From: Perkinsus olseni
Lineage: Eukaryota
Assembly: GCA_013115125.1 (NCBI GenBank)
Contig: JABANN010000098.1
Span: forward strand, 1 to 64,000
Reading direction: 5' to 3'
DNA length: 64,000 nt
Numbering within the stretch: position 1 is the stretch's first letter; every line of letters starts with the position of its first letter. The notes below the pieces were generated by a model. That model had not been told where the DNA came from. It made no database searches and saw only the letters and a list, made by a program, of their open reading frames with translations. Shown here one piece after another: positions 1-64,000 of the stretch. The translations under genes were made by a program, and so were the position numbers.

Positions 1-826
1 GCCAACGTTGTCAACATTAGCTGCGTTCGGAATTTGGACAACGTTGACGATGTTGACGAAATTAGGAGCCCCGGATGTGGATACGTACGGATGTGGGGCG
101 CCGTCGTTATAGGCTCATTCATGGGTGATTCAGCTGCTGAGTATTGCTGCTTTGATGTTTCTTATGTATGATAATGCTGAGGGCAGCAGGGATACTTTTA
201 TGGTATCCCTAGTGTCGTCTCTACAGTTGCGCTGCTTTGCCATTAGCTGTGCTGCCTACACAGTTGCACGCATACTCGAGGTTTTCTTGGCGCCTCCCTT
301 CACCCTTGTGTTAGAGTCAACTTAGGCACGTAACACCGTATAATTGGTTGAGGATCGTTTGGTCGTGAAAGAGATCTTCTCCATCATTGCTATTTCCATG
401 GTAATCCGCTTGAGCCAGTTGTCTTGTGCATTTTCTTCAGGTAAAGCGAATGCGTTTTTCTCACAGGCACACTGTGAATCTGTAATCACCACTCGACTTC
501 CTCCTGTTGATGAGCGGGCCTTGGGGGTCAGTGATGTCAGTGTCCATTAATGATGTCATTCTGATGTTATTCCAATCAACTCTGCTAAGTATGGCTACTT
601 TTTGATGGGAGAACGAGAGACTCTGTTCTTTCTTTGCATGCACTGGGAATCTCTCTAACTTGGCCTTGCGAGTCAGTGATTAATCTGGGCCGGGCATTTC
701 GGAATGAGTTGGTCGAGGAGTGGTATGACCCTGATCATTTTCAGGGTTAATTCAACTTCACTCTCCCCAACGGCCTGAGCGGGAGGGAGGAGGATTGTAT
801 AATTTGTGAATAATAATAACAACGAG

Positions 827-3800
827 ATGATGGAATATATCAACTTGAAGGACCCGGTCATGTGGGCGTGCTTTGGGGTATCTTTCATCCTCGTCGTGGC
901 CGCGAGCATCCTACTGTTATATCCGCGGAAATCTGGGCAGCAAGCCAAGGTAGTATTAGAGGTGGTAGGAGGGCTCGGCTTAGGTTCATCCGCCAAAATA
1001 CTGTCGCTACAGCTCTTGAACTGAATGGAATTCTCGAGTTTTATGGTCCTTTGCGGTGGCTTCCTTGTCGCGTAATATCAAGGTATTAGTTTTTTCCCGG
1101 AAATTGCTAGCCATTGTACCAGTGCGTTATACTGCCTCGCCGACGGGAACTCCTGGGAAGATATTATGCAGTTCCACTAGGATGGCAATACCGTAACACC
1201 CCCGACTCAGATGCGCTGCGCTGCCATGTTGATTCGTTGGGCTGATTATTATCCTGTTCCCTATGCTACTACTTGCGCTGATTCAGCGTTTCTGGACGCA
1301 AATTTCCCTTTGTAAGGCGTTCGTCATAGCGATTGTGTGAGATAAACAGTACAGACGATGTATCAAGATCCATACTGCATTCATGATGGGAGTGATTTGC
1401 GGAATTTATGGTATATCTAAGATTATGTGAAATTGGGAGTTTAATTAACGCATAAGTATAATATGAAAATTTATGGGGATAAAATAAATTGAACGTTTTT
1501 TGGGAAGCTTTGGTGACTAGTCGGGTTCTCAAGCCGCTTCTGAATTGATGAGTTTTTAATGATCCACTAAGATGAGTCAGCGCAAGGTGGTCATGTGCGC
1601 ATAACCATTCGGAGTTTTGGTCTTTGCAGAGAATGTCGCCCTTCGAGCTCGCCGCGGCTTTCCTTCCCGAGAGGTCCTCTGATGGCAAAGTTCACCAGTC
1701 CTTACCGAAGGTGTCGGGTTCAATTCCCAGGGCCGTCATCTCAAGCGATGTACTCAGGATTTTCGACTACTGGTGATTTGTAATCCCATTTCTGGCGGAG
1801 GGCTCGGTCGGAAGGTCTATGATAATATTGTGAAGGTCATAAGGGAGAGTCCGATGATCAGTTTTCACTCGGTGCTCATTTTACGCGGTCATACCACATA
1901 TCAGCGAATGCGCAGAAGAATAACTGATATGACAGTGTCCTAACAACCAATTGAATGCATCCAACCCGTTCCAAAGTCGCGCCGACGAATTTTTTACGGT
2001 CCCTGAGAAATTGCTGTTAATGAGGGGGCGGGCGGTTTCATTGGTGACTGTGGCCTTCAACAGTGATTGAAGAATTCTCCGTCTTCGCTTGTGCGCTCCA
2101 GCGCTCTCCTGTGGGGCACGACCGGGGTGTGTGAGGAATGGCTGGTAGAAGTCTGGCAATCCAGTAGGGATGGTTCCTTCGCTCTGTCGGAGGAAACAGG
2201 AGTTTTGCGGGGATAGTAAGTTTGGAAATACTCGAAAAGATTTCGAAACTTAGAACCGAAAGGCCGGCTCTCGAAAGCGGGTGGCCTCTTGACGATCAGC
2301 GATTCCCTTGCTTCGGAAGGAGTGGCTGCGGCTCTCATCCTCTCCAGCAATATGTCATATCCTACGTGAAGTTTCGGAAAAGGTATCGTTCTGTGTCCTT
2401 AGGTAATGCTCGATCGAAGCGAAGTGCCGTACGAGGTTGTATTCACAGAGCACGTTGGTCACGCCTATGACTTGGGCGCTGATCTTGATATTGATTTGTG
2501 AGTTCGAATAGCGGGGATATGGGACTTGATTGATTCGCGAGTTTTGGTTGGAGGTCTGGAGGAGTTTCCGCTCGGAATTGTAGGGGCCATCGTGGTACTT
2601 GTACTGTAGAAGGAGCATGGATCGCGTTCTCGCAGTGCGACAGCGTGAAGTGGGGAATTTTCAGCTACTGAAAGTGAAAATGGCGTATAAATGGACGAAT
2701 GGAGGCCGGCTGTTGTATGCTAGTTCAGTCGCGCTTGCTGAGGTTGCGCACGGGAAAGGATTCTCAGGTACTCGGCGATCGCTGTAATAGGAGGAGATTG
2801 TCTGTTGCATGAGCTTCTACAGGGAGTGTAACAGCGCTTCATACCGCGTGCATACCAAATTTTTCGTACTTCTTCTTGCAGGTACAGTTCATCCAAAACT
2901 CTTTCTACGCTTGAGCTGCTTCTTTCCAGGCTTCCGTTGGCAATAATCCCGGCTGGAACCAAGTAACTCGGCGTGGTCTGTGTCTGCTGATCGCTGAATA
3001 TTCTTTTCGTGGGATGCTTCGCTCCGCTGTGGATTTGATGGAGCGTCCATCTGCTATTTTGGTGTACATGTCCATCAAAGTCATGATCGGGCGTCATCCA
3101 GAGGAAGGACGGATTTCGGAAATCTCGTAAATTTTTTGCTTTCTTCTTTGAACCACTTTGATTTCAGTGATGGTCTGGCAAACAGTTTGGGAATGCCGAA
3201 CGCATATTTGGCATGTAAAAGGATGTTGGACGCGATTCACACCGGCCAATACAGGTGAGATAGGAGCGCGGACGGTTCCTTACCCGAAGGTCTGATGTTC
3301 GATCCCTGCATCGTGCATGTAGGCCTTTGGATTTGTATCATGCTGTGAGGGAGTCGTCAATAGCCCCGGATGATGGCACTGAAACGGCGGCGGAGGAGGA
3401 GAGCAGGGTTAGCGAAGATCAGGGGTAGTAGGTTTGTGCATGCGTGCAAGTGATACCAACTTTTCAGCAGATGTGGCGTGGTTGACCTTACTATGACTTG
3501 CTGGGGATTCATTGCTGATGTTGAGATGATAACGCGACGGACACTTGGACGTGAGTTATCTTCTCACCCGGGTTCTAGTCCCACAGGTGTCATTCTACCA
3601 GGCATACCCCGACAAGTGGGGAGGGTGATAGCAGCCTTAGTGAGCATTCTTCGAATGGACGCTAAGGCCGGGCATTTAGTGCTCTACTGCAAGGAGCCGG
3701 TCCCTAAGGAACTCTCTGGTGAGCACAGCGGGCTTGAGCGTCTTTAATAGAGAAATGCTGGTTGATATATTGGAAGAGCAAAAGTAGCATAGACAGGGAC

Positions 3801-4794
3801 GCGCTTCCACTGAGTCGGTCTCGGAGAACGCCCCTGGCGGGATTGTAAGACAATTATGAGAAGGTCTAAAATGTAAATTTTTTTCCACCGTGGGCGAGAG
3901 ACGCTGCCCATTAGTTAACTCCTGGGAGCATTCCGTTCAGGTCTGGGACTTCCTCAACCCAAGACTTCTGTGACGACGATAAGAGGCCCGATAATGAGTA
4001 TCACAGTCACTAACGTGAGTCATGCTGCTGGTAAGTGTGGTGGGGAGAATGTCGAGTATGGAGCGGTCAGTCTGTGCTGCTGTTTTCAGGAGATTTCATC
4101 GTGGATCCAAATGCTCGGTGTGATGACGGTGTGCTCTCCGTTTGTGTGATAAGGAGCTGCAGTCGATGGCAGGTGGGACAGAAAAGATCGAATCACGTCG
4201 GGGAGATGGATTATATCGTATTAGGCGATCGAGACGCTGCTGGCGATGAAGACAGGCTCGCATCTTGCCCTCCCATGGATAGAAACTTACACTTGCTCAA
4301 AGGTGAGAAGAGTCTTCGGACGGCCTCATCCGCGATCATAAGCGCGTCCGCGTAGCGTGGTGCGTTCAGTCGATCCCCTGAAATTGGAGTGCGTGTTGTG
4401 GACGGCTCAACTATTTTTCCGAGTGTGCAGTTGGACTCGGGCCAGTACGAAACCGCGTTGTTGTATTCAAAATAGGCCCGCTTATTGGACGAACTCCTCT
4501 TGCACGATAAATATCTTCGCGTGATGAGTTTGCCATGCCGTCGTCGTGTCTTATCTTCATCAACTTGCGAGAGAGCATCGGATATCTTTTCAGGTGTACA
4601 TTCGGAATGATACGGGAGAGGTTACCATCGGCGGCATGGGCGAGTCGGAGCTAGGTAAAGATACTACGTCGGCGTATCTTTTGCGCATGCGTGCAACTGT
4701 GTTAGATCCCAGACAAGCCTCTGATAACTCCACGGAAGGTCCTGACGGGATCCTTCTGACGTGTATGGGAGGGTCTGCTAAACTGATGTGCTGA
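827..4794 (+). CDS. Multi-exon sphingosine kinase / diacylglycerol-kinase-family (DAGKc) protein, divergent, with a probable N-terminal TM segment
   Basis: Exons join in phase across GT-AG introns: VMLDRSEVPYEVVFTEHVGHAYDLGADLDIDL (~2403-2498), YSAIAVIGGDCLLHELLQGV (2768-2827), YSSSKTLSTLELLLSRLPLAIIPAGT + NDGLANSLGMP (~2882-3254), CWGFIADVEMIT (~3500), TNVSHAA + GDFIVDPNARCDDGVLSVCVI (~3941-4172), AIETLLAMKTGSH (~4225), VYIRNDTGEVTIGGMGE (~4594), ending ...GGSAKLMC* at 4794. The motif order matches the SphK/DAGK family. The link to the hydrophobic first exon at ATG 827 is tentative. Confidence 0.8.
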
Positions 4795-5305
4795 GATGCA
4801 GCCGTCAGTGTCCGACTCTTCTTGTCTAAGTGTATAATGATTCGTCTCCTTCGGCCTTTGACTTGCGTTCGGCCTCGTACCGTTATCGTTAGGCGAGATT
4901 TGTGTTCGAGACTGGTGTCAAGAACACGAACAGCAACCGTCGCGTTGCCCGTGTGTGAGCGGACTGGGCTTGTGTATGCCATACACTGTATGGAGACACT
5001 ATTGGGCTCGAAGCGTTGGATTCCCTTTTTGCGTGGAAACGAAATTACACACGTCTGAGTCAGACGTAACCGTCGGTTACTAACCGACCGTCTGAGACGG
5101 TCTGACATGGTAGATTATACGAGTCACAAGTAAGACGTTCTTCAACCTCAACCAGCCAAACAGCTACGGTGCGCAAGTCAGGAGGTTCCGTCCTGAGCTA
5201 ACATGCATCACGACCCATAGACCAGACGACAACTCTGTGCTACTCCTGGAGAAAGTCGTGGAGTGGGCGACCACTCCCGTCACCATTTCGCTCGTTCTCG
5301 GGATG

Positions 5306-5402
5306 CGGGTTGGGTTGATTTCATGGGTGGTGATGGTATACTAGCAGCATGTTGCCCTTTTAGTTATACTTCTGCCCGTTCATAGAAAGTTGGTATGAAC
5401 GC
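5306..5402. repeat. Partial copy of the short inverted-repeat element at 24885-25029
   Basis: Shares the core agttatacttctgcccgttc...agttggtatgaacgc and a gggttgggttga...tgat.gtatact arm with 24885-25029. Confidence 0.65.
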
Positions 5403-5592
5403 CGCGCTTCATGACCGCCATTCAGCTTTGGAATTCAGAATTGGATTCGAACAAGCGCATACGTATTATCGAGTGCGTGCGGATAGACAGTCGCATGATA
5501 TGGTAAATCAGTCAAGTTCGCCCGGGGTACAAAGATGGGTCAGAGTCGAAATACGTAATTTATGGCTTCGATGCAAGAGAGGATTAGTCTAA

Positions 5593-5760
5593 GCAAGTTT
5601 ATCGGGTCGAATTCCGCCCGCCGGAAATGTAGCGCTCAGTTACATGGAAACCGTCGAAGCGAAACAACTCATGATGGGAAGATTCTGTGCGCCACCGGCT
5701 CGCTCGGAAAACTTGGAAAACATAAACTTTCCCAGCCATTAGCTCTGTGCGCCGTGTAGA
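5593..5760 (+). repeat. ~170-bp dispersed repeat, copy A (copy B at 12321-12487)
   Basis: Colinear shared blocks: gcaagtttatcg, ccggaaatgta.cgctc, gatggg.aggattctg.gcgccaccggctcgctcg, gccattagctct.tgcgccgtgtaga. Confidence 0.8.
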
Positions 5761-6143
5761 ACGGTTCTACTAGAACCTGAAACTCCGGAAGGTCTAACAA
5801 TTCCGGAGAATAGCCAAGCTGAGGGCACGCATGTACATAGCTTGAGCGTAGCGAGCCGTTACACCAATACAAATGCGAGCGAGACAGCAGGGAGTTCCTT
5901 CCACATATGAAGTCAAGATAGTTGCAGCGATGATAGTCTAGTCGGCCGAGTAGTACTAAAACAAGTGAAAGGCTTCCACTGGAAGCTGTTACATAGCGTA
6001 TAGTCGTCACTACGCAGTTAGTATAGTGCACGAGGGATTGGACATGTACACGCATGCTCAAGGATCGTTCGCAGATTGACAATGAGTTGTCAGCACGCTT
6101 TCTCAGCTCTGGTTGACACCTAAGCACGGCTTCCTCGCAATCT

Positions 6144-6602
6144 ATGCTTTCCGTCATCCTCGTCATCGGAGTTCTCATCAGCGTCAATGATGCGTATCTG
6201 CCTAACGGCAACTTTGCGGGAAGAGTTTCGTCCCCCTACCTCTTCGTCGACTGTACCTTCATCCCTGCTTCTGGCGTCTCCTCTGTGCACATGGTGGTCG
6301 GATGTGATAAGCAACAACCCGCAGCCGTGGGGCGGTTCGAAATCGAGCCGGCGGCCGATTATCCCGACCGGTATCTTATCGTAGGTTCTCAGAGCCCGAG
6401 TCACAGAAGTATGATGGATGAACTAAAAAGGATGTGTCCGTGGCGTGGATTCAAGAACAACGATTTCATGAGGTTCAACAGGGTTAAGGGAAATGTTACC
6501 GCAGAAGATGATTACCGTGTATACTATGACACCGCCAGACGGTCGGTCCTCCTGAAGCAACTTAGTTCTACTCCCTATCCGGATTGGTGGAGTCGTGCTT
6601 GA
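6144..6602 (+). CDS. Small intronless putative secreted protein (152 aa), function unknown
   Basis: Clean ATG-to-TGA ORF with a signal-peptide-like N-terminus (MLSVILVIGVLISVNDA) and three Cys. Confidence 0.7.
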   Translation: MLSVILVIGVLISVNDAYLPNGNFAGRVSSPYLFVDCTFIPASGVSSVHMVVGCDKQQPAAVGRFEIEPAADYPDRYLIVGSQSPSHRSMMDELKRMCPWRGFKNNDFMRFNRVKGNVTAEDDYRVYYDTARRSVLLKQLSSTPYPDWWSRA

Positions 6603-6774
6603 ATGTCCACGTCACATGCGTTCATGTGGTTGAACGGAGAGGCTGCTGTTATCGAGCATTCGAGCGACGTCTTTGTATCGTTTGTTTGTTACCCCTGTAG
6701 TGTTCATCTATCGAATAGCATGCTTTAGAGTGTTGTGTCAGTGTTGTAATGCTTTTGATGATTGTGATCTCAGA

Positions 6775-7200
6775 TCAGTTGTGTGGTTATAGTTACGTAG
6801 TTCAGGAAGGCGATCACATTAGCATACGATCGAGAAAGGGCTCGTGATACAGCGAGTCCATCCTTTCTTTGTTTGCATTCTCTTTATTGGACTTATTGAG
6901 GGACAGTGGGGGGTCGAGGACCCACAAGACTACAAGATTTCTTCTGTGACGTGATCAATCCTCATTCGTGATGTTTGCTGTGAAGTCCGTGCTTTGTCGC
7001 ATAATTCGTCAGTCATATGTTGTGATACTCATGTATTTCAGGGAGTCTCGATTTTTGGTGTATTTCGACACTATCGCCCCAACAGGGAGGATATTCTTAT
7101 CACAGAAGATGGTGAGTTGCACGAAGGTCAGTCTTCGATGAAGCCCCCCCCGGGGACTCCGCCGCGCAAAGGGTCGTGTCGCAGTAATTCTTGTTCGGTG
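6775..7200 (+). repeat. ~420-bp diverged repeat or decayed gene fragment, homologous to 32340-32760 on the minus strand
   Basis: Shared blocks include attcgtgatgttt.ctgtgaagtccgt and tcatatgttgtgatactca. The translations align: ICCDTHVFQGVSIFGVFRHY versus ICCDTHLHQGLSTFGLFCHY. Confidence 0.7.
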
Positions 7201-7599
7201 TCACTGGCACTGAATCAGTTCCCCCGGTATGAACATCTGTTGGCCACTATCAACCACCCACGAACGGGAACTATGGGCGATGGCATCGCCATCGATGCTA
7301 CTCCTATTTCTGTCATTTTCGCTGCTGCTACTGTTGAGTCTATGGAAGCTGGGTCGCATTCTATGTGCCTGGCATTCAGACTCACATAAGAGAGGTGGTT
7401 ACTGCCGTTTTGGTGGTTTTGAGTCGCCTGGCCGCGTGGCGGCCGCGAGGCTCGCGGCGAGCGAGAGTGAGACTGATACTCATCAAGTCCCAGGTATTAG
7501 AGTGACTAGCGGTACTGTGAGTCTTTCTGATTAATTTCTATCGTCTAAATTTCTTATTGTGCTGTTAATTGTGTTTTGCCTCTCGCGCGTTATGCCAAC

Positions 7600-8109
7600 C
7601 ATGCCCCGGCAAACGAAATTGACGAAAGCGAAAAGTTCGGTTTCGTATCGGTTTCGGTCGAGCAGCGACCGAAACCGTGGCCTTACCTTGCGCCACTCCC
7701 GCCATTTCGCCTAGGCATCCTTTTACTTCGAGCTCCTTTTGATATACGTTTACAGCATTGCCTTTTGACGTGTGACCCCGCGGGAGTAGTTGAAACAACT
7801 GATTCGAATCTAGACTATAGAGTCCAGAGCGGAGTCTTCTCGAAAGACCATGATGATCTGACCATCTGAGTATCAAATTGATACTCAGATGGTCAGAATA
7901 TCATGGTTCGAATCAAATTCTCTCAGCATCAAAGAGTATTGAGTATCGTCAGAGCGTCAGAATATCAAATCGAAAATTATTACCGAAAATTCGAAACAAA
8001 AACGAAATTCGGCGACGCTGATCCGAACCGAAACCGATCGAAACGGATGCTCTCAACAAAAAATCGAAACCGAAAAACGAAACCATTTCCGTTCGGTTGC
8101 CGGGGCATG
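7600..8109. mobile_element. Non-autonomous hAT-type MITE (510 bp)
   Basis: TIRs CATGCCCCGGCAAACGAA and TTCGGTTGCCGGGGCATG match at 17/18 positions. Perfect 8-bp TSD ATGCCAAC at 7592-7599 and 8110-8117. Subterminal TTTCGGTTTCG/CGAAACCGAAA repeats and a central palindrome at 7857-7897. Confidence 0.92.
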
Positions 8110-8219
8110 ATGCCAACGCGTTACGGATGACCGTAAGGCTGACGCCTGCGCGTTCTTCGCGTTTTGAGTTCTAAAATCGTCTATTTCGCGTTGCGTTGTG
8201 CGTTATGCGTTATACACAA

Positions 8220-10406
8220 CACGGGTGAAACTCCATCGCACACAAAGCTGGTGCTACGGAGATATAATCTCATTGAGCTCTGTACTACTGAGCTTTTGCT
8301 ACTAGTTGAGTTCCCTACTTTCTCGCGGAAGGCGTCGCGCATCAGTACTTTTGCGTTCTTGATCTCCCGAAAGTCGGTGGGATCTTCACGCGAGAGAAAC
8401 CTCCAGCACTTCTCTAGCTGCCTGTGGGAGGGAACCGAGTAATAGAGGACAGCGAGAAAACCCGACAGATACGCGAAACAATTACGCTATCGTATCCATA
8501 GCCACGAAGGGGCGAACAGCTTGCATCTTGTCTGTGGCCACTGCGAGGGGCTGTAGCATACTTTGGATTCCTTCTAACAAAGGTTTCTTGCTCAGTAGGC
8601 TCTCGAAGGACCTGCACAATTGCGAACGATAGCATTGACACACCTTAACGTAATGAACCCGAGCTCTACTGGAGTCTGTTGTTTTTTGAGAATATCGATA
8701 TGATGGCTTCCCACGAGCGAATCACTGAGGATACCATGCGTAAGGAAGAATTCCACCTTGTATCGTTGCGAATACATAGCCTGACACAGTGGAAACCCAG
8801 GTGTGATGTGCAGCTTCAACAACGACCCTTCATTACCTTACACAGTTCGGCTGCTCAGCGATCTCTACATTCATCTTTGTTCGTCTAGCCACAGCAACCA
8901 ACCTACTCACTGTGGTCAGTAGCCCAGCCACCGACGATGACTCTTCCTCTGGCAGCGGGTGCATCATATCGTTGAGGGTAGTTGACATGATTGAAAGGGT
9001 TTCTTCATTTGCTTTGGCAGCGGGACCTGTTTGCCGATTAGCGAGCCTCCTGCTTCGGCTTGTCTTCTGAGTATCTCCGGTAGCCGGGTTGGAGACTGTC
9101 GTCGCAGGGTAGGTACCAGCCTTCACTGCCAGCTGTAGTAGATGGCCATAACAGGGTATACTAGCGGCGCCCAGTGTGGTGAGCGCCTTTATGTTGGCGC
9201 TGCACGAGTCACTCAAAAAGAGGACTTCGTCCTTGCGGACGTCGTAATCGTCAAGGACCTAACATGATCTCAGTGGCTGCGATGCACTCGCAAGCGGCGG
9301 TTTAAGGAGCTCATCCGTCTACACTACGGGTACACATCAAGTAGTCTTTCACAGAATTGTACTACCGTCTGCAAAGTGCCAGCTATGTCTTCGCCCTGCC
9401 CCGATTCCAGCTTCCTCAGTGCTATCAGGACCGGCTCAGCGCCTTCATTTTCATCCTTCTCGAGGACCACCGTCGTGGCGAGAACTTCCTCGCCTTTATG
9501 ATACGTTTTCCATGCGTCAAACTGCATCTGAAAAGAGGTGTTCTGTACTCGATAGCTCACATGAAATGAACCCCAGGATGAAATCCTCACCTGCAGCGGT
9601 CGGTTTCGGCGTTTCAAGCGGCTTTTTACTTCCTCCTTAACTTTTGAGTACCTCTCCTTCACCGCGGTTGACACCGCCTTCGCACTCGGAAGGGAGCGAT
9701 CTGCGTCAAATGGCCTCCCGTTGCGAGCGCCGAGGTCCGTCGCCAACTGTATAAGCTTGCGGAAGGCCACAGATTCGGTCACTGTGAAGGGCAGAGCTTG
9801 CGCGACTATAAGGTCCACACACGCCTCGAGAAGACGACCCCGTTGGTCCCCGGCCAATGGAGTCGGATCTTTAATATAATGCAATACAGACGGAGTATCC
9901 TTTCGTTTCTCCGAGCACGCTTTAAGATGACGGGTGAGGGTACTAGTGTTACCCTTCTTGCACTTGAAGATGGTGCGGCATAAGCTGCACACAGCAAAGT
10001 CCTTGCAAACGACACGAGAATCTTTCACGCGGATCTTCATGAAGGCCGTTGTCGACCAGACGTCTGAGCGGGCACTAGAATTCTTGGGTAGGAAAGGCTC
10101 GAATATACGCTCATCCAGCTTCTTTGTGGGCTTGGGTTCCGGAAGAGAGGAATGAGTACCCGAGGCGCAGTCATCGACCTTGTCTCCTTCCGCACGCGTC
10201 CCCTGTTCCTCATTGTTGGGTGCTACGAACACCTTCTTTCTCTTTGTCGGAGGAGAACCCGTGAGGAAGCCCTTCTGTTTCGCATCACCCTTCTCGCCCT
10301 CCAACTCCAGGCGCAAGGCTCGAGCAGCGATATCAGCTGCTGTTTCAGAGATGATGGGCACCTCGTCGACCAATAGATGAGCAGCTGACGATGAAGATGA
10401 TGCCAT
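8220..10406 (-). mobile_element. hAT-superfamily transposase gene with BED zinc finger and introns, 3'-truncated (probable pseudogene)
   Basis: BED finger (SDVW...AVCSLCRTIF...NTSTLTRHLKAC), LPFTVTESVAFRKLI, first catalytic Asp region (FDAWK), SDSCSANIKA...CYGHLLQLAV, RNDTRWNSSLRM (~8740-8770), LQPLAVATDKMQA, and AMEFHP at ~8225. No C-terminal dimerisation domain is seen after that. Confidence 0.88.
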
Positions 10407-10465
10407 AGATAAGCACGACAAGATAAGCTCCTAAGAAGGCATATGCAACGTCCCGAGACCGACTT

Positions 10466-11905
10466 TTGCAGAGCTATGATGGCCAAGTGTCGGTTAAGGC
10501 TTTGCCCAACTACCCCTACCAGTTCATCATGACGGTGGAGTCGCCAGGGTCTAAACGCGTCGAGCACTTCTACGACCACAAGTCGTCTGTTCTCGCCCAC
10601 ACTCAAGTCCCCAGTCATGCTAGCCGCCTTCAGAATGCTGGTATTCACCCAGGTGATCTCGAAGCACAGGGGTGGACTCGTGAGGGTGTTGATAAGCAGA
10701 ATGGTGCTGTTGTGAGCAAATGGTCGAAGAAGGGTCCTGAAGGTGTTGACCCCAAGGATGGCACCAACTACACGGCTCTCTACCAGACCGGTCTCTTGCC
10801 CGATACCTGGGTTGTCTTTATCGACGAGAGCGCCCAGCAGCCTGTGAAGCTCCTGGCCATCAATACGTATGTTGGTAGCAAGGTCTTCCAGGAATCCATC
10901 TTCGGGCATGCTGCTCCTCTCGACAAAGAACTCAGCATCGAGTCGGCAGTCGAGGCTATGTATGATACCTACCGCATCGATTCCCATCACCATCCCGACG
11001 AAGCTCCCGTAAGAGAGGCCCCGTTCGTCATGACGGATTATATCGGCGGCGACCTCCTGGCCGAGAGATCTCGTGCTTTCTTTGAGGAACATGATGCAGA
11101 GGACTGGATGAGCGGGCCCCGATCTCTCCGACAGGGCACTGTGTCCCGAGGAATCAAGTACTTCACCATCGAGGAGAACTCCGCAGCCGACATCTACTTC
11201 CACGCTTCGAGACATCGGCATCTTGTCAAGATTGTCAGTTTTGAATTTCCTAAGGGATGCACTAGCGGGAAGTCTGCGAACCCTTCCGCGAAGTACTGCT
11301 TGGCTGCCTCCGTCGACGCGTCCCTCGACAAGTCGGTAACTGTCAAAGGCTTAATAAGCTTCACGGATGCCAACAAGCCCTCCGTCAAGGCCCACTTGAG
11401 CTTGTCAGTGAGCTTGAAGAAGGGTGGCGACGCACTCGTTCTCAACCTAGAGTTCGAGGCCGGTGGATGTGCTTTAGTTTTCCAATACGGTGAATCAGTG
11501 AGCCTCACTATCACCGTCTGCATCTCCGGTGCGGGCAGTGGCCAATCCCTTCTCCAACCCGATAATCGAACCTTCCATGGCGAAGTTGATGCCAGTGTCA
11601 GGTTCGATTTGAATCTACCTAAAGTTGGCAGTGTCATCCACTCAACCATCGAGGCTAAGGTCGGGTGTACGGCAAAACCCCATAATGTTATTTCGGCTTA
11701 TGGAGTGATCGGCACGGGGATCGATGTTAAGCTCGCCTCCGCTGGAGTAAGCCTTGATATCAAGGGGAACACTGTTGCTAACCTGGCCAACGAGTGGGTG
11801 TTCGTCTCTGGAGTTAATTTACATGCCTCCGTCGGAGTCTGGATCTTCAAGAAGACTTGGACAAAACGTTGGGTTCTGTGGCACGCGGGCCCCGTAAAGT
11901 TCTAA
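10466..11905 (+). CDS. Hypothetical protein (~480 aa, beta-rich C-terminal half); 5' end missing or on an unlocated exon
   Basis: Long uninterrupted ORF with coding-like codon usage. It is open from 10427 (APKKAYATSRDRLLQSYDG...) after a TAA at 10424-10426 and has no ATG at its start. A possible acceptor (ttttgcag) ends at 10471. Confidence 0.75.
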   Translation: MQSYDGQVSVKALPNYPYQFIMTVESPGSKRVEHFYDHKSSVLAHTQVPSHASRLQNAGIHPGDLEAQGWTREGVDKQNGAVVSKWSKKGPEGVDPKDGTNYTALYQTGLLPDTWVVFIDESAQQPVKLLAINTYVGSKVFQESIFGHAAPLDKELSIESAVEAMYDTYRIDSHHHPDEAPVREAPFVMTDYIGGDLLAERSRAFFEEHDAEDWMSGPRSLRQGTVSRGIKYFTIEENSAADIYFHASRHRHLVKIVSFEFPKGCTSGKSANPSAKYCLAASVDASLDKSVTVKGLISFTDANKPSVKAHLSLSVSLKKGGDALVLNLEFEAGGCALVFQYGESVSLTITVCISGAGSGQSLLQPDNRTFHGEVDASVRFDLNLPKVGSVIHSTIEAKVGCTAKPHNVISAYGVIGTGIDVKLASAGVSLDIKGNTVANLANEWVFVSGVNLHASVGVWIFKKTWTKRWVLWHAGPVKF

Positions 11906-12320
11906 AATGTTCACTGCCTTGCCCAGGTCTATGATGGGGTACAGCTTTAGTCATCAATTTTGCTAATTTTCCAGCTCCGCCGCAAAGCACGCTCGCTTGT
12001 CAAGCGTGTGATCTCAGAGAGGCCAGTGTAGAGATGACGCAGATTTGTCAGCGTCACTCAAGGTCTCAATCACATTCTTTTCTCTGGATCGATACATGTA
12101 GATAGCATTGGGCGGTTTAACTGGTGTGATTCGGCCCTTCACACGCAAAATGTCAGTTGTCTTGTATTTCAAGCTTTGAACCGTGTAGATAGTACTCCGC
12201 ATTTCAGAAGTTTTGTCTCCGGTCCATGAAGGAAGTCTCTATCAGTCTTGTTTATCTCAAAGTTTCAAGTCCTTTCTCAGTCATTTTAAGAGTTGCCTTC
12301 CGAAGTTCCGGTATCCAACG

Positions 12321-12487
12321 GCAAGTTTATCGAACCGGAAATGTAACGCTCGATCGCTTGGAAATCGTCGTAACGAATCAACTTAGCACCCACGATGGGG
12401 AGGATTCTGCGCGCCACCGGCTCGCTCGAACTCGGGAAACATGAACTCTTCCATTGTTCGGGCCATTAGCTCTCTGCGCCGTGTAGA
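12321..12487 (+). repeat. ~170-bp dispersed repeat, copy B (copy A at 5593-5760)
   Basis: Same colinear blocks as 5593-5760; lies ~185 bp upstream of the subtilisin ATG. Confidence 0.8.
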
Positions 12488-12671
12488 ATCTGAGGTGGAT
12501 TCGGCGAAACACTCTGCAAAGTATCGACTGGAACTCATGAAGGATTGTACAACTTCCACTTTTCTCTTCTTCCAGACACTCTGGTTCGTCGACCAGCCCC
12601 CGCAGTAGCCTCATCGCGAAGTGTTCGCAACAGTAGCCCAGTGTTAGCTCTTTCTCGCACGTGCTTCGATT

Positions 12672-13760
12672 ATGGCAGCGCGTCGTGCCAGGGGTATCTG
12701 GAAGCCAGCATCTCTGTGGGTTGCTTATCTTTGCGGAGCGCCGCTCAGCAGCTCGTCTGCGCTATGGCGAGCCACGTTCAAAGGAGGTACAAGCCTTAGG
12801 GCCCCTTCGAACGTGCTGAGTTACCCTCCCAACGATCCGCTGTTTCCCCACCAGAAAACTGTTTTTGAGGCCTTGCGTATTAAGGAGGTTTGGGAGGCGG
12901 TGACAGAGTCTGGTCTCCCACGGAAGAATGTCATCGTGACCATCATAGATACGGGGATAGCACCTGGACATCCTGAATTTGAAGGGAAGCTGCTGGAGGG
13001 ATACGACGCCTCTGGAGCATGGCCGGAGTCATTCACGGATCATAATGGTCACGGTACGGCGATGGCCGGTGTGCTCGGTGCAAACATCAACAATGGAGTC
13101 GGGATCGCTGGCATCGCCGACAAGGTCAGGATACGCCCTATAAGATTGACAGATCGAGCGACGGGACGTGCCACTGCTACGATGAAAGTGCGGAGCTGGG
13201 AGGCGGCCCTCAAGTTCAAGGATACCGACATAATAGTTTTTGCTTACGGGTCTCCCTTCACGCAAGATAACTCCCTATTCTATAAGCGTACTCTGGAGGA
13301 GGCTGTGAGGAAGGGAATCTTCGTCGTCACGGCTTCCTTCAACTCCGATACAAACGACACAACGGCGGTTCCCCTCCCGTGTTCTCTAGCTCATATTATA
13401 CCCGGAGTTCTTTGCGTAGCGGCAACGAGTGCACTGGAACCCACGCAACTTCTGGCAGAGCCATCAGAGCTCGCCAGCCTGGGATCGCCTGGCTCGGAAG
13501 TGTGGGCTCCGAGATCTCTCGATGAAGATCATTGGGTATATAAATTTAAAAAGTATAGGGGCTCATCGGTCGCCACAGCCGCTGTCGGTGGTCTAGTGGC
13601 GTTGATACGAAGTTTCAAGAACTTCAAGCCGGCGGAAATCGAGAGAATGCTTTTAAACTCCACGGAGGGCAGATGCAGAACGACGCAGGGTAAGGAGATG
13701 CTGTATGGTGTTCTTCGACCTGATCTCGCAATCAGGCAGGCGATAGCCTTGGCTCGGTAG
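12672..13760 (+). CDS. Subtilisin-like serine protease (peptidase S8), intronless
   Basis: PNDP motif, catalytic Asp (VTIIDTG), His (HGTAMAG), oxyanion Asn (TASFN) and Ser (RGSSVATAAVGG, variant of GTSMA). Confidence 0.92.
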   Translation: MAARRARGIWKPASLWVAYLCGAPLSSSSALWRATFKGGTSLRAPSNVLSYPPNDPLFPHQKTVFEALRIKEVWEAVTESGLPRKNVIVTIIDTGIAPGHPEFEGKLLEGYDASGAWPESFTDHNGHGTAMAGVLGANINNGVGIAGIADKVRIRPIRLTDRATGRATATMKVRSWEAALKFKDTDIIVFAYGSPFTQDNSLFYKRTLEEAVRKGIFVVTASFNSDTNDTTAVPLPCSLAHIIPGVLCVAATSALEPTQLLAEPSELASLGSPGSEVWAPRSLDEDHWVYKFKKYRGSSVATAAVGGLVALIRSFKNFKPAEIERMLLNSTEGRCRTTQGKEMLYGVLRPDLAIRQAIALAR

Positions 13761-15332
13761 TTGCAAATACCCGAATCTTCGATATTTTTCATTTACAGCA
13801 AGCGAGATTCCAGGTGTTGATAACCCGGAATATAAGTGTAACCCCGCTGGCCAATCTGTCATGGTTTGCTGTGTTGTTCACTTTAATACAGACGGTGACC
13901 TCGTATAGCGTGGATATTTGGGTTTCATCACCGAAGAAGACAGAACGGGTGAGGTGCCGTGGAAACCCAGCAACATCTGGAGATAATCGTCGTCTACCAT
14001 TGCTTAGTCTACCGTAGTTCGCTGTGTTACTCATGTTAATAACGAGTTGTCCTACAATACTTTGCGTTGTGCCTAGGAGAAGACCGGGGTGAGGGGCATC
14101 GAGACAACGCCATCGTCCATCGCGCAGTTGAGTCTGTAACTACCCCATGCTTTCTGCTCCCCTCGGGTGTCTCTCTTTTCCTGATGGTTGACGGTGGGGG
14201 CTCGCTCGTCCTGCTCCAGACGGCTTCCATTATTAAAGGGGCACCGAAGTCTCAAGTTAGGTTTGGGAGGCAGTTGATACTCGTACGGGTTGTCACGGCG
14301 ACAACACGACGATAAGGAAGATGAGATCCGCCACCTTGCTTACGGAATGATGTTTGCTTCATTCGTCGGACGAATTTCGTCCCAGTGAGGCGGCCCCGCT
14401 GAAGGACTCTACGAGATCGATCAGCGGTGTTTGGCAGGGCCTACCATTTTTGGTGGGGTTTCAGCTCCTCCCGTAAGGTTTGGGTTACTCATGATGCACG
14501 AGTAATCGGGAGTTTCTGTTCTTCGTTTTGTGCGATGCTCGAAGTGACTTCAAAAATTGTTTTGCCTCGGAGGTTTTCAGTCGGAAGAAAAAGGGCTCAT
14601 ACGACACTCCTACCCCACCCTTTAGGGAGGGACGGGTGGGTCAAAAACATCGACAGGACACCCGGCACTACCGTGCCAGACGCTGACCTCTCACGATGAA
14701 CGGCTCGGTGACCCACACCGCCCCGCACGCATACACACGATTGTCTCCTGCGGCGGACTACCGTGGATTTTCCTTCGGCACACGGAGTGTATCGATTACT
14801 AATTTCTTCGAAACGTGCACGCATTTCTCCGCTGACGCCCTCCCACGGAGGCCAACACGATGCTGCTTCCATCGGCCTGTCTCCATCTTTGTGTGCTAAT
14901 GTTGAGCGCTCCTCCGGTGGCTAGACGACACGATATGTTCTGACACTCGCTTCTTATTCGATATAATCTATTTTTTGACACCCGCGTTTCTCGCCGCGTT
15001 CGTGCTGATGGGGCTGTAAAATAGCTCGATCCGCCAAGGGTGGAATCTCGGGAGGGTTAATCTTGATAAGCGCTTGTTTCGCTGGTCGCTGTTATGCAAT
15101 GGAACTATTACGCTAGTAAGAAAGTAAACCGTCCCGTTGAGGGCTTTTTAAGTGGTGACACCTCTCGTTAACAGCGGTCAAAGACATGGTCAATGACCAT
15201 TGGTCATGTCTTTGACCTCAGTACACCTCTGTTGCGCCTTCGAAGGCCTAAAAACCATAGAGACTTTTGAAATAGCGACCAAGGCCCAGCGCCTTCTCTG
15301 CTAAAGTAGACCGTTTTTCTTATTCATTGATC

Positions 15333-18300
15333 ATGTCTCGCCCTTTCACTGACGATGACATTAAAGCTGTCCGCGACCTCTGTCCGATGGGTGAGTTGTC
15401 CTCCGCTGCTTTGCTTGCACGAGCTCCGCTCCGCGAGACGAAAAACATTCATTCTTCTTTCCCTGTCGCGTTTTTCTCGACAGGAATTTGGAGTCATTCG
15501 ATTAACATTGTGAACGGAGGAGCATGATTCTCAGATGTGTGCTTACCAGGATTCGAACCGGCGTGCCTCAGGTTCGGACAGTGACGTAGAGCTGGCATTA
15601 TGGCGGGCAAACGGCGACCGGAATGTGGCGGTGAATATGCTCTTATCCCAGCAGCCGAGACCCGCCGGAAGCGCGCCAGTTTTGTGGGTTTTGGAGGAGC
15701 ATAGTCGTCGGACTGTTTTCGATGCTTGCAATCCCTCAGGTATCCGAGTCGTCTGCAAGTGGCAGCGCCTACTGTCGCGGTGAGTCCCTCGGGGGAGGTG
15801 GCGGTGGTCGACGACTAGCAATTGTCTGCTTGGCAAGGTTTATTCTCATTTGCGCGCTCAGTCCCGTAGCTCGCCGCGAATCGCACCTTCACGTGGTTCG
15901 TGAAGTGTCGAGGATATGAGCCAGTCTTTAGTTCATGGTGTCCTTTCTAATGTGGACTACGCTTCCTCGAACGATAGCTCAACCACCTGGATTGTTGTTT
16001 GGTCGTCAAACGCGGCTTATTCTGTGCAGCTTCATGTACTTCCGTGCCCATTACCGTTGAGTGGACTTTCGGTGGAGCATTACAGTTTTCCAGGCTCAGT
16101 CAGTCCCTCGTGAACAAGCGGAGCGTAGCGCGGATATCAGATGTTGTTCGTGTCAAGAGATCATGACGGTCAGCGTTAGAGGGCCCCGTAAGTCCGAGGG
16201 ATTCAATTCGTTCGCGTCAAGTCTCTCCTCAGGTGACGAGTCGGTCGAGGCTGAGGCTGCTTGCCCTCGATGCCATCAGATGAACAGATTTGTATTGCCA
16301 GCCGAGAAAGTAAGTAAAAATGGCCAACCTGCAACGCTTCGCTCCGCTGTTCAGGCTGATTAGTCTCTCGATTTCAGGAGCCTGTTGTCGCGAGCGAGGC
16401 TGCTCCGTTCAAACCCTATCCGCAGCATATGTCTGCCAATTTTGAAGCTTCTGACGCGGCCCATGCTCCTCCACTAACGCCTCAGGTAAGGAGTGGTCCC
16501 TAAGAGTCTGAGGATCATGGGGTCGGATGGCGACCCAGAGTCACGCGCGATGACCTTGTCTCGTGACCGTTTGCTCTCAGAACGCCCCTTCTTCCTCGGT
16601 TATGGAGAGCCAAGGTCAGTTGGGTCTGCCGCAGAATATGCGAATACAGTCAGTTCAAGTTGGCACGTTGGTGCCTACTCTAACAGGTCAGTACCCTCGG
16701 TCGGTTTTCTAGGAAGGGCGGAACACGTACGAAGAGATTTTCAATCGTTCGACTCCAAAAATTTTGGCATAGTGCGGCAGTGTTCTCACAAGATTCTCGA
16801 GGCGGGACGATATGATGGCCGTTATGCCATAAGCTGAGCCCTCATACTATGAGGCTCATAGAATCTTAGGTCGATGCTAATAAGATGCAAAATAGGTCAA
16901 TATTGAGCACGTGCTGACTGCACAGCAGTCGGGCAACATCAGTAATGATGGTCGATCGGTGTGAAGGTTGTAGTTCTCCATCTCTCGAGACCACAAGTTC
17001 TATGACCCCTTCACCAATATCGCCTCTCTCGTCATCTCGGGTTGTGGCTGGATTCTTCGTCCCTCTTCAGGTGTCCAGAGGGCGCTTTTGGTCGGTATTA
17101 ACTATTACGGTTCCAATTGTGAGCTGTCGGGGTGCATACCGGATGTCCACAATATGAAGAGATTGTTGGTGGAGACCTACCATTGGAATCCGAATGATAT
17201 CAAACTCCTTACTGATGATGGACAGAACGAGGCGCCGACACGTAAGAAGCTCCCGGAGAGGCTCAGTATTCGTCCAGAGTCTGAGTGGTGCTTGGTGAAC
17301 GGAGTCTCTCTTCAGGAGAAAATATTATCCGTTCTATGCGCTGGCTGGTCCGGGACGCCAAGCCCGGGGATATATTCTTCTTCCATTACTCTGGCCACGG
17401 AGCCCAACAGGTGAGTAGGGGTTCTCTGGTGTAGTCGTGGCGGAGGTTGTGTGCAGGAAGACCCCTTACACCTTGAAGAGGACGGCATGAACGAGACCAT
17501 CATACCTGTTGATGTAAGATTCTATGCGAACCGCTTGCCGATCGTGACAAGTCGGTGAGAGACGGTCGTTTGCAACTTTTTCAATAATTGATCGTCTAAT
17601 TATTCAACCATTCGTTCGTCTTTTCGATTTGAAGCGCCGAATGATACTTGGATCAGAGTGTCCCTCTTGCACTTGCACGGCGATGGGGTTGGAGACAGGT
17701 ACAAAGATCGGGCCAGATTACGGATGATGTTATACATGAGATCTTGGTGGACCCTCTCCCCAGCGGTGCGAGGTTGACTAGCGTGATGGATTGCTGCCAC
17801 TCCGGGACAGGTGAGGGTGGGAAGAGGCATAGTGGCTGTACTGGACGGTATTTCCACGGACGGAATCACGTTTCTGTCGGGTGGGTGAATTTACATTCCT
17901 CGTGATAATTTCTGAAGAGCTTGGAGATGCTCGACGGATGGGCAGATTTCTGGCGTGTGGCATCGCTCGCCCGATATCGCCCAGAATCGTAGCTGCAAGA
18001 TGCTCTCCTATTCTGGTAGCACTATGATAGTGATAACAATGGTAAATGCTCGCTCAGTGGCTTCCACTGTATCGGTAGTATTGGTATTAGTCAATGATTA
18101 AGAGCTGATTATTGCCAATAATTTTTGGTCATTCTCTCAGTTGGAGTATATCTTCTCCACGGTTGTCTTTGAGTGGGTTTCTTGAGAGTCCTCGCCGTCT
18201 CGTATCAGGCATGGACCTACCCTTCACGTGGCTGGCCGGTAGGGGTTGGAAAGAAGATGTCAATCCATGGCACTCCAGAGGGGATGTAACCGGAACACTG

Positions 18301-19382
18301 TCGTTGTCGTAACTGGTGCAAGCTCGATGAGCTCTTCAGGTGCAACTCTTCAGTGGCTGTGATGATAGTCAGACTTCAGCAGACGCGGCGGCTGGGAATC
18401 TGAAGGGCGGAGCGATGACAACAGCTTTTTGTGAGTCCGTGTGTTATCTCGTAGACGATGAGAGACGTCCAGAGGGAGATAGGGCATTGATAGCTAGGGA
18501 CAGCTCTTGGTAGTGTGAGAATCGATGCGGCCTGGCTCGCTTTCGGGCACTGAGCTGACGAAACTCCCCTGAGATGGGAAAACTAAACTGTTTCATTTTT
18601 TGTGAGGGGGTTCATAATGATCTATAGGATTATAAAGTATACAGAATTGGTTCGGACTTCGATGTAAACGCTTTGGGATTTCGAAGTTCCAATTCTCACC
18701 GTGGCTCTACCCGACCGGTTGACGCGGCAGCCAGCTGTTGAGCACACACTGTTTCACTGAAACGGTTTTGCAGCTAATTATATTGAGACGGAGCGAAATC
18801 TTGCTCCATCATCGCGGTTCTTGCCTCGTCAGCCCGTGACAGATTTCATGTCAGGTAATGCTATAAGAAGTAACCCACAGGTGTCCTACACTGGCTTGAT
18901 CGAGGAGCTGGATATTGAGATGAAGAGAACGCATATGTCCCAGAGGCCGCAGCTCTCGACGTCCCAGGTCTTCCCTGTTGACAGGTCGGTCTTCGCGGCG
19001 ATTCGTCAGATTAGGGAGGAGGTGTTTTTTCAGGCCCTTCAATTTGACTGATATTTTACCTAATCAGAATCAGCATATCGGCCGAATAGTTCACAAGAAA
19101 TTCGAGGCGAGACCCAGCAAGCAGAAGAACTTCGCCCTGAACGCTCTCCTCGCCGGAGGCATTGGTCTGGCTGGAGGGATGCTGGTCGGTGACGCCATCG
19201 GCCACGCTCAGGACAGACGTCGGCGTCCAATTGTTGTGGAGCCTCGTCGCAGGCCTGTCGTCGTGGAGCCCCGCCGTAGACCGGTTGTTGTAGCTCCCGG
19301 TCGTCGTCCTGGTCCGGTGGTCATCGAGGGTCCGAGAGGCCGTTTTGGTGGCAAGGGAAAAGGCAAGGGCTTCCGATGGTGA
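15333..19382 (+). CDS. Metacaspase (peptidase C14B), copy 1, multi-exon
   Basis: Spliced exons give [11 protein letters not shown]...[17 protein letters not shown] (catalytic His, ~17375-17400), [23 protein letters not shown] (catalytic Cys, ~17790), [19 protein letters not shown] and QRPQLST. N-terminal UBA/CUE-like and CxxC..CPxC exons lie at 15333-16310. Stop at 19380-19382. Confidence 0.93.
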
Positions 19383-19989
19383 AGTTTCGCCAATTTTAAG
19401 TATATTTTACTGTGTTCTTTCGGCGGTGTTTTTCCAAAGATGAAATACCGCCATTACTCATATTCAACGTTGTTTAACTGCTCTCCTGTTGCCAGTTGGG
19501 AAGCGCGTCACCTCTTGTGACGCTCTCGTGTATTTAACATAAACTCTTCCCGTTTCCGCGGTCTGGTCTCTTTGGTTGATCGATGGGAGTGGGGTAGTCG
19601 TCTGAACTCACTCTTAGCTGATTCTCACATGTATATGCTCTCAACTGTGAAGAGTGACACTAGGCTAGTGTCAGGGGGACTGGCTGATCACAGAGAACAC
19701 AACACCCGGTTTTTGCCGTCGGGAATTCGATCTTAGACCTTCTGTCTTCGCATCATCGACGATTGAGCTTACTGTCATCGTGGCTTCTGATAGAAGCTAG
19801 ATAGAGCGATTTAGGGGCTCACAAGGGGGTTCGAGCCTCGGCCGGATGGCAGCCATTCGGCGTGTAAAGGGAACCGGGAGTATCAGTCATGGTCGGATCT
19901 CCGATGGGAGGACATACGATTTGATCTTGAAGCCTCTCGAAGCACCGATGGGTTTATCAGATTTGCTGTTGTAGTGTCTCAAAGTTTTC

Positions 19990-22900
19990 ATGTCTATAAC
20001 GCCAGCATTTCCGCAAAGTGACATAGAAGAGATCAGGTTCCTGTGTCCTGGAAGTAAGTCCATTCTGTCTACCCTGAGGTTAGAGTTCGCTGCTGGGCGA
20101 ACTGTGGAGGGCCTCCGACCCGAGCGAGTCGCTCACGACGATCTGCGCGAGAGAACATAAGCTTCCTTTTTCCCTTCAGGTTCTGACAATGATATAGAGA
20201 AGGCACTTTATAAATACCATGGCGACAAGAATCTTGCCGTTAAGGACTTATTGAATATTAATGATCAGAAACCCCAGCCCAAGCCGCCTGGGACGGGTCC
20301 TCGAATGTGAGTCAGAAAGCTGAATCGTTCGTTAGAATCCTCGGATACTTGAAAAGGAGGGCGCTAAATCCACCCGGAAATAACCGTTCTATTGTCTTTT
20401 AGCATTTGTGAGCGCTCGTATGGGTCGAAAGCACGACCAAGTCTCTGTGGTGACTTAGCACACTGTCCATGCAGGACTCTGCTCTCATGCTCTAGATTTC
20501 TCTTTTGTCGTTAGAATCTCCCTAGCGGCCCTTGCTGATTCTCAGTGCTCCTCGTTGAGGCGGCGGGTCGCTGGCTTGAAGAATGGTCGTGGTAGGTACT
20601 CCTCAGTCTCCTCCGGCAGTGCTCCTCAATATAGCGATCAGACTAATGTAATGCTGTCACATAAAGTGCACCGCTTTTACCCTAGGCGGGTAACTAATAG
20701 AATCCTTACGACCGGCTTGCCGCCACTCACTTTGAGTGCCATGGACACTCCCCTTAGGTTCGGCAGCAGCACACTACCGGGAAGGAGGTGAGGACCGAAG
20801 AGGTGCAGTGTGGTATGTGCCAACAGATAATCACTCTTCAAATGCCAACCATGCGTAAGTCGGGATGTCTCGCGTATTGTCTTGAATGCACCGGCTCCGA
20901 TAGGCCCTGCACTAACGGCGGCGTAAGGATCTATGCGGGATGTAGATGTAGCATAAATTACTGTGCAACCGACACGATAGCCACATGATTTACAGCAAAC
21001 CGACGCGTCCGCCAGGCTTAGTCTGAAGCATTATTCGTGTTTTCTGGCAGGCGGTGGGCCCCTCCGTGCAAGAGCCACTTGCCCTCACTGTCAGCAGCTC
21101 AACGAGTTTGATATCCCTGCTCTGCAAGTATCATAGACAAGCATCGTGCCATGAGTAATGCGGTATAAATTCTGCGTCAGACTACCTCTCCCCTCTCGAC
21201 GGTGGGAGGGTTCGCCCAATCACCGCCAGCTTTCACAACTGCTCCTTCCTCTGCAGCGCCCCCTATGCCCTACTCTCCTCAATCACACGCCACTGCGCAG
21301 GTAACGAGGGGGTTTTCTAAGCTCGGCGGCAATGTCGGACCAGCATTGTATTGCACTTCTATTGCGGCCGCTTCCGACCATGGAACGTGGAGGGAATTTT
21401 GGAGGAAATTTCGGACCAGCTGTAGACAGCTGTATGTCTCGTAAAAATCGTGAAGCATAAGATGAAGTGCGATGAATTTAATTCATTCGATTCATCTCTC
21501 GGAAAGCTTCTGATGCGTCGATGTGTGATGGAAATGGACCATGCGCGTAGTCGGCACTCAGACTTCGCGAAGGACTCGTTCTCGCTATACTCGTACGCTC
21601 TCTCTGATGGGAGGAAAAGCGTCCGAAATTTGGCCTTCCTCATCCATGCTGCGCGAGTGACATCGAGCTGTGGTCTTCATCAGGCTCACGCCGGAGTTCC
21701 ACCTCAGGGACTTACCATGGCGTCTCAGGCTCAGTACGGCCTGCCTGCAACCATGCAGATGCAGCAGACGGCAGTTGGGGTGCCGGTGCCGGAACTTACT
21801 GGTAGATTCTCTCCATTTCTAATAACTGATGAAGCACTCTTCATCTCACTTCAGGTGTCCAGAGGGCGCTTTTGGTCGGTATTAACTATTACGGTTCCAA
21901 TTGTGAGCTGTCGGGGTGCATACCGGATGTCCACAATATGAAGAGATTGTTGGTGGAGACCTACCATTGGAATCCGAATGATATCAAACTCCTTACTGAT
22001 GATGGACAGAACGAGGCGCCGACACGTAAGAAGCTCCCGGAGAGGCTCAGTATTCGTCCAGAGTCTGAGTGGTGCTTGGTGAACGGAGTCTCTCTTCAGG
22101 AGAGAATATTATCCGTTATATGCACTGGCTGGTCCGGGACGCCAAGCCCGGGGATATATTCTTCTTCCATTACTCTGGCCACGGAGCCCAACAGGTGAGT
22201 AGGGGTTCTCTGGTGTAGTCGTGGCGGAGGTTGTGTGTAGGAAGACCCCTTACACCTTGAAGAGGACGGCATGAACGAGACCATCATACCTGTTGATGTG
22301 GGCAGCCAACTGGGGTTGCTGGCGAGAACGCTGATTGCGCAGGTTAAGAAAGCTGGACAGATCACAGACGATGAGATCTTCCAGATTTTGGTGGCGCCCT
22401 TACCTAGCGGAGTCAGGCTCACCAGCGTCATGGATTGCTGTCACTCGGGAACTGGTAAGCCGAACTCCAGCCGTCCGATACACGCAGATAAAATGGGTTT
22501 GATGGGATCTTTTTTCTTCCTCCCTGATTGCTCACTCGGCGACGGTTTCTGGTCTCGGTCGCGAATGTGAGTCACAAGTACCGTAGTAGTTTCTGGTAGT
22601 CGCGAGAGTCAACAGCCCCCTTTGGAAACTCGTAGAACGTAACTGGTTATGCGGTAGGCCGTCTTCACTGCCCATGCGCTCTAGTCTCGAATCTTATCTG
22701 CAACGAATACTCTAGGACTGACTTATGCGTTACACGTGGACGCGTACTAGCAAAGAACAGCAAGATAGCAAGATTCTACTTCTTCTTCGTGCGACTTTGA
22801 GTACTCGTTCAAAGAGTAGCCAGGACTTTCCCCAGGTATGGATTTACCTTGGACGTGGGTGGAACAACGTGGATGGAAAGAGGATGTTAACCCTTGGCAT

Positions 22901-24286
22901 TCCAGGGGCGACGTAATATGGCCGCTGCTCGATATTTGGGGGCAAGTCCGAGACATTATCGTTCATCAGGCATCTTTGACATTATGAGTTATTAGACATT
23001 ATGGTTGTCGTTGTCTTCTTCATCGTTGCCTGGGCGCTGCACGATACTGGGCGAAGTCACTCTCTTCCCAGGTGCAACTGTTTAGTGGGTGTGACGACTC
23101 TCAGACCTCAGCGGACTCCTCTGCTGGCCCTATCAGTGGTGGTGCGATGACGACGGCATTTTGTAGGTCACGGGGTTGAAGATGATTTCGGATTTTGCGG
23201 AGCGAGGCTTTAGCAACGTTGTGACATCAAAAAGAAAGAAGAATAATTGATGAACTTAGTGAGGCTCGCGATGTGCATGGAGGCTTCGGAAGGTGGCGGA
23301 ACCGTTGCTTCTTCGATGCTCGTACGCTACGATGGCGAAGCGAGGCGTCATCATCATCTTGAGACCGCGAATGACGAAATCAAGGACACACAGTGTCATC
23401 TAGTATGACACCAACCGTCTTGCTAGCAGATCGTTCCCCCAGGTAATGCGATTCGCGCTCGCCCTGGAGTAACCTACGTCGATCTCATCGACGAGTTGAA
23501 TAATGAGATGCGTCGCAAGCATATGTCGCAAAGGCCACAGCTGTCGAGCTCGCAGGTCTTCCCGTTGGACAGGTAATACCGGGGTAGACTGCAAATGGGG
23601 AGGACGGGCTCGGTACTCACCTTAGTGACAAGTCGCAAACAGTGGAGTTTCACCCGTAGTTCGTGAACTGGTGTTTTCCGATGAGAAAGGCGGAATTCAC
23701 GATGAGAAATGCGAGAAAGGTGTCATGTCGCGGGTGAAACTTGAGCAGTGCTCCTCAATGAGCACACCTCGGATAAAATATATCGTGGCAGGCGGCCATT
23801 GAAGGTATTTTGATATTGTACCGCCGAGAAGCGAGGTCACTGATCCCCGGCGATACAAGCGGGTGGACTTCCGGAATTATCTATCGTGGCAGCCATGGTG
23901 TGCTGGTCTCGCAAAGCCGAGGAGCGGGAGCGTTGGGTCTGCTCAGCATCTCGTCTTTGGCGGGGTGACCGGTTGATGGTTCTGTTCTTGACCTCAGGCC
24001 CTTCAACCTGACGGACATCCTTCCGAATCAGAATAAGTCCATTGGTCGAACTGTGAGACAAAAGTTCAAGGCTCGGCCGAATGAGAATAAGAATAAGTTT
24101 TTGAGAAACATGCTCCTCGCGGGAGGGGCTGGCTTGGTCGGTGGAATGCTCCTTGGTGAGGCTACTGACGACTCGCCCCGTCCGGTAGTGATCACGGCTC
24201 CCCCACTCATCGGCGGACCGAGGATAGATCTTGGAGGGCTGTTCGGTCGAGGGGGGCTGCTCGGGAAGGGGAAGGGGCTGTTGTGA
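19990..24286 (+). CDS. Metacaspase (peptidase C14B), copy 2, multi-exon
   Basis: [21 protein letters not shown] + [28 protein letters not shown]...CPHC; HYSGHG (~22170); DCCHSG (~22435); [11 protein letters not shown] (~23090); Gly-rich tail ending GKGKGLL*. Confidence 0.93.
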
Positions 24287-24884
24287 GAAGAATCTTTGCT
24301 GTGCGCTACCCATTCAGGAGTTGCTATTTTCACCGTATCTTAGCTTCTTACACGACAAGTTTCGTCTAATGAGTGCTTCTTATGATCCATAGGACGTAAT
24401 TCCATCTTTGGCTTCGAGGTTTGCTTCGGCTGTTGCATTGTCTCTTTGGTCAGCATCAGTTCTTGGTTCGCATTTATCTTTGATATACTCTCAGTTCCTT
24501 GGTCTACTTATCGGACATCGACCTGTCTATTTTTCTGGCCATAGTTGTGTTCAGTTGAATGAGAATTACATCAGCCTTACCTGAGGTTGTCGGAGGAATC
24601 TGCTTTAGTTCTCCTTATTTTTGTTGACACTGTCGTAATTAAAGATTGGAAAGTTCTCTCGCTTACAAAACCTCGCTAGAGTAGATCCTGGGCCATCATA
24701 ACTAGTTTCATCAGCAACCGCAGTCGTACTCCTCATATACTAGCTTTGAGAATCTCCAGACTGAGCGCAGAGTTGTGTGCTGTCGTCTACCACGTCGCTT
24801 GTCGGTTGATGTTCCGAGAGGCTGGTCGGTGGTCAGAGCTGAGGGAACTCTCCGCCCATTCCCGTCTTGTGATTCGGTGCGAAT

Positions 24885-25029
24885 GGGGTTGCCTTAATCG
24901 GTCGTGATAGTATACTGCCTTTCCAGTTATACTTCTGCCCGTTCCGTAAGAGTTGGTATGAACGCGTCTACACCGGACGGCAGTGTACTAGCAGTATACT
25001 ATCATGACCCATTGAGTCAACCCAACCCC
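24885..25029. mobile_element. Short (~145 bp) foldback / MITE-like element
   Basis: The left arm ggggtt..gccttaatcggtcgtgatagtatactgc is an imperfect inverse of the right arm gcagtatactatcatgacccattgagtcaacccaacccc. The core recurs at 5306-5402. No clear TSD. Confidence 0.55.
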
Positions 25030-25159
25030 GATTCTGAGTCAGACGTCGATCACATCTCAATTTCGAGCCAGAATTTTTGACGATGGTCGCCTTGCGCGGG
25101 AACTTGTGGCATGCCATTATGCAGTTGATTGGGTTTCCGTCAGCTTGTTGTTTCGAGTA

Positions 25160-28100
25160 ATGGTCACAAGGCCCTTCTCCGCGGAGACAGTCGCCCAAAT
25201 AAGGTTCCTATGCCCTAACAGTAATAAGGGTGGAGGATGCCTTTTCTGCTTCTTGCGTGAGAAAGCTATTCTTTCTCAAGGTACGGATAATGAAATCGAA
25301 GCTGCCCTCTATAAATACAATGGCGATGAGAATATGGCCGTCAATGAGCTGCTCAACCAGCAAGAACACAGAAGCTCTGGCCGGCCTTCCAATCGGAATT
25401 AGTAGGTGGAGTTCGCCGGCTGTTCATGGCGCTGGGTTCCCGGGCGATACTCTTTTATTTGAGTGAGATCATCTGATCTCGATCAATATTTTTAGTGGTT
25501 CTCGGTAAGCATCTTTCTGTCAGTTATCAACAGCCGGCAGCACCACAAGTAGCCGTCGGAGGATCCTCGGCACCGCTGCAGGCCTCGGTGGTAGTATGGG
25601 CAATAGCTCACCGTTTGTTTCTGTTTCCTAAGGACGATACACACTGCCGAATTGCTATAGAGGCTCTTTCGTCTACGTTATGTTTGAGCTTATACGCAAA
25701 TGTGCTAAATCTTTGACACAACACCTTATTAATCATAGCCATCATTACTATATTACGTACCATACAATTACAATTACCATTACTGTATTAATACCATACC
25801 GCTACAAATCATAATATTCCAATTTTATTTGGAGTACTGTAGCGATTGGATAGCGAATGTGGAGCTAGTGCTTCTCATCGCTGTTCGATTGCTCTAGCTG
25901 GAATGGAATTACTCCGCTCGAAAAATCGCGTTCTCAGTGCACGATGAGCGAATTCGCAGAGTGCATCAGCGTTTGCTCCTTGAGGATTACACGTGCCGGT
26001 GGATTCTTGCATAGCCACTGGGATGCGTTGTCATCATGGTGATGCCCTTGGCTCGTGCTTTTTCGGAAGATAACACTTTCGAGTGCTCTGCGGACAATTG
26101 CCTTTGACAGGACTCTATTATAATGATAATGTGCAGTGCTACATGTATCGATGCTCTGATGCTTGCATCTTCAGCTGATCAGGTTCAACCATCGCAGTCG
26201 AGAGAAGTCACCAGAACTGCTCAAGTTCAGTGCGGACAGTGCCATCAGGTTTTAACAGTCCAAATGACGGCTATGAGTAATACAGACCAGTAGTAGTAAT
26301 GACGTTGAATTCGGGCTGTGATTCTGTGGACCAATTTCCCTCAATAATTTGGGCTTCTCTTAAGAGGAATTCTACCTCGTCACGGGGGAAAATTAGGCTT
26401 TTACGTATTCTCTAACACCCGTTCAACCAGTCATACTTCTTTATCACAAGTTTCGTATGAAAAGCGGAATGGTAGACTAAAAACATGAACTACCCCACTG
26501 GGGCTACGTGGGAGTCATCAAGAAATTGGTCATTGGTTTGCTCAAGAACCGCCGTATCGAATCGAAAGAACCTTTGAGGGAAAAATTTCTCGTTTTTTCG
26601 CACTGATTTCAGCGGTGTTATTCCTCTTCGTTTTCTACTCGTACTTCATGTCAGGAGATCGGTCGGTGAAGGCCCAGGCTACCTGCCCTCACTGTCAGAT
26701 GCTGAACGAGTTCATGATACCTCCGGACCCGGTAGTGTTGGGCTCCTCGGCGAACCCGATCTAAGGGCCCGATGCGTATTCGGCATCGTTTTCGTCTGCG
26801 ATGCGAAGTGGAGTCAGTTTTCTGGTTTACAGGTGCCGACGGCTACCGCCATGCCGATGCCGGGCGGACTGCCGCAGCAGGCTCCACCGCCGAGCATGCA
26901 GGCTCAGGCGATGTATGGTCTGCCTAGTCATATGCAGATGCAACAGACGACACAGATTGGGATACCGGCTCCTTCCCTCACTGGTAGTAACTGGCACAGA
27001 GGTTCAATATTGTCGCGCGCCACGAAATTGCTCTGCAGGCCGAGGCCCCTCATCGGGCGTTACTTCGATCTCAGAGATGTTATTGTCATTCAGTACTCAT
27101 CGGAATGCTTAGTGTGCAATTTCTCTTATGAGATTATTCATCTGATTCATGTCTGGCGTCGCGCGCCACGAAATTATTCATGGTCCTCCTCTTCAGGTGT
27201 CCAAAGGGCCCTTCTGATTGGTATCAATTACTATAACACCCCCGCGCAGCTTTCGGGATGCATCCCTGATGTGAGTTCTCGGAGCACTTCGTCGGTTCTG
27301 CCTCGGGTTTGACGTCGGCTATGGAATGGCTGGTCGTTGCCACACTCGGCGTTTCCGGTAGTGCTGTATCGACGAGCGAAGCGCATTTTGCTTCTAATAC
27401 GGAGAAGATGTGATCACCTCAGGCACATAATATGTTTCGGCTCCTTACCGAGACCTACAGATGGAATCCGGGTGACATAAGAATGATGACGGATGATGGA
27501 CGTGCGGAGATGCCTACAAGTAAGACTGACTCTCGGCCTCTGTTTAAATTCCGAGCTCGGCCGAGGAAATAAGGATCTCTCTTCGACCGTCCATGTCGCC
27601 TTCCATTCAGGAGCGAATATAATAGCGGCACTGCACTGGCTGGTCAGAGACGCGAAGCCAGGCGATGTGTTTTTCTTCCACTATTCTGGTCATGGGTCGC
27701 AACAGGTATCAGCCACGGTTTCCTCATGACTTCAATCTTGGGTGCATCTCTGTCTTTCAGCCGGACCCGTACGGAATGGAAGAAGACGGTATGAATGAGA
27801 CGATATTGCCTTGCGATGTGAGCGCTGCGACATTGATCTTCTTTCGAGGCAAAATCTCTGTTAATTTCGCAGGTTCGACGGGCTGGGATGATTTCCGATG
27901 ATGAAATCTTTGCGATCTTGGTGCAGCCGCTGCCTAGCGGAGTCAGGCTCACGAGCGTGATGGATTGCTGCCACTCTGGAACAGGTGAGCAAATCTGGAC
28001 TCTTCCTCGCTGGTTGTTCGAAGTTGAGGCATTATCCTGTCGTTCGTAAAGCGATTAATCTAGGGTTGTCTACGGCAGAACCCACTACAACGCAGATCTT

Positions 28101-29029
28101 AGGGTTTCTGCATGTAGTTTTCATAGGGTTTTGAGATTATGGTCGCGATGCCTGTCAAGCAGGTTGCGGTTTTGCAGTGTCTTGTGGGTGTAGGTATGGA
28201 TCTGCCGTGGCGATGGGTGGAAAGAAGAGGATGGAAGGAGGATACCAACCCGTGGCATTCTCTGGGAGATGTCAGACTGGCCACTGGGAGTATCTTTGTG
28301 TGCATGCGTGCAAGCGGGTATCTTCTAGGTTCAGCTGTTCAGCGGGTGTGATGATTCTGGGACGTCTGCTGATGCATCGGCTGGGAACATGCGGGGCGGA
28401 GCGATGACAACCGCATTCTGTAGGTCCAGTCTGCTGAAATTTTGTGGTTTCCTCGATGCGCGTCATCTTGAATTGCGTAAAATCTTCATTTTGTCTCCGC
28501 ATGAAGTCGGTGACATGTGACAACATGGTTCTTACAGGAGAGTGGTTTCACAGCGCGCTCACTCGCGCTCTACTTCACGGCTGGAAGCGAAAGAGAGTAT
28601 TTCTCGGCTGCTCTGGAAACGTATCATGATTATTCTGCTGTAGGTAACTCTATCCGTGCCAACCCTTATATTAGCTACATCGACCTTATTCATCGGCTTA
28701 ACGATGAAATGAGGAGGCATAGGATGGGCCAGCGCCCTCAGTTGTCGAGCACGCAGGTGTTCCCCGTTGACAGGTGGGTTCGCCTGAAAAGACGGCTCTC
28801 CAGTTTTTCGTTTGAACTTGGATTGGCTGAAAGTGAGTGTGTTTTGCACTGCAGGCCCTTCAATCTGACGGATATACTCCCGAACCAGAATCAATATATT
28901 GGCAGGATTGTGCGCAAGAGGTTCAAGCCACGTAAGAACAAGAAGAAGATGCAAGGACTGGACGGCTTGCTGCTGCCCTTGGCTGGCGGTATGCTGGCTG
29001 GCGCTCTGTTGGGTTCGATTTTTGACTAG
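25160..29029 (+). CDS. Metacaspase (peptidase C14B), copy 3, multi-exon
   Basis: [20 protein letters not shown]...[28 protein letters not shown]...[20 protein letters not shown] (~27680); DCCHSG (~27965); [11 protein letters not shown]; tail [20 protein letters not shown]. Confidence 0.93.
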
Positions 29030-29899
29030 GCATCTGCCATCACAATCGATCAAAAGGGCGAGCGCTATGTATTGTCATCCCATTTTGTAATCTTCTGTTC
29101 TGGGGAAAGTCCTTTGTTTGAGCGGTAATTGAATTCCTCGGCGGTGATAGTTGCTTCAATTTCACAGTAGTTACTTTTCATTTTTACATTGCTGTAGTGT
29201 TCGGAGGTCATCAGGAGTAAAGGGGGAGTGGTGGTGGTGGTTGTGGTGGCTGTAGTTTGAGGTAGTAGAGTACATGCCCGCTGTCTTCAACGTACTTCGG
29301 CGAAGGGACGATTTGAGAAAGCTCGGTAGAATCTTTGTTGGTTCTTCCAGCTTTACGTTGTGGATGAGCGAAGGGCCTTCGCCGGAGGCGATTCGGTGAG
29401 ATGGCTTCTGCACTAAACTGGGCGGGGTTAGCAGTATGCTGGCTGGCGTTCTGTGGGTTTGATTCTTGACTCTCTCATCGCAATCGATCAAGTGGGCGAG
29501 CGCTATTGCTTTCAAGAATGTATTGTTAACCCGATTTTTCGACCGGAGACGACTCGGTGAGCTCATTTTCGGTCTGAGGCAGTCTGGCCGGGATTCCGAC
29601 TCGGGCCGGCCACCGTCTCAGTTTGGAAGTCTCGTTCATGACTCCAGTTGTGGGGGGGTATTGTCACCACTGCTACCGATGGAAGCTTGAGCTCAAAGTC
29701 GCTTCGCATTGTTCGCCCAGTGCCGGGCGAGTGGCGATTCAAAGTTGAAGCGAAAGGCCTCGCAAAGACTTCGTTGTTGACCGAATCGCTGACGGTTGAT
29801 ACAACGATTCAGCTCGATATGTTGTAGAAGGTCTATTACATCAATGTCAGTGCAGCCAAATCGCTTCCTTAAGATCACAGCTGCAGCCTCAACCCATTT

Positions 29900-31123
29900 C
29901 AGGTGAGGAGCATGTTCGGTTCCTCACACCTTATCGGACGACTGATCAATCCTTGCAGCCTCCGGTCTTCCCTACTCAGGCCTGCTACTCCTTCATGCCT
30001 CTGGCAGATGTTCAAAGGCTTCAGCTCGAGGGCTGTGTCCCCTGTACCATTCTCCGTATTTGGTAGCGACTCTATGATGATGGTCACGCCTCACTTGGTG
30101 AGCCTCATCCGCTTATCAGTCTTTTCTGCGCGTACGGGCATGGAGCAATCGTCGACGTTGGGCCTCTCGCGGTCTGCTCGGGAGGCTTTCTTCTCTGTGT
30201 CTGCGAGTTTCCAGTCCGATACCGGGTTAGTTGGACTAGCACAGATTTGTATTGCTTTGAGGAGGGTTTACGGAAGTTTATATTTCAGAGATTTTTCGCC
30301 CGGACTCGATGGTAGGATAAGCCTAAGATACTGTCTTTCCTCTGTGTCACGGAATTGATAGAATGGGATTGTGTAGCGAGGGAAATACTGACGGATTTAT
30401 TCCATTCTCTGCATTCATCGCTGCCGCTCAGGCTGAGGTGGCTAACAACGGGCTCGACGTGCAGGTGGTGAAGCCGGGCAATGTGACGTTCTACTTTATG
30501 AAGAGAACCAGTGCTGAAGACAAAGCCGCTCCTGATGCCAAACGTAGCGAGAGTACGTCTTGGCGTCGCGGAGATCCTTGTGGTAGGGTATGACAAGAAC
30601 TCTCTTGTGAGCCAGACTTTGCGGGCGGCGGATGTGGGAGAGCTCATACGCTCGTCCTGTGAGAATGTGAGAATCACGGACAAATGGCATCCTGAGGTGA
30701 GAAAACAATTGCACCATTAAAGTTTTGACCTGTGAAAAACTACTCAGAACTATCTGGCTGTGGAGAAGGATATAAGCGAGACGCATCAGCACGAAGTGCG
30801 AAGGTTCACAATTCAGAAGGTGGTAGGCGTGCTGCGGCAACTTGTGCGATTTTTTTCTGTGGCCAGGATGAATCCTCTCAAAGCGTATCCTGTACACTGG
30901 AGGAGATGCTCGCCCTGCAGAAGATGCTCGAGGTTGGTGCCCTGATTTTCGGTGGGTCCATAGAACTCTTTTCAGTCAACGATCCCGAGTCTCTACGGCT
31001 GGAATTTGCTGCTGGACGAGGCGTGATAAGAGTGTTATTCGGTATGAGTGGCCCCAATTAATGATCTAGCCGTTGCGCTGTACTTTACTGCGTGTAGGTA
31101 CGCATCTCACCGGACGCACGATA
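29900..31123 (+). CDS. Hypothetical multi-exon protein; boundaries approximate
   Basis: A series of GT-AG-bounded coding-like segments, e.g. AREAFFSVSASF...ALRRVYG, FIPFSAFIAAAQAEV, RVRLGVAEILVVGYDKN...WHPE, CTLEEMLALQKMLE. No family recognised. Confidence 0.4.
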
Positions 31124-31609
31124 AGCCGATCGTATATGCAGGTCCCGATTATGGTGACCGATCATAACTCCAGAGAAGGAGACTATTATATAACGTCACG
31201 AGTTTAAAATCAATGCAATGCTTCGAAAGCAGGGTTGCGTTCTGGTGGGGCCTTGTGTTAAGCACGAGCTGCTACCACGCCTGTACAGAGCGGGAAAGGA
31301 GGCTGAATCCCAGTGCCCAGTGGCCGGCCTCGGAAACTCTTGACGTAACGACGTTACGACGTCAATGACGTTACCTTGGTGAGTCGAGGCGATCCGAATC
31401 ACGCGGAAGACGGTGACAACCTCAAATTGTTGGACAGTTTTAAAATGCTCGTGCCACGCGCGGGCCACATTTCACTTTCCGTGCCATTCAGAATGCTCTA
31501 CGGTAGTTTATACGAATTAAGCATGAGTTTATGGTCCAACGCCGGTTCCGGCTTAGTTAGACTCTTGCCGATCGGCAAGAGTTCTACCAAATTGGTCTTT
31601 CATAAAACC

Positions 31610-31705
31610 AAATTGCTTCGGGGTTTCACTAATTTGGTCTGGGCTTTATTAAATTGCTCTGGGGTTTTACTAATTTGCTCTGGGGTTTTACTAAGTAGGT
31701 CTGGA
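31610..31705. repeat. Degenerate 21-bp minisatellite (~4-5 units)
   Basis: The unit a(a/t)ttgctctggggttttacta occurs twice nearly perfectly, with diverged flanking copies. Confidence 0.75.
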
Positions 31706-32339
31706 AATGGTGTACAGTTGATGAATCATCAATGATGACCTTAGATACTGTCCAGATCGCCCTCATAGATCGTACTCCTGGGTGCGATGGGATCCGCTCA
31801 GACGTTCGTGAATGTAGTCACGAGGAGCACTCCTCTGACGTCCTAAAGAACTACACCAGCGAAACGGCATACTGCAACCTCCGCATACCTCCCTGAAGAA
31901 GGCTCCCTCCACACAGTCTGGTTAAAGTGATGCTTAGAACACTGGAACTTGTGACACTGTGGGTACTCCGACCCAGGACGATCGATGCCGGCATTATTCC
32001 TCCTCGGTGAGGAGCCTTCACACCGTGTGAGCCACACGAATCCATGCTTCGTTCCTCCTCTGTAACAGATCACCGATAAGGACGAGGATCTACTAGGAGC
32101 ATCCTGTATGGAATCGAGCTTCCGCAAAAACTCATGATGTAGAACTGAAATGCGTCCGCCGCGCTGCCTGGCAGCATCGATCTCACTGAGGTGCAATTAT
32201 TTTTCTGTTTCCTCTGTCCGAGACTGAGCTCATTACCATTGGCGTCTAGAGAATGGACTAACTCGAGAAGTGGGGAAACGGCAGACCCGCTATGAGTTAT
32301 CCCGGGTAGCCCGGGCCGGGCCTCCGGCGACCCATCGCT

Positions 32340-32760
32340 GTTCTTGCGACACGGCTCCTTGCCCACTGGACACCCCGGAGGTCGCGATCGATGACTGGCT
32401 CCCGTGCAACCCAACATCACCTTCTGCGATAGAAGTACTCTCCATGTAGGAGGGATAGTGACAGAATAGACCAAAGGTTGAGAGCCCCTGATGTAGGTGA
32501 GTATCACAACATATGAGGAATGAAGCGATACCGTAAGATACGGACTTCACAGTAAACATCACGAATAATGATTGGTCGCGTCACAGATATATCTTGTAAT
32601 CTCGTGGATCATTGATCCTCCACTATATCTCAATAGGTCTGGTACTGAGAGAACGAATAAAGAAAGGATCAACTGGCCTTATCACGAATCCTTATTTGAT
32701 CGTATCATAATATGATCGGCTCACAAGAATACGCGACCATAACCAGAGTGTTGACTGATG
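32340..32760 (-). repeat. Diverged copy of the 6775-7200 segment
   Basis: The reverse complement aligns with 6775-7200. It includes a shared MF(T/A)VKS|gt...cag|G(L/V)S.FG.F.HY exon-intron-like pattern. Confidence 0.7.
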
Positions 32761-33452
32761 AAGTAAGCGGTGAGGGATATATGCCTGCGCACTAAGGGAC
32801 ACTCAGCGGTAACAGACAGAGAATTGTTCGAATTCTTCAAACAGTAGGCCCGTGGTATGAAGCGGAATGAAGAACGAAGCCCCCTCACAGGATTTTGACT
32901 AGAGCAAAAGTCTTCGGAGATACCCCATCCAGTGCCAGGTAGACTCCAGAATCCGTAGCTGAGAATAGATAAAAAGTAGGAGACCCTGTCGGCAGGTCAG
33001 TTCTTGCACAGCCGGCGGCAGCTCCGTCAATGAACTTCTTGTAGTCTTCACCTTTGCCGAACTGAGCATTGGTCACCTCGCCGACTATCAGGTCACGGAA
33101 TGTGTGTTGCGATTTGCTCGTTGCAATGGTGTCCAGTGGACACTGTCCACAGAGTTAGAGGGGCTTCATACTATACTATACAGCAACCAACACAGCGCAA
33201 CTTACAGTCACGCTGCTCAACCGTGGTCCGCTAACGAACCTAGCAAGGTTGCTCTTTTACAACTGTATGCATTACCTGCTTATTTATAGCAACTTACATA
33301 CATCGCTGCATTCTACATGCGCCTACGGTATTGAGGCGCAATAGATACCCTACAATACCTCTACAAGTGTGTCGATACCTCCTGGCCGGAGGTATTGAGA
33401 ATACCTCCCACACCGTCTTACTATGAGTCCCGTGTTGCTCTTTGGGGCATAA

Positions 33453-33478
33453 TATAACATAACATAACATAACATAAC
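33453..33478. repeat. (ATAAC)n pentanucleotide microsatellite
   Basis: About five tandem ataac units read directly. Confidence 0.8.
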
Positions 33479-33968
33479 AAAAAGAACGGGGAATCCCCGT
33501 TGGGGATTGAACCACCGCCGTTCTCGTACCGGCCAGAAACACCAACCTAGAGTTAGAGGGCAGACCAGCTCGAGATAGAACGGACAGAAGACGTGAGTAG
33601 ACGAGATCGGCAAGGCCAGACTTTACCGAGTCCAGAGAGTATTGACGTGTGATACTTCACTTTGCTTCCGAGTGTAAGTTACTAGATACTAAAGATTTTT
33701 AGTCGTTTCATATATTCAGGCGAGCGAAGTTTCAATTGCTCCGCAGCCGCCGCGTAGCAGCACTTTCGGCGTTCTCTTGGAATATACTCCGGGCGAGCGC
33801 CAATTTTTCTCTTCTCAGCGCCAATTTTTCGTTGACGGGTTAAGATTGATGAATCTTCCACTTGTAACTCGTATAATCTACCGTGACAGACGTGTATAAT
33901 TCCGTTGAGAGCAAATCACAGTTCCGGCGATATCGCGTCGTGTTCTAGCACGCTCGAGTGACGGTGCC

Positions 33969-36900
33969 ATGGCGGCATCGGCGGTTTGTCAAGCTGTGAG
34001 TCTACGCAAGGTGCTCACCTCGGGAAGCTCTACGTTGCATTTTATCATTCCCCCTACCCCAAAACATTGATTGGAGGCCTGTAGTGTTGCAGCTGAGGCC
34101 GGACTGGCGCATTCAGTGGTGCCGGTCCGAAGCATTGGATGGCTTTTTTTGGGCGGAAACGAACTCCTGCACGTCGGTCGTGGTAGATCACACTAGTCAC
34201 AAGAGAAGAGTTCAGCAACCTCGACGCTTGGACGGAAGGAGGTGCTAGTAGTAGCGACGCAGGGAGTCGGGCTGTCGACTAGGCCGGTGGTGCTACTACT
34301 GCATGGGGGTTGAGCTACGCTCCTCTTGATTCGTCGTACTCTCCACTCGTCCAACACTCGATGGTCGGCGTTGAGTAGGCTAGTTCATCTTCGGGGGTCA
34401 TCGAGGACGACAAACGGGCTGGGATGAGCTCATTGTGAATCGAATCAAGTCTGTTTGATGACGCTATTGAATTTCTGTAATTTCTAGCTTGACGCGTATG
34501 GGGACCGTCAGCAGCTTGTGGAGAGGGACTCAGTCTCTCTGATTGCCTCCTGTTAGATTGTTATTTGCAAGTGTTAATGAGACGTATCTTCCGGAATAGC
34601 GTCATTTGGGGTCAAGGTAGTGGTGAAGACAACAGCGCAGTGGAAGATGATGATGACGAAGGCGGTCCTGGTGTGGAGGCTGACCCCATTACCCCTCTTT
34701 TTACTAACAAAGCGGGTCGCTGGCCGAAGTGCCTCAAAGAACTTGAAGAAGGGCAAAGTAGCACTACTTGCGAGTTTGGCGTATCTTTGAGAGTATCTTC
34801 AGGCATGGCGTCGACCTCGAGTGGGCTGATCGTATCTTCGACCTCTTCTGTTAATCCCATTGGTTTTCATGATAACGAGGATCGATCCATGTACTACCAA
34901 CAAACTGTGAAAGTGAAGGGCATCAGTCAAGAAGCGTATGTAAGTGGACTCATCGCGTGGCCGTCCGCGAGACTGTCTCTGTTCAGGTCTTTGGAGTGTT
35001 GGACGGCCACGATGGCGCCACTGCGTGCGACCTAGTCGCGGCAGAATTTCCGAAACGCTGGGTCGGCAACTCGGTGAACGACGGAAAGCTGGATACTTCG
35101 GTAGTAGCGGGGTCAGGGAGCTCGTGAGAATCAGTAAACTCATTGACGGGAAATAGAATGGAAGTGAATCATGGAATTGAATGTGTGGAAGTGTGAGTCG
35201 AGGTCGGTGACGAACGATCAAGAACATTTCACATGGTCATCTTGTAAAGTTCTACTCGAATGATCGGAGGAAGGTTATCACTTCGGTTCTCGCCGAGTGA
35301 CCGCCCACGAGTATCCAAGTCTATTAGCATGTGACTTCGATGCCTTCTCTGTTGAGGCTCACGTGTTTGATCTCGGTGTGGTTGTCTCCAGTGCCCATAC
35401 GCGTGAGGTATCCTATCGAGGAATGATTGGTGTTTTCTGTGCTTCATTGACGACAATTATTATTATGAAGAAAGAGACAAGGATAGCAGTGCTTCACGCT
35501 GACACTCATCGTTCGTGTTTTTGGGAATTTCGTGGCGCGTGACGATGTTGGTGCTGCCCCGCTGAGATTTTGCTCCTGTCAGATCGTGGATGCTGCGGCG
35601 GCAGGGTTGAAATATTGCGAGCAAGCTTTGCAGACTTCTAACTGCTCTGCGGGAGTATGCGTCTTGGGGAATTTATTAATAGGAAGGTAGGGGGAATCGA
35701 ACCTGGGTATCACGGTAGCTGGCAGTGGGGCTTATCCTGTCGAGATACTTGTATTGCGGTAATCTCGGTGATTGCCGAGCCGCATGGCTGCCTCTACGGT
35801 TTCGGGGGCTGACCATGGAACTCGACAGATCGGAAGACATCATTGCAGATGGCGGAATCCTTTGGACCAGGTGCTGCACAGTTGATTATTCTATCGAATG
35901 AAACCGGACTTGATTTTCCTAGAATGTTCTGTGAAATTACACAACCTGAGGAATATCTTTCAACCCTGAGCATTCTCTAGGGAGTCCGAATCAATGAAGA
36001 TACGCTTCGTCTTCCGGCTGAGAGCCGGCCTATTCTGTGGTCAACTTCGCGTTATATTTGTCTAAGTTCATGTTCGACGGATTTAAAACGCGATCCTCGG
36101 GTAAAATTTCATTGGTGATAACGACATCGAGTTCATACCGTAAATTACGTGTCCCCGAACATCCGGTTACAACAGAATTCATCAGTATTGTAAGGAAAAT
36201 TCTATCACGATAATGGCGCACTCTGAATTCTGAACTCATGAAAAATCGAGGTGTGACGAAAACTCCGTGAAATCCAGCCTTACCCGACCTCTTCAGTCGC
36301 GACATGAAGGCCACGGCTTCCTATGAACGGCGGAGGATATCTAAAGCTGGCGGTAACGTCACGGATGGCCGTGTTGCTGGAGTATTGGAGCCCAGGTAGG
36401 TTTCCGTAGTGCTCGAAGATGGTGATTATTGGACTTGTAATCATTCCCAGTTTATAGTGAGAGTGGTTTAAAGGGTGAGGAATTTGGCATGTGAGATCGC
36501 AGTAAAGAAAATCTAGTGCTCGGTCGAAGGCCTAGTGCTCGGTGGCTTTTTCTCCTGGCTCATGAACCTGGAACCTTTGGTATCATTCGAGGCTTGGTCT
36601 GCAGGATTATGGGGAAAATTTCTATTGTTATTAAATCGTGTTTTTACTATTTCTGAGGGACATTTTTATGATGCGCATGGTGCGGTATGCTTGCCCATTT
36701 CTCAGTCGAACAATCGGCGATTTTGACGTGAAGATGAGAATTCCTCCAGATGTCATTACTGTCACGCCAGAGGTATTATACCGTTCAACAGCATGCATGT
36801 ATGAAACGGTTAAAAGATACGCTAATCGCATCGTGCAGGTTCGGTGTGTGGATCTGCTGTCGACGGGTCGAGGGGATCCCGAGGGTCTGCAGGATGTGGG

Positions 36901-37498
36901 AAAATATGGTTCCTTTGGACTGATGATGAGCGCCACTGATGGTAGGAGGATGTGGTGGAGTCGTTGTTCTCGAACTTCTTATCAATCGCTGACCCTGTCT
37001 TATTTTACGGGTTCTATTTCGGAGCGTTCGTTCGGTGGAGGTTCACTGGTGATTCGTGGAGTACGGAGTTGGAATCGCGAAAAAGTTTCGCAATTTTTCC
37101 CGAATTTTCGCCGGAAATTTCTACGTGGTATCAGGTCAAATCACTTCGCGAAATACACATGTCACTGGACGGCTTATCGCCAAAATTACTTGAAGCATTA
37201 GCGTCAAGAATCGCCAGCGATGTTCATATCGCGGGGGAAATTCTATTGCGTAATTGCTCGGTAACCCCGATCCTTCCCCCATGGTTGGAGTTTTGGCGCA
37301 TAGTGGATGCCGCTGGTCGCTAGTAATCGAACTTTCCGCTCGGCTCTTATTCCGAGCGCTTGAGTTCGCCTAGGCCACCCACTGGAGAAATGTAACCGGT
37401 CTTTCCAGGTATCTGGGATGGCTGCGGTCGCAGAGCCATTCGTCGTGCGGTAAATGAGTACCGCAGTGATTTGTATGCAGCCATGAAGGCGATGTATA
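33969..37498 (+). CDS. Hypothetical multi-exon protein; boundaries approximate
   Basis: MAASAVCQA|gtgag start; acidic exon EDDDDEGGPG; exons HEYPSLLACDFDAFSVE, MRMVRYACPFLSRTIGDFDVKMRIPP and VKSLREIHMSLDGLSPKLL, all bounded by splice-like sites. No family recognised. Confidence 0.45.
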
Positions 37499-38559
37499 GG
37501 GGTCACGGGACGGACGAGGTGGATGGGCTGGAGAGGCCACGCAAGACTCTGCAGACGATCGGAAAGAAGTAATGAGAGGGAACTCAGTTTTTGGGGATTT
37601 TTTTGCGAAATTTATGTGTTGCTTTTTCGGCTGCGGTGAGTGTTAGTGACCATTGAGTGGTGATGATAAAAGCTCTATAATTGATTGTAGGGGGTCGCCT
37701 TAGGTTGATCGGGAAGGGTAGCGCTGTGGGGAGACGCTGGTTGAATGTCGTTCTCCTACAGTTCAGCCGGGTACCGCTAATTGTTAGCTTGACGGCCGAA
37801 AATGTTGGGCATACTATCTGACGATCTCATTTGAAGAGGGGTTGTTATGCGGGTGGTGAGGATACCCGAATGTTGTTATTGATTGAATTGTTATAACGAA
37901 AAAGAGGGATTGGTGCGCTTCAGGATGGTGAACCTGGCCCGACACGCCGGGTCAGTTGATGACTGCACGTGCCAAGTCGCGCTGGTGTATGCTCCTCCAG
38001 ACTGTGGCGTGGTGAACACGGCGGCTGATGATTGCTGATTGTTCGTGATAGTAGTACTGGTGGGATGGGGGGGGGAATCTTCCGTTCGTTCTAGTGAGAG
38101 AGCATACGAGAAGGTTCCTGCTAGCGTATTACTTCCTCTTGGTTGGTGTGAAGATCGGCAGGCGGGTTCAACGTGAAATGAAGGTTAGCGGTACTGGAAA
38201 GTTCAAGCGCTCGATCGCATGGTCGCATCGTCGGGTGTACTGTATCGTCGTCGGAGGATGTATTCCAACCTGGCATGTTTTCACTGGACTAGCTCTGCCT
38301 CCCTGAGTGGCTCATCGCTCTCGCAGGAGTTGATTTTGAGATGGATTTTGAGCTCTCGGATCATCTGGTGCGCATCGTGTCGTGTCGTTTTTTTCAGATG
38401 AGACATTTCCCGCCCAACGGCGTGTGTGGATTGCGTACCGGTTCTGGTTTCTGTTACGGTTACGGTTAAGATTGGTTTCTCCAGATTGATTTTGATGTGC
38501 TATCTGAGTGGTAGTAGTAGGAGTTTGTTATTTCTATTACACTGATCATATTTTTAATA

Positions 38560-41527
38560 GGAAGGGGTTTGCGTTGATGGTCATCAATTGCTTCTGGGTG
38601 GCGCCATCAGCGGGCAAGTGGGGGCCTGGTGAAGCCGCGTTAGTTACTGTGCGGGAGGTGTGTGGCTCCGCAATACGCGATTTGTTGAAGTTACGGTATG
38701 AATATATTGGAAAGGAAGTCATATCATACAGTTTACTTTTTCATGGCAGTTGAGGAGGGTGCTGCGATGGGAGAGGATGGCCAAGTGACCGTGGATAGTA
38801 GAAAAGGATCTGCATCACCTTCGACTAGCGCTGCATCGAGTACTAATGGAGAAGTGAGGGAGAGCAGTGATTGTAGGGTAGAAATGGGGGTTGGGGCGGG
38901 GGATATGATGCGCATGATGCTGAGAAGGAGCGTTTGCCCGGGCCCATCTTGCGCCAATTCAAGTGTATGGGATTTGATTTCGAATTTGAGTATATCTCCG
39001 CATGGGAAACAGATCGGCCTTCGGATGAGCTGGGAGCAACAGCGTTTATTGGTTCGAGCTAGTCTGTTCGGCTCGAGTAGAGAGCTACTTGTGAGGGCTC
39101 CCGTTGAGTACAGGAAATTATGGGGACTAGATACCCCGCTTACCACAGAAATGTTTCAGGTGGAAGATGAGGGTCTCGGTTGCGTATCATCAGCCTCCTC
39201 TGGTGAGAATTTAGCGTTGGGAAAAGAGAAAGCCGTTGAAAAGCAGGGTGCTGGAAAAAGACGCCGAAGGCGCAAGAGGTGGTAGCGGACTTCGCCTCGT
39301 TTGGATCCCTCCGTGCGAGCAGTAGAATTCCTAGTGGACTACAGGTTACGGTTGAAGGCCATCGTATCGTAGGCGATGTGACGTCTGTGCGATTCTCGGA
39401 CTTCAGCGTGCTAGGGCAACCCAGCTCAGCTTCCATATCGATGAGCCGAATTGAAATTGGAGGACCAACGTGGAAAATTCCGTGTGATGGTGATTTGATG
39501 GTGATGAGTTCAAATCATCGGTCTTCGGGTATTTCGTATCATGCGTGACGAAGCGGAAAGATATTAGAAAATATTAGTCCTATGAGCGCACACAGTGTGC
39601 GGCAAGCCTTAATGGACGTGGTTGATTGATGAACAGCGGGATAAACCCAAGGCTTCATTGACTGTCAATTTAGCATTGAACTCATTGATAAATCGCTGAT
39701 CCACAATCAGCTTGGCGATTTCTCTAGCAATTCAACTCAAGTACAAGTGACCATTAGCGATACTAGGCTTAGTGACTTCGCCGAGCGAAGTTTGGGTCCC
39801 GAGCCTAGGTCCTTGTTTGTGGGTATCTGTTCTACTACTGTGTAGGAAACGCAAGAAACGAGGGGGTGCTGCAACCGCGCTGGAATTGCAGCCAGTGATG
39901 GCGGACCGAGCGGTGTCTCCTAGCGGGGCTAGTGACGAAGTCATCAGTCTAGCATCGGATTTTGGGCGAGCTGAGGAGGAGGAGGAAGAGGTGATAGGAC
40001 TTGGAGAGGCTGGGGATCTTCCAATGGTATCTGAGGAGAATCCTAATCGAACGTTATGGCGAGTGCGGCGGTGGGCCACAGAGATGGTGTCTGAATCATC
40101 GGAGTCGTCAATGTCATCGGATGTTGAGCTGCAGTCTGATCTGGAGGAAGACGGCCAGCAGACGCCCCGATGGAGCGCTGATGCGCATGGTAGTATGTCG
40201 GACTTCTTGTGGGGGCTGGGAGAAGGAGGGGGCGCCGGGTGAGTATGGGCACTGCGGGGATCGGCATCTTTACCTTCTCTCCACAAGTGTTCTGAGGCAA
40301 TCCTGCCTGTGACATACCGCGCAGAATGCGAGGGACTTCTTTTGACGACACGTGGAGTTTTATAGTGGTCCGCAACGTAAAGTAGGCGGGCATGATGGCT
40401 TCGAACTCGGTACCTTGGTGTCAGCTGCCCTTTGTGGATTGGGATGCTGATACCCTGTGTACTCTCAGAGTACTCAGAGTACTACTCTGGCTCGCCAAAG
40501 CTGCCGGAATATCCGCGCCAACCCCACGGAGCGTCGTCCGTTCTCCTAGATGCAGTCAACGGTTTGAAGCTCTTGCTGTGTTTGAGCCGTACATGCGTCT
40601 AGGCTTCGACATATATGCTGTTCTTACTTGACCTTCTTATCATGCAGCGTCGATCACTTGTCTGTAGGTCCTCTAGTTCTAGCTCCGGTGCATCGAATGA
40701 CCCCATGGAGGTCGGAGTCTCGGCGGAACGAACGGTGGACTACATGCATAGACTTTGCTGTGCCGAGGGCCAGCTGATGCGATCTCTGGCCAATGGTTCG
40801 AATGCTGACCCGCGCGAGCGGCAAACAACTTGTCCGAGGTAGAACATTGCCGATTGCGTCATCCTGAGCTGGGAATTTCGGGTTCTCATCAGGGGAGTAC
40901 ATCTCGGTTGAGGGACAGTGAGATTTTTCGAGAGAAGCTTGTTCAGGTGCGGAGCGCCGAAGCTGAGCGGATCAAGGTGTGCGAGCTGCCGGTCGTTTGC
41001 TAACAGGGAGACATCTAGATGGTGCGGATCAACCTCCGGAGTTGGCCCGATGTAAGGGGTGCTTAGGCCTTGGAGGGGTGCAGTTAGAGTGTCTCGTTTG
41101 GGGGAAAGTGGTGGTAGAATGTAAGTAGGCTAAGCTCGTAATGAGCGAGACGGAGCCGGTACAGTGTAGAGTAGCCGAGAAAAGTGGAGTTGATAATGGG
41201 GCCTTAGTGTGATGGAGTCAGTGAACACGCGGTTTGATAGTTGAACTGTGTTCATTAGCTCCATCATATTTGGATTGGACTTCAACTACGTCAGAACGGT
41301 GCAAGGGTCGTTCTGTCCGCTCGAGCGTCACTCACGGGAATCGCATCTTTTCTGTTCCCAGCTCCCATCTTTGGACGGCGGCGTCTGACTTATGGCACTC
41401 ATCGGTCGAGGCTGTGGGGGATGGGATAAAGCGTCTTGCATTGACTGACGGAGGCGGGTCTGCGGCATCGAGATCGAAGGGCACTAGTCGGCGTAGGCGC
41501 AATCGGCGGAGGCATGATGGTGGTTGA
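38560..41527 (+). CDS. Hypothetical multi-exon protein with basic (NLS-like) and acidic tracts; boundaries approximate
   Basis: Coding-like segments LRMSWEQQRLLVRASLFG, GKRRRRRKR, RAEEEEEEVIG, VPWCQLPFVDWDADTL, ending GTSRRRRNRRRHDGG* at 41527. Confidence 0.4.
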
Positions 41528-42602
41528 GGCGGCGACCCGTGGTGTTGATGGCTTTAACTCATCACATGGGATGAGTCATCGATTGGTCACAGTCATGTGT
41601 GCTTTCCGTGTGTGATAGTAGTAAAATATCATTTCTTGCGTGTCACCAGGGGAGTTGAGTAGGTGGGAGTCCAGACTGGGCTGGTCAGCGGATGAAGATA
41701 GTCTGTCATTTTCCGTCTGAGCATCAGTGCATGTCGCTGACCAGCAATATTTGTCCCACAGATTCGCGGGAATATGCTGTGGCATGGATCACTCACTAGT
41801 CTGCTGTGCCTCCGGGAAGAACCTCTCAGTACAAGGTGACTGGAGAAACAACCGCGCTTGAGGATGTGCCATTCAGTGATCAATCGCAATCTCGGTCTCG
41901 AGCAGACCAAGTTCAGCATGGCTTCACTTGTCTTAGGAAGGATAGCAGGAGGCGGTCGAGAGAGAAGGTAGAGAAGGGGGGGGAATGATGGGATAGTGGG
42001 ACCCTGGGTGATTCCCGCGATTCAATTTGAAACGACTCGAGTTTTATGCATTCGCCTAGTATTCGCAATCTGTCATGTTGTATGAAATGTGTTTACTAAA
42101 TGTGCGAAAAAATATCGAGAGCCTTGAGGAACTCATGTCCAAACCGTTGTGGGGTATCCCTTCTCAGCTTGCTGGCTTGGGCCACCACTCGTGTGAAACC
42201 ATGGTTGTAATCTACTCGTGGCAGTGACAAAGAGGTGCAGGAAGAATGGCCCTCGATGTCGGCTAATAGTCGGAGTCAGGTCTGTCACGTAGCTGATGAC
42301 TGTCATAGACAGACTATGCTGTAGCAGACCTTGGTGTCCGTCAGAAAGTCTGAGGATGCGCGTAGCGTGTAGCCCGCCCACGGAGTCAATCGACACTTTT
42401 TATTGATGTCACAGCGTGCTCGAATGCAAGCGGCCCCTTCATTAGAGCCCTGGCGGAGGGGAGGCGGACACTGAGACAAATTTTCTCATATTGAATATGG
42501 CCGAGCTAGCCACGATCGGCTGAGTTCCAAGTTCCGTGTTTCAGTGAAGTAATTTTGAACGAGAACATAGCAGCGGGTGTGTCCAGTCGGCCTGTGCAGA
42601 CA

Positions 42603-42925
42603 GTGGGCATAGACCTCTACGGGCCCCTGCACAATCTCCGACGGACATTCAAGGTTCGTGTTGACGGCCACATGCACGTTTACTGGCTACACGGACTTCA
42701 GAGTCTTCGCCGAACAGACGCTGCCGCTGATGTGAGCAATGGCTTGACAGTTCTCTTCTTGAGATACGGGTACCCTCAATACATCGTTACCGACGGCGGC
42801 ACTCACTTCAGTAGCCGTGCAGTTCGAGGCATTTGCGCGGACTCGGGGCATCGAACACATTGTCATCCCTCCCTACACGGCCAACTACGGCGGCTTCTAC
42901 GAGAGAACGCACCGCGACATGAGCG
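42603..42925 (+). mobile_element. Degenerate LTR-retrotransposon integrase core (rve), BEL/Pao-like
   Basis: VGIDLYGP...FLRYGYPQYIVTDGGTHF, then a frameshift to FARTRGIEHIVIPPYTANYGGFYERTHR. The GGFYER motif is typical of BEL/Pao integrases. Confidence 0.8.
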
Positions 42926-44519
42926 AGATGTTCCGAGCTTCAGCAAGAAGCTCGATGCAGATTTCTGGTTATCGGCCGTGTTTCAGGAGACTGCCGAGGA
43001 TTATATTCGATATCAATAAGTCGGAGACGATCATTTCGAGTGACAACTGTGAGGTTTCCAAGATTGAGAACGACAACCTAATCTGGCTCATACTCATCCG
43101 CTAATATCACATGTGCTGTTGCCAGTCGACAACTGGGTTGTGTTCCTCGATCAAACCTGTATCGTTGACTGATTCTGATATGGCATTACGAGTGATCATT
43201 GCAGTGATCATTGGCCGAATGATCCGGCGCCCGCCGGTTCGACCCCGCTAGCCGGGCCTCACTCCGAGCCTCTGCTAGTTGCTCGGCAGGTCGTGGATTT
43301 TTTAAACGCTCTATCACGTCACCCGGAGCCCTACTAGGGCCCTGGGCGACGCGATGGAGAGCTAGGGCCGCTCTAGGAACACTAACGCATGCTTGGCAAT
43401 TTTCGAGTCTCTGGCCACGCGTAGGTTTTAATTTCGACTGTTATGAATGTGAATTCAGGTGCCTGAGCTAGTGTTCCTGGTTGGATTGCTCAACATGGCT
43501 GTGAAAATATCAACGTCATGGTTTATCGGTAACTACGAGTGAATCCGATTGGCACTCCAAGAGTATTAGGATTAGAGGGTAGCATTAGACTCAGGATTCC
43601 GGAGGTACGATGGGGTCGGTCATTGGGAGAATTGCGCTATCCGCACTGCGGATTTCGCGGCACGAGCAAACGAATGAACCCGGGGCGTTACCTTGGGTGT
43701 TTTATGAAGTGAAGGTTGGAACGGCAACTACGGTGTCGTGACAGGACCAAATATTGGAACTATTGAGTGAACTTCTTTAGGAATATCAAATTCCGAATTC
43801 GAATGATGTTGGGATTTTCGAGAGATCGTCGTCTTAGCACGTGATATAGGGTTCGTGGGTTTGATGATAATAAAATCGCCCAATTACGATGGCAGCGCAC
43901 CGAAGTAGTTAGTTCCCAGGGCCCCTGGGCCAGGGGGCGTTGGCAGTGCCCATTCTCGGGAACTCCGACTCGTCACGAGTCACTCGTGCAGCATTGACTG
44001 GCCCAGTCAGACTGGGTGGTCCTTATCTTCGACTTCGGTCGACCCGCGGACGCTAGGAGGCGCTGAGACTCTCAGCTTCTTAGTCTGAGAAGGGATTTGT
44101 ATGTAGGGTACTTTTTCACTCGTCAGTATGAGAATCATCAGGTATCTATAGGTCACAACTCAAATAACATGGCCGTTAGCGCCAATATGAACGTCCCTCA
44201 CTCCTCGAACATCTGTCGCGATGCACCAGAGAATTTCGGCAACTGTGATTGAGTCTATGCTTCCAAGGGCGAGTACATCCACGCTATGCCGGCCGGAAAG
44301 TATCCAGGCGGCGTGTGTCTTCTGAGCAGTGCACAGTGCCATAGGGAGGCCTGCGTCATTGACGCAGCATCATTCTCCATTCTTGGGGAAGCGCGCCCGA
44401 ATCTGTGCTTCTCGCAGAGGGGGGTGTGAGGAGGCAAGCTCATTTAGCTTCATTATCGATTCCTACTGCATAGTTTGAGAACATCTTTGCGCGAAGCTAA
44501 GTGACACTGGCATCCAGGT

Positions 44520-44870
44520 CTTCGAGGTCATCTCTGTGGACTTCGCCGGCCCTTTCACGCAGAGTGGCGGAGGGTAGATCGTTACATTCTGGTTCTCGTC
44601 GACAAATACACACGCTTCGCAATGGTTACGCCCATAAGCGGCAAAACAGCGAGAGAAGTGGCTAGCAGTTTAATCGAGAACTGGGTTGCCATTTACGGCG
44701 CTCCCAGAATCATCCGCACAGACCGAGGGTCAGACTTCAGGTCACGGAGTCGTCACAACGGTCTGCCAGCCTATTGGCATCACTCACAAGTTTGTCGGGG
44801 CCTAGAACCCCAAGACTAACGGCATGGTTGAGAGTACAGTCAGCAGCATGAAGAAGGTTATGCGCAATGA
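44520..44870 (+). mobile_element. Degenerate LTR-retrotransposon integrase core (rve), Ty3/Gypsy-like
   Basis: FEVISVDFAGPF, YILVLVDKYTRFAMVTPISGKTAREVASSLIENWVAIYGAPRIIRTDRGSDF, NPKTNGMVES; contains stops and frameshifts. Confidence 0.85.
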
Positions 44871-46139
44871 AAGCCGCGCAAGTCAGTGGTCAACGATCAA
44901 ACTTCATCCTCGACCGGCCTAAACGTAGGACTTGATGTAACTCTGAAGGACTACCAGAGAAGTTTTATAGGTCCAAACACGTGTTGTAGCGAGCTCTCAT
45001 CAAGTTGTCTCGAATACTCTAAATGTTGGAGCGATTCTGGTATACTTGTACATTCGAGAGTTGCGTTCCGCTGCTGCATCTCCACGAGAGAGGTCTGCGT
45101 CGCAGACTCTGCGAGAGTGCACCTCTCGTGTCACATCATCTGCGGGCACTAGAAAAAATTGAACTCACAGTCTTCCTTCGGTGCTCACCGCGTTTGACTT
45201 GAATGATGCGGAAGATTTCTGTCGACCTTGTAGTGAAAGGTTCTCCCTCATTGCTAATAATTAATTTGGGTATGTTAATTATTTATAGGTGGTAGCAAGT
45301 TGCTACTAGCAACCGAATTGGCTTTGGACCTGGCATTGAAGTGTGTCCCAGGCGACATGATGAGATGTTTACGTTTCTGTCTCAGGCTCATGCCCTCGTC
45401 GTCAGATTCTCTCGCAGCAGTGAATGAGATCGAATTAACGTGTCGCTATCACAGCCCTCTCTGTTCCTGTATTTGCCCAGTGTTCGAGTGAGATAATATC
45501 CGATGGTGCAGCTGTTCGTCCGCCCCATGGTTTTGAATCCGGTGAGAGGAAACCCCATGAACGTTGTGTTCATGAGTCGTGACGACGTCGATTGATGTAA
45601 TTTTCCGAGGAGGCCATCACCGTGTTCATCACGGAAGTGAGTCGTGTTGGCAAAATTTGCCAGGCAAATCGACGCCGGCGACCACACGCCCGGCGTGTCG
45701 CGCCGGACGGTTCTGTATCTACTGTGTGTGCCATTTTGATATGCAAATGACCAAAATTGAGATATCTTGCTTAATACGAAGCTTTCATATGTCAAAGTTG
45801 GTCTGCTTACGTATTTTGACGAGAGGAATTCATTGATATATCGATCAACCGTTTCATTGACCGTTTCGTCGTTGTAGAGCGCGAAGTGAATTTCCCGCGC
45901 GCCACGTGTACCATTTCGATGTGCAACCGTGCCGTTATGCGGAAATACGCGACCGAAAAAACTAGAGAGGGTCTCTGCGCCTAGGACAGTGCTAGGCAGC
46001 GCCTTCTGCCGCTCCTATCCGGGTCGTGTAGCGCTGCACGCTACAAAATTGCCCCACTATGCGATCTTTCGTCGGCCTGTGCCTCGTACAACATAATGAT
46101 CGATTTGCGGCCGACAATAGGCAGAGGCGATGCTCGCAG

Positions 46140-46460
46140 CTCTTGTACTACTTGGTGAGTCCCTGCCACGTCTATAATAGACGTCTTCACAAAGTACGCG
46201 ATGTTCAGTTCCGTTCAAGGCATGACAGCGCGGAGGTTGCCACGGTCATCTTAAGAAGCTGGATCTTCAAGTTTGGCTTTTCCGCATAGATCCGGGCCGA
46301 CAGCGGAACTGACTTCATGGCCTGGGCCTTCCGACATCTGCTGGACGAGTAAGGCATACAGTTCACACTAACCACAGGCTACAGCCCACACACCAACGGC
46401 TAGATCGAAAGGGTTCACCGCACTCTCAAGAAGACTCTGCGGGCTCTCTCCTCGGAATCC
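46140..46460 (+). mobile_element. Degenerate LTR-retrotransposon integrase core (rve), Ty3/Gypsy-like
   Basis: SAEVATVILRSWIFKFGFSA*IRADSGTDFMAWAFRHLLDE*GIQFTLTTGYSPHTNG*IERVHRTLK; three in-frame stops. Confidence 0.85.
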
Positions 46461-46938
46461 GAACAGTTCGAGACAATTGGGCGTGACTGACTTGGTGTTT
46501 CGCATGAAAGCTGCAGTCGGTATGGCATTTGTGCTCTCCAGCAGAGCAACCCTCACAGGTGGCTATGGTATTGGAGGTCCTGAGAGCCTCGAAAACGAGA
46601 GTACCTCGTTACTAACAAGCGTTGTTGACCCCTCGCCATTGAACCACTTTTCCTGTGCGGAGTTGTGTTTAGCGTCGGCGCAGAGCTACTGCGATATCAT
46701 TCCCACTACCGACCCGGTTAATCCCTGGTTTGAAATTTGATCCGCCCACAGCACTGTGGTCGCCGGTCCACTTCAATTCTCCCAAGATACCCGCCCGCCC
46801 TCCCCCTCCATGGACCACGACGACGACGGTTCTTGTCTTGTACAGGTGGCATGGTCTACTGGTGTCTATTAGTATCTCGGAGCTTGAGTTGACTCAGTGA
46901 TACGGGCCAATCTGCAGGGAGTGTGGCCAGTTTATTTT

Positions 46939-49900
46939 ATGACCGTGGACACTGTGAGAGGCAGCCCCATGAACGTCGCCTTCATGGGCCATTACAAAGC
47001 TGGCAAGTCCACGGCTGCCGGGCATCTCCTGTAAGTTGTCGTGATTCATGGCTGCTTCGTTGTGTGACTGTTCTTCCAGAGCCCTCTGTGGAGCTAAGAA
47101 GGAGGAGAAAGTGAAGGAATGTCAGAGGCGAGCGGAACGGGCTGGGCAGGTAAGATTAGAATGAACCCGAACTCGTAATTATTGATGTCACCGCGAGTAG
47201 CCACATCGAAGGCTTCAAAATCTGAAGGGAACCGATCGGATTTTGCCTCGCTCGCCATTAAATTGTCCGAATTACCCGCGCATGTGTGCGTTTCTACATC
47301 ATCATGATTCATGATATTTCGGAGAATGTATCATGCCCTCAGGCCGACCTAAGATACGCGTGGATACTGGATCGACTGAAAGTGGAGCAGGAGAAAAGGA
47401 TGACCATCAACACTAACTTGGACTACTTCCATACTCACAAGTGCTTCACTCTTACTCGCATCAGTTGTCTGGTTGCTTTCGTGGTGAGAGACCGAAGAAA
47501 ATATCCGACATTTTGAAACACCTCTGTGAGTAAAAATCACCGAGCACTTGTCGGAGCCCGTTTGATAGAGCATCGGCCGACGCCCCGACTCGGGTTCAAC
47601 TCCTGGTGCTGCTCCTCGCAGGACTCCCGCGGTAGGAGGGACCGACCCTGGCAACCTTTCCGGGTTCGCTGAAGACGTTGGGTATAAGTTGAGGTGAAGT
47701 TGGCGGAAATGTGGTATCAGGTATCGCTATACCCTGCTCGATTGCCCCGGTCATAAGGACTACCTTCGTAACGCTATACTAGGCGCATCACAGGTGAGCT
47801 GATGGTGTCGATGGGTGGATCCTTTCTCGGCCGGCGAGGGAAGTCTCGCGAGCAGTAGAGCTGTTCAGGCGGACGTCTGCGTGCTCGTGGTCTCGGCCGT
47901 CTGGGATGAGTTCGAGGAAGGGATTTCGCAGTTCGGCGAGACTCGGGAGCACGCCTTGGTGGCATATGTTTCCGGTGAGTAGAAGTTCGGAAAGTTGTGG
48001 TATCAATCGGCTGGCATCAGGCGTGAGGAGGATGATAGTGGCGGTGAATAAGATGGACGATGAGGAGGTTAACTTCTCTCAAGCACGCTTCGAAAAGATA
48101 TGCTCGGCGGTCATCCGCCACTTGCGTAAGGATGCTATTGCCGCCAATTTACGTCATCCACAATTTTTTCGGAGAACCGATTTTTTTTCAAAAAAAAATA
48201 TGAAAAGTCGCGGACACTACCCCTCCGAAGGTGTATGGTTATGAAGGACGGGAGTAGAGCGGACAAGGGGATGCTGGTCCTCGCTTCAAGCTACTGCTCG
48301 AGATTACCAGCGCAATGATCCTTGGTCAATGCGCGAGCTGATGGCCCAACGCAAACATCGGCTTCTGCCACGCCAGGAGGCCTCTGACTTTGAATCAAAG
48401 TCTTTGATATTTTAGATAATCTCGGCTTCGGAGACGACCGGATAGAAGTCATCCCTATTTCGGCGCTCACTGGTTACAACCTCTTCAATCGGGGACCTGT
48501 CGATCCTTCCGCAGAGGTCACGATGCCATGGTAGGCAGGGGGTACGTTTCGGATGTTGAGGACTCAGTGGCGCTGAATCGCCTTTATCGAGAACGGTCGG
48601 CGAAGGAGCGATGGGGCGAAATTGGCCACAGAGGCGTAGAGCTTTAGGGACTCGATATTACTCGCAATAAGTGAAATACGGCTTTTCACAAGAATCACGG
48701 GAAGTGTCTTTGCTTTAATGTTTTGCAGAAAACAGATGAACCTACATTATAAGTTATCAAGGACTCATGTCGCGGTAGCAGCTCTTTTGCACTATCTCGT
48801 TGCAGTAGGTGTAGTTTTAGAACACAATATAAGTAGATTGGGCTCATAGTGAACGAGATAGAGCAGATAGAAACTTTCTATCTGCTCTATCTCGTTCAAA
48901 CTTTCTATTAGAAAGTCGAGTAGTTGAGGGAATGGGTTGATGATGAAGCTAGTATGAGCTGCACAGCTGGATTGTATTATCATCATTATCGTCCTATCAT
49001 CAGGTACAGCGGCCCCTCCCTCTATGAGAGTTTAGACATGTTGCCCTCCCCGCACCGTAGGGAGGCCCAGGGCCCCTTCCGGATGCCCATCGCGGACATT
49101 CACCGCATCAGTTCGGGTAGCAGCTCGGACACCTCGCCAACGGTCGCGGGGCGGTGTCCGAAGACAGCAGTAATTCTGGCTGGTGAGGTCACTAGTGGTA
49201 GGCAGCCTCGGGAAACTCGAAACTCATCGCCGCATCGCAGTCTCTTGGCAGGTACCGTCGCAGTGGGAGATGCGGTACGGGTGGTACCGGGGGGAATAGA
49301 AGCCACGGTTGTCAGCATACAGGTGGGGAGGGGAGTTGAAGAATCTCGCTGCACCACCAGGCTAAGCGCGGTGAGCGTCGTCCGTGGAGGCCCAATATAA
49401 CGCGGAACTCACTAAAAGATTTCCCTCGTGGTTGGCTTTTCCTACAGTACCATACAGTCGCTAGCTCCAACAGGGACGAGTAATGAGGCAGAACGTCGAG
49501 GGAGACTTTCTAGTACCTCATTGGACACAACCTCAGGGCTTCAGATCACAGTTCTTGATGGGTGCTGAGATCTCGAAAAGTCTCTCGAAAATGGTACCGA
49601 ATAACTCTAGAATAAAGTGCTTAAAATTCGTAGCGAAGGAGTCCTTCGGAAGGGCTAGTTCCCTCGAGGGAAGTTCCTCCGTCCATCCCCTGTCAGACCG
49701 GCAACGGCGTCTCCGAGCGTAAGGCTGCCGCCGGTGACAACATCGGCATCAAGGTGGAAGGGGTGACGTCGAAGGAAGTCCGTCGCGGCCAAGTGCTTTC
49801 CTGCATCGGTGATGCAGCCGTCGGCGAGTATCGTCGAGTGGAAGCGCACGTGGTGCTGGTCAACTTCCCGGGCGAGCTCCGAGCCGGATACTCGTAAAAT

Positions 49901-50328
49901 ACCACCCGAAGTGGTTTTTGGCGTATCTTTTTTTCTGTGCAGGCCAGTGATCGACATCGGAACAGCCAGCAGTACGGTGCAGTTCAAGTCCCTCAAGAAA
50001 CGAATGCATCGAACCACTGGGGAGGTGCTCGAGGAGGATCCTGAGCTGCTGATTCAGGTGAGAAAATGGGTCAGAATTGCCGTCACGGAATAAATCACCC
50101 GAACGTTTTTGGACCCTGAACGCTTACGTCTGGAGAGCGATTTATGCTACTTCTACACGTCCAACCGTATTCGTTTAGGGTGACGGAGCGAGGGTCGAGC
50201 TGACTATGTCAAAGCCGATGGCCTGCTGTGTTTTCCAACCCAGCCGGAGCATTCTTGGAAAATTCACCATTCGAGATCGGAAGACAGTCATCGCCGTCGG
50301 TACGATCCTTCAGACCTACTTGAAATAG
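46939..50328 (+). CDS. Divergent EF-1alpha-family translational GTPase (EF1A/HBS1/eRF3/EFL superfamily), multi-exon
   Basis: Spliced: [21 protein letters not shown] (G1), [18 protein letters not shown] (G2), [28 protein letters not shown] (G3), [18 protein letters not shown] (G4), [11 protein letters not shown] (G5), [17 protein letters not shown]...[31 protein letters not shown]. Stop TAG at 50326-50328. The start may extend to ATG 46810. Confidence 0.9.
48850..48898. repeat. Perfect 49-bp palindrome (24-bp arms, 1-nt spacer) in an intron of the GTPase gene
   Basis: tgaacgagatagagcagatagaaa-c-tttctatctgctctatctcgttca. Confidence 0.9.
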
Positions 50329-50629
50329 CGACAGTGTGACAACGTTTCTACTGACAGAGTTTTGTGTTTTGGCCATCATTAGCGAGAAAAAATTCGAAAG
50401 GTCTTTTTTTCTTCGGAAAAATTACTTTCTGGGGAAAATTAGTGAGACCATCGTAAAATTACCGCTTTTCTCCTGAAAAAAATTCTCACTCTGCAACAGC
50501 GTTTGCAGCATTCTGACCTACCCCGTGTCTGAATTTTTGTTGATTCTGATAACCGCAGTTGGTTGCCTCTTCTCGATGTCATCTTCCTCGGGATACGTCC
50601 GCGGCCGTTCCCGAGCGTTCGGCCAGCTC

Positions 50630-52216
50630 ATGGGGGCCCGGCACTACTGCAAACTATGCAACTGCTGGTAGGCGACTCTGGCAGCGGTCTGCCTGGCCAT
50701 CTGCCGACCCCGCAGGTGCTCCCTCCATCCCAACGCCATCAAGATGCACGAGAGGAGCGAGCGGCATCTCGCGAATGTCGAGCGGGAGATCCGGAGACAA
50801 CGGCAAAGTGAGGTCGATGCTAAGCGTGACGAGGCCGAGGTGGCGAAGCAGATCGCTCGGATGAACGCGGCGGCGATGTCCTCTATGGAGAAGGACGCTG
50901 GGTGAGCGTCCGGCACTGTGGACAGCCTGAGGGAACGTGAGTTTCAGGTTGTTCGATCCACGTCGCAGAGTGACCGAGTTGCCAGAGCCCAATATTAGCA
51001 GACCCGCTCTACTCAGCTCCAGCAGCAGCTCGGCGCCACAGCCAGGCGAAGAGGAGAAGGAAGAACAGTCAGCTCCCTCGGGGCCGCCTCCTCTCCTCCC
51101 GCCGCTGCCTTTGGCGCTGCAGAGGCCTCCTCCCGCCGGCACGGTGACGCTGCCCCCGCCAGCGAAGCCAGCGATGCCCGTCCGTGTGCCGCCGCCAGCT
51201 CCGATGCCGGCTATGGTCATACCGCCTCGCCCGGCAGTCCCGTCCGGCCTCGTCGTTCCTCCGAAACCGGTAGCACAGGTGAGGAAGAACGATGAGGAGG
51301 CGGATGAAAAGAAGCCACTGGTGCGCTAACTGCCTCATACCCTCAGTGAATCGAAAAAATTAGGAAAGTTTTCCCTCAGGAGTTCATCCAAAAGGATGAC
51401 GAGCAGCCGTCCTCGGAGTTGATGAGCGCCTGGGATGACACGAAGGTGGCAGCCGCGAGAGCAACATCTTCGCAGCAGCCGAAAATTGATGCCAATACTG
51501 GCCTAGGGACATGGCAGGCCGTTGGTAAGGTCGAACCATTTTCTTTTGAATGATATTTTTGGTGGCTCGGTAGATTCGAGTCATAGTGCCTTCGGGGATG
51601 CGACGGTGAGGACGAAGAAGCGCTCGCATGGCCGTGGAAGGATGAACGAAGCCGACGGTGAGTGGCTGGCTGAAGGCGCAAGGGGATATCTTCGATCGAA
51701 GAGATGATTATTTTTATCATCATCGTCAGTAGAGTATTTTTCGCTTTGAGGACTACTAGCAGTTTGAGCGGCTCTTCTTAGAGGGGACTGCCGTCATTTT
51801 CACAATGGTAACACTTTTCTCGGGATATTCGGTTCTTCGTGGCCTGAATATAACTGAAATGGTAAGTCTCTTTTCGCCAAATCTTCGGTCCTTGACTGAG
51901 GATGGATTGGTTTGGAAGATCCCTCTTTTATCCAGGAAATTCCAATAAATTTCACGGAAAATGCATGAGAAATATCGTTTTGAAATTTCGGCTACAACTC
52001 GCACCATCGCTACTCTCGACGGTGGATACGGTTGTTTATGGTTTGTATTCATCTTTACTGCTTCGTTCAGAACACGCTGACGAGGACGAGGGCGCCGCTG
52101 CTGCGGAAGAGGAGGATGGCCACGGAGCATACAATGAAGATGAGCTCTTCCTGGGGGACCTCGCCAAGTCGTCGAAGTTCCTTGCGGAGTCGGAGGAGTG
52201 CGAAGAGCAAAAGTGA
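50630..52216 (+). CDS. WBP4: U1/matrin-type zinc-finger spliceosomal protein, WBP4/FBP21-like, with a Pro-rich middle region
   Basis: Joining across a ~48-nt intron gives MGARHYCKLCNCWCSLHPNAIKMHERSERHLANVEREIRRQR...AKQIARMNAAAMSSMEKD, which matches the FBP21 N-terminal CxxC..W..H..H finger and following helix. A TGLGTWQAV motif occurs later. No WW domain was seen and the 3' end is uncertain. Confidence 0.72.
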
Positions 52217-52499
52217 GCGTCTGAGAATCTTATGTTGACTCTGGCACATCACGGTGAATCAGACGAGAAGTGTTGGCGGTGGATGTGAGCTCAAGCGTTG
52301 GCAACAAGCATGCTACCAACGTGAGCAGCACGTTTGGGGCATCGAGGCGGCATCGAGACAAGAGACGACGACGTAGAACTGATGACGATGATTGATTCGC
52401 TCATTTTGGGGGAGTTGAGTTCACTTGAGTTGGGCGGAATAAAACGACTTGTCATCGTCCGCGGCGAGTCTCGGGCGGGGACATTCAGTGCCCGCAGAT

Positions 52500-55400
52500 C
52501 AACTCATGGACTTCGTCGCTCTTGAATTTCGAAGTCTTCATGGACACTTGAGAAGCTTTCTCTGAGAAAGCAAGCCTTCTTCCAATGCACGAGCTGCTCT
52601 ACGGGGCACGGCCCGACCCAACCCAGGGTAACACTGTTGCGTGCGGTTCTAGCAATGGTCTTTCGAGAATACTTGGAGGCTCTGCAGTACTTGGTAGTGT
52701 TTGCGTTGCTTGCATTAACTGTTAGTGACACTAGTGACCTCGATGCTCCGAGAGCAACATTCTTCGGCTGGATGAACAGAGCTTATTTAAACGGGCTGAA
52801 CTGATCCCCCTAAGAGAGGTTCGTCGGTGCTAGTCTAACCAACCCGTACTGTCGGCGTTTGAACTCACACACACGACAACTGTCTGGCGCCGTACTGTCT
52901 AGCGACACTTACTGACAACCCGACATTGTGACAGCTACGTCATTGAAAAGTTGATACTCCCGCCATCGCCAGGAAATTACTCGGCGTAAATCGCAATGTA
53001 TGAGGACTGAAATTAACCCCCTTGTGAGCCGCTGCTGCCGATGCGTCGAAGCCGAGCTCCAATGGTGATGGCGGTGGCAACGTGAGCGTGCAGGGCTTGT
53101 CCAGGTGGACTCGATCCCAGAGAGACAATCTGAACAACAACTTCGATAACTAGACCTTTATAACGAGAGCGGAGGTGACCAGAAATACCCGGGATCGAAG
53201 TTCGAACCTCGGCATGGGTTTTTTTTGTGATCAGCTACCACGGCGCAATAAATGCAGAATACACAGAGCGCGCGCTTTCAAATGGTATACATCCTGCGAG
53301 TTCAATCACCATAGTAGTCGCCACGGCACTCGGAGGAGAAATTCGCACGGACGAACGCACAAGCAAGCGCAAAGTGTCATGGTATATGCTCCGCTCCCTC
53401 TATGATTGCGTTAATCAAAGGTTACAAAGGGCCATTAGAGGTCGTGCAACAGAGAATAGACTCTGCGCTTGCGATAGGAAAGACACTTACTTTCCAGTGT
53501 TGTCAGCGGAGACCAGCTGTTCGAAGCCGTACTGAGGAGGTACAGGCATACCGTCCAGACCGTGGGGCATGCCAGCCACCGGCCACGACCACGTCAAACA
53601 GGTCCTGAAGAAATATACTCGACACGCTAGGATACCCTCGTCAAAGATATTCCAACGGTCAGATCCCTCACTTGAAGTCACAATAGATATACTTACACCG
53701 GAGCCCCTGTCGGATGGTGGCAGAGCCGCTGTCCCGTCTTCCGCAGATCCCAACAGAGAAGCCGACCTAAGAAGGAAAGGATTCATCAATGCCAGCGGGA
53801 GACATTATCGGAGTTCACCTCCGGAGGTGCCAGCTGCCAGCTGCTCTCCACCATGCGAGAACCCCATGGACAACACTAGACCGGCGCCGGGAGGCAGAAA
53901 CAGTTTGCGAGCGCCTGAAAGAAATGAAGCGTGGAGCCGAGATGAAGGGTGTCGTGTCGTGTCGTGTCGTGAGATATGACACGTAGCATTCGGAATAAAC
54001 GGAATCGTAGTCGGGGGGGGGATTCACAGGAAACCACCATCGTCCTGAGCCACCGTTGATTTCACGCTTCGACGTCCAGTCAGATCGAACCTTACAGCTC
54101 CCGAACACGGGCTTACACAGAGCGGTCTGTTGTTATGCAAAAGGGTAAAGGTGGAGGTGGAAAATCGGAGTATCGAAAAAAAAGATGGGAAACACTAAAA
54201 GGCGAAAAAAAGAGAAAGGAGAGGACTGTGGGAGACTTACATCTCGGCGCTGCGACGTCCCAGAGCTGGATGACCTCTCCCTGAGCGACGGCCACCATTT
54301 GGCCGCTGGGATGCCAACACATCTGGTTGAATCTAGAGGTCGCACCATGTAAGATACAGTGGACAAAGATACGCCTCTACTCACCCGCAAGAGAGTCTCT
54401 TCCCGTGAGTATCCTCAACCAGGACTCGGAGGCAAACAGGAACGTCCGTCCGCCACAGACGACAATCGACCCCTGACAGGTTCGCTGACGGCGCTGTCGT
54501 ACACAAGTAGTATCTAAGGTCGATCCCTGCACATTACGAAAAGGTCGAATGTCGCTTACGAGAGAGGATTCCACTTTAAGGTCCACAGAGGGTTGGTCGA
54601 ACCATACCCGCTGTAGGCTACTATTTTACACAGCTTCTCGATACCTGAGGCAGCAGACGCGCGAAATAAATCGCAGGTGAAAGATTCTTTCGATCATCAC
54701 AAGACCCTCCTCCGACGAGAGTTTGAGACGATTAGTACGTAGCGGTATGGGAGAGATAACCACGACGGGCGCCACGCACAGCCACAGACCAATCCAGATC
54801 CGAGCCGAAAGTCGGGCGATTTACGGTATAGCCACCAACGGATTAACAGCATCCTCACCGGATGAGCTGAGGCGACACAAAATAAAGTAACCTACTCCAC
54901 AGCGAAAGCTGACCGCGTCGAGTTCCCACAGCCAGCAGGGGGCAATCGGGCGCCAAATCGATCGCGCTGACGCCGCCACCGACAGGGACGCTCTGACATG
55001 TGGAGATTCTTGCGGCGACTGGGCGGGTGAAATCAGGCTTACCGTCTTACTCGTATGCCCACCAACGCCCGAACTCGGAGTAGAGTTGTCGTAGTATCTG
55101 CAACCCAGGACGCACTGTGACAAGAATGGAAGGAAGGAGGTGCTAAACCCTATCCGACTAGTCCCACCACTTGGCACGATGCACCCCCGTTTCAACGTCA
55201 AAAAAGGATGTATATAAAACTCGTTACAAAAATAGTCGCAAATTTGCGTATAAAATTTTTCTGAGATTTTTATGAAAAATTTCTGAAGATTTCCGAATAC
55301 TTTCACTGTTTCTTTTCCACATAGCAGCAGGCGAGATTTTTCTTCCACTGTAAAAGGCTCGCTGACCACAGCGTCTTACAGATGTTTATACACGCTCGAG

Positions 55401-58400
55401 ACGAAGCGTAAGTCCTGCGACACCAACGCCTGGGCGGCGACCTCCGAGGATGGTGGCTGACCTGGGTCTGAGGGCAGCTCCGATTGAGCATCTGAGGGGG
55501 GGGAGATGATGTCGTAGCACACAAGGGAAGGACAGCCAAGAGGCGGAGCGACCGACCATGCAATAATTCATACGTAATTTCCTGCAGCGTGAAAGGATCT
55601 ACTGGAGAGAAATCATTGCGTGCTCGAGGCAAAAAGCTTGCTAGTCTCCCAGCTCGCCAGAGCAAATAACGAAACCGGGACAGAAAATTTCGAATCACTG
55701 GCAATTTTCTCGGCGGCAGCAGCCGATCCTTGAGGCAGCCAGACTTCGACCCGTGACGCTTGAAGTGACGTTATTGGCGATGCGAATGGCGAAGGTATCT
55801 TCCGTTAGTATTTCTTATATTTCCGGTAGACCTGCACTCAGAGTACCCTACGCGACATCTACAGCGGAGCATCGGTTGTGGCAGAGAGAACTTATACAGC
55901 ACAGAAAGTTCCAACTCGAATCTTGTACCGATTTTCCGAGGAGAGGCAGAAAAAAACTACGCACGAAATGGTGCATGGGTGAGACAACAGAGGACGAATC
56001 TTAGGTTGAAGCGTGCCTTACCCAAGTTCCACAAGAGCACTTTGTTGCCCGCCTCGCAAGCTGCCCCGATGATAGAGGCGTCGTTGGAGCAGGTCATGGC
56101 AGTTACTCCGGTCGAAAGGGACGGCGAGCCGGACGAGGTGGATACGGATAGCGTGCAGACCTGAGGACGACCTGTGAAGTGCATGAGTGAACAAAAGATA
56201 CGCCGTGACGGCCGTATCAGAGTCGAGAAGGGATGATGAAAACCTAGACGGTTGGCATCCCTTGATCAGATAATACCGCTAACCATGATCAACCTAAGAT
56301 TCCCATCGCCAGAGGTACGGACTTATATGCTCCGCGACCGATAAAAGAATCCAAGGTCGACCCTGGCATTTGGCAGAATCTTTGACCTGCGTATCCTCAC
56401 GAATCATTCCTATCCAGCCAGATCTACCGTATCTTTCATTCTGTCTTGCGCCACAATCAACCTCGGATACTTTTTCACCTACCTGGGGAGGCTTCCTGTC
56501 ACTCACCGCCACTCGAACCTGCTTCATCGCCGCGAACTTAGCACTGGTGGCTACTCTATGGGGAAGAGTATCCGACAGCAGCGGCAGAGACGAGCACTGG
56601 ACAATCTAAGAACAGGGGGAGGGCAGGCTGTGGCGATCGGTTATTGGATCGGTTGTCCCAACGCCCATGTATGAAGGGACGCCCTGTTGATGAATCCCCC
56701 CTGGTCGTATTCACCGCGCAGCTACTCGACTACGAGTAGGTCACTCATACCTTAAATTGCCCCATTCCGCGCGGATTTCGTGGTAAGGCTCGGTCAAGAC
56801 CCAGTCTACGGTCGGCTGTACCACCCCAAGGGAGAAGACGACCTTAGGCAGCCGGAAGAAAACATCTTCGGTGGTCATGCTAGCGACGTGGGAGTCTCCA
56901 AATTACGATGTTATTAGTATCTTATTTTTCATAAGTCACATGATTCGACTTGCTTCTTTTCATCCCACCATCAACCTAAGATTCCTACGTTCTTCGAAGA
57001 CCAGCTGGTAACGTTGCGCTCCTCTGAGCTCTCTCTGCTCCGCTTGCCCGTAGAATGGGAGCTTCCGGTGGTCTCGAAAAGACTTCCGTACGCCTCCGGC
57101 GGCGAGTAGGCGTCCACTGTGTAAACAACTGCACAAGAATCTTTGTTAATTGCGCACAGCGAAGAATATCTTTCTACAGTTGCTAGCCGGGACTTGATAC
57201 GCTAACTCAGCTTCGGACTTCGTCATCTGATTCTGCCACGCATACATCTCGGCTTGCTCCACCGAAGCCTGGGAACCTAGATGCGCACGCGGAAAATTTT
57301 CAAAGATACTCCCTGGTCACTGCTACGCACTTGCGAGACTGTGCGGGATCAGCCCGGTGGTGTCAATGAGCTGCACTCGTGCCTGCCGAATTTGGGATCA
57401 GATAACAATACCACCCGTTGAGGAATAGCAAGATTGCAAGATTTTGAGTTTGCCTACCGGGAATCCTATCTGAGTGGTCAGGGATATCTGACTGGACGAA
57501 GATACGAAAGCTTGGAAGAGGTCAAACGCCCTCTGCGTGGCTCGAACCTGTCCAGGAGATAATCGCAAATTTACTTCAAGGGCCGGTCGACAGAACGGAC
57601 TGTCTGTTCTGTCGCAACTGAATGTATTGTGACGGACAGTCTGCAACAGGCTCTCTGGTATAACACTCCGATCGGTACTGCATCGAACCGATAGAGAACA
57701 GAGTGTTTACTCACGACATCCCTGAGGACCTGTGCGAGCATACGTTCCCATCGAGAGATCTCCTATGCTATCCGAAAAGCACGCGCAAGACAAGAGGGAA
57801 TATGGTGGGTGTGTCGTCGGGTCGCGAATCGACTCACCGGGCATTTGTAGGCCGGGTCTTGATAGAAGCGGTGCCATAGTTTACTGTCACCAGTATGGTC
57901 TTTGATATCCGCTATGCTTCCAACCTGACGATTTGCGAAAGGAGTGGTATGGCAAGCACGCATGCACACAGATACCCGTGCAAATTCAACAGCGTCACTC
58001 CGTAAAGTGACATCTACTGTATCGACAAGCTCCTTAGTGAGACCCCTCGCTGCGTCTGTTGCCTCCACCGTCCCCTGGGCGAATAACCAGACCACCTCGG
58101 ACACCTGAGGAGAGCCCTTCAATGACGCGCAGTACACGACGCCTACAATAACGGGCCAGGCTATGCTAGCTAGCTGCCATCGTAGTGCTGGGTCTGCAAA
58201 ACCGATGGGAAAGCGAGCCAACGCCTCCACGCCCAGCTTCACAGCGGGAATGTCACGAGGGGCTTCCATTGGGCAGAATTGGGCAACTTCCCTCTGAATG
58301 CGAATCCTCCGGACCAATTTGCACGAGGACGAGCGCTGAGTAATGCGAGTCTGATTGAACAGCGTCCCCTCCCCTCTCTGTTGGTCTCCCTATTAATAGT

Positions 58401-58617
58401 GTATAATAAGATATCTTCATACCAGGCATGCCTGTGAATAACCGGCTTCAACCTAAGATTCCTTTCCCCACTGAACTAGACACTCGCAGGCTTCTTAGTG
58501 AGAACATGATAAGTGAAAACTTACGAAAAATGCGGAGTTGATCCAGCAAGCAATTTCGTGGCGCGCGACATCTCACAGCTCCTCGGCTTCTCCACCGCTG
58601 TCGTAAGCCCTGGTCAT
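52500..58617 (-). CDS. WD40-repeat protein, multi-exon (possibly TAF5-like); 3' boundary approximate
   Basis: Start MTRAYDSGGEAEE|gtgag at 58617. WD-like exons: GVTAMTCSNDASIIGAACEAGNKVLLWNL, GGVSAIDLAPDCPLLAVGTRRGQLSLW, MCWHPSGQMVAVAQGEVIQLWDV, FSHGGEQLAAGTSGG. Confidence 0.7.
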
Positions 58618-58659
58618 TTCTTCGCTTCGCTCTCGCATGAGGCGACGATTGTTGTTCTT

Positions 58660-61600
58660 CTTACCGCACTGGTTGCCGGTGTAGTACTGGAAGTGATACG
58701 AGTTGCGAAAGGAGTGGTATTGACGAGCTCACCCAAAATCCCTTGTCTTTTCTATAGTCGCCAGTCAGGATCATCTTCAGCATCTCCCGACGGCCTCCAG
58801 CAGTCGAAGTCACACAGTGGACGGCAGAGTTGGGTCGGACCAGCGTCACTAAGGGAGCCCTCATGAAAAAAGGCGGAGCGAAGCAAGAGATGCCAACATC
58901 ATATTTTCTATATCCATTGCAAGAGAACGAAATGGAGAAGCACTAGCTTATACGCCCTCCCGTAAAAAAAGGCGGAGCGAAGCTCTAAACAATTCCTCGA
59001 TATTCATCGCAAGAGAGTGGAGAAAAGAGGTGTCTGGCTGCTTTGTTACTCAGCGGACAGCACATGGTAATCGATAACGGCAAAATTCTTACCGGAGTTG
59101 GCCGTAGTACGGACAGAGCGTTTCTCGCCGTTCTTGGCAGTCCAAGTAAATTCACACTTCGACTCGGGTGAATTGGATACCGTAACAACGACCTCCCAAT
59201 CAAGCTCCATCGTCTTGTACATCTGCAGATCCGAGTGGCACGGCATACCTGAACAGCCGCGCATGCAGGAAATCTGAGACACAGTATGTCGACATGATGT
59301 GGAATACACGCATGGACTAAACGACAAACAAAATTTTATGGTGATGGATAACAGAGGGCGAGGAAGCAGAGTCCAAGGCGAATCAGAGGATAGCAAAGAA
59401 GACAAGCACGGAATTCGGGCTCGAGTACGCAGATCGTTTTCGCGCGCATGCTGCGACCTACGCAGTCGACGAAGCAGAGGATCCGGAAATTCAGTAAACA
59501 CCTCGATTCGATAAACCGCGGAATTACAGGGGACCCGCACGAGCCGAGCCAGTCAAGGCTCCGATGAGCTCCTAAAGGTAAACGGTTATATCTCAATTCC
59601 AGCGTCCAAGAGCTCCCTTCAGAGGATGCCTCAGGTCTCAGTCCCCTACGGCCGTATGATACCATCCGTAGGCTCAGTCCGAGACTCGGAAATTCTCGAA
59701 AAACTCCCAAGCCGTCGACTGAAAGTCGAAACACAATTCGAAGCTTCAATGCTTATAACTAGGCGGCAAAACTGAGTACCATACGCTGTGTAAACGCATT
59801 CTTCTCTCACAGCGCCGCGTCACAGAACTCCCGCAAGGCGAGCTCAGGGCAGCTTGACTCCATAAAATAATAAAACACGTTCTTCGGTAAAACTGCCGCT
59901 AGGAATAACTCGTCGGCCATACGTTCACAACAGCCTGTTGACTCCGATGCACGGGAACATTGGGCGGACTCGAGTGCCCGCGATAGGGTAGTATTTGGTG
60001 ACTGCAACTTCCGAATTCATGCTACCCGGCTCAGGCTGAACCCAGACTAACTTCCCCTTCTCAAAGAATGTGAGTAACGAAGCGATTGGTACGCCATTCG
60101 AATAGTCTTTGAGCTTAACCAAACGCACGCAGCTGTCGTAGATGTCGTAGATGTAGGCACCGCGGGCAGGATCGAACACGTCTGTGATCCAGAATGTAGT
60201 CTCTCGAGTACTGTCTACCACCAGGCCGTTGAAGTTGCTGCTGCAAGCCGCGAAGGAGCACGTATATCCGGAGCCACCCGGGAGAAGCTGCTTTATTCTG
60301 GGCCATAGTCGTCGCGAGCGTTTATTCCCACTTTAGCATTTATTGGGCTCGTGAACTTAGAGTGGTCTCGGCAAGCACGAAGGCCCGCCCCGGGCCTTCC
60401 CAACTTCGTTGCCCTCTAACTCCACCACAAACCTTGCCAGTATTCGGCACAGCAACAGCGTGATTCATATAGAATGGACGTCAGCGAGCCCTCGCGCCCC
60501 ATCACTCCGCCGTTTGAAACCCCTTCAAATAAATACGCCACCAGGGCGCTATTGTCGACAGTAGAGGAATTCAACCACTTTATTCGATTTGTGTTTGGAT
60601 AATCCGCTGACAAACGTCCACGAGCTTCCAGCCAGTTCTCGCTCGCTGGACTATGAGTTTACGGCAAGGCCCTAAACTTCTTATCTTCATACGATAAGCG
60701 AACCCACCCTGCACTAAGGCTGACCGCTGGTAGGAGATGGTCCATATTCCATAAAACCTACTTACGACTCGAATGTTTCGAGGCGACCAAAAAATCGGAC
60801 TCCGGGACTAAATCGATCGTTCGAAGGAGAGAGGGAATTTTCGGAGCGGTTACGCGACTGCGAGGCGCGTCAAAATAAACTGCAAAACAGAGAAATAAAA
60901 TGCCGGAGGACAACGATATCACACAGTGTGCCCGATTCACACTCACCTCCACTGCGTCTTCCATATTCCCTCAATTCCATCGGGAAATCAGCTCCCCATA
61001 ATGCACCAGCTTTCGTCACCTGGCGAAGATCTCATCCGATTATCATCTTGCTTTCCGGGCACGCCTTATTCGAAAGAATGCACAACAAAAGCAAGCGCCC
61101 GAGTATAGAATGGAAAGACGTTCGTGAATCCTGACCAGTGAAGCAATAAAAACGCACATTGCAAGCGGACCCGCAGATCCACTCGTACAGTTAGGCCCCA
61201 ACAGTTGGGATCCAACTGCCCCCGAAGCCATCAATAACGCCATGCACCCTTAGACTAATGGCATGGTCAGCAGCAATCCACATCCTGGCAGGATGTGGCA
61301 GGATGATCCTGCCACATCGGCTGCCTTTTCCTTACCAAAGATGCCCATAGCCTAAAATTACTCCCAAATATTAAACGATACAACTCCGACTTGTAACCAA
61401 CGTATCTGCCAAAGGCTGGGCTTAACAAGCAGGAGAGGTTTCTGGAGAAGCTAATAGCTTCTGATAGCTTCAAGCTATCTAATCTTCCCTTCACTCAGCT
61501 CTGCATCTCAGAGCCCAGATAGATGGACACGGAATTAACGGACACTATTATCTCCCAACTGTGCGTGTATGTAGTATAGTACACTGCAATTATGTAGCAA

Positions 61601-63340
61601 ACCCCGCAGTCAACGTTTTTCCACGTCTTTTTTTCACAGAAACTCGAATGAGTCAAAAAGATTCGGGGAATATTTCGGCCCATTCTGAATCTTTCCAATG
61701 CGATATATCCAGAAGCACTTCCGCTCCGAGTCGGAGCCTCCCGCAAAAGAATGCTCCGAGCCTCGGAGTACGAGGCCGTTGAAGCTTCTTGCCGATCATA
61801 CTCACCCGCCCATCCTATGAGTGCCGTCCAAATTGCAGTTCGCCTCCATACCGGACGTCTTGTTCTCACCAACTCTCCATAGTCGCTCTGCCTCCAACAG
61901 AATCTACGATGATAATCTCCCACAATCTTCATTTATCCAGGTATGTCTGGATACCAAAAGAGCACCGTTGCCGTAATACCGTGTGACGGATGAACCCAGT
62001 TGATGTAGCTAGTTCGCTGAGAGGCTGCCAGAGAAACGCCCAGACGGTCGGCTTACTTCCTGGAAGGTCTCTGCCGTGTAAGCATCCGGGGTATAAACTG
62101 CGTAGTCGTTCTTCAGAAGATCCTCATGCAGCCTCTCCAAGGCCTCAGGAGATGTATGCTCGGGGGCGATACCAGACAGCCGACCCGAGGCTAGTTTAAG
62201 TTGTGCACGGGTGTAGTAGTCGGGGTAAATATCGGACGACCTGACGACACGAAGGATAGAGTTGCGAAGATACTCAATTGCGTCACTGCGCCACGAAATT
62301 CAGTAACCTACCCTTTCCCCGCTTCCGGATCCACTGTCGGGATATCGCAGGGGACGGAGTTGAGTCTCGCTGTTGTGAGGGGTTTATTCAGGGGATCGCG
62401 GAGTATGGTGTACCTACAGATTGTATCCTCCAGCATGATCCTGTTGGGCGGGCGATGGGGCCAGAGTGGCCCGGCCACTGGTTTACAAACTTCGACATTA
62501 CTCAACTCAGATTCTTTTCTGATTGCTGTTGAGTTTCGGTTGGGTAATGACCGTTTTAACCCGCGTCGAAACGTTTCTATTTTGTCTCACACTTACCCTT
62601 TCTCCTGTCCACATTCATGTAGGCGGCTGTATCCATACAAGCTAATATCTCCGCTACTCGCAAGGACAAAGCCCGCGTCATGAGAAGCCGCCGCGACGCC
62701 TATCGCCACCTGATAAAAAAATATCACTCTTCAGCTTCGCTCCGCTAAAATTAGCGCGATTATGGCACTCACTTTGCCTTGGGAAACGAGAGCTCCTTCG
62801 AAGGCGCTTTTCGCATCTTGCGCAAGGCGCTTCGAGGAGGCTAGAACCCACCTGGGAGACACCCCGCTCGACTGGACCTGTGCCAAAAAATGCCCCCCTT
62901 GGGTTCGAACCTGCAACCTACCTTAGCAAGTTCCTTCTTTGCCTTGACAACTACTCCAATATCAGCCCTCCCTCGGAGTTGATCACGAAGAGTAACAAAG
63001 TCATCAGCTCGGGCGAATATAACACCAGCCGAGCAGTCAGCAATATCAACTTGTGGCGAATCCACATAGCACGGAAGGGCCCTGCAAGGTGAAGCACATC
63101 ATACTGTTGACTTCCCATGAGGAAATCTTTCCAGTGCGCGCCCCCGATGAAACGAGCTCGCACCTCGACTGGAACAGACGAACACTCGCCATGGTGATGC
63201 TCACTGTGGATCATCTGTCAAAGGTTGATCGCTGCTGGCATCATCCAAGAATGGCCCGAGTGGGGATTCTCCAAAATCATCCAGAAAAATTTTGATGTCG
63301 TCCCGAAATTGATGAGTCAAAACGTTCAATGTGAACCTGA
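58660..63340 (-). CDS. Hypothetical multi-exon protein(s); boundaries approximate
   Basis: Minus-strand GT-AG-bounded segments: FTLNVLTHQFRDDIKIFLDDF, ALPCYVDSPQVDIADCSAGVIFARADDF, VCKPVAGPLWPHRPPNRIMLEDTIC, TTFWITDVFDPARGAYIYDIYDS, MLKMILTGDYRKDKGFW. May be one gene or two. Confidence 0.4.
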
Positions 63341-64000
63341 TCGCAGAACACGAGTTGACTCTTGTATATCTTGCAACATCTCGCACTTCCTCAACCCATT
63401 TACAAGTAATTTTTGAAACGGGATTATACGTATGAACTGCTCAGGATATCGCGAGCTTCCAGAACTGTCGGAAATTTCGAGAAAATGTTGCGTGGAAAAT
63501 GGAGTTCCGAATTAAACGCCGACGTTACCACCGCGTACCGGGTTCGCTCAGATTCACCGTTATCAGGCCTCGGCGACTTTATACTCTAGAGTCTCGATCG
63601 AGCATGAGACAGCTCTCACAACACCACATCAAAACAGGGCAGTAACGCAACCCATGATGCAAAAGTTTTCAACTAAATTGCTGCTCTCCGTCGCAGAGTG
63701 AACTTCACTTTTTCGCATAGTCTAGGAAGAAGTGCCCGACCGTGTTTCCGGCGATCAATCTTCCACTGTGGAGCGGCTCTCGTGACAATTAGCCAAGCAC
63801 TGTGAGCTGCACTCGAAGGTTCCGCGAACACAGTGTTCGGGGACTCCCCGAACGGTCAGAGGCCATCAGTCACTATCCTGCGATCGCAGACTCATTCGCG
63901 GCCAGATTCGTGAACCCTTCTCGAACCTGGCAAGTCTCTGAATCGTCCTCGTAGTATCGGATCATCATAGCGAACTGTTCTATATCTGAACTGTCTGGCG

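What the first reader, a model, noticed from the sequence alone, without database searches (positions are those of the whole stretch)
15333..29029. Tandem triplet of metacaspases with an N-terminal UBA/CUE-like domain plus a zinc finger: candidate ubiquitin-directed protease module
Seen in sequence: all three catalytically intact (HYSGHG / DCCHSG) metacaspases begin with a conserved ~45-aa module split over exons 1-2. The three copies read [79 protein letters not shown] and [40 protein letters not shown] CxxC...CPxC finger and a Pro/Gln/Met-rich linker follow. Established knowledge: the pattern (M/F)P...I..AL....GD...AV..LL is the UBA/CUE three-helix ubiquitin-binding signature. Plant type-I metacaspases such as AtMC1 carry an LSD1-type CxxC..CxxC finger in a Pro-rich prodomain, and yeast Mca1 acts in aggregate clearance. 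I do not know a described metacaspase class with a UBA/CUE domain in front of the zinc finger. Inference: these proteases may be recruited to, or activated by, ubiquitinated substrates.
Basis: partly seen in the sequence, partly recalled or inferred. Interest (0 to 1): 0.75.

Follow-up and report, generated by a model that had tools for sequence, protein, structure and literature searches.

The report
Perkinsus CUE-domain metacaspase triplet
A shellfish parasite carries three neighbouring protease genes that each begin with a small domain of the ubiquitin-binding type; the genes are real, but this pairing is already known from Toxoplasma and common in protists, and binding to ubiquitin has not been shown.

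Summary
Window 15333-29029 has three tandem type-I metacaspase genes (558, 558 and 492 aa) of Perkinsus; gene A equals an annotated P. olseni protein letter for letter. RNA contigs join the N-terminal exons to the catalytic exons in genes B and C in 4 of 4 runs. The first ~46 residues fold as three helices, with Tollip CUE and EDD UBA as best Foldseek matches, and are conserved between species. The novelty claim mostly fails. Toxoplasma TgMCA was published in 2016 as C2 + CUE + Pro-rich + C14 (PMC4717298), and 47 of 278 non-Perkinsus relatives carry the domain. The finger is C-x2-C-x21-C-x2-C, shared with dinoflagellate metacaspases, not LSD1-spaced. Only the CUE-then-ribbon order and the triplet look Perkinsus-specific. 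Ubiquitin binding is untested and uncertain: the MFP motif reads LCP, and the fold also occurs in proteins that bind other partners. Best reading: calcium-dependent proteases, probably steered by weak ubiquitin binding (about 45%). Verdict: new variant of a known kind.

The parts
15333..19382 (+). Metacaspase gene A, 15 exons, 558 aa; identical to annotated P. olseni protein P0005
   Evidence: RNA covers only 3' exons, weakly and in some runs
15333..15651 (+). Gene A CUE/UBA-fold domain (aa 1-46; exons 15333-15390 and 15572-15651), motif LCP...LL
   Evidence: AlphaFold helices 7-16, 22-31, 36-45; phmmer match to Tollip CUE, E 0.076; CUE HMM 17.7 bits against shuffle maximum 5.2
16142..16273 (+). 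Gene A zinc-ribbon motif C-x2-C-x21-C-x2-C, split by intron 4
   Evidence: ribbon HMM 17.2 bits
17071..18984 (+). Gene A Peptidase_C14 exons; catalytic His283 and Cys339
17054..17515 (+). 462-nt tract 98.5% identical to 21838-22299, including introns 8 and 9; probable gene conversion between A and B
19975..19989 (+). 5' UTR of gene B after an AG at 19973-19974; one RNA contig has loose letters TTGGCTCA there, which match the end of the Perkinsus/dinoflagellate spliced leader (leader sequence recalled)
   Evidence: table 7 (run X7 only)
19990..24286 (+). Metacaspase gene B, 15 exons, 558 aa
   Evidence: one spliced contig from exon 2 to the last exon, plus intron 1, in 4 of 4 runs; 95% identical to P0001
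19990..20256 (+). Gene B CUE/UBA-fold domain (aa 1-47), the weakest-scoring copy
   Evidence: 5.7 bits with the first HMM, 13.7 bits after one iteration; 69% identical to P. chesapeaki P0173
20809..21091 (+). Gene B zinc ribbon C-x2-C-x21-C-x2-C
   Evidence: 26.5 bits
25160..29029 (+). Metacaspase gene C, 15 exons, 492 aa; exon 3 ends at 25590; has one extra intron in C14 (27271-27422)
   Evidence: all 14 joints in 4 of 4 runs; 81% identical to P. marinus P0046
25160..25357 (+). Gene C CUE/UBA-fold domain (aa 1-46)
   Evidence: Pfam HBS1_N E 0.0011 and UBA E 0.043, both below cut-off; CUE HMM 19.2 bits; 90% identical to P0046
26231..26695 (+). Gene C zinc ribbon C-x2-C-x21-C-x2-C
   Evidence: 28.9 bits
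28855..29029 (+). Last exon of C: basic patch followed by a Gly-rich hydrophobic helix; the same tail is in A (19034-19382) and B (23998-24286) and in most of the family, including TgMCA
   Evidence: 47 of 53 CUE-bearing and 129 of 197 other C14 proteins meet the tail test

Best explanation
These are three paralogous type-I metacaspases of Perkinsus, members of a widespread protist subfamily that includes Toxoplasma MCA1. In this subfamily a C14 protease with a basic and Gly-rich hydrophobic tail is preceded by a variable set of small targeting modules (C2, CUE/UBA, WW, EF-hand, PBZ, zinc ribbons). Perkinsus fixed the order CUE, zinc ribbon, Pro/Gln linker, C14, tail, and triplicated the gene. 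Shown: gene structure, expression of B and C, intact His/Cys dyad, CUE/UBA fold (predicted), and conservation of the module. Inferred: a Ca2+-activated, Arg/Lys-specific cytosolic protease (family knowledge, recalled); association with membranes or the cell cortex through the tail; and a CUE that binds ubiquitin weakly, probably chains on cargo, concentrating the protease on ubiquitinated aggregates or membrane proteins. The CUE would be an address label, not an activating switch.
For: Fold: three helices at pLDDT 84-96. Foldseek's best matches are Tollip CUE 1wgl and EDD UBA 2qho (rmsd 0.7-1.1 A over 39-43 residues; no match reached E 0.001). The only non-C14 hit among 12 PDB sequences for P0005 is Tollip CUE, E 0.076, residues 6-53. 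An HMM built only from non-Perkinsus metacaspase CUEs scores 8 Perkinsus N-termini at 13.7-20.8 bits, against a maximum of 5.2 in 1460 shuffles. The di-leucine and the Pro are kept in 7 of 7. Orthologue identity is 69-90% in the CUE against 19-45% in the next linker. 26 of 56 non-Perkinsus copies keep an aromatic hFP-type motif, and several pass Pfam's CUE or UBA cut-off. TgMCA has a CUE (PMC4717298) and lies in cytoplasmic puncta and at the inner membrane complex (PMC8359067, passages). AtMC1 is recruited to stress granules and clears aggregates (PMC10473220, abstract).
Against: The aromatic residue of the MFP/hFP/haP motif, described as essential for ubiquitin binding (PMC6688830, passages), is Cys in 6 of 7 Perkinsus copies and Ser in 1. 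No Perkinsus sequence reaches a Pfam CUE or UBA cut-off. In the wide structural search the top row is the EF-Ts N-terminal domain (Z 7.5), tied with Tollip CUE (Z 7.0), and no row reaches Z 8. A canonical CUE can prefer a non-ubiquitin partner (SMARCAD1-KAP1). 231 of 278 relatives have no detectable CUE (some are fragments: 200 have at least 60 residues before C14), so the protease does not need one. The term search of the TgMCA1 follow-up paper found no mention of ubiquitin or CUE.
Confidence: 0.45

Rival explanations
1. The domain has the CUE fold but, in Perkinsus (LCP) and perhaps in the xLP half of the family, has been repurposed to bind a non-ubiquitin partner such as a cortex or alveolin scaffold, a chaperone or a ubiquitin-like domain. 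The enzymes would then process structural proteins during division, as proposed for TgMCA1/2 and IMC1.
For: The aromatic motif residue is lost in 7 of 7 Perkinsus and 26 of 56 other copies, yet the domain is strongly conserved. The same fold occurs in EF-Ts, NAC and HypK. SMARCAD1 CUE1 binds KAP1 over 1000-fold better than ubiquitin (PMC6688830). TgMCA1 partly co-localises with IMC1, and the MCA1/MCA2 double knockout has IMC1 defects (PMC8359067).
Against: Half of the family keeps hFP and LL, and tandem CUEs are frequent (9 of 278), as expected for chain binders (recalled). No alternative partner is known.
Confidence: 0.33
2. The N-terminal modules act mainly in cis as a prodomain: CUE and ribbon, or the helix at aa 169-183, fold back on C14 to restrain it until Ca2+ triggers autocleavage, in a cell-death or stress pathway as reported for TgMCA.
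For: The pre-catalytic segment aa 169-183 is modelled as confident helices (pLDDT 76-92). TgMCA knockouts show less TUNEL-positive death (PMC4717298, Discussion). Autoinhibitory N-termini are known in type-I metacaspases (recalled).
Against: CUE and ribbon are separated from each other and from C14 by low-confidence linkers, and the N-terminal fragment has pTM 0.31, consistent with independent beads. The ribbon-to-C14 linkers of B and C contain no Arg or Lys for autocleavage. Modules are swapped freely across the family.
Confidence: 0.15
3. The domain is a non-functional relic, or the CUE call is a chance three-helix resemblance.
For: Pfam scores are below cut-off; ESM Atlas feature scores are only 0.80, a level shuffled proteins reach a third of the time; Z is under 8.
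Against: It is kept in all three paralogues of P. olseni, in A and B of P. chesapeaki and in C of P. marinus, at 69-90% orthologue identity. Sequence, profile and fold searches all point to the UBA/CUE clan.
Confidence: 0.07

Closest known systems
Toxoplasma gondii TgMCA/MCA1 (TGGT1_206490; 742 aa, matching P0162 by length and annotation)
   Same: CUE domain, Pro-rich region, intact His/Cys C14 domain (PMC4717298); 49% identity over the C14 region; its CUE scores 40.9 bits with my HMM and also lacks the aromatic residue (ILP); same basic and Gly-rich hydrophobic tail.
   Different: TgMCA has an N-terminal C2 domain (per the paper) and no zinc ribbon. The Perkinsus proteins start with the CUE, have a ribbon after it, lack C2, and come as a tandem triplet.
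CUE/UBA-bearing metacaspases of other protists (Chromera velia P0019, Prorocentrum cordatum P0107/P0110, Diacronema lutheri P0150, Entosiphon sulcatum P0060, Pyramimonas P0022)
   Same: One or two CUE/UBA domains upstream of the same C14-plus-tail unit.
   Different: Partner modules differ (C2, WW, EF-hand). Only P0022 of 278 has both a finger and a CUE, in the reverse order and with x13 spacing.
x21 zinc-ribbon metacaspases of dinoflagellates and other algae (e.g. Gymnodinium smaydae P0016)
   Same: Same C-x2-C-x21-C-x2-C ribbon; an HMM from these scores the window's ribbons at 17-29 bits against a shuffle maximum of 8.4.
   Different: They have PBZ or RanBP2-type fingers, not a CUE, ahead of the ribbon.
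Plant type-I metacaspase AtMC1 and yeast Mca1/Yca1
   Same: Type-I layout with a Pro/Gln-rich prodomain and a short p20-p10 link; best structural matches are Candida and yeast Mca1 and T. brucei MCA2.
   Different: No CUE in those proteins (recalled); the LSD1 finger is shorter and Pfam zf-LSD1 does not hit the Perkinsus ribbon; they lack the long tail.
Tollip CUE (PDB 1wgl) and EDD UBA (2qho)
   Same: Best Foldseek matches of the N-terminal domain; Tollip is also the only non-C14 sequence hit.
   Different: Canonical CUE binders carry MFP/hFP; Perkinsus has LCP/LSP.

Membership tests
Type-I metacaspase (C14B) | Peptidase_C14 domain with catalytic His and Cys | tested here: met
   PF00656 118 bits for P0005; Cys339 aligns with the Yca1 cysteine mutated in 4f6p; both motifs are in all three models
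Type-I metacaspase (C14B) | N-terminal prodomain and short p20-p10 linker | tested here: met
   190-220 aa prodomain; continuous alignment to T. brucei MCA2 over aa 199-451
Type-I metacaspase (C14B) | Acidic Ca2+ site and acidic S1 pocket | tested here: met
   D223, D306, D315, D337 and D346 are at least 90% conserved in 50 aligned relatives and align to Asp in Yca1 and TbMCA2; their roles are recalled
Type-I metacaspase (C14B) | Ca2+-dependent Arg/Lys-specific activity | not testable with these tools
   needs an enzyme assay
CUE/UBA domain | Three-helix bundle of about 42 aa | tested here: met
CUE/UBA domain | Pfam CUE (PF02845) or UBA (PF00627) score above cut-off | tested here: not met
   best UBA 14.1 bits against 22.4 on an exon piece; no CUE hit at E 0.1 in 9 Perkinsus proteins; TgMCA also has none
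CUE/UBA domain | Profile homology to Pfam-positive CUE domains | tested here: met
   13.7-20.8 bits against a shuffle maximum of 5.2; gene B missed the threshold with the first HMM (5.7 bits)
CUE/UBA domain | MFP/hFP/haP motif after helix 1 | tested here: not met
   LCP in 6 of 7, LSP in 1 of 7; motif definition from PMC6688830
CUE/UBA domain | Di-leucine at the end of helix 3 | tested here: met
   LL in 7 of 7
CUE/UBA domain | Binds ubiquitin | not testable with these tools
   needs a binding experiment
LSD1-type zinc finger (PF06943) | Short spacing matching the 25-position Pfam model | tested here: not met
   x21 spacing in all Perkinsus copies; no zf-LSD1 hit, whereas x14 P0170 hits it weakly (E 0.0054); a distant relationship is not excluded
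TgMCA1-like CUE metacaspases | CUE upstream of C14 plus basic and Gly-rich hydrophobic tail | tested here: met
TgMCA1-like CUE metacaspases | N-terminal C2 domain | tested here: not met
   no C2 in the models; full-length RNA contigs of B and C start just upstream of the CUE ATG

The most novel reading that the evidence does not exclude
A broad but overlooked protist subfamily of metacaspases, found in alveolates, a haptophyte, a green alga and a euglenid, uses CUE/UBA domains to find ubiquitinated cargo and a hydrophobic tail to sit on membranes. This would be a direct physical link between metacaspases and the ubiquitin system. The Perkinsus LCP variant with its zinc ribbon would be a chain-selective or two-signal version, triplicated and partly homogenised by gene conversion.
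Probability: 0.3. Interest if true: 0.6.

Novelty: new variant of a known kind. Interest (0 to 1): 0.3.

Why it matters
Metacaspases are linked to aggregate clearance, but how they find their substrates is poorly known. A built-in ubiquitin receptor would be a simple answer, and it is easy to test because the domain is 45 residues and occurs in free-living algae. The CUE on TgMCA was noted in one sentence in 2016, and my searches found no follow-up. The Perkinsus locus itself adds only a lineage-specific domain order, a degenerate motif and a tandem triplet, so it illustrates the family rather than defining a new class.

Tried and rejected
Complex prediction of own-genome ubiquitin with gene A aa 1-50 gave no verdict (score 0.18 in two runs, mark 0.34; the alignment was not used and no controls were folded). 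It is not counted either way. Pfam scans gave only sub-cut-off UBA-clan hits. The ESM Atlas feature search gave CUE/UBA clusters at 0.75-0.80, a lead only. A profile of 50 full-length relatives against PDB found no CUE, and Foldseek with the full-length model listed only caspase-fold proteins. The zinc ribbon was barely tested in the fold searches, because the CUE filled the lists. A word-indexed search with P0046 aa 1-130 found only 3 Perkinsus proteins among 40 candidates (limited sensitivity). The search of 1.84 billion representatives returned 23,019 hits, of which I saw the best 150, so 'CUE-then-ribbon only in Perkinsus' holds for 292 proteins, not for all. The ribbon pattern count (21 of 278) includes 2 visibly different fingers (P0024, P0207). 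RNA runs gave little or no cover of the laid part of gene A; this does not show low expression. The trees are poorly rooted and were subsampled (97 of 148 and 99 of 242 C14 cores); they support Perkinsus monophyly but not a precise sister group or a single origin of the CUE (14 changes, at least 7 forced). Paper searches with no describing paper: metacaspase + UBA domain, + Perkinsus (18), + domain architecture + dinoflagellate + ubiquitin (20), + C2 domain + Plasmodium + MCA1 (58, 0 hits), + Apicomplexa + C2 domain + CUE (78, 0 hits), + ubiquitin-binding + protist (90). These were judged from listings and abstracts, except PMC2868825 and PMC10105704 (passages); subscription papers are not in the library. 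PMC10143347 mentions CUE only in a reference. Flanking genes (subtilisin, DUF6740, hAT transposase) show no link. Earlier scan notes concerned other proteins.
Full report
1. What is there. The window is contig C3319 of a 39.9-Mb genome. Joining GT-AG exons gave three open models on the + strand: A 15333-19382 (558 aa), B 19990-24286 (558 aa) and C 25160-29029 (492 aa), each with 15 exons. Model A equals database protein P0005, annotated as a Perkinsus olseni 'Ca(2+)-dependent cysteine protease', letter for letter. All 29 matches to P0005 in the own genome fall in these three genes (only the best candidates are scored).

2. Splicing. I laid 4 of 24 listed runs (one on record as RNA, three guessed) on 17520-29300. 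All 14 introns of C and intron 1 of B appear in 4 of 4 runs; 15 of 31 joints were printed. In each run a single contig of 1863-1950 nt carries B from exon 2 to the last exon. RNA moved the intron 3 donor of C to 25591. One contig has loose letters TTGGCTCA at 19973, the end of the spliced leader as I recall it; trans-splicing in Perkinsus is reported in PMC2868825 (passages), which did not print the sequence. This places the CUE ATG 15 nt into the mRNA and leaves no room for a C2 domain. Gene A's 5' exons were not in the laid stretch and rest on P0005, P0006, P0004 and P0218.

3. The N-terminal domain. AlphaFold gives helices 7-16, 22-31 and 36-45/46 at pLDDT 84-96. Foldseek on the N-terminal fragment P0218 ranks Tollip CUE and EDD UBA first (rmsd 0.7-1.1 A for EDD), though no E-value is under 0.001. 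The wide search ties EF-Ts (Z 7.5) with Tollip (Z 7.0). phmmer against PDB finds Tollip CUE as the only non-C14 hit among 12 (E 0.076). Pfam stays below cut-off. An HMM built only from non-Perkinsus metacaspase CUEs scores A, B and C at 17.7, 13.7 and 19.2 bits after one iteration, against a shuffle maximum of 5.2; B scored only 5.7 in the first round. Between orthologues the domain is 69-90% identical and the next linker 19-45%. It is therefore a real, selected CUE-family fold. Of the two elements described as essential for ubiquitin binding (PMC6688830, passages), LL is kept in 7 of 7, but MFP reads LCP in 6 and LSP in 1. The same paper shows a CUE that prefers KAP1 to ubiquitin.

4. The finger. 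It is C-x2-C-x21-C-x2-C in every Perkinsus copy, modelled as a four-strand ribbon. Pfam zf-LSD1 does not hit it. The pattern occurs in 21 of 278 non-Perkinsus relatives, 2 of which are another kind of finger. An HMM from them scores the window's ribbons at 17-29 bits, against a shuffle maximum of 8.4. Zinc binding is inferred.

5. Is the architecture new? Li et al. 2016 (PMC4717298; passages and Discussion) state that Toxoplasma TGGT1_206490 has a C2 domain, a CUE domain and a Pro-rich motif. In my set of 292 proteins, which was gathered by similarity to Perkinsus and is therefore biased, 47 of 278 non-Perkinsus C14 proteins have a CUE/UBA by HMM (seeds included), 9 of them two. Named carriers are Toxoplasma, Chromera velia, Prorocentrum cordatum, Diacronema lutheri, Pyramimonas and Entosiphon. 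Only P0022 has both a finger and a CUE, in reverse order. The CUE-then-ribbon order was seen in 7 proteins, all Perkinsus. A basic patch plus Gly-rich hydrophobic tail is present in 47 of 53 CUE-bearing and 129 of 197 other members. In C14 trees the Perkinsus proteins form one clade (support 1.0, 100) with C branching first, and CUE is scattered over the family (14 changes, shuffled mean 33.4). Equal contig lengths suggest that the cluster is also tandem in P. chesapeaki (P0004, P0173, P0089) and P. marinus (P0008, P0046); I did not see those contigs.

6. How it probably works. The C14 domain matches Candida and yeast Mca1 and T. brucei MCA2 and keeps the conserved aspartates, so a Ca2+-activated Arg/Lys protease is expected (recalled family property). 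No N-terminal hydrophobic stretch suggests secretion. CUE and ribbon hang on flexible linkers and are interchangeable with C2, WW, EF-hand and PBZ across the family, which marks them as targeting modules. I favour weak ubiquitin-chain binding that concentrates the enzyme on ubiquitinated aggregates or membrane cargo (0.45). This fits the cytoplasmic puncta of TgMCA1 (PMC8359067, passages) and aggregate clearance by AtMC1 (PMC10473220, abstract). The rivals are a repurposed CUE with another partner (0.33), cis-autoinhibition (0.15) and a relic (0.07). None of these steps has been tested.

7. Verdict. The fold call is right, but a CUE-bearing metacaspase is published and common in protists; the Perkinsus order and triplet are a variant. 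My paper searches found no family-level description and no binding test, so a modest, testable question remains. No supplements were consulted. The scan's index held no note on this protein. Interest 0.3.

Noticed in passing
window 17054-17515 and 21838-22299: A 462-nt tract is 98.5% identical between genes A and B, introns 8 and 9 included, while the other exons are 54-73% identical. It looks like recent gene conversion over the catalytic-His region; P. chesapeaki A and B (P0004, P0173) also share an identical stretch there. B's letters are confirmed by RNA; an assembly collapse on the A side is not excluded.
   Followed up: partly
window 19034-19382, 23998-24286, 28855-29029: Basic patch plus Gly-rich hydrophobic helix after C14, present in most of the family including TgMCA; possibly a membrane anchor. 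It recalls the tails of plant SRC2-like C2 proteins (recalled, untested). Gene A adds Arg/Pro/Val-rich repeats and a Gly/Lys end.
   Followed up: partly
window 28986-29068 and about 29431-29506: An 83-nt, 82% identical second copy of the end of gene C's last exon and the start of its 3' UTR; probably a decayed partial duplicate.
   Followed up: partly
window 19973-19974: Probable spliced-leader acceptor 15 nt upstream of gene B's ATG, seen in one run.
   Followed up: partly
P0008 (P. marinus protein): Has two ribbons (C-like, then A-like) and begins with the last residues of a CUE; either a chimeric paralogue or a faulty gene model.
   Followed up: no
window 12648-13760 (+): Intronless subtilisin-family ORF (Peptidase_S8) just upstream of gene A.
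   Followed up: partly
window 10427-11905 (+): Intronless 492-aa ORF of family DUF6740 (E 3.5e-172).
   Followed up: partly
window 8833-10430 (-): hAT-like transposase pieces (weak zf-BED and Hermes DNA-binding hits).
   Followed up: partly
window 42510-43019 (+); 47798-49400 (+): ORF pieces that resemble, by eye, a retroelement integrase and an EF-1alpha/eRF3/HBS1-type GTPase; not tested.
   Followed up: no
P0016, P0092, P0058, P0035 and relatives: Dinoflagellate-type metacaspases combine a PBZ (poly-ADP-ribose-binding type) finger, sometimes a RanBP2-type finger, and the x21 ribbon, suggesting that this family reads several modifications.
   Followed up: no
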